DNA of 64,000 nt. Origin: a bacterium (GTDB taxonomy: Bacteria; Patescibacteriota; Dojkabacteria; SC72; WJKH01). The notes under the pieces were generated by a model that did no database searches, was not told the origin of the DNA, and worked only from the letters and a program-made list of their open reading frames with translations. The stretch spans positions 12,405 to 76,404 of the forward strand of contig JAKPPS010000028.1 of assembly GCA_029547225.1 (NCBI GenBank). Reading direction: 5' to 3'. Positions 1 to 64,000 of this stretch are shown here, piece by piece (within the stretch, counting starts at the first letter, position 1; each line of letters starts with the position of its first letter). The translations under genes were made by a program, and so were the position numbers.

Positions 1-1464
<1,464 letters not shown>

Positions 1465-1641
1465 CTAAGGAGTACTTAAAAAGGAGACGCTTTACCTGTC
1501 ACTTTACAGAAGTTAAGGAGAAATATTTGCTCTTTTAAATAATATTAAGGGTGGTACCTAAAAAAGTACATTTGCTAAGTACAAGAATATGATAACCAGT
1601 ACTTGGGCTACCTATTTTATCGAGGCATTGCATGAAGATAA

Positions 1642-1718
1642 GGGTGCATAGCTCAGTTGGTTAGAGCACAGTCCTGATAAGACTGAGGTCCCAGGTTCGA
1701 TCCTTGGTGCACCCACCA
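1642..1718 (+). tRNA. tRNA-Ile(GAU), CCA encoded
   Basis: Cloverleaf read by hand: acceptor GGGTGCA/TGCACCC, anticodon loop CTGATAA, T-loop TTCGATC. Lies in the 16S-23S spacer. Confidence 0.95.
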
Positions 1719-1830
1719 TTTTTCAAAATGGGCGGAGTGCTTACTTTATAGAAGGTAATTGTACGTTTGGCACCTTGAAAAATTATGGATTTGATTTGAG
1801 ACAGCTTTGTTAATGTATTTGTCTCTACGA

Positions 1831-1907
1831 GGGCCTGTAGTTCATCTGGCTAGAACGCCTCATTTGCAATGAGGAGGTAAGGGGTTCAAGTCCTCTCAGG
1901 TCCACCA
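1831..1907 (+). tRNA. tRNA-Ala(UGC), CCA encoded
   Basis: Acceptor GGGCCTG/CAGGTCC with the G3:U70 alanine identity pair. Anticodon loop TTTGCAA, T-loop TTCAAGT. Confidence 0.95.
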
Positions 1908-2085
1908 AAATTATTTAATATATTATTGATTAATTGAGTGAATTAATCATCACCCAAGTGTAAATTTGGATGATGGTATGTTCATTAAAATCATTAGGTA
2001 AGTATGAAATCCGCGTCACGGTTGCTTCATTTCAACCGGGGTAGGTCGGCGGTAATAAAGAAAGCCTATATGTATTGCACATTTA

Positions 2086-2107
2086 CAACTGAATAGAAAA
2101 TGATAGT
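2086..2107 (+). other. 5' half of the long-range stem flanking the 23S (putative RNase III processing stem)
   Basis: CAACTGAATAGAAAATGATAGT is complementary to ACTATCGTTCTATTCAGTTG at 5403-5422 (13 bp, a small bulge, then 6 bp). Confidence 0.7.
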
Positions 2108-2111
2108 CATT

Positions 2112-5400
<3,289 letters not shown>

Positions 5401-5402
5401 AT

Positions 5403-5422
5403 ACTATCGTTCTATTCAGTTG
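5403..5422 (+). other. 3' half of the 23S flanking processing stem
   Basis: Reverse complement of 2086-2107 apart from a 3-nt bulge. Confidence 0.7.
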
Positions 5423-5585
5423 CAAGTGAACTGCAAAGTTTGCTTGTAGCTCTTTATTATAAATATAAAGCTCAATTATCTTACTATTCAGAAATGGATG
5501 GTAAGGTAGCTGGGCAGAAGGCATCAAATTAAAGATTAATGGCTGTTGGCCTAGGATCACTTATTTTGTGTGATCTGATGCTTTC

Positions 5586-5705
5586 TGCCTGGCATTGGTA
5601 GCGGAGTGGCCCTACCTGATTCCATCCCGAACTCAGAAGTAAAACACTCTAGCGCCGAAAATACTTAAGTTGAAAGACTTTGGGAAGATAGGTAAGTGCC
5701 GGGGC
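5586..5705 (+). rRNA. rrf: 5S rRNA
   Basis: TGCCTGGC...CCCGAACTCAGAAGTAAAAC...GCCGGGGC. Length is ~120 nt and the two ends pair. Confidence 0.9.
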
Positions 5706-5717
5706 TTTGAATTTTAC

Positions 5718-5747
5718 AGGCTCGTAGAAATACGAGCCTTTTTTTTA
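5718..5747 (+). terminator. Intrinsic terminator of the rRNA operon
   Basis: AGGCTCGTA-GAAA-TACGAGCCT hairpin followed by a T8 run. Confidence 0.85.
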
Positions 5748-5865
5748 TTTTTCAATTTGTGAAAGTAGCTAGCTTATATTTGCTCAATGACCCCGCAAGA
5801 CTAGATTCATTGTAATAATTATCAATTTTTGTTATAATATACAATTAAATTGGTTAATAAGTTAT

Positions 5866-6738
5866 ATGTTGAAAATCGGTTTCATAGATAATATAAAAGA
5901 GCTATTTAAGGATAAACAGTTTTTTTATAAATATTTAGGTATAACAACCATTATCTCAATAATTTCTTATTTATTGGTTATTCTTGTATATGTACCTATT
6001 ATACCCATGGCTATCCTATCAGAAGAGGGGAATGTTGAGCAGTATACTCCGTTATTTATCGTATTGGGTATTATTGCAGCTGTTGTTTTTATTATCTTTA
6101 TTCTTGCAATCACAATATATTCTGTAAGTTATGTTTTTCAGTTTTTTCAGAATTTAAAGGATAAAGTGGTAAATCCTTTACCAAATCCATTTGTAAGCAA
6201 ATCAGCTTTGATTCAAGGAACAAATTTAATGATTGCTTCTACGATATATGGATTAATTACATTCATATTATTTGGTGTTCCAATGGGATTAATAATTTGG
6301 GTAATATCAACATATGCTGAGGAAGGTACAGCATTGATGATTCTAATGATTTGTATATCAGTTGTTTTGTATATAATATATTTTCTTTTTGCACTCTTCT
6401 TTTCTTCGATTATTTCGCCAGCTTTAATCTATCATATTAAAAGATATGGTCTTAAGGGTGGATTTATGATTGGTTCGATATGGAACATGGCAAAGAAATA
6501 TTTTAAAGACTTAGCATTGTCATTCTTAAAATATGCGGGACTAAGTTTGGCTGTTGGATTGATATTATCAACTGTAATGGTGGTATTCCAAGTGTTGATG
6601 TATATTCCTTTTGTAGGTATCATTGTGTCCTTTATTTATGCTGGAATAGCATTATTTATAAATATCCCAACTTTCCACTTAATGTTCTCATATTACAAGA
6701 CGATATATCCGATATTTGAAGTAATGGATAAAAGTTAA
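5866..6738 (+). CDS. Polytopic integral membrane protein, function unknown
   Basis: 290-aa ORF with at least 6 long hydrophobic segments. I recognise no catalytic motif. Confidence 0.6.
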   Translation: MLKIGFIDNIKELFKDKQFFYKYLGITTIISIISYLLVILVYVPIIPMAILSEEGNVEQYTPLFIVLGIIAAVVFIIFILAITIYSVSYVFQFFQNLKDKVVNPLPNPFVSKSALIQGTNLMIASTIYGLITFILFGVPMGLIIWVISTYAEEGTALMILMICISVVLYIIYFLFALFFSSIISPALIYHIKRYGLKGGFMIGSIWNMAKKYFKDLALSFLKYAGLSLAVGLILSTVMVVFQVLMYIPFVGIIVSFIYAGIALFINIPTFHLMFSYYKTIYPIFEVMDKS

Positions 6739-6853
6739 TTTTTTCGTTTTGGAAAGTGATAGTGCTTTTTTGCGTGTATGCGATTTTATAGCAATGGTAT
6801 GAGCTATTTCTGTGTAAGAGCTCGGATACATAAAATAATAGCAACGTATAATA

Positions 6854-7534
6854 ATGTCCTCCAAGTCTCAAATCAAAAAGAATGCTTATTTTGCTCTGGA
6901 GCAAGTCAATAAGATTTTCCCTGAAGCACAGACAGATCTGAAAAACTGGTCAACGTCTTTTCAATTTCTTGTTTGTATTATCCTCTCTGCACAGGCAACA
7001 GATAAGCAAGTTAATAAGGTTACTCAGAAGCTTTTTGAAATTGTACCTGACCCCAAAGCGTTTATTGAGTTTACGGGTGGAAGCACAGAAAATACTAAGG
7101 ATGTTGCAAGTATTATTAATTCGTTAAATTACTATAATAGTAAGGCTCGAAATATCGTCAAAATGGCTTATGATGTATTTTATCGTTTTGGTGGAGAAGT
7201 ACCTCGAGAGCTTACTGATCTGGTTTCGCTAGCTGGAGTTGGTTATAAGACTGCAAATGTTTTCCTTAGCCATCTCTACAAAGAGAATCAAGGTATTGCT
7301 GTTGACACACATGTTTCTAGAGTTTCAAAAAGACTAGGTTTTGCAGATGAAAAAGATACTCCGATCATTATTTCTCATAAACTCGAGGATATTTTTTCTA
7401 AGCAAGATTGGCATAAGATTAGTGGGCGATTTGTACTTTTTGGTCGTTATATTTGTAAAGCAAAGAAGCCAGAATGTAAAAATTGTCCAATTAATACTAT
7501 GTGTAGTTACTACAAGAATAATACTAACTTATAG
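6854..7534 (+). CDS. nth: Endonuclease III (DNA glycosylase/AP lyase)
   Basis: HhH-GPD signatures LVCIILSAQATDKQVN and LAGVGYKTANVFL. C-terminal 4Fe-4S cysteine cluster CKAKKPECKNCPINTMC. Confidence 0.9.
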   Translation: MSSKSQIKKNAYFALEQVNKIFPEAQTDLKNWSTSFQFLVCIILSAQATDKQVNKVTQKLFEIVPDPKAFIEFTGGSTENTKDVASIINSLNYYNSKARNIVKMAYDVFYRFGGEVPRELTDLVSLAGVGYKTANVFLSHLYKENQGIAVDTHVSRVSKRLGFADEKDTPIIISHKLEDIFSKQDWHKISGRFVLFGRYICKAKKPECKNCPINTMCSYYKNNTNL

Positions 7535-7684
7535 ACTTATTCGTTTGCAAAATTTGTGTAGTGGAGAACGGAATTTAGTATTTGTAGTATTCGTTTGAAC
7601 ATGATGGTAAGATCCTCTGTATTATTGTCAAATCGAGATTTTCGTAAATTCGGAAAGATATATTAATACTCGTGTAATTATCTA

Positions 7685-7713
7685 TTCAATTACTTTGCAA
7701 AGTATGATATAAT
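7685..7713 (+). promoter_or_regulatory. Candidate rpsA promoter with extended -10
   Basis: TTCAAT, 17-nt spacer, TATAAT, with TGA immediately upstream (TGATATAAT). The leader contains the hairpin CATCAGAT/ATCTGATG at 7744-7768. Confidence 0.45.
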
Positions 7714-7784
7714 ACACAATTAACGCAGTAATTTATTTTATGTCATCAGATATCTGCGAAATCTGATGTACAGGGAATATAAAT

Positions 7785-9227
7785 ATGCCTGTAAAAAGAG
7801 TTCAAATTGAAGAATCAGACAAGGCACTTTATACACAGTTTGACAATTTCCTCTCAGATAAGAACAAAGAAATCCGCAAGTTAAGCAGTGGTGATATTAT
7901 CGAAGGTACTATCGTCGATATTTTACCTAGCTCAATAGTTGTTGATGTCGGTTATAAATCTGAAGGTATTGTTGCTGATAAAGAGTTAAAGTCAGATCTA
8001 GTTGATGTCACTAAACTTAAAATCGGTGATAAAATTTTTGTATATGTAGTTAAGCCAGAGAATGATGAGGGAGGTCTTGTTCTTTCAATCAAACGAACAG
8101 AGCAAGCAAGTCAATGGATGAACCTCGAGAAATCAATGAGGGATAACCTCGTTGTAGAAGCTACAGTTATTGAAGCTAATAACGGTGGTGTTATCTGTGA
8201 TTTGGGTGGTGGTATCCGTGGATTTATCCCAACAATGCAACTTGATGCCGCAAGAGTATATGTTAATGGTACTCGTACAGTTGGTAAGGATATTTCTTCA
8301 AGAGTTCAAAGGAGATTAAGCTCACTTATCGGTGAGAAAATCAGTACTCGCATTGCAGAACTTAACAGAGAGAAAAATAAAATTATTCTTTCTGAAAAAA
8401 TGTTCTTGCAAGGTCGTGATCTTGAATCAAGAGAAGCTACATTACGAAAAGTTAAAGAGGGTGATGTACTACATGGAGAAGTTAGTGGTATTGCACCTTT
8501 CGGTATTTTTGTTAATGCAGCTGGTTTAGAAGGTTTAGTTCACCTTTCTGAGCTTTCTTGGGATAAGGTTGAGAAAATCGAAAATTTCTATACTATTGGT
8601 AGTAAGGTCGATGTTATGGTTATCGGCGTTTATGACGGTGGTAGAAGAATTGCTTACAGTGTTAAAAGATTACTTGAAGATCCATGGTCAAAAGCTATCT
8701 CCAAATTTAAAGTTGGTGATATCGTTGATGGCGTTGTTCAGAGAGTTGTCGATTTCGGTGCATTTGTAAGAATAGGTGATGGTTTAAATGGTTTAATCCA
8801 CATTTCAGAAATATCTGATAAACTTGTTAGAAATCCTAGAGATTTTGTACAAGAGGGTCAAGAGGTTAAGGTTCGCATTTTGTCGATCTCAGAAACTGAA
8901 AGACACCTTGGCTTAAGTCTAAAAGCTGTCGCTGAAGGTGATGATTTCAAACCTCGCAATACTTATAAACCTCGCAATAAGAAAGAAGAAGTTGAAGAAG
9001 TCGAAACAGTTGAAACTTCAAAAGAGGTTGTTGCAGAACCAGAAGTTGCAGAGGAAACTGAAGCAGAAAAAGTCGAAGTTGAGAGTCCAAAAGCAGATAC
9101 TCAAGATGAAAAGATTGAGGAACCAAAATCTGAAGCTAAAGCAGTAGCTGTAGTAGAAGATAAGGGTGAAGAATCCAAAGTTGATTTGGATACTGCACTT
9201 GCTGAAGAACTGGAGAGCGACAAGTAA
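7785..9227 (+). CDS. rpsA: 30S ribosomal protein S1 with an ~85-aa E/K-rich C-terminal tail
   Basis: Tandem S1/OB repeats: GDIIEGTIVDI, GDVLHGEVSGIAPFGIFV, GDIVDGVVQRVVDFGAFVRI. The tail is EEVEEVETVETSKEVVAEPEVAEETEAEK... Confidence 0.9.
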   Translation: MPVKRVQIEESDKALYTQFDNFLSDKNKEIRKLSSGDIIEGTIVDILPSSIVVDVGYKSEGIVADKELKSDLVDVTKLKIGDKIFVYVVKPENDEGGLVLSIKRTEQASQWMNLEKSMRDNLVVEATVIEANNGGVICDLGGGIRGFIPTMQLDAARVYVNGTRTVGKDISSRVQRRLSSLIGEKISTRIAELNREKNKIILSEKMFLQGRDLESREATLRKVKEGDVLHGEVSGIAPFGIFVNAAGLEGLVHLSELSWDKVEKIENFYTIGSKVDVMVIGVYDGGRRIAYSVKRLLEDPWSKAISKFKVGDIVDGVVQRVVDFGAFVRIGDGLNGLIHISEISDKLVRNPRDFVQEGQEVKVRILSISETERHLGLSLKAVAEGDDFKPRNTYKPRNKKEEVEEVETVETSKEVVAEPEVAEETEAEKVEVESPKADTQDEKIEEPKSEAKAVAVVEDKGEESKVDLDTALAEELESDK

Positions 9228-9249
9228 TTTGCTTTCAATGTGTTTGAAG

Positions 9250-9283
9250 AGGGGTGAGCTTTTGTTCACCCCTTTTTCTTTTT
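9250..9283 (+). terminator. Intrinsic terminator after rpsA
   Basis: GGGGTGA-GCTTTTGT-TCACCCC hairpin followed by TTTTTCTTTTT. Confidence 0.8.
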
Positions 9284-9331
9284 CACTTTTTGTCAGAAAT
9301 CTTAAACTAGGACTTGTTATATGTGTTATAA

Positions 9332-12300
9332 TTGAATATGGTTGTTGATAATAAAAAAATATATTCTAGATTGAGTTTAAGGGCAAAAAAAGTCCTCTCA
9401 AAAGCTGCTCAGCTTGCTAATAATGAGCCTGTAAAACCAGAGCATATACTTGTTTCAATACTGTTGGAGGTTGATTCACTCGCTGTGAGTGCCTTAAAGG
9501 TTGCTCGACATAATCCGATTACCTTGATTGTAATGCTTGGCTTTGGTTCATATTTGTCAGGTTTTATAACTCCGAATAATCCTGTCGTTACTGAGAGTCT
9601 AAATATAAAGGATGTGTCTCAAGAAGAAATTAAGGATAAAAGTATCAATTTGGGAGAAAGTGTTGGTAATACTCAGATAAATGCAAAAGATGGTTTAGAC
9701 CATTTGGCACAAATTTCTGACAAAGATGCTATCAATATAGGTGATGTTCAAAGTCGTGGTGATATCGGAAATACACAAAAAGGTGATCAGACTACGGATA
9801 ATCTTAAAGCGATTTTAGGCAATGATATTAATGATGATCAGAATAATCCTTTTGATATGCAAAGATTTAAAGAGATTGTTGATGGGATCAATGCAATAGA
9901 CAATTTGGGAGCAGATGATTTGAAATCGTTAAGTGAATTAGCTCAAGGTAGCGATAGTGCTAGTACAACACAATCAAGTGATCTTGATTTGCGCAATCAC
10001 CGTCTTGATATCACGGATAATGGAGCGAATGATATTGATAATAACAATAAGGATATGGGTGGAGATAATCAAAGTATCTCCAATAAGGATTTTCAAGATA
10101 TTCTAGATAGCCAACCTCCGGTTCCAAATTCTGATGTTAATCAAGTAGGTAATTTAGTAGGTGACATTGATTTTCTTGGTGATTTAGATAAATCGTTAAT
10201 TGGCGATAGCTTAAATAATTTTGATCTTTCTGATGACAGAAATATCTCAAGCGATAATAATCAGGATAAAGATGCGGAAGGTATTGGAAGGGAAGGTAGG
10301 AGTGTAAATGCGGGTAGTGTTAACGGGATTATATCCGCTGACGAATCTCTTCTTTTTGATCTTGATAACAATCTTGATCTTGAAAAACTCAACTTGACCA
10401 ATGAAAGTAAAATAATATTGAGTATCGCTTTCCAATTAGCGAGTAAACATGATTTAGTATATGTCGGTACAGAACACCTTATGCTTGCTGTCTTAACCCA
10501 AAAAGAATTACCAATCGTTAAAGAAATGGCAAAGCGTGGTCTTACACTTGAAACATATCTTAAAGCATTATCGAGTATTGCCAGCTATCCGATTGGATTA
10601 CTTGCAAAACCTGAAGGAGCTAATCAAATAAACTCACAAACACCAATGCTGTCGCAGATAGGGGTTGATCTTGTAGAAATGGCCTATAAGGGAAAGCTTG
10701 ATCCGCTTGTCGGTCGTCAAGAAGAGATAGATCAATTAATAAATATTTTAAGTAGGAGAAAAAAGAATAATCCTATCATAGTAGGTGAAGCTGGTGTCGG
10801 AAAAACAGTTCTTGTTGAGGGTTTAGCTCAAAGGATATCAGCCGGTCAAGTTCCAGGTTCACTTATCGGTATGCGTATTATTGCTTTAGATGTTACAAAT
10901 ATTATTGCTGGAAGTAAAATGCGTGGTGATGTCGAAGAAAAAGTAATGCAGATTGTCAATGAGGCTAAGAGGAATCGAGATATAATCTTATTTATCGATG
11001 AGATACATAATATCCTAAACACTTCTTTGCCTGGTGGTGGTATGGATATTGCAACAATACTTAAACCGGCTTTGGTTAGCGGAATGATTAAATGTATCGG
11101 AGCGACAACAAGCGAAGATTTTACAAGATATTTTGAAGAGGATGAGGCATTATTAAGGAGATTTCATCCTGTCTATATTGAAGAGCCAAGTATTACTCAT
11201 AGTATCGAGATTCTACAAAGAATAAAGCCGATATTGGAAGAACATCACATGGTAAAGATTTCCGATGATGCTGTTATAGCCTCTGTCAAATTATCGGATA
11301 GATATATTAGTGATAGGTATTTACCTGATAAAGCAATCGATCTGCTGGATGAGGCTACGGCTTCAAGAAGGTTAGAATCCGAAGTGAAATATGAAGGATT
11401 GGTTGACATGGAGCTTAAACTAAATGAGACGATACATAATAAAGAGCAGGCTGTAAGAAAGGGAGACTTAGAAAAAGCAAAAATCATGCGAGATCTTGAG
11501 AATAAAATTGTTATTGAGATTGAGAACTTGAATAAACGAAGACTGAACGAGCAATATGGTACAAAATTTACTGTTGGGGTTGATACAGTAAGAAAAATAA
11601 TAGCAAAGTGGACAGGTATACCAATAGAAACAATAGATCGTGACGAAACAAAGTCTTTACTTAATCTTGATAAGCTATTGAGTCAAAGTGTTATTGGGCA
11701 AGATGATGCAGTAAAATCTGTTGCAAATGCAATAAAGAGGGCTAGGGCCGGTATTTCTTCACCTGATAGACCTTGGGCGTCATTTATGTTTCTTGGTCCT
11801 ACAGGAGTGGGTAAAACAGAATTGGCTAAGGTATTAACGAAAGTATTATTTGGTGATGAGGATAGATTGATACAAGTTGATATGAGTGAACTTATGGAAA
11901 TGCATAGTGTGTCTAAACTTATCGGATCACCTCCAGGTTATGTCGGATATCGAGAAGGTGGTCAATTAACGGAAGCTGTAAAGAAAAATCCTCACAGTGT
12001 AATACTTTTCGACGAGATCGAGAAAGCTCATCCTGATGTATTAAACATACTTTTACAAGTTTTAGAGTATGGACACCTAAAAGATGGTAAAGGAAAGAGG
12101 ATTAATTTCAAGAATACGGTTATAATTATGACTTCTAATATAGGAGCAGAAGAGATTCGAAGAAATAAGATTGCCGGCTTTACAGATAATAGAGAAAGTG
12201 AACAGAGGGGTGATAAAGACATCGAGAAATCGTACGATAGTATGAAAGAAGGCCTAATGAAGCAATTAAAAGAATCACTACGTCCAGAGTTACTTAATCG

Positions 12301-12631
12301 ACTTGATGATATTGTGATATTTAGATCTTTAAATCGTAAAGACGCTAAAAAGATTGTAATACTATTGATAGATGATTTAAATAAACGGTTGATTGAGGAG
12401 AGGGTGAGTGTAGCACTTGATGAATCAGCTATTAAAAAGATAGTTAAAGAAGGTTTCAGTGAAGAATATGGAGCTCGTCCATTAAGGCGCTTAATCCAGG
12501 ATCAGGTCGAGACTATAGTTGCAGAATATATCTTGAAAAGAGGCCATCGTGACACTAATGATAAGTTAGAAAAAATAACAGTTCATTACGTAAAGGATAA
12601 CTATGTAATAAAAAAGGGTAGTCATAAATAA
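9332..12631 (+). CDS. clpC: ClpC-type AAA+ unfoldase (Clp ATPase) with a large insertion in the N-domain
   Basis: Two Clp_N repeats (aa ~12-70 and ~352-425). Walker A motifs GEAGVGKT and GPTGVGKTELAK. Short UVR-like middle domain (KGDLEKAKIMRDLENKI). Candidate ClpP-docking loop KIAGF. Confidence 0.85.
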   Translation: MNMVVDNKKIYSRLSLRAKKVLSKAAQLANNEPVKPEHILVSILLEVDSLAVSALKVARHNPITLIVMLGFGSYLSGFITPNNPVVTESLNIKDVSQEEIKDKSINLGESVGNTQINAKDGLDHLAQISDKDAINIGDVQSRGDIGNTQKGDQTTDNLKAILGNDINDDQNNPFDMQRFKEIVDGINAIDNLGADDLKSLSELAQGSDSASTTQSSDLDLRNHRLDITDNGANDIDNNNKDMGGDNQSISNKDFQDILDSQPPVPNSDVNQVGNLVGDIDFLGDLDKSLIGDSLNNFDLSDDRNISSDNNQDKDAEGIGREGRSVNAGSVNGIISADESLLFDLDNNLDLEKLNLTNESKIILSIAFQLASKHDLVYVGTEHLMLAVLTQKELPIVKEMAKRGLTLETYLKALSSIASYPIGLLAKPEGANQINSQTPMLSQIGVDLVEMAYKGKLDPLVGRQEEIDQLINILSRRKKNNPIIVGEAGVGKTVLVEGLAQRISAGQVPGSLIGMRIIALDVTNIIAGSKMRGDVEEKVMQIVNEAKRNRDIILFIDEIHNILNTSLPGGGMDIATILKPALVSGMIKCIGATTSEDFTRYFEEDEALLRRFHPVYIEEPSITHSIEILQRIKPILEEHHMVKISDDAVIASVKLSDRYISDRYLPDKAIDLLDEATASRRLESEVKYEGLVDMELKLNETIHNKEQAVRKGDLEKAKIMRDLENKIVIEIENLNKRRLNEQYGTKFTVGVDTVRKIIAKWTGIPIETIDRDETKSLLNLDKLLSQSVIGQDDAVKSVANAIKRARAGISSPDRPWASFMFLGPTGVGKTELAKVLTKVLFGDEDRLIQVDMSELMEMHSVSKLIGSPPGYVGYREGGQLTEAVKKNPHSVILFDEIEKAHPDVLNILLQVLEYGHLKDGKGKRINFKNTVIIMTSNIGAEEIRRNKIAGFTDNRESEQRGDKDIEKSYDSMKEGLMKQLKESLRPELLNRLDDIVIFRSLNRKDAKKIVILLIDDLNKRLIEERVSVALDESAIKKIVKEGFSEEYGARPLRRLIQDQVETIVAEYILKRGHRDTNDKLEKITVHYVKDNYVIKKGSHK

Positions 12632-12701
12632 TAATTGTATATAGATTTGGGGATTTCACATTCTTTTAAATGTACGAAAGTAAATAATTTGGTCCGATAA
12701 T

Positions 12702-14297
12702 ATGATGAAGTATATATGTGCTAATTGTAATGGAGAATTTCTTGGTTGGTCTGGAAAATGCCCCAATTGTGGTCAATGGGGTACTTTGGAAGAGTATGAG
12801 GATGAAAAGGAAATCGCAAAATCAGGTAGTTCAATATATGGGAGAATAGGTTCTCGAAAAAGCAAAAAAACTGGAGTCGATGAAAGCAAGGTTCAAAATT
12901 ACTCAACATTGATAAATAAAATCCGAGAAAATGAAAGAAATAATCAGCTGTTAATGAAAGGTAAAAACGGCTCCAAATTCTCAAACAAGCAAAATTCAAA
13001 AAGTGGTGAATCGTTGTTTGGTTCAAGAATGAGCTCTGGGTATGAGGAATTCGATAGAGTTTTAGGCGGAGGATTTGTAGGTGGTGAAGTTTTGCTGTTA
13101 AGTGGTGAGCCTGGTGTAGGTAAATCGACTTTACTTCTGCAAGTTGCACTTAAGCAAGCAAACTGTGGGAAGGTACTTTATGTGTCTTGTGAGGAATCAA
13201 TCGTCCAGTTATCTCAACGTATAGAAAGGGTTGTTGTCGGCATAGAAAACGGCACTGTAAATTCCGAAGGTAAAGTTGAGGTAAAATCTGCTAATTTACC
13301 TTCCAAGGTGAATATCTCAAAGTCGGAGAATAATGAATCATATGTTGAAGAAGATGAAGGTAATGTGGCGATTAAATCTGTAAGTAAGAGGTCATCAAAA
13401 GGTGCACTTTATAGAGATAATCTATATATCACTGAAGCATCAGATATCGACGAAATTGTGGATCTGATAGAAAGCCTAAGTCCAACACTTGTGATAGTTG
13501 ACTCGATACAAGCTGTGACTTCGTCTCAATCGAGGGGTTTTCCGGGAAGTATGTCTCAGGTCAGGATCTGTGGTTCGGTGCTTACAAAAGTTGCTAAGGC
13601 AAATGATATTCCTGTGGTCATGGTTGGTCAGATAAATAAGGAGGGTTTTATTGCAGGACCAAAAATACTTGAACATATGGTTGACTGTGTGATCTATATT
13701 GAAGGTGAGGAATTTAATATCTTCCGTATTGTAAGGGGTATCAAGAATCGCTTTGGTGCGACAAATGAGATCGGTGTATTTGAGATGAGTAATTTAGGTA
13801 TGAAAGAAGTATCCAATCCTTCTCAAGTATTTCTTGAGGGCGGAGATCATGTCCCTGGTTGTGCTATCGGAGCAGTAATAAAAGGTAGTAGGGTAGTATT
13901 TGTTGAGGTTCAAGCGCTTACGGTAGATAGGGATATGTCGGGAGGTCCATTGCGTCGAGTAGCTAATGGGATAAAAAAGCCTAGGTTAGATATGCTTTGT
14001 GCTGTTTTATCTCGCAGAGGAAAGATATTTCTTGGAGATAAAGACGTGTTCGTAAATATCGTCGGAGGACTTAACTTGGATGATCCGGTGATAGATTTGG
14101 CTGTCTGTGCTGCGATAAAGTCTGTAGTCAAGGATAAACCAATAGATCGTAAAACTATCTTTGTTGGAGAGGTGGGATTGTCTGGAGAGATAAGGTCTTT
14201 TATGGGTTATGACGCAGTGAAAAAAGAGGCGACAAGATTGGGATATGAAAAGATAGTATCAAGAGCTTCTGGCGATAAGAGGATCTCAGATATCTAA
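12702..14297 (+). CDS. radA: DNA repair protein RadA/Sms
   Basis: N-terminal zinc ribbon CANCNGEFLGWSGKCPNCGQW, Walker A GEPGVGKST, KNRFG motif, and a Lon-protease-like C-terminal domain. Two low-complexity insertions. Confidence 0.9.
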   Translation: MMKYICANCNGEFLGWSGKCPNCGQWGTLEEYEDEKEIAKSGSSIYGRIGSRKSKKTGVDESKVQNYSTLINKIRENERNNQLLMKGKNGSKFSNKQNSKSGESLFGSRMSSGYEEFDRVLGGGFVGGEVLLLSGEPGVGKSTLLLQVALKQANCGKVLYVSCEESIVQLSQRIERVVVGIENGTVNSEGKVEVKSANLPSKVNISKSENNESYVEEDEGNVAIKSVSKRSSKGALYRDNLYITEASDIDEIVDLIESLSPTLVIVDSIQAVTSSQSRGFPGSMSQVRICGSVLTKVAKANDIPVVMVGQINKEGFIAGPKILEHMVDCVIYIEGEEFNIFRIVRGIKNRFGATNEIGVFEMSNLGMKEVSNPSQVFLEGGDHVPGCAIGAVIKGSRVVFVEVQALTVDRDMSGGPLRRVANGIKKPRLDMLCAVLSRRGKIFLGDKDVFVNIVGGLNLDDPVIDLAVCAAIKSVVKDKPIDRKTIFVGEVGLSGEIRSFMGYDAVKKEATRLGYEKIVSRASGDKRISDI

Positions 14298-14844
14298 GAA
14301 AAGTATTAACTGGCTAATTCGCATTCGTTATTGTATTTTTTTCCTAAACTAGCTTTGCTGGTATTAATCGACTAAATTTCCATATATTTTATGTAACCAA
14401 GGGCTATCATTCTGCCTGAACCGTCACCATTACAATCCAAGCGCTTTGCCATACAAGTACCGCCTTCACGTTAAAAAAATAAAGTTACGATGGAAGGGTT
14501 TTACTTGAGTAAGACAAATTAATTTTATTGGTCTTGCGATACATAGTGAAATGTATTTAGTTAGGGTAAATCGCTTAATTGATTTATAAGTATTTCGAGG
14601 TTTCTAGCTTTACTAAATATCCGAGAGATACCGTCTTACCAACGTAGAAGAGCAATCGTAACATTGTGTCCATGTTACTTATCCACACCAATCGTAACAG
14701 CGAGGTTCTGTTTAATGGGAAACATAACAAACGTATTTGGTAAGTCGTATGATGTTGTTGTAAACTGTTGGTGTGTGGGGAAATAGGTGACCAGGAAGTC
14801 ATTCTCCACATATAACCCTAATATGTTGATAATAGATATGGGGC

Positions 14845-14873
14845 TTGACATATAATAGCTGGAGGGTTATAAT
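14845..14873 (+). promoter_or_regulatory. Perfect sigma-70 consensus promoter with no ORF downstream
   Basis: TTGACA (14845-14850), 17-nt spacer, TATAAT (14868-14873). Confidence 0.7.
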
Positions 14874-14879
14874 TATATA

Positions 14880-15088
14880 GATCATTAAAAATATGTGGAT
14901 AGTTGTTCTCTCCCTATGTCTGGGGTGCCATAAGCACAGCTGGGCATCAGGAAAGGATAATTATCTCATGTTTGGTAGCACTTCTTTTTAGAAATATAAG
15001 GGAAGTATCGCTGATACTCTTCGATAATTCAGAATGTTAGTTCTAAATTACCGGGGTCGGTCGGGGCAGTGCCGATCCCTTTTTTTTT
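14880..15088 (+). ncRNA. Candidate ~200-nt structured small RNA, class not recognised
   Basis: Bounded by the consensus promoter and the terminator at 15053-15088. Internal hairpins at 15004-15018 (AGTATC/GATACT) and 15026-15049. No ORF. Clearly less AT-rich than typical spacers here. Confidence 0.5.
15053..15088 (+). terminator. Intrinsic terminator
   Basis: GGGGTCGG-TCGGGGCAGTG-CCGATCCC hairpin (one G:U pair) followed by a T9 run. Confidence 0.8.
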
Positions 15089-15091
15089 CAT

Positions 15092-15120
15092 TTGACACGA
15101 TATATTTAACTTTGTATAAT
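15092..15120 (+). promoter_or_regulatory. Perfect sigma-70 consensus promoter, presumably for rho (~250-nt leader)
   Basis: TTGACA (15092-15097), 17-nt spacer, TATAAT (15115-15120). It starts 4 nt after the preceding terminator. Confidence 0.65.
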
Positions 15121-15368
15121 TTTTTAGTTTTACTTAGCACTAGTTAAGTAAGGTAATTTCCTTTATTAAGTTTCTCCTTCGATAGTGCTTTACATTGTTT
15201 ATGAATTAAATTTTTCATTTTTGATTAGTCCCAAATGTTTATTAAGTTTGCGGATTGTCAATTTATTCAAGGTATAAAATAAACCACTTATACAAGATTT
15301 ATGAAAATTATCCCTATTTAGTAATTTTATGTTGTGATTAGAAATTAATTTATTTTTTATATATTTTT

Positions 15369-16619
15369 ATGCAGATTAAAGAGTTAGAGGACAAAACAGT
15401 TGCCGAATTAAGAGCAATTGCAAAAGATCTTGGTATTACAGATTTCGTCGAAATGCCAAAGAGAGATTTAATTATTGAGATTTTGAAAGTATCTTCACAA
15501 AAAGAAGGTTTTGTTTTTATGGAGGGTATTTTGGAAATCATGAATGATGGTACTCATGGGATCTTGCGAACGGAAGGTGTTTTACCAAGTGATAATGATG
15601 TTTATATTTCAGGTTCACAAATCAAGAAGTTTAATCTGCGTATGGGTGATATTGTTGCAGGACCTGCACGTTTACCAAAAGATAAAGAAAAATATCTTAG
15701 TTTATTGCGAGTTGATACAGTTTACGGAAAACCAGCTGATGAAGCTCTTAAAAGGCCTATGTTTCATAAACTTACTGCAATTTTCCCAAATAAACAGATA
15801 AAATTGGAGACTGATGCAGAGACTCTTTCAACTAGACTTATTGATCTTTTGAGCCCCGTAGGATTTGGACAGAGAGGTATGATCGTATCTCCTCCAAAAG
15901 CCGGTAAAACCTGGTTAATGAAGGATATAGCAAAGGGTGTTGCAGAAAACTATCCTAAAGCAAAACTTATGGTCGTGCTAGTTGGTGAAAGGCCAGAAGA
16001 GGTTACTGACATGAAGCGATTTGTTAAGGGTGAAGTTTTTGCTTCAAATTTTGATGAAATGCCAGAACATAACTGTAGAGTAGCTGAAATGGCACTTGAA
16101 AAAGCTAAGCGAATGGTTGAGTGGGGTGAAGATGTTGTTATACTTATGGATAGTATTACAAGATTAGCTCGTGCTTACAATATTACAATGCCTACTTCAG
16201 GTCGTACATTATCTGGCGGTTTTGATCCAGTTGCTTTGTATCCTCCAAAAAGATTCTTTGGAGCAGCACGAAATTTTGAAGAGGGTGGAAGTCTTACAAT
16301 CATGGCAACTGCATTAGTTGATACTGGTAGCCGTATGGATGATTTAGTGTATGAAGAATTCAAGGGTACTGGTAATATGGAATTACATCTCGATCGTAAA
16401 CTTTCACAAAAAAGAGTATATCCTGCAATCAATGTTACAGAATCAGGTACTCGAAATGAAGAGTTTTTGCTTGGCAAAGATGTTCTTAATCAATCATGGA
16501 GGATTCGTAGAATGCTTGAGGTTTTAAGTGAAAACGAGGAACCAACAGAAGTATTAGTTTCCAGGATGAAGAGGACAAAGAATAATGAGGAGTTTTTAGC
16601 GACATTGCACGAAGCTTAA
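15369..16619 (+). CDS. rho: Transcription termination factor Rho
   Basis: Rho_N (VAELRAIAKDLGI), OB/CSD-like RNA-binding domain, Walker A PPKAGKT, and RecA-type ATPase core conserved throughout the 416 aa. Confidence 0.95.
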   Translation: MQIKELEDKTVAELRAIAKDLGITDFVEMPKRDLIIEILKVSSQKEGFVFMEGILEIMNDGTHGILRTEGVLPSDNDVYISGSQIKKFNLRMGDIVAGPARLPKDKEKYLSLLRVDTVYGKPADEALKRPMFHKLTAIFPNKQIKLETDAETLSTRLIDLLSPVGFGQRGMIVSPPKAGKTWLMKDIAKGVAENYPKAKLMVVLVGERPEEVTDMKRFVKGEVFASNFDEMPEHNCRVAEMALEKAKRMVEWGEDVVILMDSITRLARAYNITMPTSGRTLSGGFDPVALYPPKRFFGAARNFEEGGSLTIMATALVDTGSRMDDLVYEEFKGTGNMELHLDRKLSQKRVYPAINVTESGTRNEEFLLGKDVLNQSWRIRRMLEVLSENEEPTEVLVSRMKRTKNNEEFLATLHEA

Positions 16620-16645
16620 ATATCGTAAATATGGTATAATGCAAT

Positions 16646-18052
16646 ATGCCGATTGAAAATGAAGCTAAAAAAATAATAGGATTCCAAGGTTTTAGGCAGT
16701 TGGTTAAAGATCTGGACATGATTAATAATGAACAAGATGGGCCTGCTTATCTTCTCAATGACTTCAGTAATACTGAGGATCAGAAAAAAAATTCAAAAAA
16801 CCGATTTAAGCCGTTTCTATTTATTTCTCAAAAAAGGCGTGAGTTAAGTACAAAGCTTTCTCCGATTTCATTTATTATCCAGCTTGATAATTATATATAT
16901 GAACGCCTAAGGGTTTTCATTGTCTTATTATCTGTTTTTTCTGAATTTTTAGGTTCGATTGTTGATAGGGTAAAAAGATTTATTATCCGGAAGATGTTTT
17001 GGGGCCGAAGTAATGCTTTCAAATATGTACTAAATATTATCATTATTTTTTTTGTGAGTTTCCTTTTCATTTCTAATTCTTACCGTGTAGATGTAATTGA
17101 AACAGGGCAGGCTTTTGGTTTGAATAATCGTGTATATGCACAAGAAGAACCACTAGTAAGTCACGATATCCTTGTACAAAATACGACAACTAATACTCAA
17201 ACTCCTGTTGATCGCCAAAGCATAGATATCGTAGAATACACTGTTAAGAGTGGTGATACGATGAGTGGAATTGCAAACTTTTTCGGCGTTTCCGAACAAA
17301 CAATCAAATGGGTTAATGACTTGAGTGATGCATATGTTTTGCAACCTGGGCAGGTATTGAAAGTTCCTCCAGTCGACGGCGTTTTAGTTAAAGTAGAGTC
17401 GGGAGATACAATTGAGTCTTTGGCAGATGATTATGAGGGCAATATTCAATCTATTGCTGATTTTAACTGGTTAGACTATCCTTTTACTCTCACAGAGGGT
17501 ACAGAAGTATTTATTCCTAATGGAAAGAAACCTGAACCAGTTGTTCCAGTAGCCTCATATTATTCTGGTGTTGTTACAAGTTCTGCACCTTGGTGGAGTG
17601 CTTCGTATGTTGATCCAAATGTTGGTAGATTTTTAAGTTGGCCTGTAGCAGGTGGTCGAGGTATTATAACCCAATATCCTTGGACTTACCATATTGCTTT
17701 AGATATTGCGGATGGTGGATCTCCAGATCTTGTTGCTGCTGCTCCTGGTACTGTAGTATTTGCAGGTTGTCATTCAGGAAACTGTCCTGCACCAGGTTAT
17801 TCAATTGGTGGTTCTGGAGCGGGTTGGGGTGTCGAGGTAGATCATGGAAATGGTTATACAACATTGTATGCTCATATGAATGCAATCTATGTAACTTCCG
17901 GTCAATATGTTTCTGCCGGACAGCCTCTTGGTCAGATGGGTCGTTCTGGTACGGCGACTGGTATCCATGTTCATTTCGAATTGTGGCAAGGTGCTAAATG
18001 GAATCGTGTTGATCCTTGTTTGTATCTTGGTAATTATGCGTGTGGTTACTAA
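16646..18052 (+). CDS. Membrane-anchored LysM / M23 family peptidoglycan endopeptidase
   Basis: TM segment, then two LysM repeats (YTVKSGDTMSGIANFFGV, VKVESGDTIESLADDY). M23 motifs HIALDIA, GYTTLYAHM and GIHVHFEL. Confidence 0.85.
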   Translation: MPIENEAKKIIGFQGFRQLVKDLDMINNEQDGPAYLLNDFSNTEDQKKNSKNRFKPFLFISQKRRELSTKLSPISFIIQLDNYIYERLRVFIVLLSVFSEFLGSIVDRVKRFIIRKMFWGRSNAFKYVLNIIIIFFVSFLFISNSYRVDVIETGQAFGLNNRVYAQEEPLVSHDILVQNTTTNTQTPVDRQSIDIVEYTVKSGDTMSGIANFFGVSEQTIKWVNDLSDAYVLQPGQVLKVPPVDGVLVKVESGDTIESLADDYEGNIQSIADFNWLDYPFTLTEGTEVFIPNGKKPEPVVPVASYYSGVVTSSAPWWSASYVDPNVGRFLSWPVAGGRGIITQYPWTYHIALDIADGGSPDLVAAAPGTVVFAGCHSGNCPAPGYSIGGSGAGWGVEVDHGNGYTTLYAHMNAIYVTSGQYVSAGQPLGQMGRSGTATGIHVHFELWQGAKWNRVDPCLYLGNYACGY

Positions 18053-18128
18053 ATAGATAATTGATATGCTGTACTGAATATCTGTTGCTTATTAGTTGGT
18101 TTTTCTATATATTATTTGTTTATAATAT

Positions 18129-18202
18129 GGGCCTGTAGTTCAGTTTGGTAGAACGCTTCATTCGCATTGAAGAGGTCAGGAGTTCGATTCCCCTCAGGTC
18201 CA
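18129..18202 (+). tRNA. tRNA-Ala(CGC), no encoded CCA
   Basis: Acceptor GGGCCTG/CAGGTCC with G3:U70. Anticodon loop TTCGCAT. T-loop TTCGATT, with one A:C mismatch in the T-stem. Confidence 0.85.
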
Positions 18203-18372
18203 GTTCGTAACTTACTCCACATCGTTCGCTTTTGATAAGACATCAAAAGCATCACTGGGTTTCGTAGTTACTCACTTGCCTTCGTAATTTCCTTCGGTCA
18301 TTACTCAGGATTCAATTCATATTCTTACTCCACATCGTTCGCTTTTGATAAGACATCAAAAGCATCACTTGG
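18203..18372 (+). repeat. tRNA-Ala-linked a-b-a intergenic repeat, copy 1
   Basis: The 49-nt unit CTTACTCCACATCGTTCGCTTTTGATAAGACATCAAAAGCATCACTGGG occurs at 18211-18259 and again at 18324-18372 (48/49 identical). Each copy holds the 9-bp hairpin GCTTTTGAT/ATCAAAAGC. Homologous to 24656-24868. Confidence 0.85.
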
Positions 18373-18517
18373 TTTTGAGCGTTTTATTATGCAAATACTT
18401 GGTTTATCAAATATTCGGGAGGCGATTTATCTACCTAGAGATATGAAAAGGATGATTCCTTAACAAGTTTTCTTGAATATTCGAGCATTTTGATTCGTTA
18501 TCATAAATAATGTAGAA

Positions 18518-19153
18518 TTGTTTATGGGATCAGAAAAAAAGAAAGCAGATAAAAGTGCATTAATCGTTATAGATGTAGTTAATTCTTGCTGTCATTCAGA
18601 TTGTGAGAGAAAGGATTATGGTATTACATTCTCGAAAATCCGAGATATGATACCTCGTTTGAATGATTTTATTGAAGAATTTAGAAATAAAAAAACTGGA
18701 AAGATTATTTTTGTTAACTTGACGCCTTGGACAAAAGATTATTTGCCTCAAAACATCCAAAATCTATATGAAGATCCAACTAAGGAATATTATAATGAGG
18801 GTTCTGAATTTGAACTTGATTTTTATGAGATTAAGCCAAATAAGTCTGATTTGATAGTTACAAAAAATAATTATGATGCCTTTTCTAATCCTGAATTAGA
18901 TAGATACCTAAAATCTAAAGGTATAAATAACCTCGTTATCACAGGTGTTTTTACGGATGGTTGTGTACTTGCAACTGTGTGTGGAGCTTTTAGACTTGGG
19001 TATAATATTACATTAATCACAGATTTAGTCGGAACTACAGACAATAAAACAAGACAAGCATTAAGCGAAAACTTAATAGAATTTACTTTTCCTATAATGT
19101 ATGGGAAAACTGTCGATTCAAAAGATTATCTTGATCAAATCTTGAAAGGGTAG
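18518..19153 (+). CDS. Isochorismatase-family cysteine hydrolase (nicotinamidase-like)
   Basis: Asp/Lys/Cys triad contexts ALIVIDVVN, TKNNYDAF and VFTDGCVLAT. Confidence 0.8.
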   Translation: MFMGSEKKKADKSALIVIDVVNSCCHSDCERKDYGITFSKIRDMIPRLNDFIEEFRNKKTGKIIFVNLTPWTKDYLPQNIQNLYEDPTKEYYNEGSEFELDFYEIKPNKSDLIVTKNNYDAFSNPELDRYLKSKGINNLVITGVFTDGCVLATVCGAFRLGYNITLITDLVGTTDNKTRQALSENLIEFTFPIMYGKTVDSKDYLDQILKG

Positions 19154-19218
19154 TATTTCTGAGCAAATATTGTTGCTCTTTCTGTTACATTCGTCAGCTG
19201 AGTGAATTTCACGATAAG

Positions 19219-20436
19219 TTAACGATGTTGCTCTTCACTAACTGCTCGGGCTTCCTCTAACTTTTGCTTAATTTGACTTAGTAAAGAAATAATACTCGTT
19301 TTGTCATCAAATGGTAGTTCATACCTTTTAGCGAGCTGCAAAACAAATTTTTTTAATTGAGTTCGAGTAATTGCATAATAATCTCCGCTTTCAGACATTA
19401 TAATTATGTATCCACCTTTTGAAGATAAAATTCTTAATTTCTTGTAATTATTAGTTTGGTCTGTTCCCAATGTATCATTATTTATTGCAGTAGTAATTTG
19501 TAATTGATTACCTGTATCAGTTAAAGATGTAATATCTATAGTATCCCCATTTGAAATGCTTTGTAAAACTGCATCTGGTAGAGAAAGAACAAAAATATCA
19601 CCTTTACATTTAACCGTACCATCTATAATTCCGTTTTTTTGTATAGAAAAAGTTTTTAAAGTTTTTTCTGTATCAGGATCAGTAACAGATAATGTAAGAT
19701 TTCCATTTACATCTTGCATTACTTGTGCAGGGAGTAGTTCAGATTCTACCTGAACTCTTATACCGAAAATTTCTGCAACCAGTAATTGAATCTGTCTTCG
19801 TATTGGATATAACTGATCATCAGTGCCTGTAAGGGTGCATAATTGATCTGGGGTTAATTCTCCATGTTCTAAAGCTTTTCTGAGTAAAGAAGCTGTTTGT
19901 TGTCTTAATCTCAATTGTTCTGCGAGTGTACTTAAAGAGTATTCTTCTCTTAGCTCATCAATATCTCCATCTCCCAACTGACTAAGAACATTTATCACTT
20001 GTTGAGCCGCTATGTGAATATCCCGATCATTTACAATTGTTTCTGTATGAGACAAAATATTTGAAAAATCTGAGAGGTATGCTGCTATTGCTGGATTGTT
20101 ACTCAATGTATGAGTTGTCGCATCTACAATTGATTGAGCTATTTCTAATTTATCTGGAGCATTTGTTAAATTGTTATCTGGTTGTCCGTTATCATGAAAT
20201 TGATTATATAATTGAGGAAAAACTACTCCTGTTGCTATAATCATCAAGGCGATTGCAGCAGCGCCTCTTGGCAGTCCTGTTAGTGATATACGCGGATCAA
20301 TTAATACGGGCATTTCATCATTTTTGAAGAAACGATATAACGGAGGTTCTGGATACAATGGTTTTGGGGGGCAATTTCTGGCAATGGTATTAGAAACACG
20401 AGAAGATTGTGGTCTTATTGACATTATTACAGACAA
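19219..20436 (-). CDS. Hypothetical protein, N-terminal single TM anchor
   Basis: 405-aa ORF. Pro-rich N-terminus, TM segment AAAIALMIIATGVVF, Q/L/T-rich remainder. No motif recognised. Confidence 0.55.
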   Translation of the reverse strand: MSVIMSIRPQSSRVSNTIARNCPPKPLYPEPPLYRFFKNDEMPVLIDPRISLTGLPRGAAAIALMIIATGVVFPQLYNQFHDNGQPDNNLTNAPDKLEIAQSIVDATTHTLSNNPAIAAYLSDFSNILSHTETIVNDRDIHIAAQQVINVLSQLGDGDIDELREEYSLSTLAEQLRLRQQTASLLRKALEHGELTPDQLCTLTGTDDQLYPIRRQIQLLVAEIFGIRVQVESELLPAQVMQDVNGNLTLSVTDPDTEKTLKTFSIQKNGIIDGTVKCKGDIFVLSLPDAVLQSISNGDTIDITSLTDTGNQLQITTAINNDTLGTDQTNNYKKLRILSSKGGYIIIMSESGDYYAITRTQLKKFVLQLAKRYELPFDDKTSIISLLSQIKQKLEEARAVSEEQHR

Positions 20437-20784
20437 CTCAATTTATCTATAAATCATGGCAGTAAAGGACTGTCCGATAGTATATCATATTGTTGTGTTT
20501 AAATCAAACAATGAAGTATTGGCACAATAATATGAATATCAAGCTCTATAAAACTACTTATACTAAACATATTCAAACAGGAATCTTAATAGAAAAAGCT
20601 TAAATATCAATATAATCTATAATAATATAGTTTCGTCTATACACTGAAAATCTTCCTAATAACTGTTACTTTTTTGATGGATTTTCGTATATAATAGAAA
20701 TAAATAAATTATTAAGATAATTTTATAAAAGAAAGTGTAAAAATTGCGATAATATCAGTTATTGCAACTCTTGCACTTGCAAGT

Positions 20785-21597
20785 TTGATTTTTGCAGTAT
20801 TGTTGAAAACGGGAGTAATTGAGATTAATTCTCAAAGAGCAAGGGATACTGAGAAAACTGTAATTTCAGACAATAATCAAAGTGAAATTACTGAAGGCGA
20901 ACTTGTAAATGGAGTGCTAGTAATGGGTGATGAAGAGGATTTGATTGCCATACAAAATAAAGAATCAGGATATGAAAATAGAACATGTATCAAAGATTAT
21001 GATTTTGAGGATGTAAAATTTCAAGCTCCATGTACTTGGGTACTAGATCAAGAAAATTCTTCAAAAAACGATATTAGATTGAATAATGGTGATTATATTG
21101 TAAGGTTACATGGATTCTTTGGTGTTACCGGTGGCGGTTTTGGACATTTTTTTGATGGAATCTGTGGAGCAGGTATGACAGCTGAGTATTCAAACGTAGT
21201 AAGAGATTATTATCGTTCTGATGAGTATGTTAACTATAATGAAGTAACCGATTGTGACTGTATCAAATTTAATGAAACTGAGACAGGTGTAGATAACTGT
21301 AATTGGAATTATGGTGATCAAGATCTTTGGTTTGGTTCATATTTAGTTAAAACCGATGAAGCTCCGACTCAAGGTAAAATAGGTATTGGAGCGATAAGTC
21401 ATACAGACGTTTTTCCTGAAGAAAATGTTACGTCAAGTCCAGCGTATTTTAGTGTCGAGCTTATAAATAAAAATATTGCAGAAAGAAAATCTAGCGGAGT
21501 ATTTAGAGGAGATGAAGAAATAACTGATAAACAGTCTCAATATAATGCAATTGTGAAAACGGTTGAATTGAAGATCGATACTGATAGAAATAGATAA
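20785..21597 (+). CDS. Hypothetical Cys-rich exported protein; start uncertain
   Basis: The tracked start is TTG. The frame is open back to 20716 and would add KIAIISVIATLALAS, completing an N-terminal TM/signal anchor, but there is no canonical start codon there. Confidence 0.5.
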   Translation: MIFAVLLKTGVIEINSQRARDTEKTVISDNNQSEITEGELVNGVLVMGDEEDLIAIQNKESGYENRTCIKDYDFEDVKFQAPCTWVLDQENSSKNDIRLNNGDYIVRLHGFFGVTGGGFGHFFDGICGAGMTAEYSNVVRDYYRSDEYVNYNEVTDCDCIKFNETETGVDNCNWNYGDQDLWFGSYLVKTDEAPTQGKIGIGAISHTDVFPEENVTSSPAYFSVELINKNIAERKSSGVFRGDEEITDKQSQYNAIVKTVELKIDTDRNR

Positions 21598-21616
21598 ATC
21601 CGATAGATACAGATAA

Positions 21617-22495
21617 ATGAATAATAAGAAGAAAAAAATAGTAATTTATCTTGCGGTGGGGCTTGTATTAGTAGCGTTATTGTTAGTTTCATATAGTTTT
21701 ATTTGTACTAACTCGCTATTTGATACAAGCCTTACTAAATATTGTAAGAGCAATCTCTTTTTTTTTGATTTTTCAGGTAATGACAGTAGAGATTCGGATA
21801 TAGTCGATACTGAAAACGAAAATGATAACAGTAATACTGATTCAGAATCGGTTGATCTTGGAGATAATGAAGAAAATGCACCTGAGACATTGCCGACAAG
21901 TATCATGCTTGATGTCCCAATTATTAAACAGGCTCATCGAGCATCGTGCGAAGTTGCTAGTTTAAGGGCAAGCATGCTTTTTTATGGCATTGATAAGTCA
22001 GAAGAATTCTTACTTGAACAAGTGACTTACGATAGTTCTCCTCGTTACACAGATCAAAATGGAGTTTTACATTGGGGTGATCCTCATAAAGGTTATGTCG
22101 GTAATGTAGATGCTCCTGTAATCTATGTAGATGGATACGGAGTTTACAATGAACCTATCTATAGGGCTCTCGAGCTTAATGGTTTTAGTAAGAGTATCTC
22201 AAAAGTAGGTTGGGATACTGAAGAAATGTATAATTATCTGCGACGATCATATCCCGTAATTGTTTGGATATCTAACGATTATAGTACTAAAGAGATGCAA
22301 TATTGGGTTGCACCCGATGGGACACAGGTTAAATGGTTTGTTGGCGAACATGCTGTTGTTTTGCGTGGTATAGATGAAAACTATGTATATATTATGGATG
22401 TAGGTTATGGTGCAAATAAGCAGGTTCCAATTGCGGATTTTGAGAGAGGATTTGCAAACCTTGGCAATATGGCTATCGTTGTTATCCCAGATTAA
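21617..22495 (+). CDS. Membrane-anchored C39-like (YvpB-type) cysteine peptidase domain protein
   Basis: N-terminal TM, acidic linker, then VPIIKQAHRASCEVASLRASMLFYG, typical of peptidase_C39_2-like domains. Confidence 0.65.
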   Translation: MNNKKKKIVIYLAVGLVLVALLLVSYSFICTNSLFDTSLTKYCKSNLFFFDFSGNDSRDSDIVDTENENDNSNTDSESVDLGDNEENAPETLPTSIMLDVPIIKQAHRASCEVASLRASMLFYGIDKSEEFLLEQVTYDSSPRYTDQNGVLHWGDPHKGYVGNVDAPVIYVDGYGVYNEPIYRALELNGFSKSISKVGWDTEEMYNYLRRSYPVIVWISNDYSTKEMQYWVAPDGTQVKWFVGEHAVVLRGIDENYVYIMDVGYGANKQVPIADFERGFANLGNMAIVVIPD

Positions 22496-22716
22496 GCAAT
22501 TTTCAATAAAGGCTCTAAAATATTATCTCGTTATATTTTTTGCAACAGAGTAATATTTCAAATTCTACGATATTGCTGTATAATACCGATAATATTAAGC
22601 ATCTTTCAATAGCTTTGCCTCTTCAGTGGAAATCAATCGAAGCATTTTACGAACGAGAATCGCTTTATTGGCTATATTGGGAAGCTTAAAAATAAGATAA
22701 AATAATAAACAGTTTT

Positions 22717-24417
22717 ATGATAATAAAAGCAACGGGATTAACAAAAGAAATAAGTGGAAAGGTTTTGTATAAACAACTTAATTTCGAAATAAGCAGTCGT
22801 GAGAAGGTTGCGCTAATTGGCCGAAATGGTTGTGGTAAAACAACTCTTTTTAATATCCTCTCTGGAAAGGATAAGGATTTTCATGGTCAGATAGAATATT
22901 CTAAGGATATCCGCATTGTAAAAACAGAACAGGAACACATAGATATAGAAGAATCAGTACTTGAGTACATCTTGGGGCAGGTTCCTGATTATTATTTACT
23001 TAATAAAATAATAAAAGGTCAACCGGATGAGACAACTCATTTATTGAGTAATGGTCAGAGAATCTCATATTTTGAAGCGATTGAGATATTTACTGATCGT
23101 GGTTATTTTCATATTGAGGATAATATAGTTGCGAGTTTAAATTCATTTGGTCTTGCAACAGAACGAGCTTTGGTTTCAATGCAACAACTTTCAGGTGGAG
23201 AAAAGAGGATAGTTGAACTAGTTAAGATTATGTATTCTGGGGCAGATCTTGCATTAATTGATGAGCCAACAAATCACATGGATTATGAGGCAAAAGAAGT
23301 ATTTATTAAATGGTTTAGAAGTACAAAAATTGCATGTGTTGTTATTACTCACGATAGAGATGTTTTACATGAAGTTGGAAAAATATTTGAAATAAAAGAT
23401 GGCGTTGTTATAGCTTACAATGGTAATTATGAATGGTATCTATCACAAAATAGTTTTACTACTGTAACAAAAATCTCAAAATACGAGAATGACCTAATGC
23501 ATGTAAACAAATTGAAAAAGCAGATGAAAGATGTAACTGGTAAAAAGCTTTCTGCTAAATCAAATAAGGGTAGGGAGCGAATGAAAATATTGGAAGAAAG
23601 GCTCAAAAGAGAATATAAAAGCGTGACAAATAACATGGAGAAGCCTTCATTTTGGATTGATGAAGAGAATCTTGAAAGCTTCTCAGAAAAAGTAGTTGAA
23701 ACATACAATAAATATAAAACAGAAGGTATTAAAATTAGCAAAATAAATACTGGTATTAATCGTCAGAAGCTACTGATAAAAGTGACAGATGTTGTTTTGG
23801 GATATACCTTCCCACTTTTCAATCCCATAAATTTCGAATTAATACAAGGCGATGTTATTCGTTTTGTTGGAAAAAATGGTGCAGGTAAAACAACCTTTAT
23901 TAAGTACCTACTTTCTGGAGATTATGATGATGTAATTCTAGATAAAACTAATACAAATAAGGAAAAGTCTAAAGGTGAGATTATAAAATATCAAGGAGAA
24001 ATAAAGGTAAGAGATTCAGTAAAACTTGGTCTTTATGAGCAAGAAGTGAAGTCTTCGTTTTTGCATATGCCATTGGTCAAGGCAGTTGAGACAGTACTGG
24101 TAAATAGTGGTCAGGATCTTAATCCTACTAATGTACGAAAATTCTTTGCTGATTACCTGTTCGATTATTTTACGCATAGTGATGTGAAAGTAGCTAATCT
24201 TTCTGGTGGTGAGAAGGCTAGGTTCCAGATTTTCTCTATGTTGGCTTCAAAACCTGACATTGTGATTCTTGATGAACCGACCAATCACTTAGACTTACCT
24301 TCAATTGAAGAGCTTGAACGATATATGTTTCAATTTACGGGGGCAATTATTTATGTCTCGCATGACACATACTTTGCAAGCAAAATGGGTGGTAAAGTAA
24401 TAAATTTCGAGAAATAG
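22717..24417 (+). CDS. ABC-F family ATPase (two NBDs, no TMD)
   Basis: NBD1: GRNGCGKTT, LSGGEKR, LALIDEPTNHMD. Charged linker. NBD2: GKNGAGKTT, LSGGEKARF, IVILDEPTNHLD. Confidence 0.9.
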   Translation: MIIKATGLTKEISGKVLYKQLNFEISSREKVALIGRNGCGKTTLFNILSGKDKDFHGQIEYSKDIRIVKTEQEHIDIEESVLEYILGQVPDYYLLNKIIKGQPDETTHLLSNGQRISYFEAIEIFTDRGYFHIEDNIVASLNSFGLATERALVSMQQLSGGEKRIVELVKIMYSGADLALIDEPTNHMDYEAKEVFIKWFRSTKIACVVITHDRDVLHEVGKIFEIKDGVVIAYNGNYEWYLSQNSFTTVTKISKYENDLMHVNKLKKQMKDVTGKKLSAKSNKGRERMKILEERLKREYKSVTNNMEKPSFWIDEENLESFSEKVVETYNKYKTEGIKISKINTGINRQKLLIKVTDVVLGYTFPLFNPINFELIQGDVIRFVGKNGAGKTTFIKYLLSGDYDDVILDKTNTNKEKSKGEIIKYQGEIKVRDSVKLGLYEQEVKSSFLHMPLVKAVETVLVNSGQDLNPTNVRKFFADYLFDYFTHSDVKVANLSGGEKARFQIFSMLASKPDIVILDEPTNHLDLPSIEELERYMFQFTGAIIYVSHDTYFASKMGGKVINFEK

Positions 24418-24580
24418 TACTTGCTAATATAATTAATAAAGAATAATGCGTGACTGGGTTTGAAATATTTCGAGTTTTTTTTATTTTGTAGCAGGGCACA
24501 AAAAATTGATCTCCTATTCAATTCTCTACAATTATTTGGTATCATCTGATATATTATATAACCATTATTAAGTTTACTGC

Positions 24581-24655
24581 GGGCCTGTAGCTCAGTTTGG
24601 CTAGAGCATTTCACTGGCAGTGAAAGGGTCAAGGGTTCAAGTCCCTTCAGGTCCA
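24581..24655 (+). tRNA. tRNA-Ala(GGC), no encoded CCA
   Basis: Acceptor GGGCCTG/CAGGTCC with G3:U70. Anticodon stem TTTCA/TGAAA, loop CTGGCAG. T-arm AAGGG-TTCAAGT-CCCTT. Confidence 0.9.
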
Positions 24656-24868
24656 GTTCGTAACTTACTTCGCATATCTTCTTCATTTTTTCATTCGAAA
24701 ATCAAGCTAGATTCGTTTATTACCACTGTTCGCTTTTAAGCAAGATCAAAAGCATCACTTGGCTTCGTTAGTTACTCACTTGCCCTCGTAATTCCCTTCG
24801 GTCGTTACTCGGGTCCTATTCAAATACTTACTTCACACAGTTCACTTTTGATGCAAGATCAAAATCAT
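24656..24868 (+). repeat. tRNA-Ala-linked a-b-a intergenic repeat, copy 2
   Basis: Shares the 14-nt trailer GTTCGTAACTTACT with copy 1. The b unit CTTCGTTAGTTACTCACTTGCCCTCGTAATTCCCTTCGGTCGTTACTCGGG is ~90% identical to 18259-18309. The flanking a-type hairpin units are more diverged, and there is a ~55-nt insertion. Confidence 0.8.
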
Positions 24869-24980
24869 AATTATTTTTCTTTTTTTATTGAGAAGATAAA
24901 ATATAAATGGTATAATCCGAAGAATTGACAGTAAAAATTATGAGAAAAAACTGTCAAAAATAAATTTATATAGTATAGTA

Positions 24981-25913
24981 ATGGCAGAGACAAATAATAC
25001 AACATCAAAAGCGGCAGCAGCTTTTGCTAAAGTATCAGGAGAAAATAAAGTTGATACAGTAGAGAAAAAAGATTTCTCACAAAGTGTCCAGGAAACTAAA
25101 GATACTTCTCCTAAAACAATTGAAGCAGAAGTTGTAACTCCAAAAACAGAGACAACAGTATCCAGCACAGGTGCAACTCCAAATGCAACAACAAATGGAG
25201 AGAAGAAAAAAGGGTCAAAAGTATGGATTATTGTAATTTTAGTTATAGTATTACTACTTTGCTGTGGTTGTGGATCAATAGCGTTGATATCAAAAGTAGG
25301 TTGGGATGCAATTAAAAACTTCGATCTCTCAAATCCCGACTTTGAGTATTTACTCGATAATTCTTATGATGAGATAATTTTTTCAGATGATTCTAGCGAT
25401 ACAGATACTTCAAATGAATCAGAGACAGATTCAACTTCGAGCGAGGGTTTGACAAAAGTTGAAGGAGATAATTATATCATGTATTTTCCCTCTTCATATC
25501 AAGAATTAGTAGTTGAAGGTACTGAGAAAAACTATGTTTCAAAAGAATTTAATACTTCAGGTGGATTTAACAGTATAAATATGGTTACCATCGATACTGA
25601 TTCGACAAAGATTTTTTCTCAAAGTGATTGTGATGATCTTGCCGATTACTATACACCTGAGTTTGCTGCGACCTTTGAAATTGACGAGGAAGACATCTTT
25701 TCTAATCAAGATTTTGAAACAGTTAATGGAGTAAATATTTGTACTCTAGACTTTTCAATGTATTTTGAATCCAGTACCCTTTATTCAACTCAGAAAGTAC
25801 TTTCTAACAATGAGGATGAGTTGGTTGTCATCTATACAATTTCAAGGGATGATAAATATTCCGATGAAGGTTTACTACTTGAGAACGCACTAGAGCTATC
25901 AACTATCAAGTAA
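24981..25913 (+). CDS. Hypothetical single-pass membrane protein
   Basis: Low-complexity N-terminus, TM segment VWIIVILVIVLLLCCGCGSIALI, acidic extracytoplasmic domain. No motif recognised. Confidence 0.55.
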   Translation: MAETNNTTSKAAAAFAKVSGENKVDTVEKKDFSQSVQETKDTSPKTIEAEVVTPKTETTVSSTGATPNATTNGEKKKGSKVWIIVILVIVLLLCCGCGSIALISKVGWDAIKNFDLSNPDFEYLLDNSYDEIIFSDDSSDTDTSNESETDSTSSEGLTKVEGDNYIMYFPSSYQELVVEGTEKNYVSKEFNTSGGFNSINMVTIDTDSTKIFSQSDCDDLADYYTPEFAATFEIDEEDIFSNQDFETVNGVNICTLDFSMYFESSTLYSTQKVLSNNEDELVVIYTISRDDKYSDEGLLLENALELSTIK

Positions 25914-25939
25914 CTTCTTCGGTGTGGTAATTTGTATTT

Positions 25940-25974
25940 AAATCCCGCCGGGGAAACTCAGGCGGGATTTTTTA
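25940..25974 (+). terminator. Intrinsic terminator
   Basis: AAATCCCGCC-GGGGAAACTCA-GGCGGGATTT hairpin followed by a T run. Confidence 0.85.
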
Positions 25975-26053
25975 TTATTGACGAGTGAAGAATTTATTCG
26001 AAATGTGTAGAATGAGTGAGAAAGAATTTATCATAATTTTATTAAACAGAAAA

Positions 26054-28780
26054 ATGGAAAAATATAATCCAAAGGAGATTGAAAAAAAATGGCAAGAAAA
26101 GTGGGAGAAATCCGATATAAATAAGGCAGTAGATTTTGATAAAAGGCCAAAGTATTATGCTTTGCTTGAGTTTCCATATCCTTCAGGAGCAGGTATGCAT
26201 ATTGGCCATACACGAAATGATTCAATGATGGATGTAATGGTAAGGTTAAGGCGTATGAAGGGATACAATGTACTTTTCCCGATAGGTTGGGATGCATTCG
26301 GATTACCTACAGAAAATTATGCTTTGAAAACAAACAGAAATCCGGCTGAAGTAACAAAAGAAAATACAGATAATTTCTTGAGGCAGATGAAATCTTTGGG
26401 TTTGTCTTTTGATTATGATCGTATTGTTGATACTACTGATCCAAAGTATTACAAGTGGACACAATGGATTTTCTTGAAATTATTGGAAAAAGGATTAGCT
26501 TACAAAGCTGAAATGCCAATAAATTGGTGCCCGAAATGTAAAGTTGGGTGTGCTAATGAAGAAGTTATTGGTGGAGTACACGAAAGATGTAATACTCCAG
26601 TTGAAACAAAAAATCTCTCCCAATGGGTATTAAAAATTACTGAATATGCTGATAGATTATATGATGATCTTGATTATGTCGATTATCTTGAAAGTATAAA
26701 GATAAGTCAAAGGAATTGGATTGGACGAAAACCGTGGATTGATATTGAAATGCAAGTTGTCATGCCTGTCCAAGATCAAACAGTATCAAATAACACGGAT
26801 GAAACACCAGATATTGAATCAAATAATATCGATAAGGATAAAGTAAAAATAGCAGATGGTTTAAGATTGTTGGACCGCAAGAGTGATGATTCTGACTTTA
26901 AGAGAATTGAAGATGTTAAAATTACCATTGCTACTTCACGACCAGATACTAACTTTGGTGCAACTTTTGTAGTGTTAGCACCAGATTGTGATTATGTTGA
27001 ACACCTTAAGAAATATATGTCTTCAGAGACGATTTCTCGAGTAGAGGAATATTCCTTGCAAACTTCAAAGAAAACTCAAGCAGACAGAATATCCGAAGGA
27101 CGCAAAAAGACGGGAGTATTTACTGGATTGTATACTATTAATCCGTTAAACAATGAAAAATTACCAATATTCCTTGCCGATTTCGTAATGAAAGATGTCG
27201 GTACTGGAGCGGTAATAGGTGTTCCTGGACATGATCGTCGAGATTATGAATTCTCTCAGGTCTATGATTTGCCAGTAATAAGGGTTGTAAAAACTCTCGA
27301 TGGTAAAGATAGTGAAATAGAAAGTATAGATGATGTCCAAGAAGCAGAGGGTATTATGATGAATTCAGGGTTTCTTGATGGCATGGAGATACATGATGCA
27401 ATACCAGCTGTAATGGATTATCTAGAATCAAAGGGAGTTGGTAAAAAAGTAATAAGATATAATTTGCATGATTGGAATTTCTCGAGACAAAGATATTGGG
27501 GCGAACCAATTCCAGTCGTATTTTGTGATAAATGCGGTACCGTACCATTACCAGAAGAGCAGTTACCATTAACTTTACCTGAAATGAGTAAATATGAACT
27601 AACCGAAGATGGAACTTCTCCATTAAGTAAAGTAAGTGAATGGGTAAATACAACTTGTCCCAAATGTGGAGGTCCGGCAAAGAGAGAAACTGATACTATG
27701 CCTAACTGGGCTGGTTCAAGCTGGTACTTTATGAGGTATTGCGATCCTAACAACGATCAAGCACTTGCAGATAAAGATAAGCTTGATTATTGGATGCCTG
27801 TCGATTTCTATGAGGGAGGGTCCGAACATATTAATTTACATCTTCTTTATTCAAGATTCTGGTACAAATTCCTGGGTGATATCGGTTATGCATCAAATAA
27901 TAGACTCTCTGACGAAGAAGCAAAGAAGATCTTAGAATCTGGAAAAATAAAAGAAAGGCATCAGGAGGTACTAAAGGGTAGAGAACCATATCTTGCACGT
28001 GCAATCCATGGAATAGTGCTAGGTGAAGGTGGCGTAAAAATGTCCAAGTCGCTAGGCAATGTTATAAATCCAGATAATCTTATTGCAGAATATGGTGCGG
28101 ATGTAACGAGAGCATATATGTTGTTTATGGGACCATATGATGTAACATGTGAGTGGAGTGATAGGACAATAATTGGTGTTAGAAGATGGATCACAAGGAT
28201 GTGGAATTATATTGGCAAACAGATTGATGTCCTGCCAACCGATAACGATAATGCTACCGCGCCAATCTTAAACAATACTGCGGGTAATCATGAAGATGGT
28301 TTGGAGAAGTCCGATAAGATTTCTGATATAGGTCTTGCAGTAAAACAACTCGCGTATGAGGTTGAAGAGGATATTTTGGGATTAAAGTTTAATACAGCCA
28401 TCTCGTTAATCATGAAATTTATAAATGAGCATGAAGAGGATTTGTTAAATTATGATTCAGTTCTTGATTTGATTAAAATTATGGCGCCGATTACTCCCCA
28501 TCTTGCTGAAGAGTTATGGTTTCAAGTCGGTCAACCTTTCTCGGTTCATAATTCAGAATGGGTAAAATATAATGTATCTGATTTCAAGAAATCTACAGTT
28601 GTTATTCCAGTACAGTTCAATGGTAAGGTAAGGGGTAGGATCGAAATTAATGTTGATGCTGACGAGCAGTCGGTTATTGATTCGATTCTCGCGGATTCTT
28701 CTTTGAATCGTAATCTTCCTGAAGGTAAGTACAAGAAGGTTATCTTCGTTCCGAATAAAATAATTAATATTATCGTATAA
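26054..28780 (+). CDS. leuS: Leucyl-tRNA synthetase (ORF is open from 25985; likely start is Met24 at 26054)
   Basis: MEKYNPKEIEKKWQEKW is a typical LeuRS N-terminus. HIGH motif (GMHIGH), KMSKS motif (VKMSKSLGN), CP1 editing domain (TSRPDT), zinc-binding cysteines. Confidence 0.95.
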   Translation: MEKYNPKEIEKKWQEKWEKSDINKAVDFDKRPKYYALLEFPYPSGAGMHIGHTRNDSMMDVMVRLRRMKGYNVLFPIGWDAFGLPTENYALKTNRNPAEVTKENTDNFLRQMKSLGLSFDYDRIVDTTDPKYYKWTQWIFLKLLEKGLAYKAEMPINWCPKCKVGCANEEVIGGVHERCNTPVETKNLSQWVLKITEYADRLYDDLDYVDYLESIKISQRNWIGRKPWIDIEMQVVMPVQDQTVSNNTDETPDIESNNIDKDKVKIADGLRLLDRKSDDSDFKRIEDVKITIATSRPDTNFGATFVVLAPDCDYVEHLKKYMSSETISRVEEYSLQTSKKTQADRISEGRKKTGVFTGLYTINPLNNEKLPIFLADFVMKDVGTGAVIGVPGHDRRDYEFSQVYDLPVIRVVKTLDGKDSEIESIDDVQEAEGIMMNSGFLDGMEIHDAIPAVMDYLESKGVGKKVIRYNLHDWNFSRQRYWGEPIPVVFCDKCGTVPLPEEQLPLTLPEMSKYELTEDGTSPLSKVSEWVNTTCPKCGGPAKRETDTMPNWAGSSWYFMRYCDPNNDQALADKDKLDYWMPVDFYEGGSEHINLHLLYSRFWYKFLGDIGYASNNRLSDEEAKKILESGKIKERHQEVLKGREPYLARAIHGIVLGEGGVKMSKSLGNVINPDNLIAEYGADVTRAYMLFMGPYDVTCEWSDRTIIGVRRWITRMWNYIGKQIDVLPTDNDNATAPILNNTAGNHEDGLEKSDKISDIGLAVKQLAYEVEEDILGLKFNTAISLIMKFINEHEEDLLNYDSVLDLIKIMAPITPHLAEELWFQVGQPFSVHNSEWVKYNVSDFKKSTVVIPVQFNGKVRGRIEINVDADEQSVIDSILADSSLNRNLPEGKYKKVIFVPNKIINIIV

Positions 28781-28916
28781 GAATTAGTATTGAAAATAGT
28801 AAAGATAAATTCATAATGATTAATATCGAATATTTGCTTTATTCATATGAGTTGAAAAAATACTAACAATATACTATTATTAAATATCAATTTAAATTAG
28901 CATATGAAATCAAATT

Positions 28917-29630
28917 ATGGGAAGTGGAATTACAAGTGAGTTAAAGGGTCAGAAGAATATTTTACTAGCAGTTTTAGGTCTTTGTGTAGTATTATTTGTT
29001 GGTTTTTATTTATTAAACACGGGAACAATGAGTAATGTAAATGAAAGAATTAATGAAGATCCCGTTGTTGATTATCCAGAGGGAGATGAGAATATGTCAA
29101 AAAATAATAAATATAGTTCAGAGCCAGTAATGAGTTTAAAACCAAACACTGATTATCAGGCTGAGATAGTTACAGATAAAGGTACGATAGTAGTCGATTT
29201 ATACGAAGAGGATACTCCAAGAACAGTAAATAGCTTTGTATTTCTTGCAAACGATGATTTTTTTGATGGTTTGACATTTCATAGAGTGTTTCCAAATTTT
29301 GTAATTCAAGGTGGAGATCCTTTAGGTACTGGTATGGGCGGTCCAGGTTATAAATTTATCAATGAAATTGTTACAAAATATAAATTTGAACCATATGTTT
29401 TGGCTATGGCAAATGCCGGTGCAAATACAAATGGCAGTCAATTCTTTATCACAACAGGGACATCGAAAGGTAGTATAGAAAGTCTTGATGGAGATTATAC
29501 AATCTTTGGTAAAGTCTTGAGTGGTCAGTCGGTAGTTGATGCTATTGCACAAACTCCTGCAGATCCAAATTCTGGTGCGGTTACAGGAGTAAAGCCGGTA
29601 ATTACAACAATCAATATCTTAGAAAAATAA
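28917..29630 (+). CDS. Cyclophilin-type peptidyl-prolyl isomerase with an N-terminal membrane anchor
   Basis: FHRVFPNFVIQGGDPLGTGMGGPGY and MANAGANTNGSQFFIT. TM segment ILLAVLGLCVVLFVGFYLL. Confidence 0.9.
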   Translation: MGSGITSELKGQKNILLAVLGLCVVLFVGFYLLNTGTMSNVNERINEDPVVDYPEGDENMSKNNKYSSEPVMSLKPNTDYQAEIVTDKGTIVVDLYEEDTPRTVNSFVFLANDDFFDGLTFHRVFPNFVIQGGDPLGTGMGGPGYKFINEIVTKYKFEPYVLAMANAGANTNGSQFFITTGTSKGSIESLDGDYTIFGKVLSGQSVVDAIAQTPADPNSGAVTGVKPVITTINILEK

Positions 29631-29906
29631 CACCTTTATTGAGGATAATAGTGCTTTTTTATCGTTATTGCTCACTTACTCTGCATCTAACGTTCTTATC
29701 CTTATGTATGAGGTAATTATGTGGGTAGCACTTCACCTAATTATTAAAGTTTTTTATATAACCATGCGCTGATTTTCAAAAGCATGCGTCACCATTACAA
29801 TCCTTTCTCTGTACTGTAAAAGTATCATTTTCACATTCTTTACCGAGTCTTTTCTGTTTAATAATATATTCATTTTGAATTAATAATCTTGTATTAGAAT
29901 TAATAC

Positions 29907-30671
29907 ATGGTTGAAAAGAAAAAGCATTATTTAATTTTATTCGCTGTGGCTACACTCACATTATGTATCGGATATTTGCTAGGGGGGTTGGTAAGTGAAA
30001 GAAGCTGTACTTGTGATGAAAGTAACATACTAAGGGGGAGTATAAGCGTGTCGGCTGATGGTTCTGAATCAGGGGTTCTGGCAGCTGAGGAAGAAGATAC
30101 TGAGAATAATATTGTGGCGGAAGATGTCGATAACCTGAGTGAAGGCGTATATCTTGAGGGGGAAGTCGTCGCTGAAGATCAGGAGTGTGAGATACGTGTA
30201 GATGTAAATGGTGCGGTTGTGAAGCCAGGAGTGTTCTGTATGCAAAAGGGGGATAGAGTTGTAGATGCTTTGGCTAGTGCAGGGGGGGTTAATGAACAGG
30301 TTTATGCTTTCAAATACTTTGCACAAAGCTTCAACCAGTCCGAGCCTGTAACTGATGGGCAAAAAATATATGTACCTTTCTATGAAGATCAGAAGTGTAT
30401 TTTAGATACATCGGAAAGCGAGAAATATGCAAGTATCACTTCTGAGGAGATTAGTAAACCAGTGAAGGGCTCGGATAATTCAAGTGCATACGCCTGCACT
30501 AGTCTTAATAATGCTAGTCAGGAGGAGTTGGAATTATTAAGTGGGATAGGCGAATCTACTGCTCAAAAAATAATTGATAGTCGTCCTTACAGTAGAATTG
30601 AAGATATTATGGAAGTGAAAGGTATCGGAGAATCTATTTTTGCAAAGATCAAAAATGAAATATGTATTTAA
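29907..30671 (+). CDS. comEA: ComEA-type DNA receptor
   Basis: N-terminal TM, SLBB-like segment (VDVNGAVVKPGVFCMQKGDRVVDALASAGG), C-terminal tandem HhH (LELLSGIGESTAQKII...VKGIGESIFAKI). Confidence 0.8.
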   Translation: MVEKKKHYLILFAVATLTLCIGYLLGGLVSERSCTCDESNILRGSISVSADGSESGVLAAEEEDTENNIVAEDVDNLSEGVYLEGEVVAEDQECEIRVDVNGAVVKPGVFCMQKGDRVVDALASAGGVNEQVYAFKYFAQSFNQSEPVTDGQKIYVPFYEDQKCILDTSESEKYASITSEEISKPVKGSDNSSAYACTSLNNASQEELELLSGIGESTAQKIIDSRPYSRIEDIMEVKGIGESIFAKIKNEICI

Positions 30672-32499
30672 ATTGATAAAAACCTTACAATTTAGATTAC
30701 GCAAAAATATCCAATTCATTGTGGAAAGATTATCTCGAAGGTTTTTTTCCTTTGTTGAATATTATTATCAGAACATATCTGTTTATTTTTTCGGAACGAT
30801 AACAGCGTACTTGATTGTAGGTGCAATATTAACATATGAGTTATTTTTACAAAGGATAATCGCAAATTCTACAGTGTTTTCATGGCACATATTTAAAGTA
30901 GAAAAAAGCATTAGCCTAGTAAATACTGATGGTTCAACAAATGAGTTAATATTTGTTTTCACAATATTCGCTTTATTGGTGTTTTTCACGATGCTGATAA
31001 AACTTGCTATTACAGCGCTTTTGAAAGTAGTTTCACAAAAAAGACAGAACTACTTACTAATCAGACTTGTATTAAAAAGATGTTTCACAGATCTTTTTGC
31101 TCTATGTGTCGCGATAATCTCGCTATATTTATGTTTATCAGGTGCAAATGAGAGATATTTAATGAGTAATACTCTTATAGGTAAACATGAAGATCTTGAA
31201 GTTTACATATATAGTGAGCCAAGGGAAAAAGCAAATCATACTAATGTAATTTTAGCTGTATATCCCGAAACGATAGAAATAGATAAGTATAGTTATTCGA
31301 AGTTATATACGAGTGGTGATATTTTAATCTCAGCTGTAATACCCAAATATCCTGTTGTTATGCTCGGACAAAAATGCTTTCTAAATGGTGAATTAAAATC
31401 GCCTGAAAATTACTCTGATTTTGATTATGAAAAGATGTTAGGTACTAAACAGATCTATCTGACAGCATATCTTGAGAATATTAAGTGCGTAAATGAGAGT
31501 AATGGTTCTTTGATACGCAACAAAATATATATGTTTAAAAAAGTAATAATTTCTCAGATCGAAAAGAAATTTACTGAACCGACCGCTAGTTTGCTTGTTG
31601 GATTCATTTTCGGAGAGAATAGAGCGTTTAATAATCAATTGTCAGATGCTTTTATAAACACAGGGACATCACATATTATCGCCGCATCTGGATACAATGT
31701 GAACATACTTCTCTTAAGTATTAACAGTATATTGTCAGCTGTAGATAAAAAAAACAGAAGTAGGGTAAGTATTATCGTGATATGGGCATACTGCATTCTA
31801 GCTGGATTATCAGCATCAATAATCAGAGCTACAATTATGGCTTCAGTGGCAATAATTGGAAGTAACATCGGGAAAAATAGAATAACACTAAATGCATTAT
31901 TGATCACAGTCTGCATAATGATGATTATAAATCCGTTTGAAATATATAATGTAGGTTTCTTACTATCTGTAGGGTCGACATTAGCACTTATTGTTGTGCT
32001 CCCAAGTATCGAAAAAACGATAATCAATTTTAGAGCAAGTAATATACTATCGGACTATAAATATAGTCAAAATACAATAATATTGCAAGACGCAAAACGG
32101 ATATTAGGGGATATATCTACAAATGGGACTCAAACAATAGCGTGTACACTTGTTGTATTACCAATATTAATCGTAACGTTCAAACAAGTCTCGATCAGTA
32201 CTGTAATCGCCAATATATTAATTCTACCATTGGTAGAATTGGCACTTCTCATATGTCTTATATGGATTCTTATTAATTCATTAATACCTAGTTTGGCAAT
32301 TTTTATTACTTTTATACCAACTCTTATATGTAATCTTATAGCCAGTATTCTGAAGATAGTTGGTGATATTGAACCCGTGATTATCAACAATGCCAATAGT
32401 ATTCTTCCGCTATTAATTGTCGTCTATACTATGATACTATTCGTTTTTGTTCTAATTTTTTACCCTACAGTATATGAGAAAAATATGGGCATTGGTTGA
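30640..32499 (+). CDS. comEC: ComEC/Rec2 DNA-uptake channel (DUF4131 plus competence domain only); the tracked start overlaps comEA by 32 nt, so the true start may be later
   Basis: Many TM segments. Competence-domain signature GTSHIIAASGYNVNILL. No metallo-beta-lactamase domain in this ORF. Confidence 0.8.
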   Translation: MQRSKMKYVFKLIKTLQFRLRKNIQFIVERLSRRFFSFVEYYYQNISVYFFGTITAYLIVGAILTYELFLQRIIANSTVFSWHIFKVEKSISLVNTDGSTNELIFVFTIFALLVFFTMLIKLAITALLKVVSQKRQNYLLIRLVLKRCFTDLFALCVAIISLYLCLSGANERYLMSNTLIGKHEDLEVYIYSEPREKANHTNVILAVYPETIEIDKYSYSKLYTSGDILISAVIPKYPVVMLGQKCFLNGELKSPENYSDFDYEKMLGTKQIYLTAYLENIKCVNESNGSLIRNKIYMFKKVIISQIEKKFTEPTASLLVGFIFGENRAFNNQLSDAFINTGTSHIIAASGYNVNILLLSINSILSAVDKKNRSRVSIIVIWAYCILAGLSASIIRATIMASVAIIGSNIGKNRITLNALLITVCIMMIINPFEIYNVGFLLSVGSTLALIVVLPSIEKTIINFRASNILSDYKYSQNTIILQDAKRILGDISTNGTQTIACTLVVLPILIVTFKQVSISTVIANILILPLVELALLICLIWILINSLIPSLAIFITFIPTLICNLIASILKIVGDIEPVIINNANSILPLLIVVYTMILFVFVLIFYPTVYEKNMGIG

Positions 32500-32571
32500 G
32501 AGTTACAGTATGGAACCTATAGACTATTCTGCTGCACTCTCATTATTTAGTTTTACATACTATTTTGAAAT

Positions 32572-33753
32572 ATGAGCTCGACTCACTACAGGTTAGTAAT
32601 TATCTTCGCACTTCTTCTTCTGGCTTTATTTTTTTTTACTTCAGATCCATATGAGAGGTCGGTTGTAATACTTGATGTAGGACAGGGTGATTCTATACTT
32701 ATTACATCTGGAAACGATCAAATATTAATCGATGTTGGAGCTGATCGAAGTATTATTGATGCATTATCTAAATATATGCCATTGACTGATCGAACAATTG
32801 AATATCTAATAATTACACATAATCATTATGACCATTATGGTGGAATTAATGATTTATTAAGGTATTATAATGTCAACAATGTTATTTTTGTGAAACCTGA
32901 TTGCTTTGGAAAATATGATGATAATCTCTCGTGGAACAATAGCAGTTATACTTGTATTAATAGGCAAATCAACAGATTACAAGTTTCAGACGAATTGTTC
33001 ACCCTTCAGTTGTCTATATATTATCCTGATGAGTTGGATAGATATTCTCAGTTGAAAAATGATACGAAAATTGTAAATACTGGCAGTGTTTCACAGAATT
33101 CTAGCATAAAAAACGAAACTCTAGCGCCTGATTTACAAAATAAAATATGTAAAAATGAGAATAATTGCTCATTGATATCGTATGTAGAAATTACAAAAAA
33201 CAATACTCGGGATATTGATTCCGACAATCGTATATTCACAGAATACATAAGCCAGAGTAAGAAAGGATCAATTACAGCTTTTTTATACAATACTTTTACA
33301 ACATTTAAATTGAGTGTAACAGATTTTATACGAAATCGTTCAGGCGACTACATACTCTGGGGGAGTATACGAGATATATCAGAAGAAAGCCAAAAGTTAA
33401 ATATAAATAATGAATATTCTTCCAAAGGACTTTCTCAGCTCGATATCTTGTTAATGGGGGATGCTGAAACAGAATTAGAAGAAGAATATCTTGAATATCT
33501 AAGCTCAAACTCGATAGATATATTAGGAGAAAATGGAGGAGTAGAGGTATTGAAGGCTGGGCATCACTGTTCAAGAACCGCTTCTTCCCAATCTTTTATT
33601 GAGACGATTAATCCGATTTCCGCAGTTTGCAGTGTTGGAACTGATAACAAATTCGGTCATCCACATGCAGAGACTTTGGATCTTTTTGAAAGACTCGGAG
33701 TAGATGTTTATGATACCTCGATAGATGGTGATATTGTAATATTGTTACAGTAG
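32572..33753 (+). CDS. Membrane-anchored metallo-beta-lactamase-fold hydrolase (equivalent of the ComEC C-terminal nuclease domain, encoded separately)
   Basis: VVILDVGQGDSILI and ITHNHYDHYGG (HxHxDH), late KAGHHCS. About 150 aa of N/S-rich insertion between the motifs. Confidence 0.75.
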   Translation: MSSTHYRLVIIFALLLLALFFFTSDPYERSVVILDVGQGDSILITSGNDQILIDVGADRSIIDALSKYMPLTDRTIEYLIITHNHYDHYGGINDLLRYYNVNNVIFVKPDCFGKYDDNLSWNNSSYTCINRQINRLQVSDELFTLQLSIYYPDELDRYSQLKNDTKIVNTGSVSQNSSIKNETLAPDLQNKICKNENNCSLISYVEITKNNTRDIDSDNRIFTEYISQSKKGSITAFLYNTFTTFKLSVTDFIRNRSGDYILWGSIRDISEESQKLNINNEYSSKGLSQLDILLMGDAETELEEEYLEYLSSNSIDILGENGGVEVLKAGHHCSRTASSQSFIETINPISAVCSVGTDNKFGHPHAETLDLFERLGVDVYDTSIDGDIVILLQ

Positions 33754-33779
33754 TGATAAAATTACTCGTTAACAAATGT

Positions 33780-33853
<74 letters not shown>

Positions 33854-34007
33854 TATAATAATTAGATGGTGTCCCAGATTATAGTCAGTCGGATTATTGT
33901 CTTAATGGGCTTCCAAAGTGCATCTTAAGTGATAAAGTGATAAATAGTGAATCTGTTCTAGCTATATGTTCCGCTCATGAGTAGGTAGAATAATCTATAA
34001 TCAGTAT

Positions 34008-34397
34008 ATGAAAATGCAAAATCCCCTTTATAAACAGTTGATAATAGACCATTACAAAAATCCAAAAAATTTCGGCAATGTTGGTAAGTTAAAACTTCAT
34101 AACAAGGTTGAAAATGCTTCTTGTGGCGATGTTATAAATGTCGGGATGGAAATAGATGATAGTGGAGTTGTAAAATCAGTTGCTTTCGATGGTTCAGGTT
34201 GTGCTATAAGTATCGCATCAACGTCAATTTTACTTGATAGTCTAAAGGGAAAAACTCTTTCTGATATCAAAAAAATAAAATCGGGAGATGTACTAAAAAT
34301 GGTTGGTATGGAGGCTAGTAGTGGGAGAGTTAAGTGTGCTTTGCTAAGTTATGAAGGCATCAAAGAAATCGTGGATAAACTTGATAAGGCTCAATAA
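34008..34397 (+). CDS. Fe-S cluster scaffold / sulfur-transfer protein, SufU-IscU (NifU N-terminal) family
   Basis: LYKQLIIDHYKNPKNFG, the three cluster-ligand contexts ASCGD, GSGCAIS and VKCALL. Confidence 0.8.
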   Translation: MKMQNPLYKQLIIDHYKNPKNFGNVGKLKLHNKVENASCGDVINVGMEIDDSGVVKSVAFDGSGCAISIASTSILLDSLKGKTLSDIKKIKSGDVLKMVGMEASSGRVKCALLSYEGIKEIVDKLDKAQ

Positions 34398-34552
34398 AGC
34401 CGTTCAGAAGAATAAAACGTAAAAAATCCAATTTGATAATACTATTTCGTGTTCGAAAGCTTGTATCACTGGAAAAATTAGCTTGAATGTAGTATTATTT
34501 AGGCTAGATTGATATGAGTTTAAGGTATTCATCGCTCTTTATCAGTTTCTGT

Positions 34553-34626
34553 GCACCCGTAGCTTAATTGGATAGAGCATTGGTTTGCGGAACCAAAGGT
34601 TGACGGTTCGATTCCGTCCGGGTGCG
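34553..34626 (+). tRNA. tRNA-Arg(GCG), no encoded CCA
   Basis: Acceptor GCACCCG/CGGGTGC, anticodon stem TTGGT/ACCAA, loop TTGCGGA (positions 34-36 = GCG). Confidence 0.9.
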
Positions 34627-34819
34627 TTTTTTCACTTTATTTGCATTTATAAAATAACGGTTATAGACAAGACAGTAATTATTTATGGTATGCCACCAAC
34701 CAGATTGCGTTCCAATAATATCTTCCCATGACTACCCAAGCTTGTTTTGAATATTCTTGTTCGGTACGTTAAAATCTATTCTATCTGAACATATGATCCT
34801 AAATTAATTCTTTGCTGAC

Positions 34820-35062
34820 TTGATTATAAGTGTTATTGCAAAAACAAAATCTAAAAGTAATAAAGTAGTGCCAGTAAGCGATAGTGGTTATACCGGTAAG
34901 TCCTTTATAGTTTATACAAAAGAAGGTCCAATAGATAATAGAGCAAATATAGATATTATTAAGCAATTAGCAAAGTATTATGGTATTGCTAAAAGCAACA
35001 TAAAGATAAAATCAGGTCTTTCCTCGAAAAACAAACTTTTCATTATCGATATTGAAGAATAA
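34820..35062 (+). CDS. DUF167 / YggU-like small protein (TTG start)
   Basis: 80 aa. The pattern ...VYTKEGPIDNRANIDIIKQLAKYYGIAKSNIKIKSGLSSKNK matches the DUF167 core. Confidence 0.65.
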   Translation: MIISVIAKTKSKSNKVVPVSDSGYTGKSFIVYTKEGPIDNRANIDIIKQLAKYYGIAKSNIKIKSGLSSKNKLFIIDIEE

Positions 35063-35404
35063 TAGCCTCACTGATTCCTAATCGTGATGGTTTATTTCCT
35101 TATTCTTTTCAGAAGTAATACTTATGGAATTCGGTTTTATCGAATATTTTAATTTTGTTCTTGATAATCTTGTTGTTAATATTGGCTATTAGTTTTGGCT
35201 TAATGGAGAAACAAGTGTTTAGACTGATCTGCTGAACAATTTCGTAAATCCTAAAAATCTCTTACAAAAATATCTCATTTGAGTAAAAATAATGTCAAAT
35301 GAAATAATATCTAAGAAAATAATTCACAAGTAATTGCAGTAGAGCAACAAAACCAAGTGGGTAGAAAATTGAACGACTTGTCAACCCCTTGAATACTATT
35401 GACA

Positions 35405-35452
35405 CCACAAGATGTTGGGGGTACGCTATGAATAAGATACAAGCAGTTGTGG
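35405..35452 (+). promoter_or_regulatory. Two candidate NrdR boxes overlapping a TTGACA -35 element
   Basis: CCACAAGATGTTGGGG (35405-35420) and ATACAAGCAGTTGTGG (35437-35452). Both have the CAA-N4-TTG core. Their centres are 32 bp apart, and TTGACA lies at 35399-35404. Confidence 0.5.
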
Positions 35453-35487
35453 TAATGTAAAGATTATAAGATGTAAACTATTTTGCT

Positions 35488-35964
35488 ATGAGATGTCCAT
35501 ATTGTGGTTCGAAAGAGAGTAGAGTAGTAGATAAAAGAGATGGTGCAGATGACGGAAATACTCGCCGCAGACGTGAGTGTCTTAAATGTTATAAGCGTTT
35601 TACTACATACGAGCGAATAGAAAATGTCGAGCTAGATGTGCTAAAAAAGGATGGGACTATTGAGAAGTTCAATCGTGATAAGATTATTCGAAGTATAAAT
35701 AAGGCTATAAGTAAAAGGCCTATATCTGATGATCAGGTGTTAAAACTCGTAGAAGATATTGAAATGAAGCTGTTAAATCGTAAGGCTAGCGTGATTAAAT
35801 CATCAGAAATAGGAAAAATGATTTTAAATAGGCTTAAATGGCTCGATGGCGTTGCATATATGCGTTTCGCATCGGTATATAAAGATTTTGAGAATCTAGA
35901 CGATTTTCAGACTGAATTAATCTTATTAAGAGAGTATTATGCACAAGAACGAAAAAAGCATTAG
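35488..35964 (+). CDS. nrdR: Transcriptional repressor NrdR
   Basis: MRCPYCGS...CLKCYKRFTTYE zinc ribbon followed by an ATP-cone. Confidence 0.95.
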   Translation: MRCPYCGSKESRVVDKRDGADDGNTRRRRECLKCYKRFTTYERIENVELDVLKKDGTIEKFNRDKIIRSINKAISKRPISDDQVLKLVEDIEMKLLNRKASVIKSSEIGKMILNRLKWLDGVAYMRFASVYKDFENLDDFQTELILLREYYAQERKKH

Positions 35965-38275
35965 TAGTACGAAAACTACAAAAGTCAGTAATATTCACAA
36001 TATAACAATAAATGGAGAAATAGTTGATAAAAATTTGACTAATATCCCCAATCCTATACGTAAAAGAGACGGAAGAGTAGTCCCATTTGAGTTTACTAGG
36101 CTAGCCAATTCGATTTTCAAGTCAGCACAGATTATTGGTGGTGATGATAGGGAAAGAGCTAATGAGGTTGCAGTAGAGATAGTTAAGAAAATTCGTTCAA
36201 GGCACAGTGATACTGAGGAGATTATAGAAACTACAGAAATCTACGATATTGTCGTTGCGACTTTAGTTGAGATGGGTCATGGAAAAACAGCTAAATCATA
36301 CACTTTATATCGAGATCTTAACACACGAGTTCGTAATATTAAATCGCTTATCGATGCGGACGAGTTGATCAAAGGTTATATTGATAGTGTTGACTGGAGG
36401 GTTAACGAGAATGCCAATATGTCTTATTCTTGGCAGGGATTAAATAATCATATATCTTCTACGGTACAGTCAAATTACTGGCTTTGGAGTATTTATCCAA
36501 AAGAAGTATCAAATGCGCATGTTAATGCAGATTTACATATCCATGATCTCGGTATGCTTGCGATTTATTGCTGTGGATGGGATCTCCGACAGTTGTTGAT
36601 GAAAGGTTTTAGAGGTGTTCCTGGTAAAGTAACTTGTTCTCCAGCGAAGCATTTTAGGACTGCTTTAGGCCAAGTTGTTAATTACTTCTATACTTTGCAG
36701 CACGAGGCTGCAGGTGCTCAAGCTTTCTCAAGCTTTGATACTTATCTTGCACCATTTATCAGATATGACAAACTTGAATACAAGGAAGTTAAACAAGCAT
36801 TACAGGAGTTCGTATTCAATATGAATGTCCCGACTAGAGTTGGTTGTCAGACTCCATTTACAAATGTGACTTTAGATTTGAAACCATCAGGTCAGTTGGC
36901 ACAAGAATCAGTGATAATCGGTGGCAAGCCAATGCCAGAAAAATATGAAGATTTCCAGGAAGAAATAGATATGTTTAATCGTGCCTTTGCTGAAGTGTTG
37001 ATGGAAGGAGATGCTGAAGGTAGGGTTTTCACATTCCCAATTCCTACATACAATATTACATCTGATTTTGATTGGGATAATAAAGTGCTTGATCCGGTTT
37101 GGGAGATGACAGCAAAGTACGGAATTCCATATTTTGCAAATTTTGTTAACTCAGATATGAAACCAGATGATGTTAGATCAATGTGTTGTCGATTAAGAAT
37201 TGATAACCGTGAACTACGGAAAAGAGGTGGTGGTTTGTTTGGTTCCAACCCGATGACGGGAAGTGTTGGTGTAGTTACAATCAACATGCCACGGATCGGA
37301 TATGTTGCGAAAACAAAGGAAGAATACCTGAAACGACTTGGTGAGCTCATGGATATCTCTAGAAAGAGTCTTGATATTAAAAGACAAACAATAGAGAAAT
37401 ATACTGAAAGAGGGTTATATCCATACTCAAGATTTTATTTAGCAGAGGTTAAAGAGCGCTTCGGAGAATATTGGAAGAACCATTTCAATACTATTGGTAT
37501 TTGCGGAATGAATGAATCTGTACTTAATTTTCTCGGCAAGGATATTGTACATGATGAGGGTCGTGCATTTACTCTGGAAGTCTTAGATTTTATGCGAGCT
37601 AAACTGATGGAGTATCAGCAAGAATCAGGCCAGATATTCAACCTTGAGGCCTCACCTGCAGAAAGTGCGGCCTATCGATTTGCTAAAAGTGATCGCTCAA
37701 AATATCCGGATATTTATGTCGCAAACGATCCAAGATATAAAGCAAATGTGGTTGGCTCTTGTTGCGAAAATTGTATAGATAGTGATTGCAAAGATACTGG
37801 TTCGTCAGATCCAAGTTTTGCACCTTTCTACACTAATTCAAGCCAGTTACCAGTTGATAGTACCGATGATATTTTTGGTGCATTAGATCATCAAGATGAA
37901 ATTCAATGTAAATATACTGGTGGTACAGTTTTACATATTTTCTTGGGAGAAAGATTACCGTCAATCAAGAGTACAAAAGAGCTTGTTCGTAAAATTGCAC
38001 AAAATTACAAGATGCCATATTTCTCAATAACTCCAACATTTAGCATATGTCCAAAACATGGGTATCTAGCAGGTGAACACGAATTCTGTCCAAAATGTGA
38101 TGCTGAGATAGGGTATGAAGAAGGTAAAGATTCTTTAAAGAGTGCAGATACAAAAGTTGCGAATGTAGAAGAGGGCTCAAATACAGATAAAGATGATGCA
38201 AAACTTTCAGTGTCTGGTAAAAATGTAGAGCATTTAAGAAAACAGAATGATACGAGTGATAGAGTAGTAGGTTAA
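35939..38275 (+). CDS. nrdD: Anaerobic (class III) ribonucleoside-triphosphate reductase, large ORF ending inside the glycyl-radical motif
   Basis: N-terminal ATP-cone (RKRDGRVVPFEF). NrdD core blocks (HIHDLG, CCRLRIDNRELRKRGGGLFG, LEASPAES). First zinc-ribbon pair CPKC at 38087. The ORF ends ...SDRVVG-TAA. Confidence 0.9.
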   Translation: MHKNEKSISSTKTTKVSNIHNITINGEIVDKNLTNIPNPIRKRDGRVVPFEFTRLANSIFKSAQIIGGDDRERANEVAVEIVKKIRSRHSDTEEIIETTEIYDIVVATLVEMGHGKTAKSYTLYRDLNTRVRNIKSLIDADELIKGYIDSVDWRVNENANMSYSWQGLNNHISSTVQSNYWLWSIYPKEVSNAHVNADLHIHDLGMLAIYCCGWDLRQLLMKGFRGVPGKVTCSPAKHFRTALGQVVNYFYTLQHEAAGAQAFSSFDTYLAPFIRYDKLEYKEVKQALQEFVFNMNVPTRVGCQTPFTNVTLDLKPSGQLAQESVIIGGKPMPEKYEDFQEEIDMFNRAFAEVLMEGDAEGRVFTFPIPTYNITSDFDWDNKVLDPVWEMTAKYGIPYFANFVNSDMKPDDVRSMCCRLRIDNRELRKRGGGLFGSNPMTGSVGVVTINMPRIGYVAKTKEEYLKRLGELMDISRKSLDIKRQTIEKYTERGLYPYSRFYLAEVKERFGEYWKNHFNTIGICGMNESVLNFLGKDIVHDEGRAFTLEVLDFMRAKLMEYQQESGQIFNLEASPAESAAYRFAKSDRSKYPDIYVANDPRYKANVVGSCCENCIDSDCKDTGSSDPSFAPFYTNSSQLPVDSTDDIFGALDHQDEIQCKYTGGTVLHIFLGERLPSIKSTKELVRKIAQNYKMPYFSITPTFSICPKHGYLAGEHEFCPKCDAEIGYEEGKDSLKSADTKVANVEEGSNTDKDDAKLSVSGKNVEHLRKQNDTSDRVVG

Positions 38276-38359
38276 GCGTGTGGCAGTTACTGCCCCCACT
38301 GCCAGAGGTAGTAACAATATTGTTTAAACAGGTAGTAATAAATTATTATTAAAATCAAA

Positions 38360-38536
38360 ATGCAACAAGTTAAAGTTAGCCAAGTCAAAGACTTAAGTCA
38401 ACAAAGACAAAGATGTGAAGTATATTCAAGAGTTGTCGGCTATATCAGACCTGTCGCTCAGTGGAATAAGGGGAAAAAGGCTGAATGGAATTCCCGCAAA
38501 ACTTTTATTGAAGGATGTACGACTTGTTCTTGCTAA
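38360..38536 (+). CDS. 58-codon ORF encoding the NrdD glycyl-radical C-terminus (not in the supplied track, which omits ORFs under 60 aa)
   Basis: My translation: MQQVKVSQVKDLSQQRQRCEVYSRVVGYIRPVAQWNKGKKAEWNSRKTFIEGCTTCSC. It contains the RxxGY radical loop and the conserved WN.GK..E tail. It is in the same frame as nrdD. Confidence 0.6.
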   Translation: MQQVKVSQVKDLSQQRQRCEVYSRVVGYIRPVAQWNKGKKAEWNSRKTFIEGCTTCSC

Positions 38537-38608
38537 TACATATCTTGCAGGCTTGATTTCTTCATATGCTAATCTGAACTGATCAGATTGCAATAATATT
38601 TCTTATAA

Positions 38609-39394
38609 ATGAGACCTATATATTTTATCGAAAAATCTACTCTGTTGGATTATCCTGGCAAGATAGCCTCAATTATCTTCAATTGGGGCTGTAACTTTAG
38701 ATGTCCATTTTGTCATAATCCAGAGCTTGTAGTTGAGAGTCCGAGCTCAATGTTAATCAATAAAGATGGGGTGATTTCTTTTCTGAAAAAACGATTAGGG
38801 AAGATAGATGCTGTAGTTTTTACTGGTGGAGAACCTTTTGTAAATCCGGAAACAATAGATTTTGTTAAGGAGGTGAAGGATTTGGGTTTCCTCGTAAAGA
38901 TGGATACTAACGGTAGCTTTCCTGATAAATTGCAATATTTAATTGATAATCGTTTGGTTGATTATATTGCTATGGATATTAAGAACGATTTGACAACATA
39001 CTTAAGAACAATAGGACTTGAAAAACAGCACGAAGAATCTGTGAAACAACTAGGGGATATTGATATACACAATGATAATTCCGTGAAACAGAGCCCATTA
39101 AGCTTGTTAGAACGGGTAAAAGAAAGCATATCAATAATTATGGCAACTTCAGAAGCTAATTATCTGATAGATTATGAATTTCGTACGACTTTTGTACCTG
39201 GACTTCATTCAATTGATTCTGCTAAGGGTATTGGTGAATTGATACGTGGTGCAAAAATATTTTATGTGCAGAATTTCAGGCCTGGGAAAACATTGGATCC
39301 TTTATATTTGAAAAAGAATGGTTTTACTGATTCGGATCTGAAATCCTTTGCAGATACTATCTCAAAATATGTTGATGAGGTGGTTATTAGATAG
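38609..39394 (+). CDS. nrdG: Anaerobic RNR activating enzyme (radical SAM)
   Basis: CNFRCPFCHN (CxxxCxxC) near the N-terminus and a GGEP glycine-rich SAM motif. Sits directly downstream of nrdD. Confidence 0.9.
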   Translation: MRPIYFIEKSTLLDYPGKIASIIFNWGCNFRCPFCHNPELVVESPSSMLINKDGVISFLKKRLGKIDAVVFTGGEPFVNPETIDFVKEVKDLGFLVKMDTNGSFPDKLQYLIDNRLVDYIAMDIKNDLTTYLRTIGLEKQHEESVKQLGDIDIHNDNSVKQSPLSLLERVKESISIIMATSEANYLIDYEFRTTFVPGLHSIDSAKGIGELIRGAKIFYVQNFRPGKTLDPLYLKKNGFTDSDLKSFADTISKYVDEVVIR

Positions 39395-39504
39395 TAATTA
39401 TGGCTTACAATTTTTGTTTAAATCGGAAAGCGTCAAAAAAATTCTTTTTTGATTTCACCAGATGAATTGTATCTTTTTAATTCTCAGAAACTATATGAAT
39501 ATTT

Positions 39505-41241
39505 CTATTTTCTATTTTCCCAGCAAGCATCAATGAATCCCATGAAGATAGGGTGTGGAACAAGGAAACGAGATTTGAGTTCAGGGTGATATTGTGTGCC
39601 GATGAAAAATGGGTGGACTGATTTTGGAAGTTCTATCGCTTCTACAAGTGAACCGTCTGGAGAAGTACCTGCAATCAGTAAACCTTTATCTTCAAGTTGC
39701 TGTCGATAGAAGTTGTTGAATTCATATCTATGTCGATGCCTTTCTGATACATTAGGTAGAGTAAAAAGATAGTTTCCGAATTTCTTGTAACAATTTTCTA
39801 GCTGGGATTTAGGTTTAACAGCGCAAGGATAGGCACCAAGTCTGATAGTCCCTCCGAAGAGATTTATTGCCATAAGTGATTTTTGATATTCCATAAGGTG
39901 AATGACGTGATTCTTTGAGTCCGTGTCAACTTCTTCAGAATTTGCATCTTTGATACCGAGAACATTTCGAGCATACTCGATAACAGCCATTTGCATACCG
40001 AAACAGAGGCCAAGATAGGGGATTGTATTCTCTCTGGCAAGCTGTATAGCTTTGATCTTGCCTTCTGCACCTCGAGATCCCCAGCCCTGAGGAACAATAA
40101 TTCCGTCACTGTTGTTTATCAGTTCTTTTTGAGCCTTTTTGTCGTCTTCAAATCCATCTGAAACGTACCATTTTATATCTGCTTCTTTATTTTGTGCCCA
40201 GCAGGCATGCTTTATTGCCTCAATAACTGAAACGTAAGCATCTTTTAGATCAAAATCACCGCTTTTATAATACTTACCTATAATACCGATACGAACTTTC
40301 TTGGAGCGATTTGTCGCGCTACTTAGCATTTTAATTTTCTTTTTCCAAGCGGGGTAAAGTGAAGTCTCTTTGTATTTTAAGTTTAATTTATTACAAATTT
40401 TGTCAACGATTTTTTCATCTTGGAAATTAATAGGTATCTTGTAAACATTGTTTACATCGGGAGCTGCTATGATATGCTCTTTTGGTATGTTGCAGAAATA
40501 GCTAATCTTTTCCCTTCTTATGTCATCTGGTTTTTTGACTGAACGAGCTAAAATAAAGTCTGGAGATATCCCTTGTTTATTTAGAAATCTTACTGATATT
40601 TGAGTCGGTTTTGTTTTCATCTCACCAAGTTTTGAAGGGATAGGTAAGTAAGCCACATGGATATGGATGACATCGTTAGGTCTGTGAAGTTTCATTACTC
40701 GGTTAGCTTCTAGGAATAATTCTGACTCATATTCACCGGCTGTACCACCGATTTCGACAGTTACTACTTGTGCGCCTGTTTTCTCGGCACAGTTTTCGAT
40801 CTGAGAAATAATCTGTTGTGGTACATGAGTATATACTTGGACACATTTCCCTTTATATTTCATCTCGCGTTCATTCTTAAGTACTTGAGAATAAATTGAA
40901 CCGGTAGTCATGTAATTTGTTTTGGAGAAAGTTTCATCAAGGAATCGTTCGTAATGTCCCATGTCCATGTCGGTTTCTAGGCCATCTTCGAGTACGAAGG
41001 TTTCGCCGTGCTCAAGTGGATTCATTGTGCCCGCATCAACATTTACATACGGATCTGCTTTCATCATACTTACTTTAATACCATGAGATTTAAGCAAGAA
41101 TCCGATCGAAGATGCGGCGATACCTTTACCTACGCCTGATATTACTCCTCCGGAGATAAAAATAAATTTTGTAGACGCGTTGGCTTTTTTGCCATTGTTT
41201 TTATCTACTTTAGGGGAATTTTGTTTGTTTTGTGTGTGCAT
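39505..41241 (-). CDS. pyrG: CTP synthase
   Basis: Synthetase domain FISGGVISGVGKGI. Glutamine amidotransferase domain GLCFGMQ and HRHRYEFN. Confidence 0.95.
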   Translation of the reverse strand: MHTQNKQNSPKVDKNNGKKANASTKFIFISGGVISGVGKGIAASSIGFLLKSHGIKVSMMKADPYVNVDAGTMNPLEHGETFVLEDGLETDMDMGHYERFLDETFSKTNYMTTGSIYSQVLKNEREMKYKGKCVQVYTHVPQQIISQIENCAEKTGAQVVTVEIGGTAGEYESELFLEANRVMKLHRPNDVIHIHVAYLPIPSKLGEMKTKPTQISVRFLNKQGISPDFILARSVKKPDDIRREKISYFCNIPKEHIIAAPDVNNVYKIPINFQDEKIVDKICNKLNLKYKETSLYPAWKKKIKMLSSATNRSKKVRIGIIGKYYKSGDFDLKDAYVSVIEAIKHACWAQNKEADIKWYVSDGFEDDKKAQKELINNSDGIIVPQGWGSRGAEGKIKAIQLARENTIPYLGLCFGMQMAVIEYARNVLGIKDANSEEVDTDSKNHVIHLMEYQKSLMAINLFGGTIRLGAYPCAVKPKSQLENCYKKFGNYLFTLPNVSERHRHRYEFNNFYRQQLEDKGLLIAGTSPDGSLVEAIELPKSVHPFFIGTQYHPELKSRFLVPHPIFMGFIDACWENRK

Positions 41242-41605
41242 AAATCAGTATATCAGAGAAATTTTTATTGTTAAGATGATAGCTAAATTTTTCTGAAAAA
41301 GTGAAAAAGCTTGTATCACATTGACGATCCTTATAGTAATGGTATGATAGAGTGCACTCCAATGTGGTTGGATATATAAATTGTATTATTATTTTTTTTA
41401 GTATTGCGCTATTTGAAATATTCCTGAATATATTTTTGAAAGTGCATTTACGAATTTTTCAAAAAAATAGGAACTTATTTTTTGAGAAAAATCTTTTTTT
41501 TATATTTCTATGATATTCGTAATAATTAATTTGGATGAATAATTTTCTGTAGTGTAGGCAAAAAAGAGTAGAATATGGTAAAATATTAGCGTTTAGTTAT
41601 TTAAT

Positions 41606-41679
41606 GCACCCGTAGCTCAATTGGTTAGAGCATTGGTCTTCGGAACCAAAGGTTGTAGGTTCGAATCCTATCGGGTGCG
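41606..41679 (+). tRNA. tRNA-Arg(UCG), no encoded CCA
   Basis: Acceptor GCACCCG/CGGGTGC, anticodon loop CTTCGGA, T-arm GTAGG-TTCGAAT-CCTAT. Confidence 0.9.
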
Positions 41680-42032
41680 TTTTGTTTTTTTTGTATTATG
41701 TCATTGCAGATCAGATATCTGCGAATTATTTCCATCCATTGTTTGCAGTCGGTTCACGATACTTAATTCTTTTCAAGTAAATTGCAATCATCATTTGGTT
41801 TCTTAATTCGTGCTTTTGTTTCACACTGCGTATTTCTTTACTCTGAAATTATGCCATATTTACGGTCGTATTTATTTGTACACGCCAAATGGGTAATATT
41901 TTTGTATTATCTGTTTCACGGAAATTCTATACAAAAATGGTAAAAATTATATCAATTTGGACTGAAAAATTTGGTAATTAATTTTATTTCATTGGGATTG
42001 AATATTTTGAATTAATAAAATAGAATGTAGTT

Positions 42033-44876
42033 ATGCGAATAAGTATAGAGAGGAGTTTACTAGAATTATTTCCGGATGCAGTGGAGTATATTGTTGTGCT
42101 CAAAGGCTGTAGTAATATGACAGCTAAAAGCCGTGAAATAGTTGAATATATGGAATCGGCGCAAAAGAAAATGCGTTCTGGAGAAATGGTTTTCGATTTC
42201 GAAGATGATCCTCGATTTAAAAACTGGGATATTGTGCAAAAAAAAATAGCCCAAAATATCTTGAATAATTCAAATGCGTCAAATACTTCTATTTCAGACG
42301 ATCCTTATAAAGCGAGTTCACAAAATATTGATGGAGCAGGTGATAAAAGTATGCAACATAAAGCTGGAATATCTTCTCATGTCTCGTTAGTAAATAAAAT
42401 ATTGGCTGGTAAGGATCTTGCAAATATTAATCCAATTGTGAATTACTATAATATTTTTTCTGCTTATTACGGTCTGCCAATCGGTGCTGAAGATTTAGCA
42501 AAAGTATATGGCGACTTTGTTTTTAAAGTTTCTGACGGAGGTGAACCTTTTGTATCTATTTCCAGTAAAGATATTGAATCGATAAACCGGGGTGATGTTA
42601 TATTAACCGATGAGCTGGGCCCAACTTGTAAGGGGTGGAATCAGAAACAATCAGAGAGAGACAAAGTCGGGAAATATAGTACAGAAATTATGTTTTTCTT
42701 TGATCATATTGACGGCGATAATGGTAGTCTTGGTAATCTATATGAAAAGCCCATAGATTTTATTACTTCTGAAAACGCTTCGCTTGGAGAGGGTACTAAA
42801 ATAGATTTTCAACAATTGCTTCAATATTTTGTTTCAAAATTGGAATATTATTTTGGAGGAACATACGAGATATTTAGGCTAGACGGGAATAATATGATTG
42901 TTGATTTTGATGCGAATAATCTTAATGGTTCACAACTTAGAAATCTTACTTTACAAGAAAAACACCAGTACTTACAAAGCATCGTTGATGAAATATATAC
43001 AAAAGGAAATAAAGGTATAACAAAGAGAAAGGCGGAGAATCTCGGCTTGAAAAACACTTCTAGTCCAATTAATGTTATTGATAAGAAACTATTAGAATTA
43101 TGCCAGTCTAATGGTGTCTTGTTAGATCAGGATAGTTTTATGCTTCAATCTAAACATAACATCGAGAATGTTGAGTATTCTACTGCAATAGCAATGCGAG
43201 TCGCATCACAGATTGGTAAGCAACCTAAAGAAATTGCATTGCAAATCAAAGAGATAATATTATCCTGTAGTGAAATCGGTTCTTGTGAAGTTGCTGAAAA
43301 TGGCTTTATAAACCTTGTCATGTCAAATGAATTTTACCTTTCAAATCTGAAGAATTTTTATGAAAATTTTGATGATATTACGGAAAGTAATGCCGGTGAG
43401 AATAAAACAATATTAATCGAGATGGTTTCTCCAAATCCTAACAAAGCTTTACATTTAGGGCATATCCTAAATCTTTTTCTAGGCAAATCTCTCTTACGGA
43501 TTTTCAATAAAGTCGGTTTTAAAGCGGTTGAAGATTGTTTAGTAAATGATAAAGGTTTGCCAATTGCAAAAACTATATGGGCTATCAAAAAATATGGAAT
43601 TGATAGTAGTCCTGAGAAAGAGGGATTAAAGGAGGATCATTGGGTAGATAAATATTACGTCATGGGCGCCAATGATTTTAAAAATAGCTTATCAGTGCGT
43701 AAAGAGGTTAGGGCAATATTACGCTCTATAGAAAATGAAGATCCGGAGATTTTAGAAATCTGGAAGAGGGTTATATCGCATAGTGTAGAAGGTCAGAGAG
43801 CCACTCTAAAGCGTTTGGGTGAAGATTTCGGATATTTATGGTATGAACATGAAATCTACAAAATTGGGCGTAATATGATCGAGAGCCATATTGATGGGAA
43901 AAATGTTATTAAATTACCAGACGGAGTCGTTGTTGGAATCCTTGAGAAAACATATGGTGTTCCAGATGTTGTGCTTGTAAAATCCGATGGAACATCTTTG
44001 TATCATACTCAAGATCTTGCTCTTACAATGAAAAAGATTGAAAAATTTAATCCATGGAAAGCGATATGGGTTGTGGGGAATGATCAGATTGTACATTTTC
44101 AGAGACTATTTTCGCTCATAGATATGCTATCTGTTATGCCGATAGATAATCTGTATCATTATGCTTATGGATATGTTTTTGATAAAGATGGTAAAAGATT
44201 TTCTTCAAGATCTGGTGACGCATTAAGTGCTGACGAACTAATTGATTTGATACTTGATAGTGCACGAAAAGTGATTGAATCAAGAAAAGAATTTGCGAAG
44301 AAATCTCAAGAGGATTTATCAGAATCTAATGATGAGGATATTGTGAATAATTTAGTCGGTGACGAAAAAGAAAATATCTCTGAGAAGGTTGGATTGTCAG
44401 CTTTGAAATACGCCTTTTTAAGCACCGATCCATATAAAGATATCAGATTTGATATTGAAAAATCGTTGTCATTTAGCGGTAAAAGCGGTCCATATATCTT
44501 GTATGCATTTGTTAGGGCTAAAAGTATTTTAGAGAAAGCAGATCTAAATAAGGACAATGAAGAGGGTGATTTATTAAATAAAGTAGGGGATAATAATTCT
44601 GCTGTATCACTTGATGGATATAGTAAAAATCTTATTATTAAGCTTTTTGATTATCCTGATACAATTATTGCAAGTGCGAATAACTATATGCCTAGTATTA
44701 TTGCTGAATATCTTTATGACTTGTCTAAGGATTTTAGCTCCTTTTATGAAAATACCGATATCCTTGGAGATTCTACACTGGCAAAATATTATAAGTTGAT
44801 AATTATTTCGCTGTTTGAAAGAGTTATTTCTGATGGATTAGAGCTTCTGGGAATTGAGACTTTAGACCGCATGTAG
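42033..44876 (+). CDS. argS: Arginyl-tRNA synthetase with a ~340-aa N-terminal extension resembling a B3/B4-domain protein
   Basis: ArgRS part: N-domain (...VAENGFINLVMS), HIGH-type PNPNKALHLGH, DALR end (AEYLYDLSKDFSSFYEN), terminal ...LDRM. Extension part: ELFPD..., INPIVNYYNIFSAYYGLPIGAEDL, GGEPF, CKGWNQKQSERDKV. Confidence 0.9.
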   Translation: MRISIERSLLELFPDAVEYIVVLKGCSNMTAKSREIVEYMESAQKKMRSGEMVFDFEDDPRFKNWDIVQKKIAQNILNNSNASNTSISDDPYKASSQNIDGAGDKSMQHKAGISSHVSLVNKILAGKDLANINPIVNYYNIFSAYYGLPIGAEDLAKVYGDFVFKVSDGGEPFVSISSKDIESINRGDVILTDELGPTCKGWNQKQSERDKVGKYSTEIMFFFDHIDGDNGSLGNLYEKPIDFITSENASLGEGTKIDFQQLLQYFVSKLEYYFGGTYEIFRLDGNNMIVDFDANNLNGSQLRNLTLQEKHQYLQSIVDEIYTKGNKGITKRKAENLGLKNTSSPINVIDKKLLELCQSNGVLLDQDSFMLQSKHNIENVEYSTAIAMRVASQIGKQPKEIALQIKEIILSCSEIGSCEVAENGFINLVMSNEFYLSNLKNFYENFDDITESNAGENKTILIEMVSPNPNKALHLGHILNLFLGKSLLRIFNKVGFKAVEDCLVNDKGLPIAKTIWAIKKYGIDSSPEKEGLKEDHWVDKYYVMGANDFKNSLSVRKEVRAILRSIENEDPEILEIWKRVISHSVEGQRATLKRLGEDFGYLWYEHEIYKIGRNMIESHIDGKNVIKLPDGVVVGILEKTYGVPDVVLVKSDGTSLYHTQDLALTMKKIEKFNPWKAIWVVGNDQIVHFQRLFSLIDMLSVMPIDNLYHYAYGYVFDKDGKRFSSRSGDALSADELIDLILDSARKVIESRKEFAKKSQEDLSESNDEDIVNNLVGDEKENISEKVGLSALKYAFLSTDPYKDIRFDIEKSLSFSGKSGPYILYAFVRAKSILEKADLNKDNEEGDLLNKVGDNNSAVSLDGYSKNLIIKLFDYPDTIIASANNYMPSIIAEYLYDLSKDFSSFYENTDILGDSTLAKYYKLIIISLFERVISDGLELLGIETLDRM

Positions 44877-44882
44877 AAAGAT

Positions 44883-44956
44883 GCACCCGTAGCTTAATTG
44901 GCTTGAGCATTGGTTTCCGGAACCAAAGATTGTAGGTTCGAATCCTATCGGGTGCG
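44883..44956 (+). tRNA. tRNA-Arg(CCG), no encoded CCA
   Basis: Acceptor GCACCCG/CGGGTGC, anticodon loop TTCCGGA. Starts 6 nt after the argS stop. Confidence 0.9.
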
Positions 44957-45204
44957 TTTAGCATGTAAAATTGAAGGTGTAAAGGAATTGTTCACTGACA
45001 CTAAGAAATTGTTAGTAATCCAATGTCGGTATTGTTAGTCAATTGTATTGCTAATTTGTTGATTTTTCTTTTGTCGGGTAGAGGCTGATATGTTTTCTTG
45101 TATTAATAACGGAAGTTCGAATTATGATGCTGGTGGAAACTATTACATTGATATGGTAACATTACTTAGTGTGTAAATTTCCGGATCTTATATTTTTTAG
45201 TTTA

Positions 45205-45281
45205 CGGGGTGTAGTTCAGTTGGCTAGAATGCTTCGTTCGGGACGAAGTGGTCGCACGTTCAAGTCGTGTCACCCCGACCA
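45205..45281 (+). tRNA. tRNA-Pro(CGG), CCA encoded
   Basis: Acceptor CGGGGTG/CACCCCG, anticodon stem CTTCG/CGAAG, loop TTCGGGA. The 3' 12 nt overlap the recombinase stop region on the opposite strand. Confidence 0.9.
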
Positions 45282-46757
45282 GTCTTGTCGATCGTTAAAA
45301 TTCAGGAAGTTATCAAACGGACTTTTGCCTATATAGCTTAATTTTTCGTTGGTTATAGTCAAGTTCGAGAATACAAAATTGATAATTTCTCTTTTTCCTT
45401 CATCATCTGCTCGTTTGAAAAGCCGTGACGCATTTTGTGTCAGTTCGAGAATTCTTAATCCAGTTTCAAAGTATATGTGATTGGCTTGTTTGTGTTTTTC
45501 CATGTCACGAATAGTTTGCTTTTCTGCTTTTACCTCTTTTTCAAACTTTTCAAGATATGTTTCTTTTGTGATGAGTCCGTCTAGCCTGTCATCATACAAT
45601 TGGTCTTTTCGTGATTGCGTTTTAGTTAGTTTTGCTTGTAGTGTTGACATTGCTTGATTATGAAAATCAGCTTCGCTTTTATGAGCATCTTTTAGTGTTT
45701 GCTTTAATACTTCAAATGTTTCTTTTGGAATTTTCATTGAACTTAAAACGTTTTCGATTTCTGTATTTAGTTTTTCTTCTCTCCAATATTGGTGTTTATG
45801 TCTCATTTTATACTCAGTACAGCGATAATATACATATCTGCCTTTTTGAATTTCTGTTGTATATGATGAGCCACAAACACCGCATTTAATAAGTCCACTA
45901 AACAGAAAACTGTTTTTGCGTTTATTCGGCTTCTTTCTGCTTCGTAAAATATCTTGCACTTTGTAGTATAGTTCTTCTGAAATTATCGGCTCGTGAATAC
46001 CTTTGTATTCTTTACTTTTCCATCTCATTATGCCAATATAAAAGGGATTTTGTAAGGTTACTCGTATCTTTTCTTTGCAAAGTGGTACTTCGGGTTTGCT
46101 TTTAGCATGTAGTCCTTCTTCAAGTAGTAGTTCACCAATTGTTTGAAAGCTGTATTCGCCAGTAGCATATAATTCAAACATTTTCTTAACAAATGGTGCT
46201 TTTGAAATATCAATATCGCAAGTATGTGTATCTTTATTGTTTTTATATCCAAGCGGTGCAGAAGCAGGCCAACCGCCTTGAGCCACTTTTTCCTCAAGTC
46301 CTTTTTTGACATCATCTCTCAAGTTATTGATATATCCTTTTGCCATTACTGCCTGTAAATCAAAGTTCATTAGTTCGTTTGACCTTGAGTCGTTGTTTAG
46401 AATAATTCCTTCTTTTACAAAATGGAATTCTTTTCCTGCTTTGATTAAATCATACACTTTAACAATGTCAGCAAAGTTACGAGCCACACGATCTATTTTC
46501 TCGATAACTGCAATTTGAATGTTGTCATGCTCTGTAAGGTAGGTAATCATTTCACTAAAAGCCTTTCTTCCTTCCTTTTTAGCTGATTCTGCAACCTGCC
46601 AATGCTTGATTATTTGTAAGTTATTCTTTTGAGCATAATTGATTATGTTTTTAAGTTGAGCATCAAGTGAATATCCTTCTTCCTGTTCTCGTGAAGATAC
46701 TCGACAATATGCAATAACCGCTCTTGGTTCGTCAGGTATAAAGTCATATTTGCTCAT
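45270..46757 (-). CDS. Large serine recombinase (integrase type)
   Basis: Catalytic N-domain AVIAYCRVSSREQ. Recombinase domain. Zinc ribbon CGVCGSSYTTEIQKGRYVYYRC. Coiled-coil C-terminal region. 495 aa. Confidence 0.9.
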   Translation of the reverse strand: MSKYDFIPDEPRAVIAYCRVSSREQEEGYSLDAQLKNIINYAQKNNLQIIKHWQVAESAKKEGRKAFSEMITYLTEHDNIQIAVIEKIDRVARNFADIVKVYDLIKAGKEFHFVKEGIILNNDSRSNELMNFDLQAVMAKGYINNLRDDVKKGLEEKVAQGGWPASAPLGYKNNKDTHTCDIDISKAPFVKKMFELYATGEYSFQTIGELLLEEGLHAKSKPEVPLCKEKIRVTLQNPFYIGIMRWKSKEYKGIHEPIISEELYYKVQDILRSRKKPNKRKNSFLFSGLIKCGVCGSSYTTEIQKGRYVYYRCTEYKMRHKHQYWREEKLNTEIENVLSSMKIPKETFEVLKQTLKDAHKSEADFHNQAMSTLQAKLTKTQSRKDQLYDDRLDGLITKETYLEKFEKEVKAEKQTIRDMEKHKQANHIYFETGLRILELTQNASRLFKRADDEGKREIINFVFSNLTITNEKLSYIGKSPFDNFLNFNDRQDWSG

Positions 46758-46794
46758 AAGTTTTAATGCTCAATTTAAATATCGAGTAAACTCG

Positions 46795-46919
46795 ATGTTA
46801 ACTGTGACGCTCGGAAATCTTAAATAAATTTAGATTTCTCTCGCTATCCTCGTTAATAACAAAAAAGGGCGACTCGTTGGACACAACTCCATTTGCATGA
46901 AATTGTACGAATCGCCCTT
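46795..46919. repeat. Inverted repeat A (left arm) bracketing the replication module
   Basis: Read on the minus strand: a large-loop hairpin (AAGGGCGATTCG...CGAGTCGCCCTT), then a T run, then a ~70-nt core (GTTATTAACGAGGATAGCGAGAGAAATCTAAATTTATTTAAGATTTCCGAGCGTCACAGTTAACAT) homologous to 47875-47940. Confidence 0.8.
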
Positions 46920-46965
46920 TATACTATCAAAATACCCTTTAATAGCGTTGGGTTCATGCAAATAA

Positions 46966-47199
46966 TTAAGTTGTGTCCATTTCAATATTATCATCTCGGT
47001 TAATTTTTGTTAAATCGAAGTTTTGTACCATTTCTTGAATTTTCAATTTGTTATCAATCTTTTCTAAGGTTTCAAAGAATTTTATAAAGTTAAATAGTGC
47101 TTCATATGCCTGTTTATCTGTTAGTTCAATACCGTAATCATGCAGGTATGCTTTCTGGAACTGCTTTATATTTTTCTTTATTGGGTCAGTTACCTGCAT
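46966..47199 (-). CDS. Hypothetical small acidic protein, apparently co-transcribed with the Rep-O-like gene
   Basis: 77-aa ORF starting 5 nt after the upstream stop and followed by the hairpin plus T run of repeat A. No motif recognised. Confidence 0.45.
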   Translation of the reverse strand: MQVTDPIKKNIKQFQKAYLHDYGIELTDKQAYEALFNFIKFFETLEKIDNKLKIQEMVQNFDLTKINRDDNIEMDTT

Positions 47200-47204
47200 G
47201 TATT

Positions 47205-47747
47205 TTAAGAAATGTATTTATAAATGTTTTTAATTGTATTTCGGCCCTCGGTTTGACTTGGATTAGTGAGGGTTTTCTTGATGTCGTTGTTAGTGATTTG
47301 CTCCATATCAGTAGAGTGTTTTACTAAGTTTCGTGTTAGTAATTTACTAAACTTTTTGTTCGATTTTTGAAGTGATTCACTAACCACCTTTTTAGTTATC
47401 CACATTTGGTTAGTTTTTCGTTTCCAAATAATAAGTTCTTTTAAAACAAGCTGATTTAGTTCATGAGAAATGTCAGATGAGTAAATTCCCACTAATGTAA
47501 AATCAGACGGTTTTAGACGTGCTACAGCTCGATTACAACCAATTGAAAAGCGAACAATGAGGAGTAGGATTTTTATCTGTCTTTTTGATAGTGATTTGTT
47601 GAAAATGATTGACTCAAAAAGTAGATTTGAGAATTTGAAAAAGCCTTTAGATTCCAGATCTTTAATATTAAGTCGTGTAGAACGCTCTACAAGTTCAGGA
47701 AAGTTTTGTTTTAAGTATTCTCCTACTGTTTTCATCAATAATTTCAA
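47205..47747 (-). CDS. Replication-initiator-like protein (phage lambda O N-terminal type winged helix); TTG start
   Basis: GFFKFSNLLFESII...LSKRQIKILLLIVRFSIGCNRAVARLKPSDFTLVGIYSSDISHELNQLVLKELII follows the Phage_rep_O N-terminal pattern. Confidence 0.6.
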   Translation of the reverse strand: MKLLMKTVGEYLKQNFPELVERSTRLNIKDLESKGFFKFSNLLFESIIFNKSLSKRQIKILLLIVRFSIGCNRAVARLKPSDFTLVGIYSSDISHELNQLVLKELIIWKRKTNQMWITKKVVSESLQKSNKKFSKLLTRNLVKHSTDMEQITNNDIKKTLTNPSQTEGRNTIKNIYKYIS

Positions 47748-47812
47748 GCTCTACAGACTGCCCAGTAGGTGGCAGTTGTAGATTTTATACAAGTAAGCGT
47801 ATAATATACAAA

Positions 47813-47940
47813 AGAATCACCTCCTACTGACCATGGATTCCCGTCCGGCGGTTTGCAGGTGATTCTCTTTTTTTATTAACGACGCTGAGCGAGTCAAATC
47901 TGAAATTTATTTCAAGATTTGCGAGCCAGCTAGTTAACAT
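47813..47940. repeat. Inverted repeat B (right arm) bracketing the replication module
   Basis: Hairpin AGAATCACCT...AGGTGATTCT (47813-47866), T7 run (47868-47874), then the core ATTAACGACGCTGAGCGAGTCAAATCTGAAATTTATTTCAAGATTTGCGAGCCAGCTAGTTAACAT. Confidence 0.8.
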
Positions 47941-48540
47941 GACTCTGTCATTATTGTGTTTTCTATATCAATTATCCTTCAAGAAAAATTCGAAGTCAAA
48001 AATCTGTTGATTTTTCGGACTTTCTCGACATTCGGTTTATCTTGTATTCAAGGTCGTTTTCAGAGTTTTTCAAAATTTAAAAATATAGTGTCCACGCTAT
48101 AGCGTCCGCACTATGTTTTTTAAGCATTTGCATACAATCAACTGCTTATATTCCCCCTATTGTCTTATGATTTCGCGGTCGGTGTCAAAAAACATTCGGT
48201 TTCAAGGCACTTCTCGACACACTCATTCCTCCGTAACCATCGCAAGATTTTAAGTTTTAAGAAAATTCAAATTATATGGTTGACTGTATACAGTTGACCA
48301 TAAGAAAATATGCTTCTTTTGTATAGTTTCCTATAAAATCAAGTTTTTACAAAATATTTTCCAAATCCAAACAACATGAAAAGTTCTATTAAATGCCGTT
48401 CAATCAATGAAAAGTATTAATCTAAAAAATACTAAATACCTCGTATACGAGATCTCGTCCACGATATATTTACTGCAGAAATTGTAATGTAAGTTTAAAG
48501 CTTGTAAAATTGGTATTAATAAATTGTAATTAAATGAAAT

Positions 48541-49224
48541 ATGAAATTGCTTTTATATAGCGGATTTTCTGAACAAAACAGTTTAGATGATGAGTTAAAA
48601 ACAGCTTTGAATGCTTTTCAACATAAATCTTTAACAATCTTTTTATCAAACTCAGATGATTTTAAATCAAAGTATGTCTATCCGATTACAGACTATTATA
48701 AGAGATGCGGTTTTAATGATGTTTCTGTGTGTTTGTACTCTCAAACGAATGAGAATACTAACAAAATCTCTGCAGAATATCCTGATATCAAGTTCATAGG
48801 TTTAGATAGTGCTTTTGAATCGGACGCAATTTTTCTATCAGGTGGAAGCAATTATTATTTCCTAAATTCATTAAGAAAGAATAATTTAATAGGAAAATTG
48901 CAAGAGTATGCAAGGTCAAATCACCTGTTAATTGGTATGAGTGCAGGTAGTATGCTTATGCAAAAAGATATCAAAAACTCAGAAATTCCGAGTTATGATC
49001 CAGAGCCCAACCCAGTAGGAGATATTTCCTTGGAGTCTTTAAATCTTATTCCGTTTTACTTTTTTCCTCACTATGACGGCGATACAAGATTTTTATCAGA
49101 AGTAAAAGAATTTTCAAACAAAACAAAAGATAGATGTTATATCTGTACTGATAATGATGGTTTATATATAGAGGGAAATAATGTTGTTCTAAAGGGCAAT
49201 ACAATAGAAATTAATCCACAATAA
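48541..49224 (+). CDS. Peptidase S51 (dipeptidase E-like) / type-1 glutamine-amidotransferase-like protein
   Basis: Nucleophile elbow LLIGMSAGSMLM, later FFPHYD histidine context. 227 aa. Confidence 0.7.
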   Translation: MKLLLYSGFSEQNSLDDELKTALNAFQHKSLTIFLSNSDDFKSKYVYPITDYYKRCGFNDVSVCLYSQTNENTNKISAEYPDIKFIGLDSAFESDAIFLSGGSNYYFLNSLRKNNLIGKLQEYARSNHLLIGMSAGSMLMQKDIKNSEIPSYDPEPNPVGDISLESLNLIPFYFFPHYDGDTRFLSEVKEFSNKTKDRCYICTDNDGLYIEGNNVVLKGNTIEINPQ

Positions 49225-49451
49225 ATTACAACACCAAGCACAAATTTAAGTCGTGAGTAGCTCACAAGATTACACACACAGGGTAATCGAAGTCGAGGAA
49301 GTGATTGGGTGGAGTCCGAAGGAGTCCACCCAATCACCTACGAAAGACGACAATTTGTGCGGAAGGATAAGGGTTTATATCTTACCGTTCAACTGGATGT
49401 ATCCGGAGGGTCGGAAACGTCATGTAGGAGTCCAACTGGATTCATCTGATT

Positions 49452-50015
49452 TTAAAGTAATTTTCTTGGCTGACTTAAAACAATTACTGTTGAAAACAGC
49501 CCTAATAAAGCCATTAAAACGAACAAAACGTTAAAATTCAGGTAGTAAACTATAAAACCTCCAATTAAGGAAGCAATAGCAAGTGAAAAATTCTGTACCA
49601 GTTTCCATGTTGAATATTCATTAATTTCAGCTCCTTTATCGAGGTGTTTTGCAAATATTGAATCAAATGCAGGAGATCCTACAGCTTCACCAATTCCGAG
49701 TATTACTTGAATAAAGATAAACATTAAAAGACTATTTGTAAAAATATATAAAATCCATGATATGACTCTAATGATAAAACCAGCAGCAAGTAAATATTCT
49801 TTTTCTTTGATTTTATCTCCGTATCTAGCGACAATAAAAGTAAAAATTGTTGCAGAAAGCATAAACACAAACCATGAAAAACTCACAGAAAGAATATTTG
49901 CATCAAACTTTTCGGCGAATATGGCATATAACGGACCAAGTAAACGATCTGCAAATACAAATATACCATTTGATATAAACAATACTTTTAATGCGTTTTG
50001 ATTAGTTATTTTCAT
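49452..50015 (-). CDS. MFS transporter, N-terminal six-helix half only (possibly a truncated remnant)
   Basis: 187 aa with MFS-like TM1-6 (ARYGDKIKEKE loop, GIGEAVGSPAFDS). No second half is encoded downstream. Confidence 0.55.
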   Translation of the reverse strand: MKITNQNALKVLFISNGIFVFADRLLGPLYAIFAEKFDANILSVSFSWFVFMLSATIFTFIVARYGDKIKEKEYLLAAGFIIRVISWILYIFTNSLLMFIFIQVILGIGEAVGSPAFDSIFAKHLDKGAEINEYSTWKLVQNFSLAIASLIGGFIVYYLNFNVLFVLMALLGLFSTVIVLSQPRKLL

Positions 50016-50023
50016 ACTTTTAC

Positions 50024-50998
50024 TTATAAAATTAGCCCACGTAATGTTTCAGTCACAAGTGGCATATTAGGTTCAGAGGATAGAATCGTAATAAGTAAAT
50101 TTTGAGATTTGTTAATAATAATATATTGTCCATCTGAGCCATCTCTGAAGACATATCCATCTCGAGAAATGAAAGAAAAGTAACCAACTCCAATTTTTGG
50201 AAGTACTCTTTCAGGCTTGTAATAATCAGGTGTTTTTATTTTTAATGAACACATTTCATGTATCCATTTTTCAGGGATAATCTGATTCCCATTGTATCGT
50301 CCACAATAAAGTAGCAACTGACCAATTTTGTGAAAATCCAAATGAGTCAAACTCAGTCCAGTACTCGCCATACAATACTTTCCATATTTCCCCCATAAGA
50401 ATTCTGATATATCTAATTTGCTGAAAATTTGTTCTTCAATGAACATATCAAGGTCAATATTAAAAGCTTCTTTGAATAATACGGCAATCAGAAATGGCTC
50501 AACATTATTATATGCAAAGCGATTTCCTACCTCATACGGCAATTCAAAGTTCAGTGCATACTCTAAAAGTTTTTCTTTATCAATGTTCTGAATAAATCTC
50601 TCTGACATCATTTGTTCTTCGTATCCAGTAGTATGGGTCAATAGATTTTTTATCGTCCATTCTTCAATCTTTTTTAAGTTTTCTTTGTTTGTTATATTTA
50701 CTAACCCTTTTATTATTGGATAAACCTTAGTATCCAACGTAATTGGTTTGTTATTAACGAGTAAACGTTGTTCAATTGCTAATCCGACAGCCATAGCGAC
50801 TAATAGTTTTGAACAGCTTCGGATACGATGTAATTGCTCGGTATTAAAATAGTGTTTTGATAAATGACCATTTTGTTCAATATAAACACTATCAATATCT
50901 ACTTGCTTTCCGTTAATAGATAGCTTTTCTAAATTTTTTATAAAATCTTCAATATTTATCATGTTGTCTTTTAATTTCAAACTGTTTGAGTATAGCAT
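50024..50998 (-). CDS. Beta-lactamase-related serine hydrolase (class C / PBP4*-like fold)
   Basis: SxxK motif SCSK (RIRSCSKLLVAMAVG) and YxN motif (FAYNNVEP). Confidence 0.8.
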   Translation of the reverse strand: MLYSNSLKLKDNMINIEDFIKNLEKLSINGKQVDIDSVYIEQNGHLSKHYFNTEQLHRIRSCSKLLVAMAVGLAIEQRLLVNNKPITLDTKVYPIIKGLVNITNKENLKKIEEWTIKNLLTHTTGYEEQMMSERFIQNIDKEKLLEYALNFELPYEVGNRFAYNNVEPFLIAVLFKEAFNIDLDMFIEEQIFSKLDISEFLWGKYGKYCMASTGLSLTHLDFHKIGQLLLYCGRYNGNQIIPEKWIHEMCSLKIKTPDYYKPERVLPKIGVGYFSFISRDGYVFRDGSDGQYIIINKSQNLLITILSSEPNMPLVTETLRGLIL

Positions 50999-51295
50999 GA
51001 ATAAACCATTTCTTTATAGAACATGATTCATATATTCGGATTCAAAAGCGTATACTTATTCAGAAAGTTTACATAATACTCAATCGGGCTCAATATTGAC
51101 CACCAATCCAATTTCGTGATAACGTCAGTTAGAGTCGATGTCTATAAATGTAACGAATAGGAACAGCGGGAGACCCAACTAAGCGGTGGTCACCCCGATT
51201 TTGCGACGCAAAATTTGAGATTTAATAATGAAAAATATTTCCAATAATCTATCTTCTATCTGAGCACCAATATAAAGATTAACTGGGTTACTCGA

Positions 51296-53485
51296 TTACA
51301 TTATCTTCTTTCGATAAACTAGCTCAACACCACATAAACCGATCAAGCTAATAATTCCCATAGCTACACTACCTATAATTCCACCATTTGTATTTGGATT
51401 TGCTGGATCATAGTAAGCTAGTCCATACACTGAGAAACCGTCGGTATCAAATGTTATTGTATCGTTTGTAGGATCGTATACAGCATCAAGTTCTGTAATC
51501 TCACCATTGTGCTCACGGATGACTTTATATTGTGCATGATCTTGAAGTGAATCACCCAACTTTAGAGTGATGGATGAATCAGAATCTAATTCTGTAATTG
51601 TAGTCCTCCATGCGTCATCAGTAGAGCCTTTATATATTAATTCATTTAATGAAAGATCTAAATAAGACCCAATTTCATACTCACCAGCAGCTTCAACAAA
51701 ACCTGTTGTGTCAAATTCTGAAGCTTCATCGATTAATAATTCAGCATTACCGTTTATTTCTCCTTCAGGTAAAGTGATATTTGCTCCAGAAATCAAATCA
51801 GTTTCAAGATCAATAATATCTGGGTTCTCTTCGAAAATTGCGCTAATATGAATATGATTTGCAGGCATGATGAATGAGTAAGATGCTCTTCCAGCTTCAG
51901 GAAAAGTAGGATTTCCATTTATCCCTCCTGAAACATACTGATATCCGTAATTAGGAATTAACTCAATTGTAACTTCCGTACCTTCTTCGATACTGAAATC
52001 ATAAAAACCACCAGATACGAATTTATAACCATTTGCAGCTATAACATTTACTGTCCCGTTAACAACTCTGGAATCATCAGAATCGTCATAATTATAACCA
52101 AGTTGGTAAAGGGCTTTTGCAGTAGACTGAAGTAAAAAAGTACCCTCTCCAGATGTCATAATATATTTATCATCTGCATGTGTACCTTCAACACAATCGA
52201 CAATTATTGGATCGACATTTTCCGAGTCAGTTCCAGAAAATTCTACCCAAGTCCAATATCCGGCTTGTGGAATGAAGGTTCCAAGTCCTGTTGTATAAGA
52301 AAGATCAATAGAACCACCTGCAAGAACTAAAGCAGAAATAACGTTTTCGGTTGCAATACTGCTTGATGCTACTGTAAGAATTGCATTTTGAGTTGCACTG
52401 ATAAGCATGCCTTCGCCTTCAGCCGGTGTCGGGTTGTAGTAATAGAGAGCCTGATTAACACTATTAATTGTTAGATTACCAAATCTTAAAGCTACTTCAG
52501 AAGCTCCAATGCCAAATGGGGCAGGGTTTTCGGATGTACCAACGAAGACGTCTCCATCTCCTCCAAGAACATTACCTTCGGTAAAGATACCTCCTACAAA
52601 CTGTACATCTCCGATATCAGGGCCCATCCCAAACAATACGTCAACACTGCCATCGAAATTGACAGACAAATTATCTACGTTTTCTGAAACAGTTATATCA
52701 CCACCATTTGCATTTATACTTATCATTCCATCACCACTTCCAGTAATGTATGGAAATGTTGAAACTTGAGTCGCATCAATATTTATTTGATATCCTCCGT
52801 ACATACTGTACTCAATTGCCCATCCTTCACCTTCATAAGAGGTAACCTGAGGATCGGCAGTCTCATCGATTGTTATTAATCCATCAATAAATAATTGTAA
52901 CGGCTCGCCTGCAGGAGGTTCACCGCCACCTCCCGGTGCAGTAAAGGTATTACCTTCTACAATATATGTATCTTCACAATTTACTAAGAAACCTTGTGAA
53001 ACAGTTACAGTTATTGAATTTGAAGGCTCTCCGATTGTGAGTCTACCACCTGCTCCGATAGAAATAGCTGGGCTAGAAGAGTCTAATGCTGCTATTGTTA
53101 AACTTGATGAATCTCCTGTAATTGTTATGTCGCCTCCCATAGCAAGTAGTGCGGAACTGTCAGTCGTTGCAGTAAGAGTATTTGTACCAACTAATTGAAT
53201 ATCTAAATCACCGGATGAGGAAATCGATTCAAGATTTGTATCAGTTAATGTTAGGATTTTAGTATCTGTATTAAAAGTTACTCCACTAATACCATGTGCT
53301 TCGTTATATCCACCTCCGGTAGTGTAGATAGTTGTTCCATTGACATCTAGGCTTTGGATAGGAGCATCTAAAGCAAATGCTGTTTGAATCGGAATGAAAA
53401 TCATTATCAACATAAGTAGAATCGATGTAACAGATTTAGATCGTAATCTGCTTTTTATGTTACTTACAATCATAATTGAGGGCAT
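51296..53485 (-). CDS. Cell-surface protein with a sortase-B-type sorting signal
   Basis: Signal/TM N-terminus, G/S/T-rich beta-helix-like repeats, InlB-B-repeat-like module (PNYGYQYVSGG...ISAIFE). C-terminus is NPNTN-GG, then hydrophobic IIGSVAMGIISLIGLCGVELV, then the YRKKIM tail (51299-51400). Confidence 0.8.
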   Translation of the reverse strand: MPSIMIVSNIKSRLRSKSVTSILLMLIMIFIPIQTAFALDAPIQSLDVNGTTIYTTGGGYNEAHGISGVTFNTDTKILTLTDTNLESISSSGDLDIQLVGTNTLTATTDSSALLAMGGDITITGDSSSLTIAALDSSSPAISIGAGGRLTIGEPSNSITVTVSQGFLVNCEDTYIVEGNTFTAPGGGGEPPAGEPLQLFIDGLITIDETADPQVTSYEGEGWAIEYSMYGGYQINIDATQVSTFPYITGSGDGMISINANGGDITVSENVDNLSVNFDGSVDVLFGMGPDIGDVQFVGGIFTEGNVLGGDGDVFVGTSENPAPFGIGASEVALRFGNLTINSVNQALYYYNPTPAEGEGMLISATQNAILTVASSSIATENVISALVLAGGSIDLSYTTGLGTFIPQAGYWTWVEFSGTDSENVDPIIVDCVEGTHADDKYIMTSGEGTFLLQSTAKALYQLGYNYDDSDDSRVVNGTVNVIAANGYKFVSGGFYDFSIEEGTEVTIELIPNYGYQYVSGGINGNPTFPEAGRASYSFIMPANHIHISAIFEENPDIIDLETDLISGANITLPEGEINGNAELLIDEASEFDTTGFVEAAGEYEIGSYLDLSLNELIYKGSTDDAWRTTITELDSDSSITLKLGDSLQDHAQYKVIREHNGEITELDAVYDPTNDTITFDTDGFSVYGLAYYDPANPNTNGGIIGSVAMGIISLIGLCGVELVYRKKIM

Positions 53486-53528
53486 TAATAAATTATGTTA
53501 ACATACAGTATACTTGTTATTTTAAATA

Positions 53529-54341
53529 ATGCAACTAAAAAAAATGAAACTAAATCGTAAAATTTTAAAAATTCCATTAATTATCATATTTCTTATTATT
53601 CTAGGAGTCGCCGTATATAGAATATTTATTTGGCAAGACGACTCACAGAAAACTAAAAGTAAAATTGAAGAAATAATCAATGAAACCAAACCTGTAGATT
53701 TAGAATCAACAGACGAATCAACACTTGTGAATCCTCCTGAAGATCAAAATAGCCTTTATTGGAAATATGTAAATATGTCCATAATTGATGTTGACTTAGC
53801 AAAACTAAAGGAACAAAATTCAGAAACAAAAGGATGGATACAGGTACCAGGTACAAATATTAATTTCCCATTCGTACAACATAGTGATAACGAGTATTAT
53901 CTTTACCATTCATTTAATCAAGAGAAAAATATAGCAGGTTGGGTTTATTTAGATTCTCGGAATAGCATAAATCCTTTCGACAAAAACAATATTATTTATG
54001 CCCATCGCAGAGTTTTGTTTTATTCACTTACAAATATTTTTGATAGTGGCTGGCTGAATAATCCTGATAATCATGTTATAAAAATCTATACAGATTCCGG
54101 AAGTTCATTGTGGCAGGTTTTTTCTGTTTATCACACGGCAACAACGAGCGATTATCTTGTTACTGATTTTGCAAATGATCCAACTTATTCAAACTTTTTA
54201 AAGTATATTGAAGGTAAAAGTGCACATAATTTTAATGTCGAAGTTGATCAAAATGATAAGATACTAACTTTATCAACATGTTATACTGATACCGAAAAGG
54301 TAGTTCTGCATGCAAAATTAATCAAATACGTGGAGAATTAG
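53529..54341 (+). CDS. srtB: Class B sortase
   Basis: N-terminal TM, GWIQVPGTNINFPFVQ, catalytic His context IIYAHR, catalytic Cys LTLSTC. Divergent from the NPNTN substrate gene, 43 nt away. Confidence 0.8.
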   Translation: MQLKKMKLNRKILKIPLIIIFLIILGVAVYRIFIWQDDSQKTKSKIEEIINETKPVDLESTDESTLVNPPEDQNSLYWKYVNMSIIDVDLAKLKEQNSETKGWIQVPGTNINFPFVQHSDNEYYLYHSFNQEKNIAGWVYLDSRNSINPFDKNNIIYAHRRVLFYSLTNIFDSGWLNNPDNHVIKIYTDSGSSLWQVFSVYHTATTSDYLVTDFANDPTYSNFLKYIEGKSAHNFNVEVDQNDKILTLSTCYTDTEKVVLHAKLIKYVEN

Positions 54342-54401
54342 TAATAAAATATTTCTGCTTTTTGTTGAATAATAAAAAATATATTTAGAATTTTATAAAC
54401 A

Positions 54402-55541
54402 ATGAAATTAAAGGAAAAAATATTGCCTATTGCGGTTACTTTGGTAAACGGAAGTACATTCTGGGTTGCAATCATAACAGATTATTTTGTTGTAAAGGGA
54501 ATCCCACTTGAAACTGGGTTATTACTTATCAGTATGTATCAGATACTTAACATCATTTTCGAGTATCCAACTGGTGTGATAGGCGATAAAATAGGGCACA
54601 AATACTCTGTAATATTGGGAGGGATTTCTTTGATAATCGGATTTATTATACTAATCTTGGCAGAAGCGAATATATTTTTGTTCGGTCTATCTCTGGTTTT
54701 AGGAGCGTTGGGATTTAGCTTTATTTCTGGATCTGATATATCACTTATTGCAAGTAATGTGAAAGATATAAAAAGTACGAATTCGTTTTATAGTCAATCA
54801 GGATTGATAATGCAAATAATAATTATCATTTCTGGTACAGTGTTCTATTCTTTAAATCCGGATCTGCCATTTATATTAACTATCATCACAACACTTATTG
54901 GAGTAGTAACAGTCTTATTTTTCTCGAAAAATATTAAAACTAAAGATGAATCTTCGCCATTAAATTTCACTAAAAATGTTTTTAAAGAGTTTATAAGTAA
55001 AAAAGAATTATTACTTATCGTTTTATCTGCAGGTCTATTAGTAAGTACTTTCGGACCAATAAAATGGATAATAGGACCAATGCTTGGTGATATGAATATC
55101 GCTTCAGAATACTGGGGATTGCTATTTGCTTTACTATTTCTTGGCAGGTTTGTAGGAGCTAAAATTTCGAAAAAGGTTTCGATGAAACTTACTTTCCTTT
55201 TTGCGGTTTCAGTATTTGTATTTTTATTTCTGTCAGTAATATTCTTCAAGTCTCCTTTCAACTATGCATTCTTGGTCGTTTTTTCTATAGCATATGGAGT
55301 AGTAGAAACGAATTTTGGTTATTACTTGCTGAAAATTGTTAATCCCAATTATAAGTCTTCAATTATATCAATACGCTCAATGTTTTCTCGGCTGGTGTCC
55401 TCAATCTTGATCTTTCTCTTTACTATACCGATCCTCTCAGACACTTCTCAAGGTGGGCTATTGGTGCTTTCTATCTCGGCATTTTTAATGGTTACGCTTT
55501 TCTCAATATTCTATTTTCGGCATAGGGTGAGTATTGATTAG
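54402..55541 (+). CDS. MFS transporter
   Basis: 379 aa with ~11-12 hydrophobic helices and the YPTGVIGDKIGHK loop 2-3 motif. Confidence 0.8.
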   Translation: MKLKEKILPIAVTLVNGSTFWVAIITDYFVVKGIPLETGLLLISMYQILNIIFEYPTGVIGDKIGHKYSVILGGISLIIGFIILILAEANIFLFGLSLVLGALGFSFISGSDISLIASNVKDIKSTNSFYSQSGLIMQIIIIISGTVFYSLNPDLPFILTIITTLIGVVTVLFFSKNIKTKDESSPLNFTKNVFKEFISKKELLLIVLSAGLLVSTFGPIKWIIGPMLGDMNIASEYWGLLFALLFLGRFVGAKISKKVSMKLTFLFAVSVFVFLFLSVIFFKSPFNYAFLVVFSIAYGVVETNFGYYLLKIVNPNYKSSIISIRSMFSRLVSSILIFLFTIPILSDTSQGGLLVLSISAFLMVTLFSIFYFRHRVSID

Positions 55542-55685
55542 TAGGTTAACATATTTAACTACGATTATTGAATTGTGATATGATTTGACTAGTTGTAAAG
55601 AATCATATAATTACGAAATAAAAGATATTTGTATATTGTAGATTTTTAGAAAACGAAGTTTGAGATAACTTGTGTAATTAATACG

Positions 55686-56052
55686 ATGAAAATATATATT
55701 GGGCATTCTCGTGAGTATAACTATTTAGAAGATTTGTACATGCCACTAAAGACAAGCTTGTTATTTAAAAATCATGAAATAATTTTACCACATGACAAAA
55801 GAAATTTAATCAGCAAGGACATTATCAAAAAGTGTAATCTGTTTATTGCCGAAGTATCTTTTCCCTCAACAGGATTGGGTATTGAGCTGGGATGGGCAAA
55901 CATTTTTTAATACTCCCATTCTTTGTATTTATCGAAAAGGTACAACTATTTCTGGATCATTAAAATATTTATGTGATAATTTTATTGAGTATTCGGATAG
56001 TGTAGATATGATTGAAAAAATCTCTAATCACATAAGTTTTTTAGATGAATAA
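55686..56052 (+). pseudogene. 2'-deoxynucleoside 5'-phosphate N-hydrolase / nucleoside 2-deoxyribosyltransferase-like gene, frameshifted at a T6 run
   Basis: ORF 55686-55910 ends ...[23 protein letters not shown]. ORF 55846-56052 continues [12 protein letters not shown]... in the +1 frame. Removing one T from TTTTTT (55903-55908) joins them into a 121-aa protein. Confidence 0.7.
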
Positions 56053-56063
56053 GAGTTTTTGTT

Positions 56064-56771
56064 TTGCGGATAATGCAGTCAAAGTCTTCACTAAACAATT
56101 CAAAAAATGGTACACTAATAAACATGAAAAACTACTTTATAACATTTGAAGGAATAGATGGGTGTGGCAAAGACACACAGTTATTTAGGCTTGCAAAAGC
56201 AATAAAAGATAGAGCCATAAAAGGTATCGGCTCCAAGTATGATAATTTCTGGATAACCAGGGAACCGACGATGATAACTGAAGCGGGAAGGACAATCTCG
56301 CGTTTGATCAAGGGAGAATCGGTAACAAAGGAGGATGCTACAAAAGGATTTATTGGAGATAGGATAGAGCATTCGCAGATTATTAAACAACAGCTAACAC
56401 ATTCTCATGTACTATGTTCAAGATACGATTTCTCAACATTAACTTATCAGATGGTGCAGGGTATGGACTTCGAAACACTTTATAAAATGCACAAATATAA
56501 TCAGAAAAATGGCGCCCTTATCCCTGATATTACAATAATATTTGATTTACCTGCCGAAGTTGCTTTTCAGAGAATAAAGCAAAGAGGAGAGAAACTAGAA
56601 GTATTATACGAAAAAATCGATTTTTTATCCAAGATAGTGGATTGCCAGAATGAGTGTATCGAAAAATTGAAAAAATCAGGGCGAACTATAGTTCTAGTTG
56701 ATGCAACTTTGCCAATCGATGGTGTTACAGAAGATATGATTACGAAGATTAACAATATTGTTGCCAAGTAA
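56064..56771 (+). CDS. tmk: Thymidylate (dTMP) kinase family protein; likely start is Met21 at 56124
   Basis: P-loop FITFEGIDGCGKDTQ, TREP, and DRY-like CSRYDFSTLTYQ. Confidence 0.8.
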   Translation: MRIMQSKSSLNNSKNGTLINMKNYFITFEGIDGCGKDTQLFRLAKAIKDRAIKGIGSKYDNFWITREPTMITEAGRTISRLIKGESVTKEDATKGFIGDRIEHSQIIKQQLTHSHVLCSRYDFSTLTYQMVQGMDFETLYKMHKYNQKNGALIPDITIIFDLPAEVAFQRIKQRGEKLEVLYEKIDFLSKIVDCQNECIEKLKKSGRTIVLVDATLPIDGVTEDMITKINNIVAK

Positions 56772-56883
56772 TACTTGAATCTATTAGTGTAAAAGAAACT
56801 GAGTTAACCAAGTTAATCAATGAAATCTTGGTGATCCAATTATTTAAGATTCAAAGCATGATGGTTGGATTCAGATTCGTTGA

Positions 56884-58788
56884 CTATTCTGTAGTTTCGA
56901 GCATAGAAGAATTGTTATTATATCCGTTTGCTTGTAGGTTAAATGATTTCGCATAAAGGCCATTGAGTGATAATAACTCTTCGTGTGTACCATTTTCAGC
57001 AATTTTACCTTCGTCAATAGCAATAATTTTATCAGCATTTCTTACAGTGCTAAATCTGTGAGATATAATTATAACAGTCTTGTTTTCAAAGAAACCATAG
57101 ATTTTATTAAAAATTTTGTATTCAGATATTGCATCAATAGCCGATGTAGGTTCGTCAAAGATTGCGAGTGGGGCGTTACGATAAAAGAATCGAGCTATAG
57201 CAATTTTCTGTTTTTGTCCTGTACTTGGTCTGATACCACCGGTGTATTTTTCACTTAGAATCTGATCATATCCGTTGGTAAAGTTTGATATAAATTCATG
57301 TGCATCTGCATTTTTTGCAGCTTCTATTATTTTTTCTTCATCCATCTCTTTTACAGATTTTCCTAAATATATATTCTCCTTTGCTGTGAGATTATCATAG
57401 AAATTATATTCCTGGAAAAGGATTCCGAGATTCTTGTAATAGTCATCAATATTGAGTTTCTCTATATCGATACCGTCGATTAATATTTTACCTTTTGTAG
57501 GGTGGTATGTTTTTGCAATTAATTTGATTAAAGTTGATTTACCAGCACCATTTTTACCAACAAAAGCGACTTTTTCCCCTTGATTAATTTTTAGACTAAA
57601 GTCTTTTATTACGTATTTATCACTTTTTGGGTATTTGAACCATACATTTTTAAATTCTACTGATGGTGGATGATCGAGTCTAGGTAATTTAATGTTACCA
57701 TTGTTTTCTGAAGGTTCAAGATTAAGCAATTGGAATAGATCTAGAACTTTAATAGTAATTTCATTAGTAAATGATAAAGATTCAATAATACTGCCTAATG
57801 AAGATTGTAACTGATCTATTGAACTTTTCTGGAAGTTAAAATCACCAATAGAAATGTATCCTTGAATTGTATTCCAGATAATATATAGGAACGATAATGT
57901 ATCAATAATTGAGTCGCCTGTGTCGAGGAAGAAACTAGTTAAATTTCTCCCATAAGATATTTTTAATATTCCTTTATTGAATTTGTTGTAAAATTTCTGG
58001 ATTTTTGAATCAAGAAAGCTGTACGAGCCAATAATACTGATTTCTTGAAGCGTTGCTGGATTTTGTAGAAAATCAATTGATTTATTGGCTTTTCTTCTAT
58101 CTTCTGTATTATCAACCGACCAATCAAATTCTTTTTTTATGTAATGTTTATCAGGGAAATATTTTATGATTGTAAAGATGATTTGAATAGGTATGATTAT
58201 GGGCAAAAACTTTAAGATTATTACTGAATAGATAATTGATTTAACAATCTGAGCTAATAGATTCAAAGCTTCTTGTAAAAGATAAAATGTGTCATATGCC
58301 CATTCCGTACTCCTCTTGATAAGATTTACAATTTCTGGGTCTTCAAGTTGTTCAATTCTTAGAGTTTTTATTTTTTTATAGATTATTCTGTCTAAATAAC
58401 TTCTGCTTATTTGCCTTAACGATCGGCTTGAATGGATTTTTACTGCTCCTAATAAACTATATCCGAATATGAAATATAGAAGTAAATAGATTAGATATTT
58501 AATGATATTTGTTAAGTCAGTGCTATTGTTCTGAATTAAGAACATTATTTCGTCAAGAATCTTTGAGCTAACAATAATAAAGAAAAGATATCGTATATTA
58601 ATCAATATTGAAGAAACAACAAGTAGAGAGGACAATAGGGGAGAAATTTGAAAATATATCTTAAATGTTTGAGCTATGACTAAGAATGTACCCTTAATTC
58701 CGACCTTTTTTATTTCGGCCTTTTCTTCAGGTAGATTTGTAGTATTATTGTTTTTTTTCTTAAAGATATTTTTAATATTCATAAACAT
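56884..58788 (-). CDS. ABC exporter, fused permease-ATPase (MsbA/MdlB type)
   Basis: Six-helix TMD, then GKNGAGKSTLIK, signature STGQKQKIAIAR and Walker B AIFDEPTSAID. Confidence 0.9.
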   Translation of the reverse strand: MFMNIKNIFKKKNNNTTNLPEEKAEIKKVGIKGTFLVIAQTFKIYFQISPLLSSLLVVSSILINIRYLFFIIVSSKILDEIMFLIQNNSTDLTNIIKYLIYLLLYFIFGYSLLGAVKIHSSRSLRQISRSYLDRIIYKKIKTLRIEQLEDPEIVNLIKRSTEWAYDTFYLLQEALNLLAQIVKSIIYSVIILKFLPIIIPIQIIFTIIKYFPDKHYIKKEFDWSVDNTEDRRKANKSIDFLQNPATLQEISIIGSYSFLDSKIQKFYNKFNKGILKISYGRNLTSFFLDTGDSIIDTLSFLYIIWNTIQGYISIGDFNFQKSSIDQLQSSLGSIIESLSFTNEITIKVLDLFQLLNLEPSENNGNIKLPRLDHPPSVEFKNVWFKYPKSDKYVIKDFSLKINQGEKVAFVGKNGAGKSTLIKLIAKTYHPTKGKILIDGIDIEKLNIDDYYKNLGILFQEYNFYDNLTAKENIYLGKSVKEMDEEKIIEAAKNADAHEFISNFTNGYDQILSEKYTGGIRPSTGQKQKIAIARFFYRNAPLAIFDEPTSAIDAISEYKIFNKIYGFFENKTVIIISHRFSTVRNADKIIAIDEGKIAENGTHEELLSLNGLYAKSFNLQANGYNNNSSMLETTE

Positions 58789-58920
58789 CTAATTTACACT
58801 TTTGAATAATATAATCTCTCATTATACTCTATAGGGTTAGAATTATCAACAAAAATTGTTATAGTATATGTTGCGTTAAAGCTAATATTTGTTTTGGCTT
58901 GTATTTAGAAAACGATTGAG

Positions 58921-61900
58921 TTACAAATTTGAATAATTAGACGCAGAATCCTTCAAAAACTCCCCAGTAGCACTATTCTTTGTATTAATTACATCTTGCA
59001 GAGAACCTTGGACGATTATTTGACCACCATTTTTGCCACCCTCTGGTCCTAGATCGATGATCCAATCAGCAATCTTGATAACATCTAAATTGTGTTCTAC
59101 AACGATAATGGTATTTCCTTTATTAACCAAGCGTCGTAAAACGGTCAGTAGTCTATCAACATCGTAAAAGTGAAGTCCAGTTGTTGGCTCATCAAGAATG
59201 TATAAAGTATGCCCCTTAGTGTTCTTTGAAAGTTCTTTTGCTAGCTTAATCCTTTGAGATTCACCTCCAGAAAGTGTAGTAGCTGGTTGGCCAAGTTTAA
59301 TATAGTCTAAACCGACTTGCTCAAGCAGCTCCAATTTGTTTCGGATATTTGTGAAGTTCTTGAAAAATTCCTTTGCTTCGCTCACAGTCATATCTAATAC
59401 TTCTGATATATTTTTACCTTTGTAGTCGATCTGAAGTGCATCAGCGTTATATCTTTTTCCATGACATGCGTCGCAAGTTACATACATATCAGGAAGGAAT
59501 TGCATTTCTATCTTTAATTGCCCTTCACCGTGGCACGTTTCGCAACGGCCACCTTTAACATTAAAACTAAATCTTCCTGCGTTATATCCTCTTGCTTTTG
59601 CTTCTGGTGTGGATGCGTAAATATCTCGGATGAAGTTAAAAATACCCGTATAAGTTACTGGATTTGAACGAGGTGTCCTGCCGATAGGTGATTGATCAAT
59701 ACTGATTACTGAGCGGATATTATCCATGCCCTCGAGACTTTGGTATTCTCCTTCAGGTAAAGGAAGGTTGTTTATTTTTCTTTCCTTGATAAGTCGATTT
59801 ATAATTGCAGGGTATAGTGTATCGTTAATCAGAGAGGATTTGCCACTTCCGGAAACACCTGTTACACAGATGAATTTCCCTAATGGAAAAGAGGCATTTA
59901 TCGACTTAAGATTATGGGTTGTGACACCACTTATAGATATCATCTCATCAGAATCGGTAAATGTATCCCTGATAGGCAAGCTAAGAGCTTCGTCGCCCAC
60001 GATAAGAGATCCATTTAAGTATTTGGCAGTCAACGAGCCGCCTTGCTTGATCGACTCCATAGTTCCCTCTGCGACTATCTTCCCGCCATGTGAACCGGCG
60101 AGAGGTCCTACATCGACTATCCAATCTGCGCTCTCCATAGTTTCTTTGTCATGTTCGACTACAACCAAGGTATTTCCTAAATCACGCAACCTAATAAGTG
60201 CTGTTATGAGTTTAGAAATATCCTTCGGGTGAAGTCCGATTGATGGTTCATCAAGTACATAGAGGACTCCTGATAATCCTGTACCTATCTGTGATGCAAG
60301 TCTGATTCTTTGTGATTCCCCTCCGGATAGCGTGTTTGCTCTTCGGTCGAGAGATAGGTAATTAAGTCCAACATTGTTGAGAAATTGAAGTCTTGCAAGT
60401 ATTTCATTTAGTATTGTTTTACCAATCTCTTTCTTTACACCGCTCAATTGAATATTCTCAAGAAAGTCTTGGCATTCGTTGATTGGCATAGCAGTTAATT
60501 CGTTTATATTGATTGATTTGGTTGAGCTATTCTTAAAATTTTTGGAATTTTCATTAGACTTTTTTTCTATTGAAGTTATAAGAACGCTTAGGGCGTAGGG
60601 TTTTAATCTTTTACCTTCACAAAGTGAACAAGTCTGATCGATCATATATTTTTCCATATCTTGTCTGATAAAATCAGAATCTGTTTCAAGATATCTTCTT
60701 TCAAGTTGGGTAACGACTCCTTCAAAATGTGCATCATAAATCTTATTTTGTCCAAAACGATTACGATATTTTACTGTGTATTTGCTTTTTTTACCTTTTC
60801 CGTAAAAAATGAGGTCAAAAATCTCCTTTGAGTATTTTCCGATAGGAGTATCAAGGTCGAAATCATGTTCGAGTGCAACCTGTTCCAATAATTTTATTGA
60901 CCATGAATCAAGATTTGTTGTTACTCCTGACCAAGGGAAAATACCGCCTTCGTGAATAGTTAAATTCGGATTATAAATTCTCTCCACCTCAATCTGCTTA
61001 ATAAATCCCAGACCAGAACATTTTTCACACGCTCCTTGTGGTGCATTAAATGAGAATGAAGCAGGTGTTATCTCCGGAAATGAAATACCGCAGTTGTGAC
61101 AAGTATTTTTTTCTGCAAAAAAATGTTCCTTTTCTTCGATAAGTGCGATTATCTCACCATCTGACATTGATGAAGCGAGCTCGATCGCATCTCTAAGCCT
61201 TTTTGAGTAATCTCCGACATATTCTGTGTGTTTATTCTTACTAAACTCATTTAATTCGTTCTTTATTTTTTCATCTATAGATAATCTGTCGATAATAAGC
61301 TCAATGTTGTGTATTTCGTATTTTTTCAGATTAATTTTATCCGCCTCATCGAGACTGAACATTTCGCCATCAACTCGTACTCTTAAAAAACCTTTCCCTA
61401 ATAATCGTTCAAAAAGCTCTCTGTATTCACCCTTTTTGCTTCTTATCAAAGGAGATAATATCTGTAGCTTAATAGTGTTTTCTTTTGAGAAATCAAAATC
61501 TTTAAGAATATCGATAATCCTGTCAGTTATCTCATCAATAGTTTGAGATTGGACAAGTTGTCCGCATTTTGGACAGTGAGTTTCGCCAACTCGTGCAAAA
61601 AGCAATCTAAGGTAGTCGTAGATTTCTGTAATTGTCCCAACTGTAGATCTTGGATTGTTGCTTGAAGTTTTTTGATCGATTGATATAGCTGGGGATAGGC
61701 CAGTTATGCTTTCGACATCGGGTTTTTCCATGAGGCCAAGAAATTGTCTTGCGTATGATGAAAGGGACTCAACATATCTTCTTTGTCCTTCAGCGTAAAG
61801 TGTGTCAAAAGCAAGGGAAGATTTACCGCTTCCTGAGACTCCAGTAAATACGACCATCTTATTTTTTGGTATTTTGAGGGAAACATTTTTGAGGTTGTGA

Positions 61901-61977
61901 ACATTTGCATTTTTTATCTCTATGTATTCTTGCATAAGTCGTATTATACCATTTTTTTGCATTTTTATAAACTGCAA
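58921..61977 (-). CDS. uvrA: Excinuclease ABC subunit A; likely start is Met15 (~61935)
   Basis: Two GVSGSGKSSL P-loops, zinc modules (CPKCGQ, CHNCG, CETCHGEG...CDACHGKR), two LSGGESQRI signatures. Confidence 0.95.
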   Translation of the reverse strand: MQFIKMQKNGIIRLMQEYIEIKNANVHNLKNVSLKIPKNKMVVFTGVSGSGKSSLAFDTLYAEGQRRYVESLSSYARQFLGLMEKPDVESITGLSPAISIDQKTSSNNPRSTVGTITEIYDYLRLLFARVGETHCPKCGQLVQSQTIDEITDRIIDILKDFDFSKENTIKLQILSPLIRSKKGEYRELFERLLGKGFLRVRVDGEMFSLDEADKINLKKYEIHNIELIIDRLSIDEKIKNELNEFSKNKHTEYVGDYSKRLRDAIELASSMSDGEIIALIEEKEHFFAEKNTCHNCGISFPEITPASFSFNAPQGACEKCSGLGFIKQIEVERIYNPNLTIHEGGIFPWSGVTTNLDSWSIKLLEQVALEHDFDLDTPIGKYSKEIFDLIFYGKGKKSKYTVKYRNRFGQNKIYDAHFEGVVTQLERRYLETDSDFIRQDMEKYMIDQTCSLCEGKRLKPYALSVLITSIEKKSNENSKNFKNSSTKSININELTAMPINECQDFLENIQLSGVKKEIGKTILNEILARLQFLNNVGLNYLSLDRRANTLSGGESQRIRLASQIGTGLSGVLYVLDEPSIGLHPKDISKLITALIRLRDLGNTLVVVEHDKETMESADWIVDVGPLAGSHGGKIVAEGTMESIKQGGSLTAKYLNGSLIVGDEALSLPIRDTFTDSDEMISISGVTTHNLKSINASFPLGKFICVTGVSGSGKSSLINDTLYPAIINRLIKERKINNLPLPEGEYQSLEGMDNIRSVISIDQSPIGRTPRSNPVTYTGIFNFIRDIYASTPEAKARGYNAGRFSFNVKGGRCETCHGEGQLKIEMQFLPDMYVTCDACHGKRYNADALQIDYKGKNISEVLDMTVSEAKEFFKNFTNIRNKLELLEQVGLDYIKLGQPATTLSGGESQRIKLAKELSKNTKGHTLYILDEPTTGLHFYDVDRLLTVLRRLVNKGNTIIVVEHNLDVIKIADWIIDLGPEGGKNGGQIIVQGSLQDVINTKNSATGEFLKDSASNYSNL

Positions 61978-62396
61978 TCAGTTTAATAAATAGTGTAGTA
62001 ACTGGTTTAGCAATTGTTTTAGTAAATAGTTTTTGAGTGACACATAGTCTTTGAAAAGATTTGATTTTGTGATTGATACTAGGCTTGAGAATTACAATCA
62101 ATGTGCGAGTAGAAATAGCTTTAAGAAAAGTAATCTGAGCAAGTGAATAAAAATGAAAATGCGAAAAAAGTTTTATGCATATATTATTCATGTTTTATCG
62201 GGAAATTTTTCAAAATTTTAGTATTTTTTTATATAAAAAAGTACAAAGTGGGCCGGTAAACTATGGGGTTTAGTTAGATATCGCCAATCTGCGGTTTTTG
62301 GGTTGCATCATTATTATATATAAATTGCTCGATTTATGTTGACATCATACGCATAATATCGATATACTGTAATATTAGAGGTGAACTATTTTTACT

Positions 62397-64000
62397 ATGA
62401 AATTTACTGCCCAATCAAAAATAATAAATTCCTTTGTATTTAAAACTTTTGTAGTAGTTTTATTTGCTACCTTAAGTTTCTTACTTTTCTCTCAAAATCC
62501 TAATCAAGTTGAAGCTTCAATAAACCAATCGCTTTCTTATCAAGTAAAAGTTTCAAATCCTGATGGTACAAATCTTACAGTTACCGATGCAGATTGTCTT
62601 AGTGGGACTTGTAATTTCAAAGCTAGTCTATACGACGCTGCGACTGGTGGTACTCTTGTATGGCAACAAACAATTGCTGCAACTGTTGGTGCTAATGGTA
62701 TTACCACATTGAAGCTTGATTGTAGTGGTACATTTAGCAACTGTAATCAAAACGGTGGACCCAATTTTAACAGTGGGGAGCTATTTCTACTTGTTGAGTT
62801 TCAGCCTGATGCAGGTGGTGCTTATGAGGCTTTTTCTCCTCGTGTTGAACTTGTAGCAGCACCATACGCTTTTAATGCTTATCAGCTTGATGGTTATGGA
62901 AGTGGTGATTTTGTAAAATTTATTGAAAGCACAGCTCAGGAGGATACTAGTACTGATAGTTCGATTTTTATCAATAAAACGGGTGAGGGTGGTTATATTT
63001 TGCAATTACAAAATGATGCTGTTGATGCTTTTTTGATCGACTATGAAGGAAAAGTTGGTATCGGTGCTGCAAGCTCTAGTGCACTACTTCAGCTTGGTAC
63101 AACAGGTAAGCTTGGTACACTCGGCTTTGCAGGTTCAACATCGGGATTGGTAACAGTACAACCTGCCGCCGCAGCAGGAACCTGGACAATGACTTTACCT
63201 ACCAGTGCAGGTACAAATGGTTATGTATTGTCAACTGATGGTAATGGTGTAACTTCGTGGTCGGCAGTAACCTCATTGGTAGCTGCCGACACTTGGGATT
63301 ACGATGATTTTGTTGATACAATGTCTCTTGATGCGAACTTGATAACTAATCAAACGACCTATACTTCAACTCACAATTATACAGGTACTACAACAACAGG
63401 ATTAACCTACAATGCTGATAGTGTAACCACAGCAAATGCTATGGAGATTTCGGCAGATGGTTTAACTACAGGAAGTGGACTACTCATCTCTTCAACTTCT
63501 ACAGCTGGAGCAGCAAGTAACAGTTCATTCTTATTAAAACTTTCTAGCGAAGGAACTAATGCAAATTCTACTCACAGAAAATATGGTTTGGATGTAGCTA
63601 TTGCAAATACAGGTAATTCTGCAAGCGATTATGGAGTTAATGTGTATGTCAGAGGTGACTATCGAAATTATGGGATCTATTCTTCTGTTATTGGTGCGAC
63701 TCGAGAGCAATGGGCAGGATATTTTCTTGCAAGTGGAGTAGATTTAAATTATGGGGTGTATTCCGAAGTCACTACAGATGGTAACTCTGCAACTGCTGCT
63801 TCATATGCGGGCTATTTTACCAATGGTGGAACAAATATTGTGACAGATGGTTTAAGTAAGTATGGTCTGTATGTTTCTTCTTCTGGTTCATTTACAGGCT
63901 CAACAGGCACAACAACGAATAACTATGGATTGTATGTGAGTGTAGCAGGTGCAGATAATAATTATTCAGCTATTTTTTCAGGAGGAAATGTTGGTATAGG
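62397..64000 (+). CDS. Large secreted repeat protein, 3' end outside the window (not in the supplied track because no stop is reached)
   Basis: ATG at 62397 with GAGGTG ~14 nt upstream. My translation starts MKFTAQSKIINSFVFKTFVVVLFATLSFLLFSQNPNQVEA (signal-like). The frame stays open for 534 codons. Recurrent xYG[LIV]Y motifs: KYGLDV, DYGVNVY, NYGIYS, NYGVYS, KYGLYV, NYGLYV. Confidence 0.75.
   Translation, partial: MKFTAQSKIINSFVFKTFVVVLFATLSFLLFSQNPNQVEASINQSLSYQVKVSNPDGTNLTVTDADCLSGTCNFKASLYDAATGGTLVWQQTIAATVGANGITTLKLDCSGTFSNCNQNGGPNFNSGELFLLVEFQPDAGGAYEAFSPRVELVAAPYAFNAYQLDGYGSGDFVKFIESTAQEDTSTDSSIFINKTGEGGYILQLQNDAVDAFLIDYEGKVGIGAASSSALLQLGTTGKLGTLGFAGSTSGLVTVQPAAAAGTWTMTLPTSAGTNGYVLSTDGNGVTSWSAVTSLVAADTWDYDDFVDTMSLDANLITNQTTYTSTHNYTGTTTTGLTYNADSVTTANAMEISADGLTTGSGLLISSTSTAGAASNSSFLLKLSSEGTNANSTHRKYGLDVAIANTGNSASDYGVNVYVRGDYRNYGIYSSVIGATREQWAGYFLASGVDLNYGVYSEVTTDGNSATAASYAGYFTNGGTNIVTDGLSKYGLYVSSSGSFTGSTGTTTNNYGLYVSVAGADNNYSAIFSGGNVGI

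Follow-up and report, generated by a model that had tools for sequence, protein, structure and literature searches.

Between the radA and rho genes of a Dojkabacteria genome lies a stretch, positions 14878 to 15088 (+ strand) of the 64-kb sequence analyzed here (hereafter, the window), that almost certainly is a genuine gene for an RNA of a new family. We read it as a free-standing, strongly transcribed and Nus-linked structured small RNA with a hairpin that binds a conserved factor, and we give this reading as a whole a probability of about one half. Bacteria of the candidate phyla radiation (CPR) have tiny genomes, and their RNA biology is almost unstudied experimentally; in the literature on CPR, Patescibacteria and Dojkabacteria we found no described RNA of this kind. 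Since the RNA stays nearly letter-perfect while neighboring proteins drift to 35 to 50% identity, it likely does something central.

The RNA gene between radA and rho

The RNA gene is flanked by a RadA-like gene (12702-14297) and by rho (15369-16619), the latter an open reading frame whose assignment rests on Pfam. Its promoter (14845-14873, +) consists of a -35 TTGACA at 14845-14850, a spacer of 17 nt and a -10 TATAAT at 14868-14873. As an earlier note on this DNA had recognized, the match to the sigma-70 consensus is exact (12/12), and this is one of only two perfect consensus promoters in the 64-kb window, compared to a shuffle expectation of 0.06. The other, which belongs to rho (15092-15120, +), begins 4 nt past the U tract of the RNA. 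Transcription is predicted to start ∼6 to 8 nt past the -10 element and to yield an RNA of ∼210 nt (14878-15088, +), both ends being predicted from the sequence. The RNA would terminate at hairpin P5, which together with a U9 tract (15080-15088, +) forms an intrinsic terminator. Its stem, GGGGTCGG/CCGATCCC (15053-15060/15072-15079), has 8 bp and closes an 11-nt loop, in agreement with the 8-bp hairpin plus T9 described before, and P5 with T9 is the sole terminator-like site within 12000-18000. The G+C content is 0.38 to 0.45 across the RNA unit versus 0.20 to 0.24 in the spacer at 15100-15350, as expected from the lower AT content that the note had reported relative to local spacers. Folding of 14880-15088 (+ strand) gave -69.7 kcal/mol, with a z score of -4.8 against shuffles. 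Given the perfect promoter, the hairpin plus T9, the G+C contrast and the better-than-shuffled folding, the original observation was correct.

We further compared the 80 closest Rho matches (77 to 82% identity) in a species-level genome collection, all of them metagenome-assembled genomes and most labeled Candidatus Dojkabacteria or candidate division WS6. A covariance model, R1, built on 61 sequences (244 positions, 52 pairs), found exactly one + strand copy between radA and rho in 76/76 Dojkabacteria loci with enough upstream DNA, scoring 170 to 234 bits per locus, whereas antisense matches reached only 17 to 37 bits. The window itself contains a single match, at 14878-15088 (+), with 170 bits and an E value of about 1e-32 to 1e-35. 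A promoter of the form TTGACA-N16-18-TATAAT/TATACT occupies the equivalent position in 70 related loci and is also found in more distant lineages, and the hairpin GGGGTCGGTYGGGGCAGTRCCGATCCC is present in 75/75 related loci with enough upstream DNA. The tails of the relatives are pyrimidine-rich and less perfect than the U9 of the window, reading for example UUCUUCUUU or ACUCUUUCU. A sigma-70 promoter and an intrinsic terminator, the marks of an independent transcription unit, are thus both present in the window and conserved in position among relatives. The proposal that the interval is an independent unit for a structured noncoding RNA of ∼200 nt is borne out by the promoter and terminator found in every related genome examined, as well as by covarying helices.

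The earlier note had called the unit an orphan. Instead, it is a fixed syntenic gene within the conserved order clpC-radA-[RNA]-rho-M23 peptidase, and copies of it occur in phages as well. Among relatives, RadA is ∼48% and the M23 peptidase ∼40% identical, while P5 is 100% identical; the RNA is therefore more tightly constrained than its protein neighbors. A wider survey, done as an exact-pattern scan with the P5 core, returned at least 118 metagenomic stretches, a set in which the invariance of P5 is imposed by the search pattern. Most of the stretches listed keep the radA-RNA-rho order, and many come from more distant lineages in which Rho is 54 to 69%, RadA 33 to 43% and the 3' part of 23S rRNA 75 to 84% identical; R1 scored such diverged copies at 40 to 97 bits. 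Matches within GC-rich coding DNA of metagenomic or viral origin (L092, L104, L111, L153, L201, L202 and L204) were set aside as chance.

The RNA persists where the gene downstream is not rho and encodes an RHH protein, a Zn-ribbon protein or a hypothetical protein instead. In some lineages it follows radA and precedes an RHH-type gene; in another it lies near tmRNA and tRNA genes, with neither radA nor rho nearby. Because the downstream gene differs wherever synteny breaks, the RNA is not tied to rho. No protein neighbor common to all contexts of the RNA was found, so that no protein partner can be proposed from gene order.

Fold, coding capacity and known RNA families

The consensus fold strings together local hairpins, P1 to P5, and leaves the 5' end unpaired. 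In an alignment of 72 Dojkabacteria sequences, 94.4% of cells were paired and 30/52 pairs carried compensatory double changes, and for 43 diverged sequences these values were 94.9% and 40/52. The observed values were reached by 0/500 shuffles in either alignment, and pairs with slid partners were only 39 to 54% paired (44 to 54% in the 72-sequence set). Conserved G-U pairs were restricted to the + strand in both alignments. The covariation is carried by the outer stem of P1, by P3 and by P4. Aligning the radA-rho spacers of relatives, as the earlier note had suggested, showed in this way that the RNA is conserved and that its helices covary.

P1, the "module" hairpin (14900-14963, +), comprises an outer stem (14900-14909/14954-14963), a UCC/GGA segment (14911-14913/14950-14952, +), a small internal loop (14914-14915/14948-14949, +) that in most relatives is a single conserved C mismatch, and an inner stem (14916-14923/14940-14947, +) with an invariant tandem U-G/G-U plus G-C, topped by an apex at 14925-14937. 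Its 24 pairs were 98.7% paired in the 72 Dojkabacteria sequences, 14 of them with compensatory double changes. In diverged lineages 17/21 pairs showed double changes, and the U-G/G-U/G-C trio was again invariant. The consensus of the module family is CCC-N3-GNYUGG-(variable apex)-CUGRNC-N3/4-GG. A variable linker follows (14964-14999, +), at the position of a second hairpin, P2, which is degenerate in the window; in most relatives P2 is present and is often a second copy of the module, and two loci (L031 and L063) retain only this P2-type module.

P3 (15000-15022, +) is formed by GGGAAGUAU...AUACUCUUC and leads into a junction, CUUCGAU (15019-15025), of which the C, G and A are >90% conserved. 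It has 8 pairs, 94.9% paired, 5 with double changes. P4 (15023-15051, +) abuts P5 directly and showed compensatory double changes in 11/11 pairs in both alignments. The two stable hairpins noticed previously, at 15004-15018 and 15026-15049, turned out to be the cores of P3 and P4. A long-range pairing of CTCTCCCTAT with ATAAGGGAAG that had been considered possible did not survive, since CTCTCCC pairs locally with GGAAAGG in P1 and GGGAAG belongs to P3; likewise, the palindrome GATAATTATC is merely the 3' strand of the P1 outer stem. The 3' tail and the purine strand ahead of P3 covary by subgroup, a pattern that suggests pairing between them and is confounded by phylogeny.

Contrary to the statement that no open reading frame lies between promoter and terminator, two short ones exist there, of 32 aa (14893-14991) and 45 aa (14903-15040), and neither is conserved. 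That the RNA encodes one of these small proteins has a negligible probability: among 72 homologues the longest ORF varied from 12 to 65 aa, with differing frames, starts (mostly GTG/TTG) and peptides, the lengths of the RNAs were spread over all three residues modulo 3, and variation tracked base pairing rather than codons. Compensatory changes combined with no conserved reading frame are what characterizes a structured noncoding RNA.

We then asked how the RNA relates to known families. At the gathering threshold, no family of Rfam 15 matched 14298-15368, including 6S RNA (RF00013), SRP RNA, RNase P RNA, tmRNA and EAR, which answers the Rfam comparison that the earlier note had proposed. At an E value of ≤10, the 4,227 families gave only three chance snoRNA/tsr24 matches in the window, none spanning the body of the RNA, and no matches on the RNA in 7 diverse homologues; 13 nonsyntenic loci likewise had no Rfam matches on the RNA. 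Of the two identities that had been left open, 6S RNA or a lineage-specific small RNA, the absence of Rfam matches agrees with the latter, in the form of a lineage-restricted small RNA. The 6S option is unsupported, as the fold lacks both a rod with a central bubble and a helix that joins the 5' and 3' ends. The exclusion of SRP RNA was sound: a helix 8 GNAR tetraloop with AGG/AGCA loop is absent from the alignments, and a search for SRP-core motifs in 1.7 Mb of related DNA returned nothing relevant. The same is true of RNase P RNA, of which the P4 strands are missing, and of tmRNA, of which ARAGORN found none in the window. When compared by hand with SRP helix 8, RNase P P4, sarcin-ricin/loop-E, T-loops and the hammerhead core, the RNA showed only a loose, nonconserved resemblance.

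A diverged housekeeping RNA (6S, SRP/4.5S or RNase P RNA) missed by the Rfam models could nevertheless be imagined from the extreme conservation, the strong promoter, the single copy per genome and the phage copies, and in some lineages the apical letters (GGUYCGG..GAAGC) are loosely like those of SRP helix 8. Those letters vary across the family, however, and a canonical tmRNA is encoded separately, 0.4 to 2.5 kb from the RNA, in three loci (L088, L098 and L113). Together with the lack of Rfam matches at an E value of ≤10 and of the structural hallmarks named above, this makes such an origin very unlikely.

The 5' end, the P5 hairpin and the phage copies

The single-stranded 5' end of the RNA carries a boxA-like motif, GAUCAUUAAAAAU (14880-14892, +), a putative NusB/NusE loading site that resembles the boxA of the window's own 16S-23S spacer (GUUCAUUAAAAUC at 1980, GCUCUUUUAAAUA at ∼1529). 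The rrn boxA is UGCUCUUUA, of the E. coli type (PMC2724277), and NusB/NusE recognize 8 nt of boxA (PMC3177189). Following an approach in which the rRNA boxA of the same organism serves as the reference (PMC7665894), we found that the first dozen nucleotides of the RNA resemble the rRNA boxA of the same genome in 6/7 genomes where both were readable. The boxA core motif was present at the 5' ends of 39/72 and 17/44 RNAs compared to 3% of random windows, a 13- to 18-fold enrichment. Typically, the 5' single strand of relatives reads (A)G(U/A)UCUUUAA, with AGAUCUUUAACAACAA in L085, and a clear boxA is absent in some lineages (L097, L113, L088 and L146). With its match to the genome's own rRNA boxA near the start of an untranslated transcript, the 5' end of the RNA is probably a working boxA, as judged from sequence. 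The earlier description of a structured unit was correct as far as it went, having overlooked this boxA as well as the invariant loop of the terminator hairpin. The window itself begins inside 16S, and its 23S rRNA gene has long insertions of the kind typical of CPR bacteria (3,288 nt versus a 2,925-position model).

Just 5' of the first helix lies a conserved UGUGGAUA (14894-14901, +) of >90% conserved columns, and TGTGGA occurs at +5 to +30 in 56/66 relatives. This UGUGGAU, a UGUGG-rich element a few nucleotides past boxA, presumably recalls E. coli boxC. Its reverse complement, CTATCCACA, is one mismatch away from TTATCCACA. The element may act in the RNA, in the manner of boxC, or in the DNA, in the manner of a DnaA box. 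In the second case it could be an operator, and the RNA promoter may be controlled by DnaA or through another operator.

P5 (15052-15079, +) has a stem (15053-15060/15072-15079) with one G-U pair and the 11-nt loop UCGGGGCAGUG (15061-15071). All 9 of its pairs are invariant or nearly so, and the loop is invariant across the Dojkabacteria examined; P5 shows no covariation because its sequence does not vary. Since the hairpin, loop included, is identical across these Dojkabacteria, P5 appears to be more than a terminator. Two loci (L081 and L175) contain the promoter followed by P5 alone, with a longer and compensated stem, and these P5-only units mark P5 as the core of the RNA family. A 15-nt identity links P5 to the rRNA spacer of the window and is absent from the spacers of relatives, which read GAGGTAGGTCCAAT.

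Among the matches listed, five phage-like loci contained whole or 3'-terminal copies of the RNA, with no similar DNA in GenBank phages and plasmids. In L200, a promoter, a boxA-like GAUCUUCCAAAAA, the module and P5 without a U tract stand upstream of, and codirectional with, a replication-initiator gene. L203 has UAGCUCUUUAAAAC (boxA), a hairpin and the P5 loop plus 4 bp of stem set in a different outer helix, again without a U tract, in a gap flanked by recombination genes and an HNH endonuclease gene. L120 carries the module and P5 just upstream of the terminase small subunit gene, L199 carries P4-P5 ahead of a RecE-like operon, and L188 carries P5 alone after a polynucleotide kinase gene. 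The phage contexts are at or near operon starts, with replication-initiator, RecE/RecT, terminase and HNH genes adjoining. As the arrangement of boxA and hairpin in phages parallels nut sites, P5 is likely recognized for its sequence. Taken together, the invariant loop, the phage copies lacking a U tract and the P5-only unit argue that P5 is recognized by sequence and is not merely a terminator, and it is plausible that P5 binds a conserved factor that phages exploit.

Phage loci that hold only the 3' part (P4-P5 in L199, P5 in L188) are reminiscent of the attP sites of tRNA-targeting integrases, and some of the phage copies may serve for attachment or as 3'-end elements instead of acting like nut sites. 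Conservation might then act on the DNA, with P5 as a phage attachment or recombination site, or with the region as a cluster of DnaA boxes or an origin-like element, the transcript being incidental. In line with the latter, four of the 31 DnaA-box-like 9-mers in the 64-kb window fall within 224 bp (14679-14902), one of them a perfect TTATCCACA; TGTGGA/TCCACA sites recur at conserved positions (about -160, -55 and +18), with TCGTAACA repeats upstream. Nevertheless, the covariation of P1, P3 and P4 is at the RNA level and their G-U pairs are specific to one strand, the promoter and the terminator are conserved, no integrase was seen near the phage copies, and a bacterial attachment site would be conserved without a reason for the host. 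In addition, GC skew does not change sign, the flanking genes, including the rRNA operon, run in one direction through the site, and the window encodes no DnaA signature motif; these observations speak against an origin of replication and are compatible with DnaA-regulated transcription. We therefore assign a DNA-level explanation a very low probability.

The architecture of the gene, with its own promoter, several hairpins and a Rho-independent terminator, is also typical of trans-acting base-pairing small RNAs, and its conserved unpaired stretches, the 5' motif or the P5 loop, might pair with target mRNAs. However, 27 invariant nucleotides are rarely kept in such RNAs where neighboring proteins are only 40 to 50% identical, and complements of the P5 loop were no more frequent in the window than expected (5 versus 4.7). 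With a 5' motif that is better explained as boxA and a hairpin that phages reuse in cis, base pairing with mRNAs is quite improbable as the function of this RNA.

Proposed role and relation to known systems

In the reading that we favor, the first dozen nucleotides would act as boxA, and the emerging transcript would recruit NusB/NusE (S10) there, along with NusG, NusA and the other members of the complex, just as rRNA does. Loading of these factors would shield the RNA, which is untranslated, from Rho and might also assist its folding, while a conserved factor would bind the P5 hairpin. Phages in which boxA plus the module or P5 heads an operon without a U tract would recruit that same factor of the host, as a nut site would. 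The cellular RNA would be a stable stand-alone carrier of antitermination-type signals, and as such a partner or regulator of the transcription elongation or ribosome biogenesis machinery. Counting against a Nus-linked RNA, ∼210 nt is short for a transcript to need protection from Rho.

The same signals could work in cis, the RNA being a processive-antitermination or attenuation leader of the rrn-leader, nut or put type for rho and later genes. Polymerase with Nus factors acquired at boxA, or with a factor acquired at P5, would then pass P5/U9, and unmodified polymerase would stop there. Consistent with such a leader are the boxA at the 5' end, the position of the RNA upstream of and codirectional with rho in most lineages, including those in which Rho is only 54 to 69% identical, the codirectional downstream gene in all other visible contexts except the P5-only L188, and the location of the phage copies in leaders of operons or in gaps. 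Most genes of this genome share an orientation in any case, though. Leaders of the nut or rrn type reach their genes with no terminator or new promoter in between, an arrangement seen only in the phage loci L200 and L203 and not in the window or in any of the 76/76 relatives. There, a full rho promoter, TTGAC(A/T)-N17-TATACT/TATAAT, lies 10 to 35 nt beyond the RNA tail (76/76 loci) and would be superfluous if rho were supplied by read-through. A stand-alone RNA is favored over a rho leader, given this promoter past every tail, the perfect U9 of the window's own tail and the survival of the RNA without rho as its neighbor. Since the U tracts are imperfect in many relatives and the order of RNA and then rho is widely kept, we consider the leader unlikely yet leave it a real minority chance.

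Going further, the stand-alone RNA might act in trans as a "nut-like" decoy or regulator, either titrating Nus factors and the hairpin-binding factor or delivering them, and so balance antitermination against Rho, with phages having copied the hairpin for termination-resistant operons. We offer this more specific scheme as a speculation that is distinctly unlikely to hold in full. 6S RNA, which mimics an open promoter to regulate RNA polymerase, would be a comparable mode of action.

If the boxA works, the gene would be the first known case of a discrete small RNA built on the antitermination signal of rRNA. The reach of Nus factors would then extend past rRNA, suhB and CRISPR arrays, with a link to the neighboring rho. 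The hairpin shared with phages offers a handle on phage transcription control and a marker that connects phages to unculturable hosts, and with the covariance model these genomes can be annotated for a gene that present pipelines overlook.

Compared to the rRNA antitermination leader (boxB-boxA-boxC, rrnTAC), the RNA likewise has a strong promoter followed by boxA and is an untranslated structured transcript. In contrast to that leader, it stops at a terminator of its own after ∼210 nt and does not continue into rRNA, and its long conserved hairpin and invariant 3' hairpin have no known rrn counterpart. A boxA at the start of a non-rRNA transcript is also known from the suhB 5' untranslated region (UTR) and from the leaders of CRISPR arrays, where it modulates Rho (PMC5725501, PMC7665894); noncoding RNAs fell outside the boxA survey of PMC5725501. 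Here, boxA heads a short, discrete structured RNA gene and belongs to neither an mRNA leader nor a long array.

The phage copies L200, L203 and L120, with a boxA-like motif and hairpins near an operon start and no U tract, are similar to lambda nut (boxA plus a boxB bound by N), HK022 put and Bacillus EAR. As in boxB and put, a hairpin with a conserved loop suggests recognition by a protein or by RNA polymerase. In contrast to these elements, the host hairpin belongs to a fixed single-copy chromosomal gene with its own terminator; no N-like gene was seen beside the phage copies, and neither by sequence nor in Rfam did the RNA resemble boxB, put or EAR.

With 6S RNA the RNA shares a similar size and an abundance-type promoter, but it differs in having no rod, central bubble or closing stem and no match to RF00013. 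As a type of gene, it has parallels in phylum-restricted structured small RNAs, such as Bacteroidales-1, Chlorobi-1 and Acido-1, which Weinberg et al. reportedly described in 2010 by comparative genomics. Like these, it runs from promoter to terminator, has covarying helices, is confined to a single lineage and has no assigned function. It matches none of them in Rfam, and it adds to this type of gene a boxA-like 5' end, an invariant terminator hairpin and copies in phages.

Sites around the promoters of the RNA gene and rho

The promoter of the RNA gene (14878-15088, plus strand) is flanked by a cluster of four DnaA-box-like 9-mers, out of 31 in the entire 64 kb. These lie at 14679-14687 and 14802-14810 on the plus strand and at 14824-14832 and 14894-14902 on the minus strand, and one of them is a perfect TTATCCACA. 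Elements of this arrangement are conserved among 66 relatives, with TCCACA found at about -160 relative to the RNA start in 26, TGTGGA at about -55 in 36, and TGTGGA again at about +18 in 56. Since neither a GC-skew switch at the cluster (14679-14902) nor a dnaA gene near it was found, the sites may serve as an operator or titrate DnaA instead of marking an origin.

Upstream of the same promoter, the octamer TCGTAACA occurs twice in the window (14655-14662 and 14691-14698). Of 72 genomes, 35 have TCGTAACA 5' of the RNA promoter, compared to a background frequency of 0.06 per kb; copies in relatives lie ∼125 to 155 nt 5' of the RNA start, often with a spacing of 28 nt between repeats and often within ATCCACA-N4-TCGTAACA.

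On the other side of the gene, a perfect consensus promoter of rho begins 4 nt 3' of the U tract of the RNA. The rho 5' untranslated region (promoter and region together, 15092-15368) is ∼245 nt long in the window, compared to ∼75 to 95 nt in relatives, and is very A+T-rich (G+C content, 0.20 to 0.24). Common to the relatives are a small GGG..CCC hairpin and the motif AAUUUCCC directly ahead of the rho start codon, and a AAUUUCCC-like motif is present in the window at ∼15152-15162.

Translation starts in the window

No Shine-Dalgarno sequences were found 5' of the long ORFs of the window (e.g., those starting at 16646, 24981, and 53529), despite a canonical 16S rRNA 3' end (ACCUCCUUUCU). Several ATG codons lie 4 to 8 nt 3' of a TATAAT-like hexamer, a spacing which suggests leaderless mRNAs or mRNAs with very short leaders.

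For the ClpC/ClpB-like ORF (9332-12631; 1,099 codons), relatives and Pfam domains match only from about residue 360 on. The preceding third may represent an extension confined to the lineage, the product of a wrong start, or a separate sequence.

Module turnover, phage-like copies, and the 3' tail

Genomes differ in whether the hairpin module has been duplicated, lost, or swapped, as in L068 (3491-3587 and 3648-3876); it is present as two tandem copies in L091/L125 and retained only as a P2-type module, with P1 missing, in L031 and L063. Nearly all genomes nevertheless retain one complete module, the exceptions being units consisting of the 3' hairpin P5 only and 3'-only phage copies.

Five phage-like contigs, namely, L199 (10615-10844), L200 (2290-2475, minus strand), L120 (1763-2019), L188 (1094-1242), and L203 (∼6950-7060), carry either complete members of the RNA family or only their 3'-terminal parts. 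These copies adjoin genes for a replication initiator, RecE/RecT, the terminase small subunit, polynucleotide kinase, and an HNH endonuclease; in L199, a 39-codon hydrophobic ORF precedes the P4-P5 unit. The P5-only units, a minimal form found in L081 (∼3860-3935) and L175 (∼3430-3510), consist of a consensus-like promoter, P5 alone within ∼10 nt, and then another promoter. Their P5 stem is longer and compensated, and both the module and P3-P4 are absent.

In the alignment of family sequences, the pyrimidine tail 3' of P5 (columns 288-296; window 15080-15088) and the purine-rich strand 5' of P3 (columns ∼165-180; window ∼14985-14999) change together between subgroups, AAGAAGAAG occurring with UUCUUCUUU and GGAAAAGGGG with AACCCUUUC. 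The tail thus resembles the 5' strand of P2. Either alternative pairing or shared ancestry could account for the co-change.

The rRNA operon

The rRNA operon carries boxA sequences 3' of the 16S gene (GCUCUUUUAAAUA, ∼1529-1541) and between the spacer tRNAs and the 23S gene (GUUCAUUAAAAUC, 1980-1992). Within the 64 kb, ACCGGGGTNGGTCGG occurs only at 2035-2049, in the 16S-23S spacer 45 nt 3' of the spacer boxA, and at 15050-15064, in P5 (expected occurrence, 0.02). The spacers of relatives have GAGGTAGGTCCAAT at the place of ACCGGGGTNGGTCGG, and the long identity between P5 and spacer is thus specific to the genome of the window. The 23S rRNA gene (2113-5400) spans 3,288 nt, compared to a model of 2,925 positions, and contains several insertions, e.g., 70-nt and 19-nt blocks in domain I; such 23S rRNA insertions have been reported for bacteria of the candidate phyla radiation.

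Follow-up and report, generated by a model that had tools for sequence, protein, structure and literature searches.

In the glycyl-radical enzymes described until now, the radical glycine is situated on the catalytic chain, and it is at this glycine that oxygen cleaves the enzymes. To our knowledge, the only free radical module is GrcA, which serves as a spare part of pyruvate formate-lyase. The class III ribonucleotide reductases of phage T4, E. coli, T. maritima (4COI) and P. copri (8P23) are single-chain NrdD proteins, in which an ATP-cone and a catalytic barrel are followed by an RVVGY loop on the same polypeptide, with nrdG adjacent to nrdD and, in the T. maritima enzyme, a zinc ribbon of the CxxH...CxxC type. 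GrcA/YfiD (and Y06I of T4) is a small stand-alone protein homologous to the C-terminal radical domain of its partner; it comprises about 127 aa, belongs to the Pfam family Gly_radical (PF01228), is encoded at a site unlinked to pflB and backs up intact PflB after oxygen damage, which is the concept of an autonomous glycyl-radical spare part (PMC8683613). A ribonucleotide reductase chain divided near its C-terminus into adjacent genes is represented by NrdJa/NrdJb of Pseudomonas aeruginosa, and the C-terminal piece of NrdJ bears an element needed for turnover (PMC4860495, PMC9669993). This enzyme belongs to the B12-dependent class II, NrdJb consists of a folded IscU-like and zinc-finger domain with redox cysteines instead of a radical site, and such split domains were considered possibly distinct to class II (PMC9669993). 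A search of the full-text literature retrieved no description of a split class III reductase or a split NrdD, although databases do annotate the small genes.

The locus analyzed here lies within a 64-kb stretch of bacterial DNA (the window) and is arranged in the operon order nrdR - nrdD(large) - nrdD(small) - nrdG (Table 1). The last 26 nt of nrdR also form the beginning of the large nrdD ORF, nrdR is found upstream in the same order in all relatives examined, and nrdG adjoins nrdD in the relatives too. An earlier reading made from the sequence alone (the sequence-only reading) had noticed that the large ORF terminates in ...SDRVVG (GGT at 38270-38272) directly before TAA, that intact nrdR and nrdG flank it, and that a short ORF with a radical loop follows in the same frame after 84 nt containing same-frame stops. 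All of these observations were reproduced, the intactness of the two flanking genes being confirmed by their Pfam domain matches. The gap holds six in-frame stops, namely one directly after the glycine, two after ACGSYCPHCQR and three after QYCLNR, ahead of IIIKIK, and the short ORF encodes MQQVKVSQVKDLSQQRQRCEVYSRVVGYIRPVAQWNKGKKAEWNSRKTFIEGCTTCSC.

Table 1. Features of the class III ribonucleotide reductase locus, with positions counted from the first base of the window
Feature	Position	Strand	Basis or remark
nrdR, transcriptional repressor of nrd genes	35488..35964	+	Pfam Zn_ribbon_NrdR and ATP-cone matches
nrdD large subunit, 778 codons + TAA	35939..38275	+	PF03477, PF13597, NCBIfam NF006126
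Zinc ribbon C704-P-K-H707 ... C717-P-K-C720	38048..38098	+	Residues invariant in 57 homologues
Variable low-complexity linker of tail, aa 727-758	38117..38212	+	dN/dS 0.64, indels versus L014, pLDDT < 50
Conserved tail end GKNVEHLRKQNDTSDRVVG + TAA	38213..38275	+	Radical-loop look-alike ending exactly at Gly
38-nt intergenic element GTGTGGCAGTTACTGCCCCCACTGCCAGAGGTAGTAAC	38278..38315	+	100% identical in window, L008, L014/L015
Second conserved A/T-rich block GGTAGTAATAAATTATTATTAAAATCAAA	38331..38359	+	Conserved in alignment with L014
nrdD small subunit, 58 codons + TAA	38360..38536	+	Pfam NRDD, NF006126
nrdG, radical-SAM activase	38609..39394	+	Pfam Radical_SAM and Fer4_12 matches

In a metagenome assembly, a false stop could in principle stem from misassembly or a sequencing error, and nothing beyond this a priori possibility speaks for it. 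The comparison across assemblies eliminated such an error: over 621 bases around the gap, the window agrees base for base with four further, independently made assemblies (L001-L004) from different projects and assemblers, which brings the independent metagenome assemblies with this DNA to at least five, and 11 contigs encode the 778-aa protein. Moreover, the layout is kept in the strain variants L008-L013 and in the sister species L014/L015, so that the probability of an artefact is negligible. An alternative genetic code was likewise rejected, since TAA and TAG terminate most long ORFs.

The large ORF is composed of an ATP-cone (aa 40-128; 1.5e-16) and the NRDD catalytic barrel (aa 157-721), and matches PF13597 (1e-179) over positions 1-528 of 562 and NCBIfam NF006126 over positions 4-652 of 684 with 1008 bits (cutoff 548). 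Since the latter match ends at position 652, a homologous glycyl-radical loop is absent from this ORF, and its homology to NrdD stops at about residue 725. The sequence-only reading, which placed the stop codon inside the glycyl-radical motif, was misleading on this point, because the terminal RVVG belongs to a lineage-specific tail of 55 residues. Its statement that only the first cysteine pair resides in the long ORF was wrong as well: the complete zinc site, C704-x2-H707-x9-C717-x2-C720, is located inside the large ORF and aligns with the CxxxHx6CxxC site of T. maritima NrdD, while contiguous relatives have no further CxxC beyond it. The zinc ribbon is the last element common to the large ORF and single-chain NrdD, and the split point follows directly after it. 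The Cys of RCEVY in the small protein was considered as a fourth, chain-bridging zinc ligand and rejected, for T. maritima NrdD has no Cys at that position and its site is of the CxxxH...CxxC form.

The missing part is found in the 58-residue protein, which comprises the glycyl-radical loop RCEVYSRVVG27Y, a C-terminal helix and a Cys-rich end, CTTCSC. It matches positions 531-562 of 562 in Pfam NRDD and 648-684 of 684 in NF006126, which complements the match of the large ORF; a Pfam scan returned only PF13597 NRDD for it and no PF01228 at E <= 0.01. Residues 18-53 align with residues 612-647 of T. maritima NrdD, by which G27 (GGC at 38438-38440, 165 nt past the first Gly codon) corresponds to the radical G621. 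Between the window and its sister species, dN/dS amounts to 0.025 for the core of the large ORF; the small ORF has a value of 0.088, with 0.093 over its first 18 codons. Homologues of the small protein form at least 224 stand-alone clusters at 90% identity, the best 150 representative matches (50% identity clusters) are all stand-alone proteins of 44-128 aa, and RefSeq already annotates such small genes in Pseudomonas and Rhodobacter.

The same division recurs far beyond the window. Nearly all of the best homologues of the large ORF (118 of 120) end 10-30 residues past CPKC without a radical motif, and an NrdD fragment of P. aeruginosa has the same ending. Among 91 related loci drawn from GTDB species and metagenomes, 85 have a large gene that terminates directly behind the zinc ribbon and a separate downstream gene of 40-90 codons with the radical loop, and a contiguous nrdD occurs in six; exactly one radical motif is present at every locus. 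The split loci span CPR bacteria, DPANN archaea, Thermoplasmatales, Synergistaceae, Rhodobacter and dozens of Pseudomonas. In the Synergistaceae, the small ORF is found downstream of nrdG. In organisms that make use of ribosome-binding sites, a clear one stands ahead of the small ORF, namely AAGGAG(G) at 6-9 nt before its ATG in Pseudomonas, Thermoplasmatales and DPANN. The gap between the two genes varies from 0 to about 130 nt in relatives (0-30 nt in many), and the small ORF shows no preferred frame with respect to the large one, the offsets 0, 1 and 2 being randomly distributed (33, 25 and 27 loci). Two homologues, P0019 and P0011, resemble re-fusions (e.g., ...CPKCDEEIGD-MTVNAKEGNRQRCEVYSRVVGY), which suggests that the split and single-chain forms interconvert. 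A split NrdD family was defined by a large gene that ends shortly after CPxC and one separate operon ORF of 40-130 aa with C-E-x-[YW]-[ST]-R-x-x-G-[YF], and the window locus belongs to this family. As judged from gene architecture, the two-gene form is the common state of the PRK08270-type NrdD subfamily of NCBIfam in bacteria and archaea.

These comparisons make it very probable that the class III ribonucleotide reductase of this locus consists of two separately encoded polypeptides. The sequence-only reading had offered three explanations without choosing among them, namely a two-piece enzyme with a free glycyl-radical mini-subunit, recoding or RNA-level excision, and gene decay; comparative genomics strongly supports the first and speaks against the others. 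Under decay, a nonsense mutation would have turned nrdD into a pseudogene and left the 58-codon ORF behind as a remnant, as the six in-frame stops of the gap and the low-complexity tail might suggest. This is scarcely credible in view of the strong purifying selection on both ORFs, the architecture conserved across phyla with its one radical motif per locus, the intact nrdR and nrdG, and the finding that no second nrdD exists within the 64-kb window.

The two-gene reductase differs from the single-chain enzymes in that the radical loop and the last helix reside on a separate polypeptide, the large chain ending after the zinc ribbon. It resembles the GrcA system in that the small protein is presumably activated by the activase of its partner and inserted into a body without a working radical domain. 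In contrast with GrcA, however, the small protein is encoded within the operon, has 40-90 aa and is the sole source of the radical glycine, which makes it obligate rather than spare; a large-chain partner without a homologous radical domain and a single motif per locus are unlike the spare role of GrcA.

The tail of the large subunit and the gap behind it deserve separate consideration. Relative to L014/L015, the conserved tail end shows nine synonymous and two non-synonymous codon changes (pS 0.77, pN 0.11), and the sister species terminates in KVVG-TAG in place of RVVG. By chance, a tail would end in [RK]VVG with a probability of about 2.5e-5 per protein, and among 121 large subunits inspected a VVG ending was seen in only 1. 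A protein search with the tail as query retrieved mostly short fragments, and an (R/K)VVG tail turned up in no other lineage. The claim that the approximately 20 codons before each RVVG copy align weakly did not hold, as the similarity does not exceed that expected by chance (shuffle test, p = 0.23 here and 0.11 for the sister species); a diverged duplication may nevertheless lie behind the two copies. AlphaFold modeling of the large ORF from a 57-sequence alignment gave pLDDT < 50 for residues 730-778 and was uninformative on tail docking. A split intein was rejected, the tails and the N-termini of the small ORFs being far too short and variable.

The ending at a glycine codon had led to the proposal of a Gly-to-Gly hop, in which ribosomes would take off at GGU-UAA and land at GGC 165 nt downstream to yield a single chain, ...SDRVVG-YIRPVAQW..., with the tail and the stem-loop as signals. 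The peptides expected across the junction would be ...DRVVGYIRPVAQWNK and VVGYIRPVAQWNK. The precedent is T4 gene 60, which shares with the window a Gly codon followed by a stop, a nearby stem-loop, a conserved upstream peptide and a downstream Gly codon; purifying selection on the last 20 tail codons, the invariant stem-loop 11 nt past the stop and the Gly codon pairs GGT/GGC in the window and GGA/GGA in the sister L014, each readable by one tRNA, are compatible with it, albeit in two lineages only. Against it, the presumed gap of 165-172 nt is more than three times as long as in gene 60 (50 nt) and is partly occupied by conserved coding sequence that begins at an ATG of its own: 26 codons of the small ORF are conserved as protein, with dN/dS of about 0.09 over codons 1-18 and RCEVYS retained family-wide. 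The hop product would be without the conserved RCEVYS strand, and that of the sister species would read KVVGY. In addition, the two ORFs of the sister species are in different frames, some relatives have a gap of 0 nt, and the 85 split loci use two separately initiated genes. In contrast with gene 60, the stem excludes the take-off codon in the sister species and the two Gly codons of the window are not identical; a possible take-off pairing of GTA-GTA-G with UUACUGC is abolished in the sister species (GTT GTT), and the fold of the gap, which had been suggested for inspection, does not surpass shuffled sequences in stability (z = -0.4 and -1.1). Bypass as the explanation of the locus is thus highly unlikely, and we give just as little credit to a programmed bypass or termination-linked signal, composed in this Dojkabacteria genus of the selected tail peptide, the stop and the stem-loop, by which some ribosomes would hop 165-172 nt between the Gly codons, so that one locus would furnish both a single-chain and a two-piece reductase.

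T4 nrdD contains a group I intron, and together with the shared frame of the two window ORFs this precedent could recommend an intron or intervening sequence, removed at the RNA level to join them. When the 35-40 kb interval (E <= 1) and the whole window were scanned with Rfam, the gap gave no match, and a single noise match of 24 bits lay downstream. The 84-nt gap, and still more the 0-30 nt of many relatives, leaves no room for a group I or II intron, while the random frame offsets and the out-of-frame sister species oppose excision as well, which leaves it with an extremely small probability.

The gap itself contains a 38-nt element that is invariant among lineages whose synonymous sites differ by 56-77%. 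Its 9-bp stem (38286-38294 with 38307-38315) encloses a 12-nt loop, is present in centroid folds and includes neither the stop nor the proposed take-off codon. Of the repeats reported earlier, the GTAGTA copies at 38264, 38308 and 38332 were confirmed, as were the GGCAG arm at 38282-38286 and the first CTGCC at 38290-38294; the second CTGCC lies at 38299-38303, one base from where it had been placed. An in-frame S-Y-C-P-H-C (38285-38302), previously regarded as relic-like, is situated inside the element, and this view gains some support from relatives, in which the corresponding position is occupied by TTACTGTCC, a duplicate of their [FY]CP(K) coding DNA. The element occurs once in the window, and a metagenome scan with the stem arms gave 110 matches, among which only L105, from the same organism, was a true element, and no further lineages for a covariation test. 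A promoter and terminator scan revealed neither a terminator nor an enrichment of promoters. A minus-strand ORF at 38287-38388 was rejected because it is broken by indels in the sister species and the substitutions fit plus-strand coding. Directly upstream of the small-ORF ATG lies the A/T-rich block, which has no Shine-Dalgarno sequence; this counts against the two-gene model, though an SD-like motif precedes only 2 of the 32 long ORFs of the window. Both the invariant stem-loop and the selected 20-residue tail ending in (R/K)VVG-stop are genus-specific and not accounted for by the two-gene model.

In the two-gene reductase as we picture it, the large chain would supply the ATP-cone, catalytic barrel and zinc ribbon, followed by the lineage-specific tail, and the 58-residue chain, translated from its own ATG, would contribute the beta-hairpin with Gly27 and the last helix. 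NrdG would take the hydrogen from Gly27 of the small chain, the loop of which may seat in the barrel of the large chain like the C-terminal domain of single-chain enzymes, whereupon the usual catalysis would follow. Activation of the cartridge could take place in trans. A plausible advantage is that oxygen would destroy only a cheap, replaceable 6-kDa cartridge.

A large clade of class III ribonucleotide reductases, including the Pseudomonas enzymes, is thereby indicated to keep its radical routinely on a separate protein of 5-7 kDa. For annotation and heterologous expression, this would mean that an 'nrdD' cloned from these organisms is inactive without the small gene. Meanwhile, the access of the activase to a buried glycine, the installation of the radical in trans and its exchange, and the repair of oxygen damage by a swap of the cartridge become testable.

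Direct reading and translation of the window reproduced the arrangement from which the sequence-only reading had started: the 778-codon nrdD ORF ends in ...SDRVVG and a TAA stop, six stops in the same frame lie in the 84 nt that come after it, and the ORF behind them encodes a 58-residue protein containing QRCEVYSRVVG27YIRPVAQWNKGK, with nrdR and nrdG intact on either side of the pair. An assembly error was ruled out, because the exact 778-residue protein is present on 11 contigs and the 621 bases spanning the gap are identical in four further, independent assemblies from different projects. Hit names and sample sources point to a Dojkabacteria (WS6, CPR) bacterium living in anaerobic digesters. 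The large ORF overlaps nrdR by 26 nt, and its first ~38 residues lie outside the family profile with low pLDDT; the true start may be located further downstream.

Coordinates of the features discussed (L001, an assembly with identical DNA; other L handles, related loci; P0391, a protein homologue of the large NrdD)
Sequence	Positions	Feature
Window	1440-1470	16S rRNA 3' end
Window	2113-5400	23S rRNA match
Window	35939-38275	large nrdD ORF
Window	35939-36055	N-terminal part outside the family profile
Window	38270-38272	terminal Gly codon GGT
Window	38278-38315	invariant 38-nt element
Window	38360-38536	small ORF
Window	38516-38533	Cys cluster CTTCSC, C-terminus of the small ORF
Window	38588-38698	RalA-like Rfam match over the nrdG start
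Window	~42033 onward	arginyl-tRNA synthetase
L001	11095-12337	arginyl-tRNA synthetase
L005	5075-5083	motif before the small-ORF ATG
L007	5193-5201	motif before the small-ORF ATG
L016	2836-2844	motif before the small-ORF ATG
L023	2843-2851	motif before the small-ORF ATG
L050, L062, L063, L074, L078, L094; also P0391		Cys-bearing large-ORF tails

The large ORF covers positions 4-652 and the small ORF positions 648-684 of NF006126 (NCBIfam, 684 positions), and the corresponding ranges in Pfam NRDD are 1-528 and 531-562. In an alignment to T. maritima NrdD, small-protein residues 18-53 match 612-647, placing Gly27 on the radical glycine Gly621 (PMC4493059), and by this alignment the small protein corresponds residue by residue to the radical domain of the solved NrdD. 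The zinc ligands of the T. maritima enzyme, CxxxHx6CxxC, form a ribbon between barrel and radical loop (PMC4493059). Since C704xxH707x9C717xxC720 of the window aligns with this site, the zinc site is complete inside the large ORF, and the earlier claim of a missing second Cys pair is wrong for this NrdD subfamily; the chain is divided after the zinc ribbon and before the radical hairpin.

The large ORF was compared with its 120 best homologues (63-72% identity): 118 stop 10-30 residues past CPKC without the radical glycine, and only P0011 and P0019 are contiguous. Judging from their junction, ...CPKCDEEIGD-MTVNAKEGNRQRCEVYSRVVGY, the latter look like re-fusions of the split pair with the old initiator Met kept, which suggests that the split and fused forms are functionally equivalent. 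Homologues P0048, P0058, P0092, P0116 and P0120 (~1000 aa) carry an intein (PF14890) within the large subunit, still with no terminal radical motif. For the 58-residue protein, clustering at 90% left at least 224 homologues that stand alone and measure 40-100 residues. When 1.84 billion representatives were searched exhaustively with phmmer, 2886 matched at E <= 0.001, the best 150 of which are all 44-128 residues long.

A scan of GTDB species genomes contributed 80 additional loci from CPR bacteria, DPANN archaea, Thermoplasmatales, Synergistaceae, Armatimonadota, Sphingobacteriaceae, Rhodobacter, Rhodovulum, Thiohalocapsa and dozens of species of Pseudomonas and Stutzerimonas. The 91 loci comprise 85 split and 6 contiguous forms, each with exactly one radical motif. 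The order in relatives is nrdR - large nrdD - small ORF - nrdG; the Synergistaceae loci L036, L037 and L040 depart from it, with the small ORF placed beyond nrdG, at a distance of 700-800 nt downstream from the large gene, and not between nrdD and nrdG. The small ORF occupies frame 0, 1 or 2 relative to the large one in 33, 25 and 27 loci, respectively, at a distance of 0 nt (TAG-ATG) up to ~130 nt, and AAGGAG(G) is found 6-9 nt ahead of its ATG in Pseudomonas, Thermoplasmatales and DPANN. RefSeq labels these small genes 'anaerobic ribonucleoside-triphosphate reductase', and a P. aeruginosa NrdD fragment ends in ...CPKCDEELLQRSTPKSCCGGCG without the radical motif. The earlier suggestion of a two-piece enzyme was correct, and throughout this NrdD subfamily the gene pair is the general arrangement.

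Relative to the sister species (L014/L015), with synonymous sites near saturation (pS 0.56-0.77), dN/dS amounts to 0.025 over residues 1-725 of the large ORF, to 0.088 over the small ORF and to 0.093 over its first 18 codons, indicating two functional genes, with the small ORF translated from a start of its own. Gene decay is thereby excluded. At the level of sequence, the comparisons establish two genes with independent starts and one radical module per operon, both conserved and selected. The genetic code is standard, since TAA and TAG terminate most long window ORFs, and the missing Shine-Dalgarno (SD) motif before the small ORF has little weight, because only 2 of the 32 long window ORFs have an SD-like motif upstream. 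The 16S rRNA retains the usual CCTCC anti-SD despite this scarcity. The 23S rRNA match is 3288 nt long for a model of 2925 positions, so ~360 nt of additional sequence are inserted; Rfam reported no intron family. Elsewhere in the window, a gene encodes a 947-aa arginyl-tRNA synthetase with an N-terminal B3_4 domain (PF03483), whose normal home is the PheRS beta chain.

The 55-residue tail of the large ORF, disordered in the AlphaFold model, is near neutral in its middle (dN/dS 0.64, with indels). Its last 20 codons, GKNVEHLRKQ(N/S)DTSD(R/K)VVG, differ from the sister species by 9 synonymous and 2 non-synonymous codon changes, and the tail end is therefore selected as protein through the terminal Gly. 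A protein search with the tail as query returned no further lineage with such a tail, and, apart from the shared RVVG, its supposed likeness to the small ORF does not reach significance (p = 0.23 and 0.11). The 38-nt element is identical between the window and the sister species despite saturated synonymous divergence, folds as a hairpin (9-bp stem, 12-nt loop), and is single-copy within the window; a metagenome scan found it in this organism only.

These features sit at the right place for a Gly-to-Gly translational hop from the large-ORF Gly to the radical Gly of the small ORF, as do a stop directly after the Gly codon and, in two species only, the codon pairs GGT/GGC (window) and GGA/GGA (sister species). 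However, the sister-species gap is 91 nt, which leaves the small ORF out of frame behind a tail KVVG-TAG, and the product would be devoid of the family-wide RCEVYS strand, reading KVVGY in the sister version. Moreover, the presumed non-coding gap holds conserved coding sequence, and GTA-GTA-G, for which UUACUGC is a possible pairing partner in the window, is GTT-GTT in the sister species. The hop is not supported, and the remaining case for it is thin. RNA-level excision joining both ORFs encounters the same out-of-frame small ORF, as well as gaps too small for an intron in many relatives, and is not supported either; an Rfam scan gave no match inside the large-small gap. A weak RalA-like match over the nrdG start (24 bits vs gathering score 170, E = 0.025) was treated as noise. 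Two puzzles of the locus remain, the selected (R/K)VVG tail and the invariant 38-nt hairpin.

The 38-nt element includes TAC TGC CCC CAC TGC, encoding 'YCPHC', and the S-Y-C-P-H-C copy occupies the hairpin's 5' arm plus its loop. Other Dojkabacteria have TTACTGTCC just 5' of the small-ORF ATG, in the form TATTTAAATTATTACTG(T/C)CCAAAA, whose similarity to the own [FY]-C-P-K coding DNA is significant in L005 (p < 0.002), L016 (0.002) and L023 (0.012); a zinc-ribbon coding copy therefore precedes the small gene. The relic proposed for 'YCPHC' has some support, in that relatives' [FY]CPK DNA is copied at the equivalent place. Such a copy is consistent with the split having arisen through local duplication and complementary loss, and it may be a relic of that duplication.

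GrcA/YfiD with pyruvate formate-lyase has the same way of working, but split NrdD is not a member of the GrcA family, and GrcA is a spare whereas the small NrdD chain is obligate; the small ORF matches PF13597 only. A parallel split reductase is the class II NrdJa/NrdJb of P. aeruginosa (PMC4860495, PMC9669993), and a survey from 2022 on insertions and extensions in RNRs considered it possible that split domains are distinct to class II (PMC9669993). The full-text literature searched, this survey and a 2026 glycyl-radical enzyme review among it, contained no account of a class III enzyme divided in this way, and with moderate confidence such an enzyme is undescribed. Databases already annotate the small genes, so the novelty lies in recognition and mechanism, not in sequence.

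It is proposed that the small protein would dock in the large-chain barrel, that NrdG would form the radical on Gly27 of the small chain, free or bound, and that reduction would then proceed as in single-chain NrdD. The free large-subunit C-terminus bears at least two Cys in 8 of 78 split loci and in the P. aeruginosa fragment (...SCCGGCG), recalling the redox-shuttle tails of class I/II reductases, and splitting may free the C-terminus for such a role. Oxygen cleaves glycyl-radical enzymes at glycine. Given this cleavage and the GrcA precedent (PMC8683613), it is reasonable that exposure to oxygen would cost only the small cartridge, which could be replaced.

Follow-up and report, generated by a model that had tools for sequence, protein, structure and literature searches.

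Does an arginyl-tRNA synthetase (ArgRS) carry an editing domain of its own and, if so, which family does that domain come from and what might it hydrolyze? The question was raised by one gene in a 64-kb window, that is, the whole stretch of DNA analyzed here. The first-pass annotation had described this gene as a single 947-codon ORF joining a free-standing-type (COG3382-like) B3/4 module, thought to be of the PheRS-beta editing type, to a normal ArgRS. It had also stated that no editing domain is known for ArgRS, which agrees with the literature, wherein canonical ArgRS is listed without one (PMC10018355). The only known proofreading of tRNA(Arg) is carried out by CtdA, a trans factor described in 2023 (PMC12449066).

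The ORF listing agreed with the annotated gene: one frame runs from an ATG through 947 codons to a stop (Table 1). All the motifs named earlier were found in the translation, namely ELFPD (aa 11-15), NINPIVNYYNIFSAYYGLPIGAEDL, GGEPF, WNQKQSER, PNPNKALHLGH and the terminal LDRM, together with the low-complexity insert NNSNASNTSISDD. Pfam B3_4 matched the fusion protein at 55.5 bits for a cutoff of 29.3 (E 7e-15, aa 115-228), and the ArgRS domains also scored above their cutoffs. The lack of a B3_4 match or of a similarity in fold had been set beforehand as the refuting outcome for the module; both the match and the similarity were significant, by Pfam, profile search and Foldseek.

Table 1. Fusion gene, its parts and the two flanking tRNA genes, in window coordinates.
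Feature	Coordinates	Strand	Basis or remark
tRNA-Arg(UCG)	41605-41680	+	ARAGORN, Rfam; 352 nt upstream of the start codon
Whole fusion gene (CtdA-like deacylase module, basic linker, complete ArgRS)	42033..44876	+	Pfam and NCBIfam domains
aa 1-295, CtdA-family B3/4 fold, putative aminoacyl-tRNA(Arg) deacylase module	42033..42917	+	
aa 84-110, low-complexity insert	42282..42362	+	pLDDT below 50 in both models
Pocket-forming segment, Y139 to D224	42447..42704	+	Residue mapping onto CtdA mutagenesis
aa 296-355, linker	42918..43097	+	Secondary structure and pLDDT
aa 356-430, ArgRS N-terminal (Add1) domain	43098..43322	+	Pfam Arg_tRNA_synt_N 357-429, E 1.7e-10
aa 431-807, ArgRS class I catalytic domain	43323..44453	+	Pfam tRNA-synt_1d 452-807, E 1.7e-37
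aa 808-947, DALR anticodon-binding domain	44454..44873	+	Pfam DALR_1 822-947, E 1.9e-24
tRNA-Arg(CCG)	44882-44957	+	ARAGORN, Rfam; begins at the 6th base after the stop

When aa 1-340 were compared with the PDB by phmmer, the best solved relatives were two CtdA structures (E 1e-11 for 9f7e and 5e-11 for the other). The AF2 model of the module (pLDDT 81, pTM 0.81) was then compared by Foldseek, and the top matches were again CtdA, 9f7e from P. canavaninivorans and 9mkl from S. enterica, both of the CtdA-1 clade (E 6e-14, 284-291 aligned columns). The TM scores of 0.81-0.83, normalized to CtdA, spanned the whole CtdA chain, and the predicted fold included the helical insertion that is specific to the CtdA family. 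A C-terminal helix and strands at aa 253-291 were also part of the B3/4-type fold. The B3/4 region is N-terminal, as annotated, but it extends to about aa 295 and not to about aa 235. Collectively, the N-terminal module is a complete B3/4 fold of the CtdA family and not of the PheRS type. Its core is 28-33% identical to the solved CtdAs, against 41-47% for the cores of other fusions. CtdA deacylates canavanyl-tRNA(Arg) specifically (PMC12449066), so that membership of the module in this family provides a direct biochemical rationale for its fusion to ArgRS.

The PheRS-type assignment was rejected, since the match to PheRS-beta was far weaker by phmmer (E 0.24), by a profile built from 11 fused modules (E 0.004, vs 3e-32 for CtdA) and by Foldseek, wherein the PheRS-beta matches were partial (E 1e-6, TM below 0.2 on target). 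Neither Pfam nor NCBIfam found other PheRS-beta domains in the fusion protein, pheT_bact scoring 12.7 bits for a cutoff of 402. What stands of the earlier claim is the B3/4 superfold, which the PheRS-beta domain shares, along with a conserved Asn that lies close to the ester being cleaved (PMC12268091) and a position in cis on a synthetase. However, the PheRS-beta domain is embedded among B1, B2 and B5-B8 in a class II heterotetramer, whereas the fused module is N-terminal on a class I monomer and has CtdA-type insertions. The expected substrates also differ: a basic analogue for the fused module, Tyr or m-Tyr for PheRS-beta.

CtdA activity needs Y104, N105, E118 and E191, according to mutagenesis (PMC12268091), and G116, C166, Q173 and I189 are required as well (PMC12449066). 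By alignment, Y104, N105, G116 and E118 correspond to Y139, N140, G151 and E153 of the fusion protein, and C166, Q173, I189 and E191 to C199, Q206, F222 and D224. All the mutagenesis positions are thus filled in the window protein, the Tyr-Asn pair, Gly, Glu, Cys, Gln and an acidic floor residue being shared with CtdA, and the two changes, I189 to Phe and E191 to Asp, are both conservative. In addition, S108 of CtdA matches S143, and the pocket segment carries D193, W202 and R209. Across 41-45 fusion representatives, N140, D193 and R209 were conserved at 100%, G151 at 98% and E153 at 96%. Position 206 is Q or E; C. perfringens CtdA has Glu at the equivalent position, which is taken as catalytically tolerated (PMC12449066). 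CtdA-1 is marked by a Cys at the position of C199, and by this residue the window protein resembles CtdA-1. Nearly all ArgRS fusions have the pair E153 and R209, as do characterized CtdAs, but it was replaced in LysRS- and TyrRS-fused modules, a pattern that may give a hint of specificity for the ArgRS-fused modules. Between orthologues, identity was 33-74% in the CtdA core vs 40-78% in the ArgRS body. As judged from the alignments, the CtdA core is probably under selection, its conservation being almost equal to that of the ArgRS body.

The ArgRS half of the protein was as normal as had been claimed. TIGR00456 (argS) scored 353.1 bits for a cutoff of 261.65, aligning aa 365-947 with profile positions 20-569 of 569, and Arg_tRNA_synt_N, tRNA-synt_1d and DALR_1 were each above the Pfam gathering threshold. 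The HIGH motif reads HLGH (aa 474-477), and R726 and G728 lie in FSSRSG. E463 and N468 (ExxxPNxxKxxHxGH block), together with Y657 and D661 (YxxxD block), are the residues which we take to bind arginine, on the model of the yeast ArgRS structures. E463, N468, H474, G476, H477, Y657, D661, R726 and G728 were invariant in 10 close fusions, and N468, H474, G476, H477, Y657, R726 and G728 were still so when plain ArgRS sequences were added. Solved ArgRS structures matched with Foldseek TM scores of 0.78-0.89, the value for N. gonorrhoeae 6ao8 being 0.89. Residues 356-947 are a complete, intact ArgRS, and no second ArgRS lies within the 64-kb window. As compared with canonical enzymes (6ao8, and 4oby/5yym from E. 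coli), the Add1, Rossmann and DALR domains, the HIGH motif and the arginine-binding residues are the same, but the fusion protein has 355 extra N-terminal residues. Foldseek found no PDB entry spanning both halves, the maximum TM normalized to the query being 0.55. The full-length model had a pTM of 0.71, a value by itself uninformative on the distance between the active sites.

The low-complexity insert, which had been described as interrupting the module, occupies 27 residues inside the CtdA-specific helical region and is predicted to be disordered. It was missing from the alignment of P0002-P0010, including P0002, a 67%-identical orthologue, and appears from these sequences to be specific to the lineage of the window protein. 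The disordered insert, the low identity to CtdA and the Phe at the I189 position are points against an editing reading. As for the linker, it contains a helix at aa 307-322 and a basic KGNKGITKRKAENLGL motif at aa 324-339, conserved within the Dojkabacteria-type subclade. Linkers across the fusions had a median length of 59 aa and a K+R content of 20%, vs 13% in the whole protein, and were net positive in 30 of the 41 fusions. An internal restart near codon 340 had been envisaged; no conserved Met was found in the linker or the ArgRS N-terminus across orthologues.

What could a CtdA-family module do on ArgRS? We think it probable that it is a tethered deacylase serving in post-transfer editing, wherein it would clear tRNA(Arg) of a wrongly attached arginine analogue. 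The ArgRS body, with its Add1, Rossmann and DALR domains, would bind and charge tRNA(Arg). Close arginine analogues would at times slip past it, canavanine being the documented case; this legume metabolite is a toxic arginine look-alike, and among the structure matches listed is an ArgRS solved with canavanine (PDB 4q2x). The mischarged tRNA(Arg) would most likely be hydrolyzed by the tethered CtdA-like pocket, wherein the Tyr-Asn pair would face the ester bond and two acidic floor residues would receive a guanidino-type side chain. The flexible, K/R-rich tether of ~60 residues would make the local concentration of the editing site very high beside the only maker of its substrate, and one polypeptide would do in cis what free-standing CtdA does in trans. 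We infer both the hydrolytic activity and the non-cognate amino acid, which may be canavanine or another arginine analogue. The 3' end might move between the two sites without release of the tRNA, or else after release and rebinding.

The module might also be an active deacylase with another substrate, be it tRNA(Arg) carrying a different arginine analogue or a metabolite of the arginine pathway (homoarginine, citrulline or ornithine, for example) or even cognate Arg-tRNA(Arg), whose hydrolysis would restrain the charged pool. [quoted passage not shown] Within the fusions, position 199 varies between C, T, S and V, and the same position in CtdA tunes specificity between Arg and canavanine. LysRS- and TyrRS-fused modules, with their altered pockets, show that specificity is evolvable, and one free homologue (locus L022) sits next to argH. 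Yet, every known canavanine-pocket residue of CtdA-1 is present in the window protein, canavanine is the only documented analogue both charged by ArgRS and cleared by the CtdA family, and a tethered domain that futilely hydrolyzed the cognate product would come at a high cost. We regard a different substrate as rather unlikely, albeit worth keeping in mind.

Fused homologues were gathered by exhaustive search and profile query. Independent ENA and JGI assemblies yielded the identical 947-aa protein on 11 contigs, one 100% identical entry (P0001) being named 'arginine--tRNA ligase [Candidatus Dojkabacteria bacterium]'. Both CtdA-like and ArgRS parts are carried by 44 proteins. The architecture, shared by about 40 diverged clusters, spans several CPR lineages and is present in Dojkabacteria, Wirthbacteria, Collierbacteria and Shapirobacteria. 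The roughly 40 diverged orthologues, down to 25-35% identity, show one continuous frame and a homologous linker, and no stop or frameshift splits the gene. The fusion is real and inherited. Neighbor-joining trees of the B3/4 cores and of the ArgRS bodies both recovered the Dojkabacteria-type clade. In both trees the deep branches were star-like, with plain ArgRS sequences interleaved, and for this reason we make no claim on one or several origins of the fusion.

The same survey bears on the idea that the module is a catalytically silent appendage, a tRNA-binding or structural element that, with the basic linker, raises affinity for tRNA(Arg) or stabilizes the enzyme, in parallel with the RNA-binding domains appended to many synthetases. 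In one sublineage (L002, L003, L006 and L010), the modules have lost Y139, S143, G151, E153, C199 and D224 and also most of the helical insert. What they keep is a relic of the domain and, in the linker, the basic motif KGxKGhxKRR. The appendage can thus be retained without catalysis, and a second, non-catalytic role may exist. The K/R-rich character of most linkers fits such a role, as does the gain of RNA-binding domains by other CPR synthetases. For instance, the B2(OB)-TyrRS of WS6/Dojkabacteria and other CPR carries a PheRS-beta-derived module at its N-terminus in the same lineage (PMC5370408), but this is a B2 OB-fold RNA-binding domain and not a hydrolytic B3/4, and the partner synthetase is different. 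Against this idea, residues that only catalysis or aminoacyl binding would require are kept in the window protein, in 13 of the 17 genome loci and in ~95-100% of the 41-45 representatives, and the degenerate forms, as far as their sequences tell, seem to result from a later loss inside a single clade. For the window protein, a silent appendage seems improbable. As to an artefactual joining of adjacent ctdA-like and argS genes by an error of sequencing, assembly or gene calling, an unfused adjacent arrangement does exist (L021), but the 11 contigs and the roughly 40 diverged orthologues leave this practically no chance, and the L021 pair, with no linker and with stop and start codons of its own, is a different state and not a frameshifted copy.

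The unfused states are informative in themselves. A survey of related genomes, which had been proposed, found both fused and separate genes. In L021, a free 258-aa CtdA-like gene ends 5 nt before argS; in L022, the order is argH, ctdA-like, one intervening gene and argS. This suggests a Rosetta-stone-type context for the partnership between CtdA-like proteins and ArgRS. The tRNA-Arg genes reported to bracket the fusion gene are real in the window, but only the upstream one is kept in relatives: in the closer relatives L002-L007, L010 and L011, a tRNA-Arg(tcg) gene precedes the fused argS by 24-390 nt, and tRNA-Arg(CCG) was not seen downstream of argS in the GTDB-derived relatives L001-L022. 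When aligned, tRNA-Arg(CCG) and tRNA-Arg(UCG) of the window proved to be nearly identical paralogues. The other neighbors are nrdR/nrdD/nrdG-like genes, pyrG, tRNAs and a recombinase. Free-standing CtdA is often, though not obligatorily, associated with a guanidine riboswitch or canavanine catabolism. At the fusion locus, by contrast, Rfam found no regulatory RNA in the window, be it a guanidine riboswitch, a T-box or another kind, nor in 41240-42100 at a relaxed threshold; the 790-nt upstream region had no riboswitch, and no canavanine-catabolism gene lies near the fusion gene in the window. These absences, like the legume origin of canavanine, count against the editing reading. Promoter- and terminator-like sites in 41200-45400 showed no excess over shuffled expectation.

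Editing modules that exist both in cis and in trans have been characterized for decades in AlaRS/AlaX and in the ProRS and ThrRS pairs. The free-standing homologues are AlaX, YbaK-ProXp for the INS domain of ProRS, and ThrRS-ed for the N2 domain of ThrRS (PMC10018355). The ArgRS fusion follows the same logic of one hydrolytic module used in trans and in cis, and here the neighborhood, operon and fused states are all seen. Unlike those domains, which are inserted near the active site, the module of the ArgRS fusion is far N-terminal on a long flexible linker. Free-standing CtdA is a protein of ~180-260 aa, whereas its fused counterpart is the first 295 residues of a 947-aa ArgRS; the partner tRNA(Arg) is the same, as implied by the fusion.

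In the searchable CtdA and ArgRS literature, wherein 'B3/4' is unsearchable as a term, we found no paper that describes ArgRS as fused to CtdA or to any editing domain. The fusion protein would be the first described ArgRS with a built-in, putative editing domain. The published CtdA phylogeny kept only sequences of 180-260 residues, and such length filters in family surveys have hidden fused architectures of this kind; CPR bacteria, in which the fused module occurs, are absent from the published CtdA surveys. The fusion brings independent genomic evidence, of the Rosetta-stone type, for a partnership of the CtdA-type B3/4 family with ArgRS and tRNA(Arg) that reaches well beyond legume-associated bacteria. 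How CtdA recognizes tRNA and what its wider biological role is are standing questions (PMC12449066), and the fusion is a ready-made system for studying CtdA-tRNA engagement and editing in cis vs in trans.

CtdA-type modules are also fused, with altered pocket residues, to LysRS and TyrRS. Together with the ArgRS fusion, these fusions and the degenerate relics suggest that translational quality control is organized differently in ultra-small symbionts and may target unknown amino-acid analogues. A broader reading, which we put forward tentatively and would not yet favor, is that the module proofreads tRNA(Arg) while still bound to ArgRS, as a double sieve in much of the CPR, and that the CtdA-type B3/4 is a general, portable editing cassette, added independently to at least four synthetase families, ArgRS, class I LysRS, class II LysRS and TyrRS, with its pocket retuned each time. 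If this were true, ArgRS, the textbook non-editing synthetase, would become a genuine double-sieve enzyme, and undiscovered non-cognate substrates, not necessarily canavanine, would matter in symbionts with reduced genomes.

The first-pass annotation had described one 947-codon ORF joining a B3/4 domain of the PheRS-beta editing type to a normal ArgRS. The ORF was borne out, all the quoted sequence motifs were found in its translation, and Pfam profiles placed the B3_4 domain and the three ArgRS domains (see the table). The NCBIfam argS equivalog (TIGR00456) recognized the window protein with 353 bits (cutoff 262), and a 100% identical database copy bears the name 'arginine--tRNA ligase [Candidatus Dojkabacteria bacterium]', which places the gene in a CPR/Patescibacteria genome. 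Within the 64-kb window, neither a second ArgRS gene nor a second B3/4 gene was found.

Features of the fusion gene, its protein and the surrounding DNA (window positions, or aa of the fusion protein; conservation counted over 41-45 fusion representatives)
Feature	Position	Strand	Basis or remark
Fusion ORF	42033-44876	+	single ORF, ATG start, 947 codons
B3_4 (PF03483)	aa 115-228		Pfam, 55.5 bits (gathering score 29.3), E 7e-15
Arg_tRNA_synt_N	aa 357-429		Pfam
tRNA-synt_1d	aa 452-807		Pfam
DALR_1	aa 822-947		Pfam
N140	aa 140		100% conserved
G151	aa 151		98% conserved
E153	aa 153		96% conserved
D193	aa 193		100% conserved
R209	aa 209		100% conserved
Position 199	aa 199		C in ~3/4, else T, S or V
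Position 206	aa 206		Q or E
Position 224	aa 224		D or E
tRNA-Arg(UCG)	41605-41680	+	ARAGORN, Rfam; 352 nt upstream of fusion gene
tRNA-Arg(CCG)	44882-44957	+	ARAGORN, Rfam; starts sixth base after stop
tRNA-Pro(CGG)	45205-45281		3' end overlapped by recombinase gene
Large serine recombinase	45270-46757	-	Resolvase, Recombinase and Zn-ribbon domains
Phage replication protein O-like	47205-47747	-	
23S rRNA match	2113-5400		3288 nt, 2925-position model

The kinship of the N-terminal module could be sharpened. When aa 1-340 were compared with all PDB sequences, CtdA, a free-standing canavanyl-tRNA(Arg) deacylase, was matched with E values of 1e-11 (9f7e) and 5e-11 (9mkl), versus only 0.24 for PheRS-beta. 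A profile derived from 11 fused modules gave 3e-32 and 6e-32 for CtdA versus 0.004 for PheRS-beta. An AlphaFold2 model of aa 1-300, built from the sequences of the same 11 modules, reached a pLDDT of 81 and a pTM of 0.81, with less confidence at aa 84-110, 230-233 and 244-252. Foldseek searches of the PDB with this model returned CtdA first (E 6e-14; TM 0.81-0.83 normalised to CtdA, 284-291 aligned columns), and PheRS-beta chains next, at 1e-6 and with partial overlap only. Because the sequence, profile, AlphaFold2 and Foldseek matches all lead to CtdA, aa 1 to ~295 are, as modelled, a complete CtdA-type fold. Thus, the N-terminal position of a B3/4 module stood, but its extent, set at ~235 aa, was somewhat too short; likewise, the B3/4 fold stood, but by sequence and structure it is of the CtdA type and not of the PheRS-beta type. 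The module behaved as a CtdA family member in every sequence and structure test, save that it does not stand alone, and did not come out as a member of the PheRS-beta editing-domain family. The PheRS editing domain proper was ruled out as its identity by the E values obtained for PheRS-beta and by the partial structural overlap.

The low-complexity insert reported inside the module was confirmed at aa 84-110 (window 42282-42362). It is Asn/Ser-rich, predicted to be disordered and located within the CtdA-specific helical region. It is present only in the protein of this lineage and is missing from P0002, an orthologue with 67% identity. We noticed that P0002 carries a different, Cys/Ser/Asn-rich insertion further downstream, past the B3/4 core. 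It seems that surface loops of the module can accommodate such low-complexity sequence.

Y104, N105, E118 and E191 are required for the activity of P. canavaninivorans CtdA (PMC12268091), and the pocket of the S. enterica enzyme is lined by N105, G116, E118, C166, Q173 and I189, of which C166 tunes canavanine-versus-arginine specificity (PMC12449066). In HMMER alignments, CtdA Y104/N105/G116/E118/C166/Q173/I189/E191 correspond to Y139/N140/G151/E153/C199/Q206/F222/D224 of the window protein, that is, all are identical except for two conservative changes, I to F at F222 and E to D at D224. The substitutions seen among fusions at position 199 can be set beside the C166S and C166A variants of CtdA, which are still active, and those at position 206 beside the CtdA of C. 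perfringens, which has Glu at the equivalent position, taken as catalytically tolerated (PMC12449066). Between orthologues, the CtdA core was almost as well conserved as the ArgRS body (33-74% versus 40-78% identity). This conservation, of the residues and of the core, is the pattern expected of an active hydrolytic site under purifying selection.

The C-terminal part behaved as an ArgRS in every sequence and structure test applied. In alignment, residues 356-947 match solved ArgRS structures over their whole length, and the model superposes on these structures with TM values of 0.78-0.89. The HIGH motif HLGH (474-477) is invariant in alignments, and so are the FSSRSG loop and positions E463/N468 and Y657/D661, which we take, from the yeast ArgRS literature, to be arginine-binding. 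Between the CtdA fold and the Add1 domain of ArgRS lies a linker of ~60 residues (aa 296-355), made of one helix (307-322) followed by a coil carrying KGNKGITKRKAENLGL. Across 41 fusions, its median length is 59 aa, and K+R account for 20% of its residues and for 13% of those of the entire protein. Its net charge is positive in 30 of the 41, in spite of the net acidity of most of these proteins. These properties fit a flexible, RNA-friendly tether.

Canavanine is charged by ArgRS (PMC10018355), and the PDB contains a human ArgRS-canavanine complex (4q2x). The first-pass remark that ArgRS has no known editing domain agrees with the statement 'no editing domain in ArgRS' (PMC10018355), and it is CtdA that hydrolyses canavanyl-tRNA(Arg) while sparing Arg-tRNA(Arg) (PMC10018355; PMC12449066). 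In the most economical view of the fusion, the C-terminal 590 residues would charge tRNA(Arg) and the N-terminal 295 residues would proofread the product. The Y139/N140 pair would position water at the ester, E153 and D224 would hold the basic side chain, and the basic tether would keep the editing site close to the tRNA. Given the architecture, family assignment, fold, residue conservation and gene-context series observed here, we consider tethered CtdA-like proofreading of tRNA(Arg) reasonably probable, hydrolysis, its substrate and its action in cis or after release being what we infer. The proofreading role first proposed for the module is thereby supported and sharpened to a CtdA type, with putative activity.

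One sublineage (L002, L003, L006 and L010; 784-830 aa; e.g. L003:5809-8211 and L010:5827-8193) carries a degenerate module. Y139 is changed to F, S143 to V/L, G151 to L/I/V/D, E153 to G/A, C199 to H and D224 to L/V/R, with N140 changed to R in addition in L010, and the helical insert is shortened to 8-37 residues. These relics keep the basic linker motif KGxKGhxKRR...S(L/M)G(L/F). Their sequences point to a loss of editing with the appendage retained, so that catalysis can disappear while the appendage stays. Such retention, like the basic character of the linker, would suit the main rival reading, in which the module is a non-catalytic tRNA-binding or structural domain, but purely catalytic residues are near-universally conserved outside the relics. 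Another alternative overlaps in part with tethered proofreading: the physiological substrate might be some other arginine analogue or a pathway intermediate rather than canavanine, and the CtdA authors themselves raise the idea of further substrates (PMC12449066).

An assembly artefact joining two genes is excluded, as the exact 947-aa protein recurs, with unchanged neighbours, in independent ENA and JGI assemblies (11 contigs), and diverged relatives share the architecture. A word-index search with the full protein returned nine more proteins (846-1124 aa, 67-35% identity, 100% coverage), all with B3_4 and the three ArgRS domains. An exhaustive HMMER search of 1.84 billion cluster representatives with aa 1-340 gave 761 matches, 145 of them with E <=1e-10. 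Among 165 collected proteins, 44 combine the CtdA-like domain (~residues 75-200) with an ArgRS body. In a scan of GTDB species genomes, the fused gene was found in MAGs labelled Dojkabacteria, Wirthbacteria, Collierbacteria, Shapirobacteria and 'Patescibacteria group' and, again by label, Saccharibacteria; free-standing relatives of the module are present in CPR and DPANN genomes. A Dojkabacteria-type clade was recovered in both the module tree and the ArgRS-body tree. The deep branches are star-like in both trees, and we therefore claim no number of fusion events.

Surveying relatives revealed separate genes as well as fusions. Locus L021 (L021:3380-6069) is an unfused two-gene arrangement: a free 258-aa CtdA-like ORF that has the complete signature stops at 4156; 5 nt further on, argS opens with a canonical ArgRS N-terminus (MKIQLQHLF...) and no linker. 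In the Jacksonbacteria locus L022 (L022:2109-7692), a gene that we take, from reading its sequence, to be argH (argininosuccinate lyase) is followed by a free CtdA-like gene, a 567-aa unknown gene and argS. The 1124-aa protein P0005 has two tandem CtdA-like modules before ArgRS (alignment columns 1-264), both keeping the N/G/E/D/Q/R signature. The combination of neighbourhood, operon and fusion states is a classic sign that two functions are coupled.

The two tRNA-Arg genes said to bracket the fusion gene were both recovered, and four such genes (UCU, GCG, UCG, CCG) lie within 11 kb (33779-44957) on the strand of argS. A same-strand tRNA-Arg(UCG) gene sits immediately before fused argS in 8 of 11 closer loci; in L004, L005 and L007 it comes last in a compact group of UCU, GCG and UCG genes. 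In the window, the UCU and GCG genes lie 7-8 kb upstream, with nrdR, nrdD, a radical-SAM activase-like gene and pyrG in the intervening DNA. The tRNA-Arg(CCG) gene is near-identical to tRNA-Arg(UCG) in alignment, and none of the GTDB-derived loci L001-L022 showed a copy of it after argS. This pattern makes the bracketing part ancestral synteny and part recent duplication, and we found no sign of a mechanistic need for it. The 3' CCA is not encoded in the window tRNA-Arg genes. No riboswitch or T-box was detected in the window or the region upstream of the fusion gene, and promoter and terminator scans around the gene gave chance-level results.

Elsewhere, the window has a low GC content (~33%) and begins with an rRNA operon, in which the length of the 23S match implies that the LSU rRNA gene contains one or more insertions totalling ~360 nt; such insertions are reported in CPR rRNA genes. 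The sign of the GC skew switches from ~46 kb. The stretch 45205-47747 probably represents a mobile element or prophage that integrated at tRNA-Pro, and its genes also neighbour the fusion gene on other contigs.

Targeted full-text literature searches returned no description of an ArgRS-CtdA fusion, and the words 'fusion' and 'fused' are absent from the CtdA papers. The published CtdA phylogeny was restricted to sequences of 180-260 residues, which removed fusions by design, and for ArgRS, unlike other synthetases, no fused isoforms are given in the AARS Online paper. Public proteins named just 'arginine--tRNA ligase' already show the architecture in their precomputed Pfam annotations, which makes it unrecognised rather than unseen. 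As judged from sequence, a known trans-editing factor here forms a cis domain of a synthetase believed to have none. Matches of the exhaustive search (P0066, P0120, P0094, P0143, P0073, P0091, P0145 and P0093) revealed further fusions of CtdA-like modules, N-terminal on class II LysRS (P0066, P0120; TIGR00499 above cutoff; one cluster member annotated in Candidatus Babeliales), on class I LysRS (P0094; TIGR00467 above cutoff) and on TyrRS (P0143, P0073; TIGR00234 above cutoff), or joined to GNAT acetyltransferases and one amidase. Neither class of LysRS nor TyrRS is known to carry such an editing domain. The positions equivalent to E153 and R209 are altered in the modules joined to LysRS and TyrRS. 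This suggests that the CtdA-like module is a portable editing cassette whose specificity can evolve and, among its fusions to synthetases, that with ArgRS is the case in which the expected substrate is known.

Follow-up and report, generated by a model that had tools for sequence, protein, structure and literature searches.

A probable 5.86-kb integrative element that encodes a serine recombinase and borders tRNA-Pro in a Candidatus Dojkabacteria genome

Serine integrases are a main tool for the insertion of large DNA; in nature, they mostly target genes that encode proteins. Their use of tRNA genes has so far been no more than a suspicion drawn from a few computational calls. In SSV1-type archaeal integrases, attP lies within the gene, so that the integrated integrase gene is divided into two large pieces. 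Mycobacteriophage BPs, with its integration-dependent immunity, removes a C-terminal segment and thereby changes the stability and activity of the protein (PMC4557955). With regard to serine integrases, tRNA targeting was described as not known by Mageeney et al. (2020; PMC7192596), who found 14 of 297 candidates and deemed these to need proof, and among the Prochlorococcus tycheposons a tyrosine recombinase was found in 910 of 937 elements and a large serine recombinase (LSR) in 27 (Hackl et al., bioRxiv 10.1101/2020.12.28.424599).

Here, we analysed a 64,000-nt stretch of DNA (the window) from the genome of an uncultivated Candidatus Dojkabacteria (Patescibacteria, CPR). Positions 45279–51138 likely constitute a 5860-bp integrative element that carries its own serine recombinase and a replication gene and resides at the 3' end of tRNA-Pro, with strand exchange in the CGA of the tRNA and a recombinase ORF that would span the joined ends (Table 1). 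This resembles the serine-integrase prophages and ICEs (e.g., phiC31, Bxb1, A118, and TP901-1) in the three-domain LSR, the integrase gene at the element edge, and a presumed attP x attB recombination between sites with hardly any sequence in common. Unlike in these systems, insertion is directed at the terminal three bases of a tRNA gene instead of a protein-coding gene, attP would lie inside the integrase ORF, and one target half-site (the tRNA side) alone is conserved between hosts. Integration at the tRNA 3' end, an intact tRNA gene, an integrase beside it, and partial tRNA copies left by stacked successive integrations (here at the related loci L079, L099, and L074) are also known from the tRNA islands of tyrosine integrases (P4-like; Islander/TIGER); however, the enzyme family is another one, the repeat comprises 3 nt here instead of 15–50 nt, and only CCA is restored. 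The likeness to tycheposons is one of organisation only, i.e., small cargo elements with site-specific recombinase and replication genes, specific tRNA genes including tRNA-Pro(TGG), and tandem arrays parted by partial tRNA copies that contribute to island building, whereas replication genes and host phylum differ and an attP-spanning ORF has not been described for tycheposons. As for SSV1-type integrases and BPs, the crossover would lie inside an ORF and integration would alter the product of an element gene. Both of these use tyrosine integrases, however, and BPs truncates its repressor, not its integrase, while in the present case the serine integrase's own C-terminal 35 residues would be exchanged for an end encoded by tRNA antisense.

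Table 1. Features of the proposed element and its borders (window positions).
Feature	Position	Strand	Basis or remark
Host tRNA-Pro(CGG), acceptor to discriminator; B arm of attachment site	45205–45278	+	ARAGORN, Rfam
Large serine recombinase, 495 aa in integrated form	45270–46757	-	PF00239, PF07508, PF13408; phrog_95 integrase
CGA, final three bases of tRNA-Pro body; inferred exchange region	45276–45278	+
CCA, first three bases of the element and supplied by it	45279–45281	+	antisense of recombinase Trp493 codon
Conserved non-coding block with hairpin between small ORF and recombinase start	46862–46931	.	candidate regulatory
Conserved 77-aa ORF	46966–47199	-	homologue in 7/7 elements compared, 32–100% identity
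RepO-like/DnaD-like replication initiator, N-terminal winged-helix domain only	47205–47747	-	PF04492, phrog_16826, phrog_2365
ORF-free backbone region, putative origin	47748–48471	.	palindromes 48076–48123, 48275–48302, 48433–48472
Cargo 1: S51-family (PepE-like) peptidase	48541–49224	+	profile matches
Conserved hairpin inside backbone block 49215–49453	49301–49337	.	z = -5.7; covariation
Cargo 2: N-terminal half of MFS transporter, 187 aa	49452–50015	-	profile matches
Cargo 3: beta-lactamase-fold serine hydrolase, 324 aa	50024–50998	-	profile matches
Terminal segment L (conservation starts at 51052), putative P arm of attP	51028–51138	-	comparison of related elements
CGA, right-end copy of exchange region	51136–51138		within segment L
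Segment X (50 nt) and 10-mer GTCACCCCGA, partial tRNA 3'-end copy	51139–51198	+	also in L079
Palindrome TTTTGCGACGCAAAA, terminator-like trailer belonging to the flank	51199–51213	+	sequence

The recombinase combines a catalytic resolvase domain with its nucleophilic serine (PF00239, E = 3.3e-23, residues 14–163; motif YCRVSSREQ) and, C-terminal to it, Recombinase (PF07508, E = 2.7e-15) and zinc-ribbon (PF13408, Zn_ribbon_recom, E = 1.3e-12) domains; it further matched phrog_95 integrase (E = 2e-83), whereas its similarity to the structure of the A118 integrase is low (E = 1e-12 over about 100 residues). Its C-terminus reads ...DWSG-TGA, where the G495 codon and the TGA stop are provided by the antisense strand of the tRNA terminus. 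Altogether, 782 LSR homologues were found. A W-x4-[DGE][SLT]-N ending occurs in 50 out of 120 homologues (~40%) from many phyla and results from reading through CCA, acceptor stem and T-loop in antisense; endings of this antisense-tRNA type were confirmed at the DNA level for L058, L080, L081, and L100.

The gene adjoins an intact tRNA gene (called at 45205–45281 by ARAGORN; Rfam tRNA, 60 bits) and thus marks one border of a compositionally foreign segment, whose tetranucleotide distance (0.187) was the largest among 42 windows and exceeded all 41 host windows (0.129 ± 0.02, maximum 0.18). The junction CGA/CCA-rec (a slash marks the junction) is constant in the window, L064, L079, L096–L100, and L102. 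The initial annotation had proposed an LSR-driven integrative element at tRNA-Pro, with the recombinase ORF ending inside the tRNA and other tRNA genes devoid of an encoded CCA. Domain matches and related elements agree with this proposal, the left junction falls exactly where it had been placed, the composition check speaks for it, and CCA is indeed absent from six of the eight other tRNA genes, the two exceptions being rRNA spacer tRNAs. The acceptor 3' strand at the tRNA/LSR junction matches the 5' strand of the respective host, being CACCCCGA in the window but CTCTCCGA in L100, and the tRNA-Pro of the window is identical in L079 and L099, where other sequences follow. By this comparison, the host contributes the tRNA body together with the 10-mer, and the element would add CCA rather than a new 3' terminus. 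What speaks against the proposed reading is that the B' side of the target differs from host to host, an uncommon situation for serine integrases; it seems that the clade recognises chiefly one half-site and accepts different isoacceptors.

The same backbone, in the order LSR, small ORF, RepO-like gene, ORF-free region, hairpin and terminal segment L, was found with differing cargo and flanks in L099 (another species with 74–80% identical host genes; ABC-ATPase cargo), L100 (tRNA-Pro(TGG), DHH-family cargo, PheS in the flank) and L102 (inositol-phosphatase and beta-lactamase-fold cargo), in each case with the ends CGA/CCA and ...GAGTCGA/. Cargo occupies two variable slots. Because this backbone recurs with different cargo beside other tRNA-Pro genes in other genomes, the comparison argues for a real and mobile element, which might be active to the present day. 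An unlikely alternative would be a formerly mobile element that has since become fixed in this population and lost its activity, i.e., a remnant island whose recombinase no longer excises. Such fixation is consistent with the outcome of two checks proposed by the initial annotation: an empty site was found neither in about 20 same-species contigs from many samples, all of which carry the element at the same site, nor in 64 metagenome loci sharing the tRNA 3' half (DNA collections scanned without the window's own strain), and neither the retrieved loci nor IMG/VR yielded a circular or attP junction. These two negative results also count against the proposed integration model. The premature TGA after the catalytic serine in the sister strain L079, the recombinase fragments adjoining IS1595 in L096–L098, and the integrated recombinase gene without its conserved tail point in the same direction. 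However, recombinase, small ORF and RepO-like ORF are all intact in the window, and related copies exist at three other tRNA-Pro loci. Turnover is moreover suggested in the comparison with L079, because the element region has diverged further (89% identity) than the host flanks (97%).

Comparison of the related elements L074, L099, L100, and L102 placed the right end of the element probably at 51138, 60 nt before the end of the distal 10-mer. Segment L (51052–51138) always ends in ...GTCAGTTAGAGTCGA and is followed by five unrelated sequences in different loci. CGA is the sole sequence common to the tRNA/LSR junction and the end of L (comparison of window and L100), so that the repeat shared by both element ends would be these three bases only. 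Strand exchange would most likely occur within CGA, the last three bases of the tRNA, because the acceptor sequence at the junction follows the host and L ends at a fixed nucleotide. From these junctions, we infer attP x attB catalysis by the LSR at a 2-bp crossover, whose exact dinucleotide would lie in CGA. When the ends are joined, a dyad TAACGTCAG-N20-CGATCGTTA centred on CGA/CCA can be read by eye.

The initial annotation had instead taken the 10-mer as the att repeat. The corresponding model has X-GTCACCCCGA-CCA-rec as attP, exchange inside the 10-mer (e.g., TC), and an element from 45269/45279 to 51198. Under that model, the element would bring the last 7–10 nt of the tRNA plus CCA and would have displaced the original end and its terminator to 51189–51213, predicting a circular junction GCGGTGGTCACCCCGA/CCAGTC and an empty site tRNA...CCCCGA/TTTTGCGACG. 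Its observations hold: the 10-mer has just two copies, at 45269 and 51189, which share a strand and lie 5.9 kb apart, the tRNA copy being followed by CCA and the distal one by TTTTGCGACGCAAAA, and the repeat is even rarer than the estimated 1 in 10 chance (expected count in the window 0.02; at least two copies in 0 of 100 shuffles). In L079, furthermore, the X-10-mer unit sits between the tRNA region and CCA-rec, to which it is directly joined; X ends in TGGTC, forming a short dyad with ACCCC-GACCA (read by eye), and L100 features a near-copy of its own tRNA end, ...ATGGTCTCTTCGA, about 85 nt past L. We nevertheless consider this model quite improbable, and the 10-mer at 51189 is probably not the att core, since the comparative data put the end 60 nt earlier with a 3-nt repeat. 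L stops at one fixed nucleotide, while X was found only in the window's species and L099. The step in identity to L099, from about 88% to 100%, lies at 51140 rather than at 51198, and the palindrome with its flank is 100% conserved there. Elements as close as about 86% nt identity would require cores fitted one by one to different tRNA-Pro genes, and with the LSR terminating at TGA in either form, the coding-type conservation of L would lack an explanation. Positions 51139–51198 are probably an older partial-tRNA copy that is distinct from this element, i.e., the scar of a previous event or else a pseudo-attachment site. The caveat of the initial annotation that serine integrases require no att homology proved to be the decisive point.

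In the preferred reading with exchange in CGA, L would have a further role. Read across the joined ends, it extends the LSR frame by 35 conserved codons free of stops and holds the final codons and the stop of the gene in its circular form (S494-TLTDVITKLDWWSILSPIEYYVNFLNKYTLLNPNI-stop). Conservation of L is of the coding type: among six related copies, on which the codon-position test rests, 13 of 21 variable sites are third positions of the LSR-continuing frame. This frame has no stop in 29 codons, the other five frames contain stops, and a conserved start codon was not found in the six copies. A 58%-identical tail peptide (E = 7.5e-4) was detected among 1.84 billion representative proteins; on the negative side, no protein joining LSR and tail was found in the protein databases searched.

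We propose the following sequence of events. In the circular form, the ends would be joined and the recombinase gene would cross the joint, with attP consisting of the P arm (end of L, ...GATAACGTCAGTTAGAGT), CGA, and the P' arm, in which the recombinase gene terminates on integration (CCAGTCTTGTCGATCGTTA..., its 3' part). The LSR would pair attP with the tRNA-Pro 3' end and exchange strands within CGA, so that the tRNA would keep its whole body and gain a genome-encoded CCA. Since L continues the LSR frame, integration would swap the LSR tail for "G-stop": the gene would lose its last 35 codons, left 5.9 kb away at the other element end, and would terminate in tRNA-antisense codons, which in other hosts would add 18–20 extra residues. 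The predicted circular junction is ...GTTAGAGTCGA/CCAGTC and the predicted empty site tRNA...CCCCGA/TGTCTATAAATG.

With attP inside the integrase ORF, a longer integrase carrying a conserved tail would be produced from the free element. Tentatively, and with confidence just short of even, we suggest a widespread serine integrase clade (CPR bacteria, Omnitrophota, Planctomycetota, Elusimicrobia, and others) that has specialised in the very 3' terminus of tRNA genes, in which the free element encodes the C-terminally tailed integrase and the integrated one a tail-less or tRNA-antisense-tailed form, as an integration-state-dependent switch of, e.g., directionality, stability or autoregulation. 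If true, serine integrases would have a novel means of sensing whether they are integrated; to our knowledge, directionality is otherwise explained only by separate directionality factors. The locus and its relatives further provide nucleotide-level junctions for a serine integrase clade targeting the last bases of tRNA-Pro, and the element, among the very few defined mobile elements of CPR bacteria, shows cargo shuttling between species.

Apart from the recombinase, the backbone gives hints for a plasmid-like lifestyle, and the element probably replicates autonomously. The RepO-like gene matched the O-protein N-terminal DNA-binding domain (PF04492, E = 1.7e-12, 48.2 bits vs. a cut-off of 28.7) and scored below the cut-off for TIGR01610 (33.6 vs. 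45.5). Together with the conserved ORF-free region and the conserved hairpin, its product could serve replication of the excised circle. That the element is instead a phage satellite or defective prophage mobilised by a helper phage of Dojkabacteria is highly improbable: the phage O/DnaD-loader type of the replication gene, the small size without transfer genes, and comparable PICI-like forms among tycheposons would fit, but genes for capsid, terminase, packaging or interference are absent from five of five complete or near-complete copies, IMG/VR yielded no relatives, and the closest recombinases among 50,697 phage records are at most 31% identical. The 77-aa protein, for which no Pfam, PHROG or NCBIfam match was obtained, is a candidate directionality factor or regulator.

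Profile searches recovered the genes listed by the initial annotation, though not its iteron region: 47748–48540 contains just two-copy repeats of 9–15 nt and three palindromes, and a repeat search of 47740–48545 found no array of at least three iterons in or next to the RepO-like gene. Within the ORF-free region, 47954–48471 is 74–76% conserved in L100 and L102, relative to which the peptidase cargo (block 48472–49214) is an insertion; the hydrolase has an 80% identical copy in the cargo of L102. The non-coding block upstream of the recombinase shows 81–83% identity in the distant elements L064 and L080 and may be regulatory. The hairpin at 49301–49337, a candidate origin element or small RNA, comprises 16 pairs, five of them with compensatory changes among six elements.

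The recombinase-driven integrative element proposed at tRNA-Pro(CGG) in the initial annotation is upheld, and sequence comparison indicates that it is mobile, as the same backbone is found in other settings on contigs with close recombinase homologues (782 homologues in total at E <= 1e-30). The tRNA scores 60 bits with the Rfam tRNA model and is overlapped by the gene of a 495-aa large serine recombinase (domains Resolvase, Recombinase and Zn_ribbon_recom), the final codons of which, TGG TCG GGG TGA, read the opposite strand of ...TCACCCCGA-CCA. The 10-mer GTCACCCCGA at the tRNA 3' end occurs at two sites only (expected count 0.02; at least two copies in 0 of 100 shuffles), its distal copy is directly followed by TTTTGCGACGCAAAA, and of the other eight tRNA genes, six have no encoded CCA. 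The initial annotation had read the sequence correctly throughout, except for a supposed iteron region, an ORF-free stretch showing only palindromes and two-copy short repeats, where the iteron search was negative. A compositional contrast holds for tetranucleotides, with a distance of 0.187 vs. 0.129 +/- 0.02 for host windows (maximum 0.18), the largest deviation of any 5.9-kb window in the region, but not for GC content (0.325 vs. 0.344) or GC skew, neither of which sets it apart beyond the effect of gene orientation.

Coordinates of features in the window and in compared contigs
Feature	Contig	Position	Strand	Remark
23S rRNA	window	2113-5400		
NrdD	window	38400-39300		
NrdD	L001	18222-20819		
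Arginyl-tRNA synthetase	window	42033-44876		
tRNA-Pro(CGG)	window	45205-45281		
10-mer copies	window	45269 and 51189		
Recombinase gene	window	45270-46757	-	
Element	window	45279-51138		most likely extent
S51 peptidase block	window	48472-49214		
Block containing hairpin	window	49215-49453		
Hairpin	window	49301-49337		37 nt
Terminal segment L	window	51052-51138		87 nt
Segment X	window	51139-51188		
ABC ATPase and UvrA-like genes	window	about 56300-61400	-	
ABC ATPase and UvrA-like genes	L082	13356-18434		
L copies	L074	101-185 and 850-935		
tRNA-Pro to CCA and recombinase 3' end	L079	2071-2330		8719-8981 in window orientation
Recombinase TGA after catalytic serine codon	L079	about 720-790		RVS*

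Related elements differ in their cargo. The contig L099 belongs to another species in which the gene order (NrdD, CTP synthase, ArgRS, tRNA-Arg, tRNA-Pro) is unchanged; its element carries a 55-aa ORF and an ABC ATPase, and its recombinase is 87% identical to that of the window at 74-80% identity of the host genes. L100, with other flanks beside a tRNA-Pro(TGG) and PheS past the far end, carries a DHH protein and a 181-aa ORF, and L102 a 130-aa ORF, an inositol phosphatase and a beta-lactamase-fold gene. The S51 peptidase block represents an insertion relative to L100 and L102, and the element is longer in the window (5860 bp) than in L099 (5063 bp) or L100 (5012 bp). In more distant elements (L064, L080 and L081; 54-59% identity), replication gene, small ORF and recombinase still form one module, and these elements likewise end in tRNA-Pro sequences; the small ORF is kept in every element compared. 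A hairpin with five compensatory pairs is kept in six of six elements compared; in relatives it lies upstream of the replication gene, and it may function as an origin element or as a small RNA; an Rfam scan of the element and the L079 spacer returned tRNAs only.

Comparison of these loci also places the ends of the element. Conservation of segment L extends over the window, L099, L100 and L102, and L074 has two copies of it. Its terminus is always ...GTCAGTTAGAGTCGA (GTCAGAGCCGA in L099), after which come five unrelated sequences, namely X in both the window and L099, TTTGAGTAC... in L100, ATCAGACAG... in L102, and AATTTAG... and TTTTTGA... after the two copies of L074. The opposite end is constant from CCA onwards, and its left side is local context: the tRNA in the window, CTCTCCGA from a different tRNA-Pro in L100, ACTCCGA in L102, X and the 10-mer in L079, and a 110-nt segment, W, in L096-L099. 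With a fixed L end and a constant CCA start in variable contexts, the two ends have only CGA in common, and since the acceptor 3' strand is host-derived, strand exchange most likely occurs within CGA. The attP junction would then read ...ACGTCAGTTAGAGTCGA/CCAGTCTTGTCGATCG and the attB junction ...GTCGTGTCACCCCGA/TGTCTATAAATGTAAC. In our reading of the joined ends, a dyad TAACGTCAG-N20-CGATCGTTA is centred on CGA/CCA. The step in identity between window and L099, from ~88% to 100%, falls at 51140 rather than at 51198. The right boundary and att repeat of the initial annotation are thus most likely wrong by 60 nt, and the element would contribute CCA only rather than a new tRNA 3' end.

The alternative, in which exchange takes place in the 10-mer with the boundary at 51198 (attP ...AGCGGTGGTCACCCCGA/CCAGTCTTG, attB ...GTCGTGTCACCCCGA/TTTTGCGACGC), appears unlikely in view of the fixed L end in L074, L100 and L102. 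It keeps some weight because L100 carries a near-copy of its own tRNA end ~85 nt past L, a recurrence which exchange within CGA does not fully explain. The sister strain L079 (host flanks 97%, element part 89% identical to the window) at first sight offers an intact attP with these boundaries, as the 60-nt unit of X and 10-mer, ending in a partial tRNA 3' end, is placed there between the tRNA region and CCA with the recombinase 3' end; this reading was dropped owing to the same fixed L end. The order in L079 is tRNA-Pro, terminator hairpin, a 200-nt insert with a 21-nt repeat of the tRNA 3' end at its borders, the 60-nt unit, and CCA with the recombinase 3' end. In L064, an unrelated contig, the final 34 nt of this insert likewise stand before the 21-mer, and small non-coding units seem to move at tRNA-Pro. 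Chimeric assembly of L079 and L099 was rejected because the joints share no more than 18 nt of exact sequence. With exchange within CGA, the simplest account would be that tRNA, 60-nt unit and flank represent an older state of the locus, which related elements later entered at either ...CCCCGA end. In the L079 recombinase gene, a TGA immediately follows the catalytic serine codon, and the protein is therefore called at 449 aa, a variant also present in other samples (P0002, P0131).

Stacking at the tRNA was observed as well. A 1.2-kb segment with a 5'-3' exonuclease gene lies between tRNA and element in L099, and the two L copies of L074 flank a HAD-hydrolase gene just downstream of tRNA-Pro(GGG), with ATCCCCGA ~95 nt past the second copy, which looks like a stack of decayed elements. 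In L096-L098, recombinase fragments (178 and 89/138 aa, ~85% nucleotide identity) lie beside an IS1595 transposase, surrounded by type I restriction-modification, Fic and other defence-like genes; W precedes CCCCGA, CCA and the recombinase 3' end there and in L099.

Joining the ends would also extend the recombinase. The reverse complement of L continues the frame from ...D-W-S as TLTDVITKLDWWS(I/M)LSPIEYYVNFLN(K/R)Y in all full copies; this frame has 29 open codons in every L copy, with stops in the other five frames and no conserved start codon. Across six L copies, 13 of the 21 variable sites fall on third codon positions, and the replacements are conservative. As L continues the frame in this conserved and open manner, the free form would encode a recombinase of 529 aa. 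In the integrated window, a stop interrupts the tail frame two codons before the joint, and the integrated proteins end after 495 aa with G-stop (window), 513 aa (L100) or 505 aa (L081), with tails from tRNA antisense. Among 1.84 billion representative proteins, searched exhaustively, one 52-aa ORF has a 58%-identical tail peptide (E = 7.5e-4). A query of recombinase plus tail gave no match, and the joined form was found in no database protein or contig, including the 102 fetched loci and IMG/VR; translation of the tail in the free form is thus an inference. The attP site is probably located inside the recombinase ORF. In the tyrosine system of SSV1, attP likewise lies within an ORF. The same applies to the tyrosine system of mycobacteriophage BPs (PMC4557955), and we found no such account for a serine integrase in the open-access literature.

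The element is found at the identical position in all of ~20 same-species contigs from many anaerobic-digester samples, and no empty site was detected among contigs with the exact flank proteins (ArgRS, sortase and sortase variants), all of which bear the element. A genome-contig scan with ArgRS returned relatives at 33% identity only, and the 64 loci from a metagenome scan with the tRNA 3' 21-mer included none from the window's strain and none with TTTTGCGACGCAAAA after the tRNA. Contig ends near the junctions (L012, L088, L092) were ruled out as graph branches, the sequence running on as element-bearing. Circular junctions were found neither among the 102 fetched loci nor in IMG/VR, where recombinase relatives were not found either.

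Beyond the initial finding, the probable attP-in-ORF layout is the main point of this analysis, together with the large extent of the clade of serine integrases that target tRNA genes. Among the best 120 homologues (38-43% identity; several phyla by name), 50 end in W-x4-[DGE][SLT]-N, the product of reading CCA, discriminator, acceptor stem and T-loop in antisense, and many others stop 2-5 residues past a W; the clade in its entirety seems to occupy the 3' ends of tRNA genes. Among phage records, the closest recombinases reach at most 31% identity, and solved structures among relatives comprise only A118 and TP901-1 fragments. tRNA genes were not known as serine integrase targets, with 14 of 297 computational cases reported as needing proof (Mageeney et al., 2020; PMC7192596). 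Tycheposons resemble the element in tRNA-specific integration, recombinase and replication genes with cargo, and tandem arrays, but are overwhelmingly driven by tyrosine recombinases (bioRxiv 10.1101/2020.12.28.424599).

Further observations concern the host region, which contains an rRNA operon and proteins labelled Candidatus Dojkabacteria in public records. The 23S rRNA match spans 3288 nt vs. 2925 model positions, i.e., an insertion of ~360 nt, possibly an intron or expansion as reported for CPR bacteria. The arginyl-tRNA synthetase (947 aa; 1001 aa in the L099 species) is unusual in being fused at its N-terminus to a B3_4 domain, which is typical of PheRS beta. The anaerobic ribonucleotide reductase NrdD is called in two parts, a 778-aa protein and a 58-aa C-terminal piece, in every strain as well as in L099. 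A 632-aa ABC ATPase adjoins a 1013-aa UvrA-like protein, and a distant homologue of this ATPase is cargo of the L099 element. In the L099 equivalent of 51141-51900, identity to the window is 98-100% over X, 10-mer, trailer and the 600 nt at the 3' end of the sortase-substrate gene, vs. 74-80% for the housekeeping genes of the two species, and becomes mosaic (78-98%) farther into this gene, which suggests recent between-species exchange of the surface-protein gene end.
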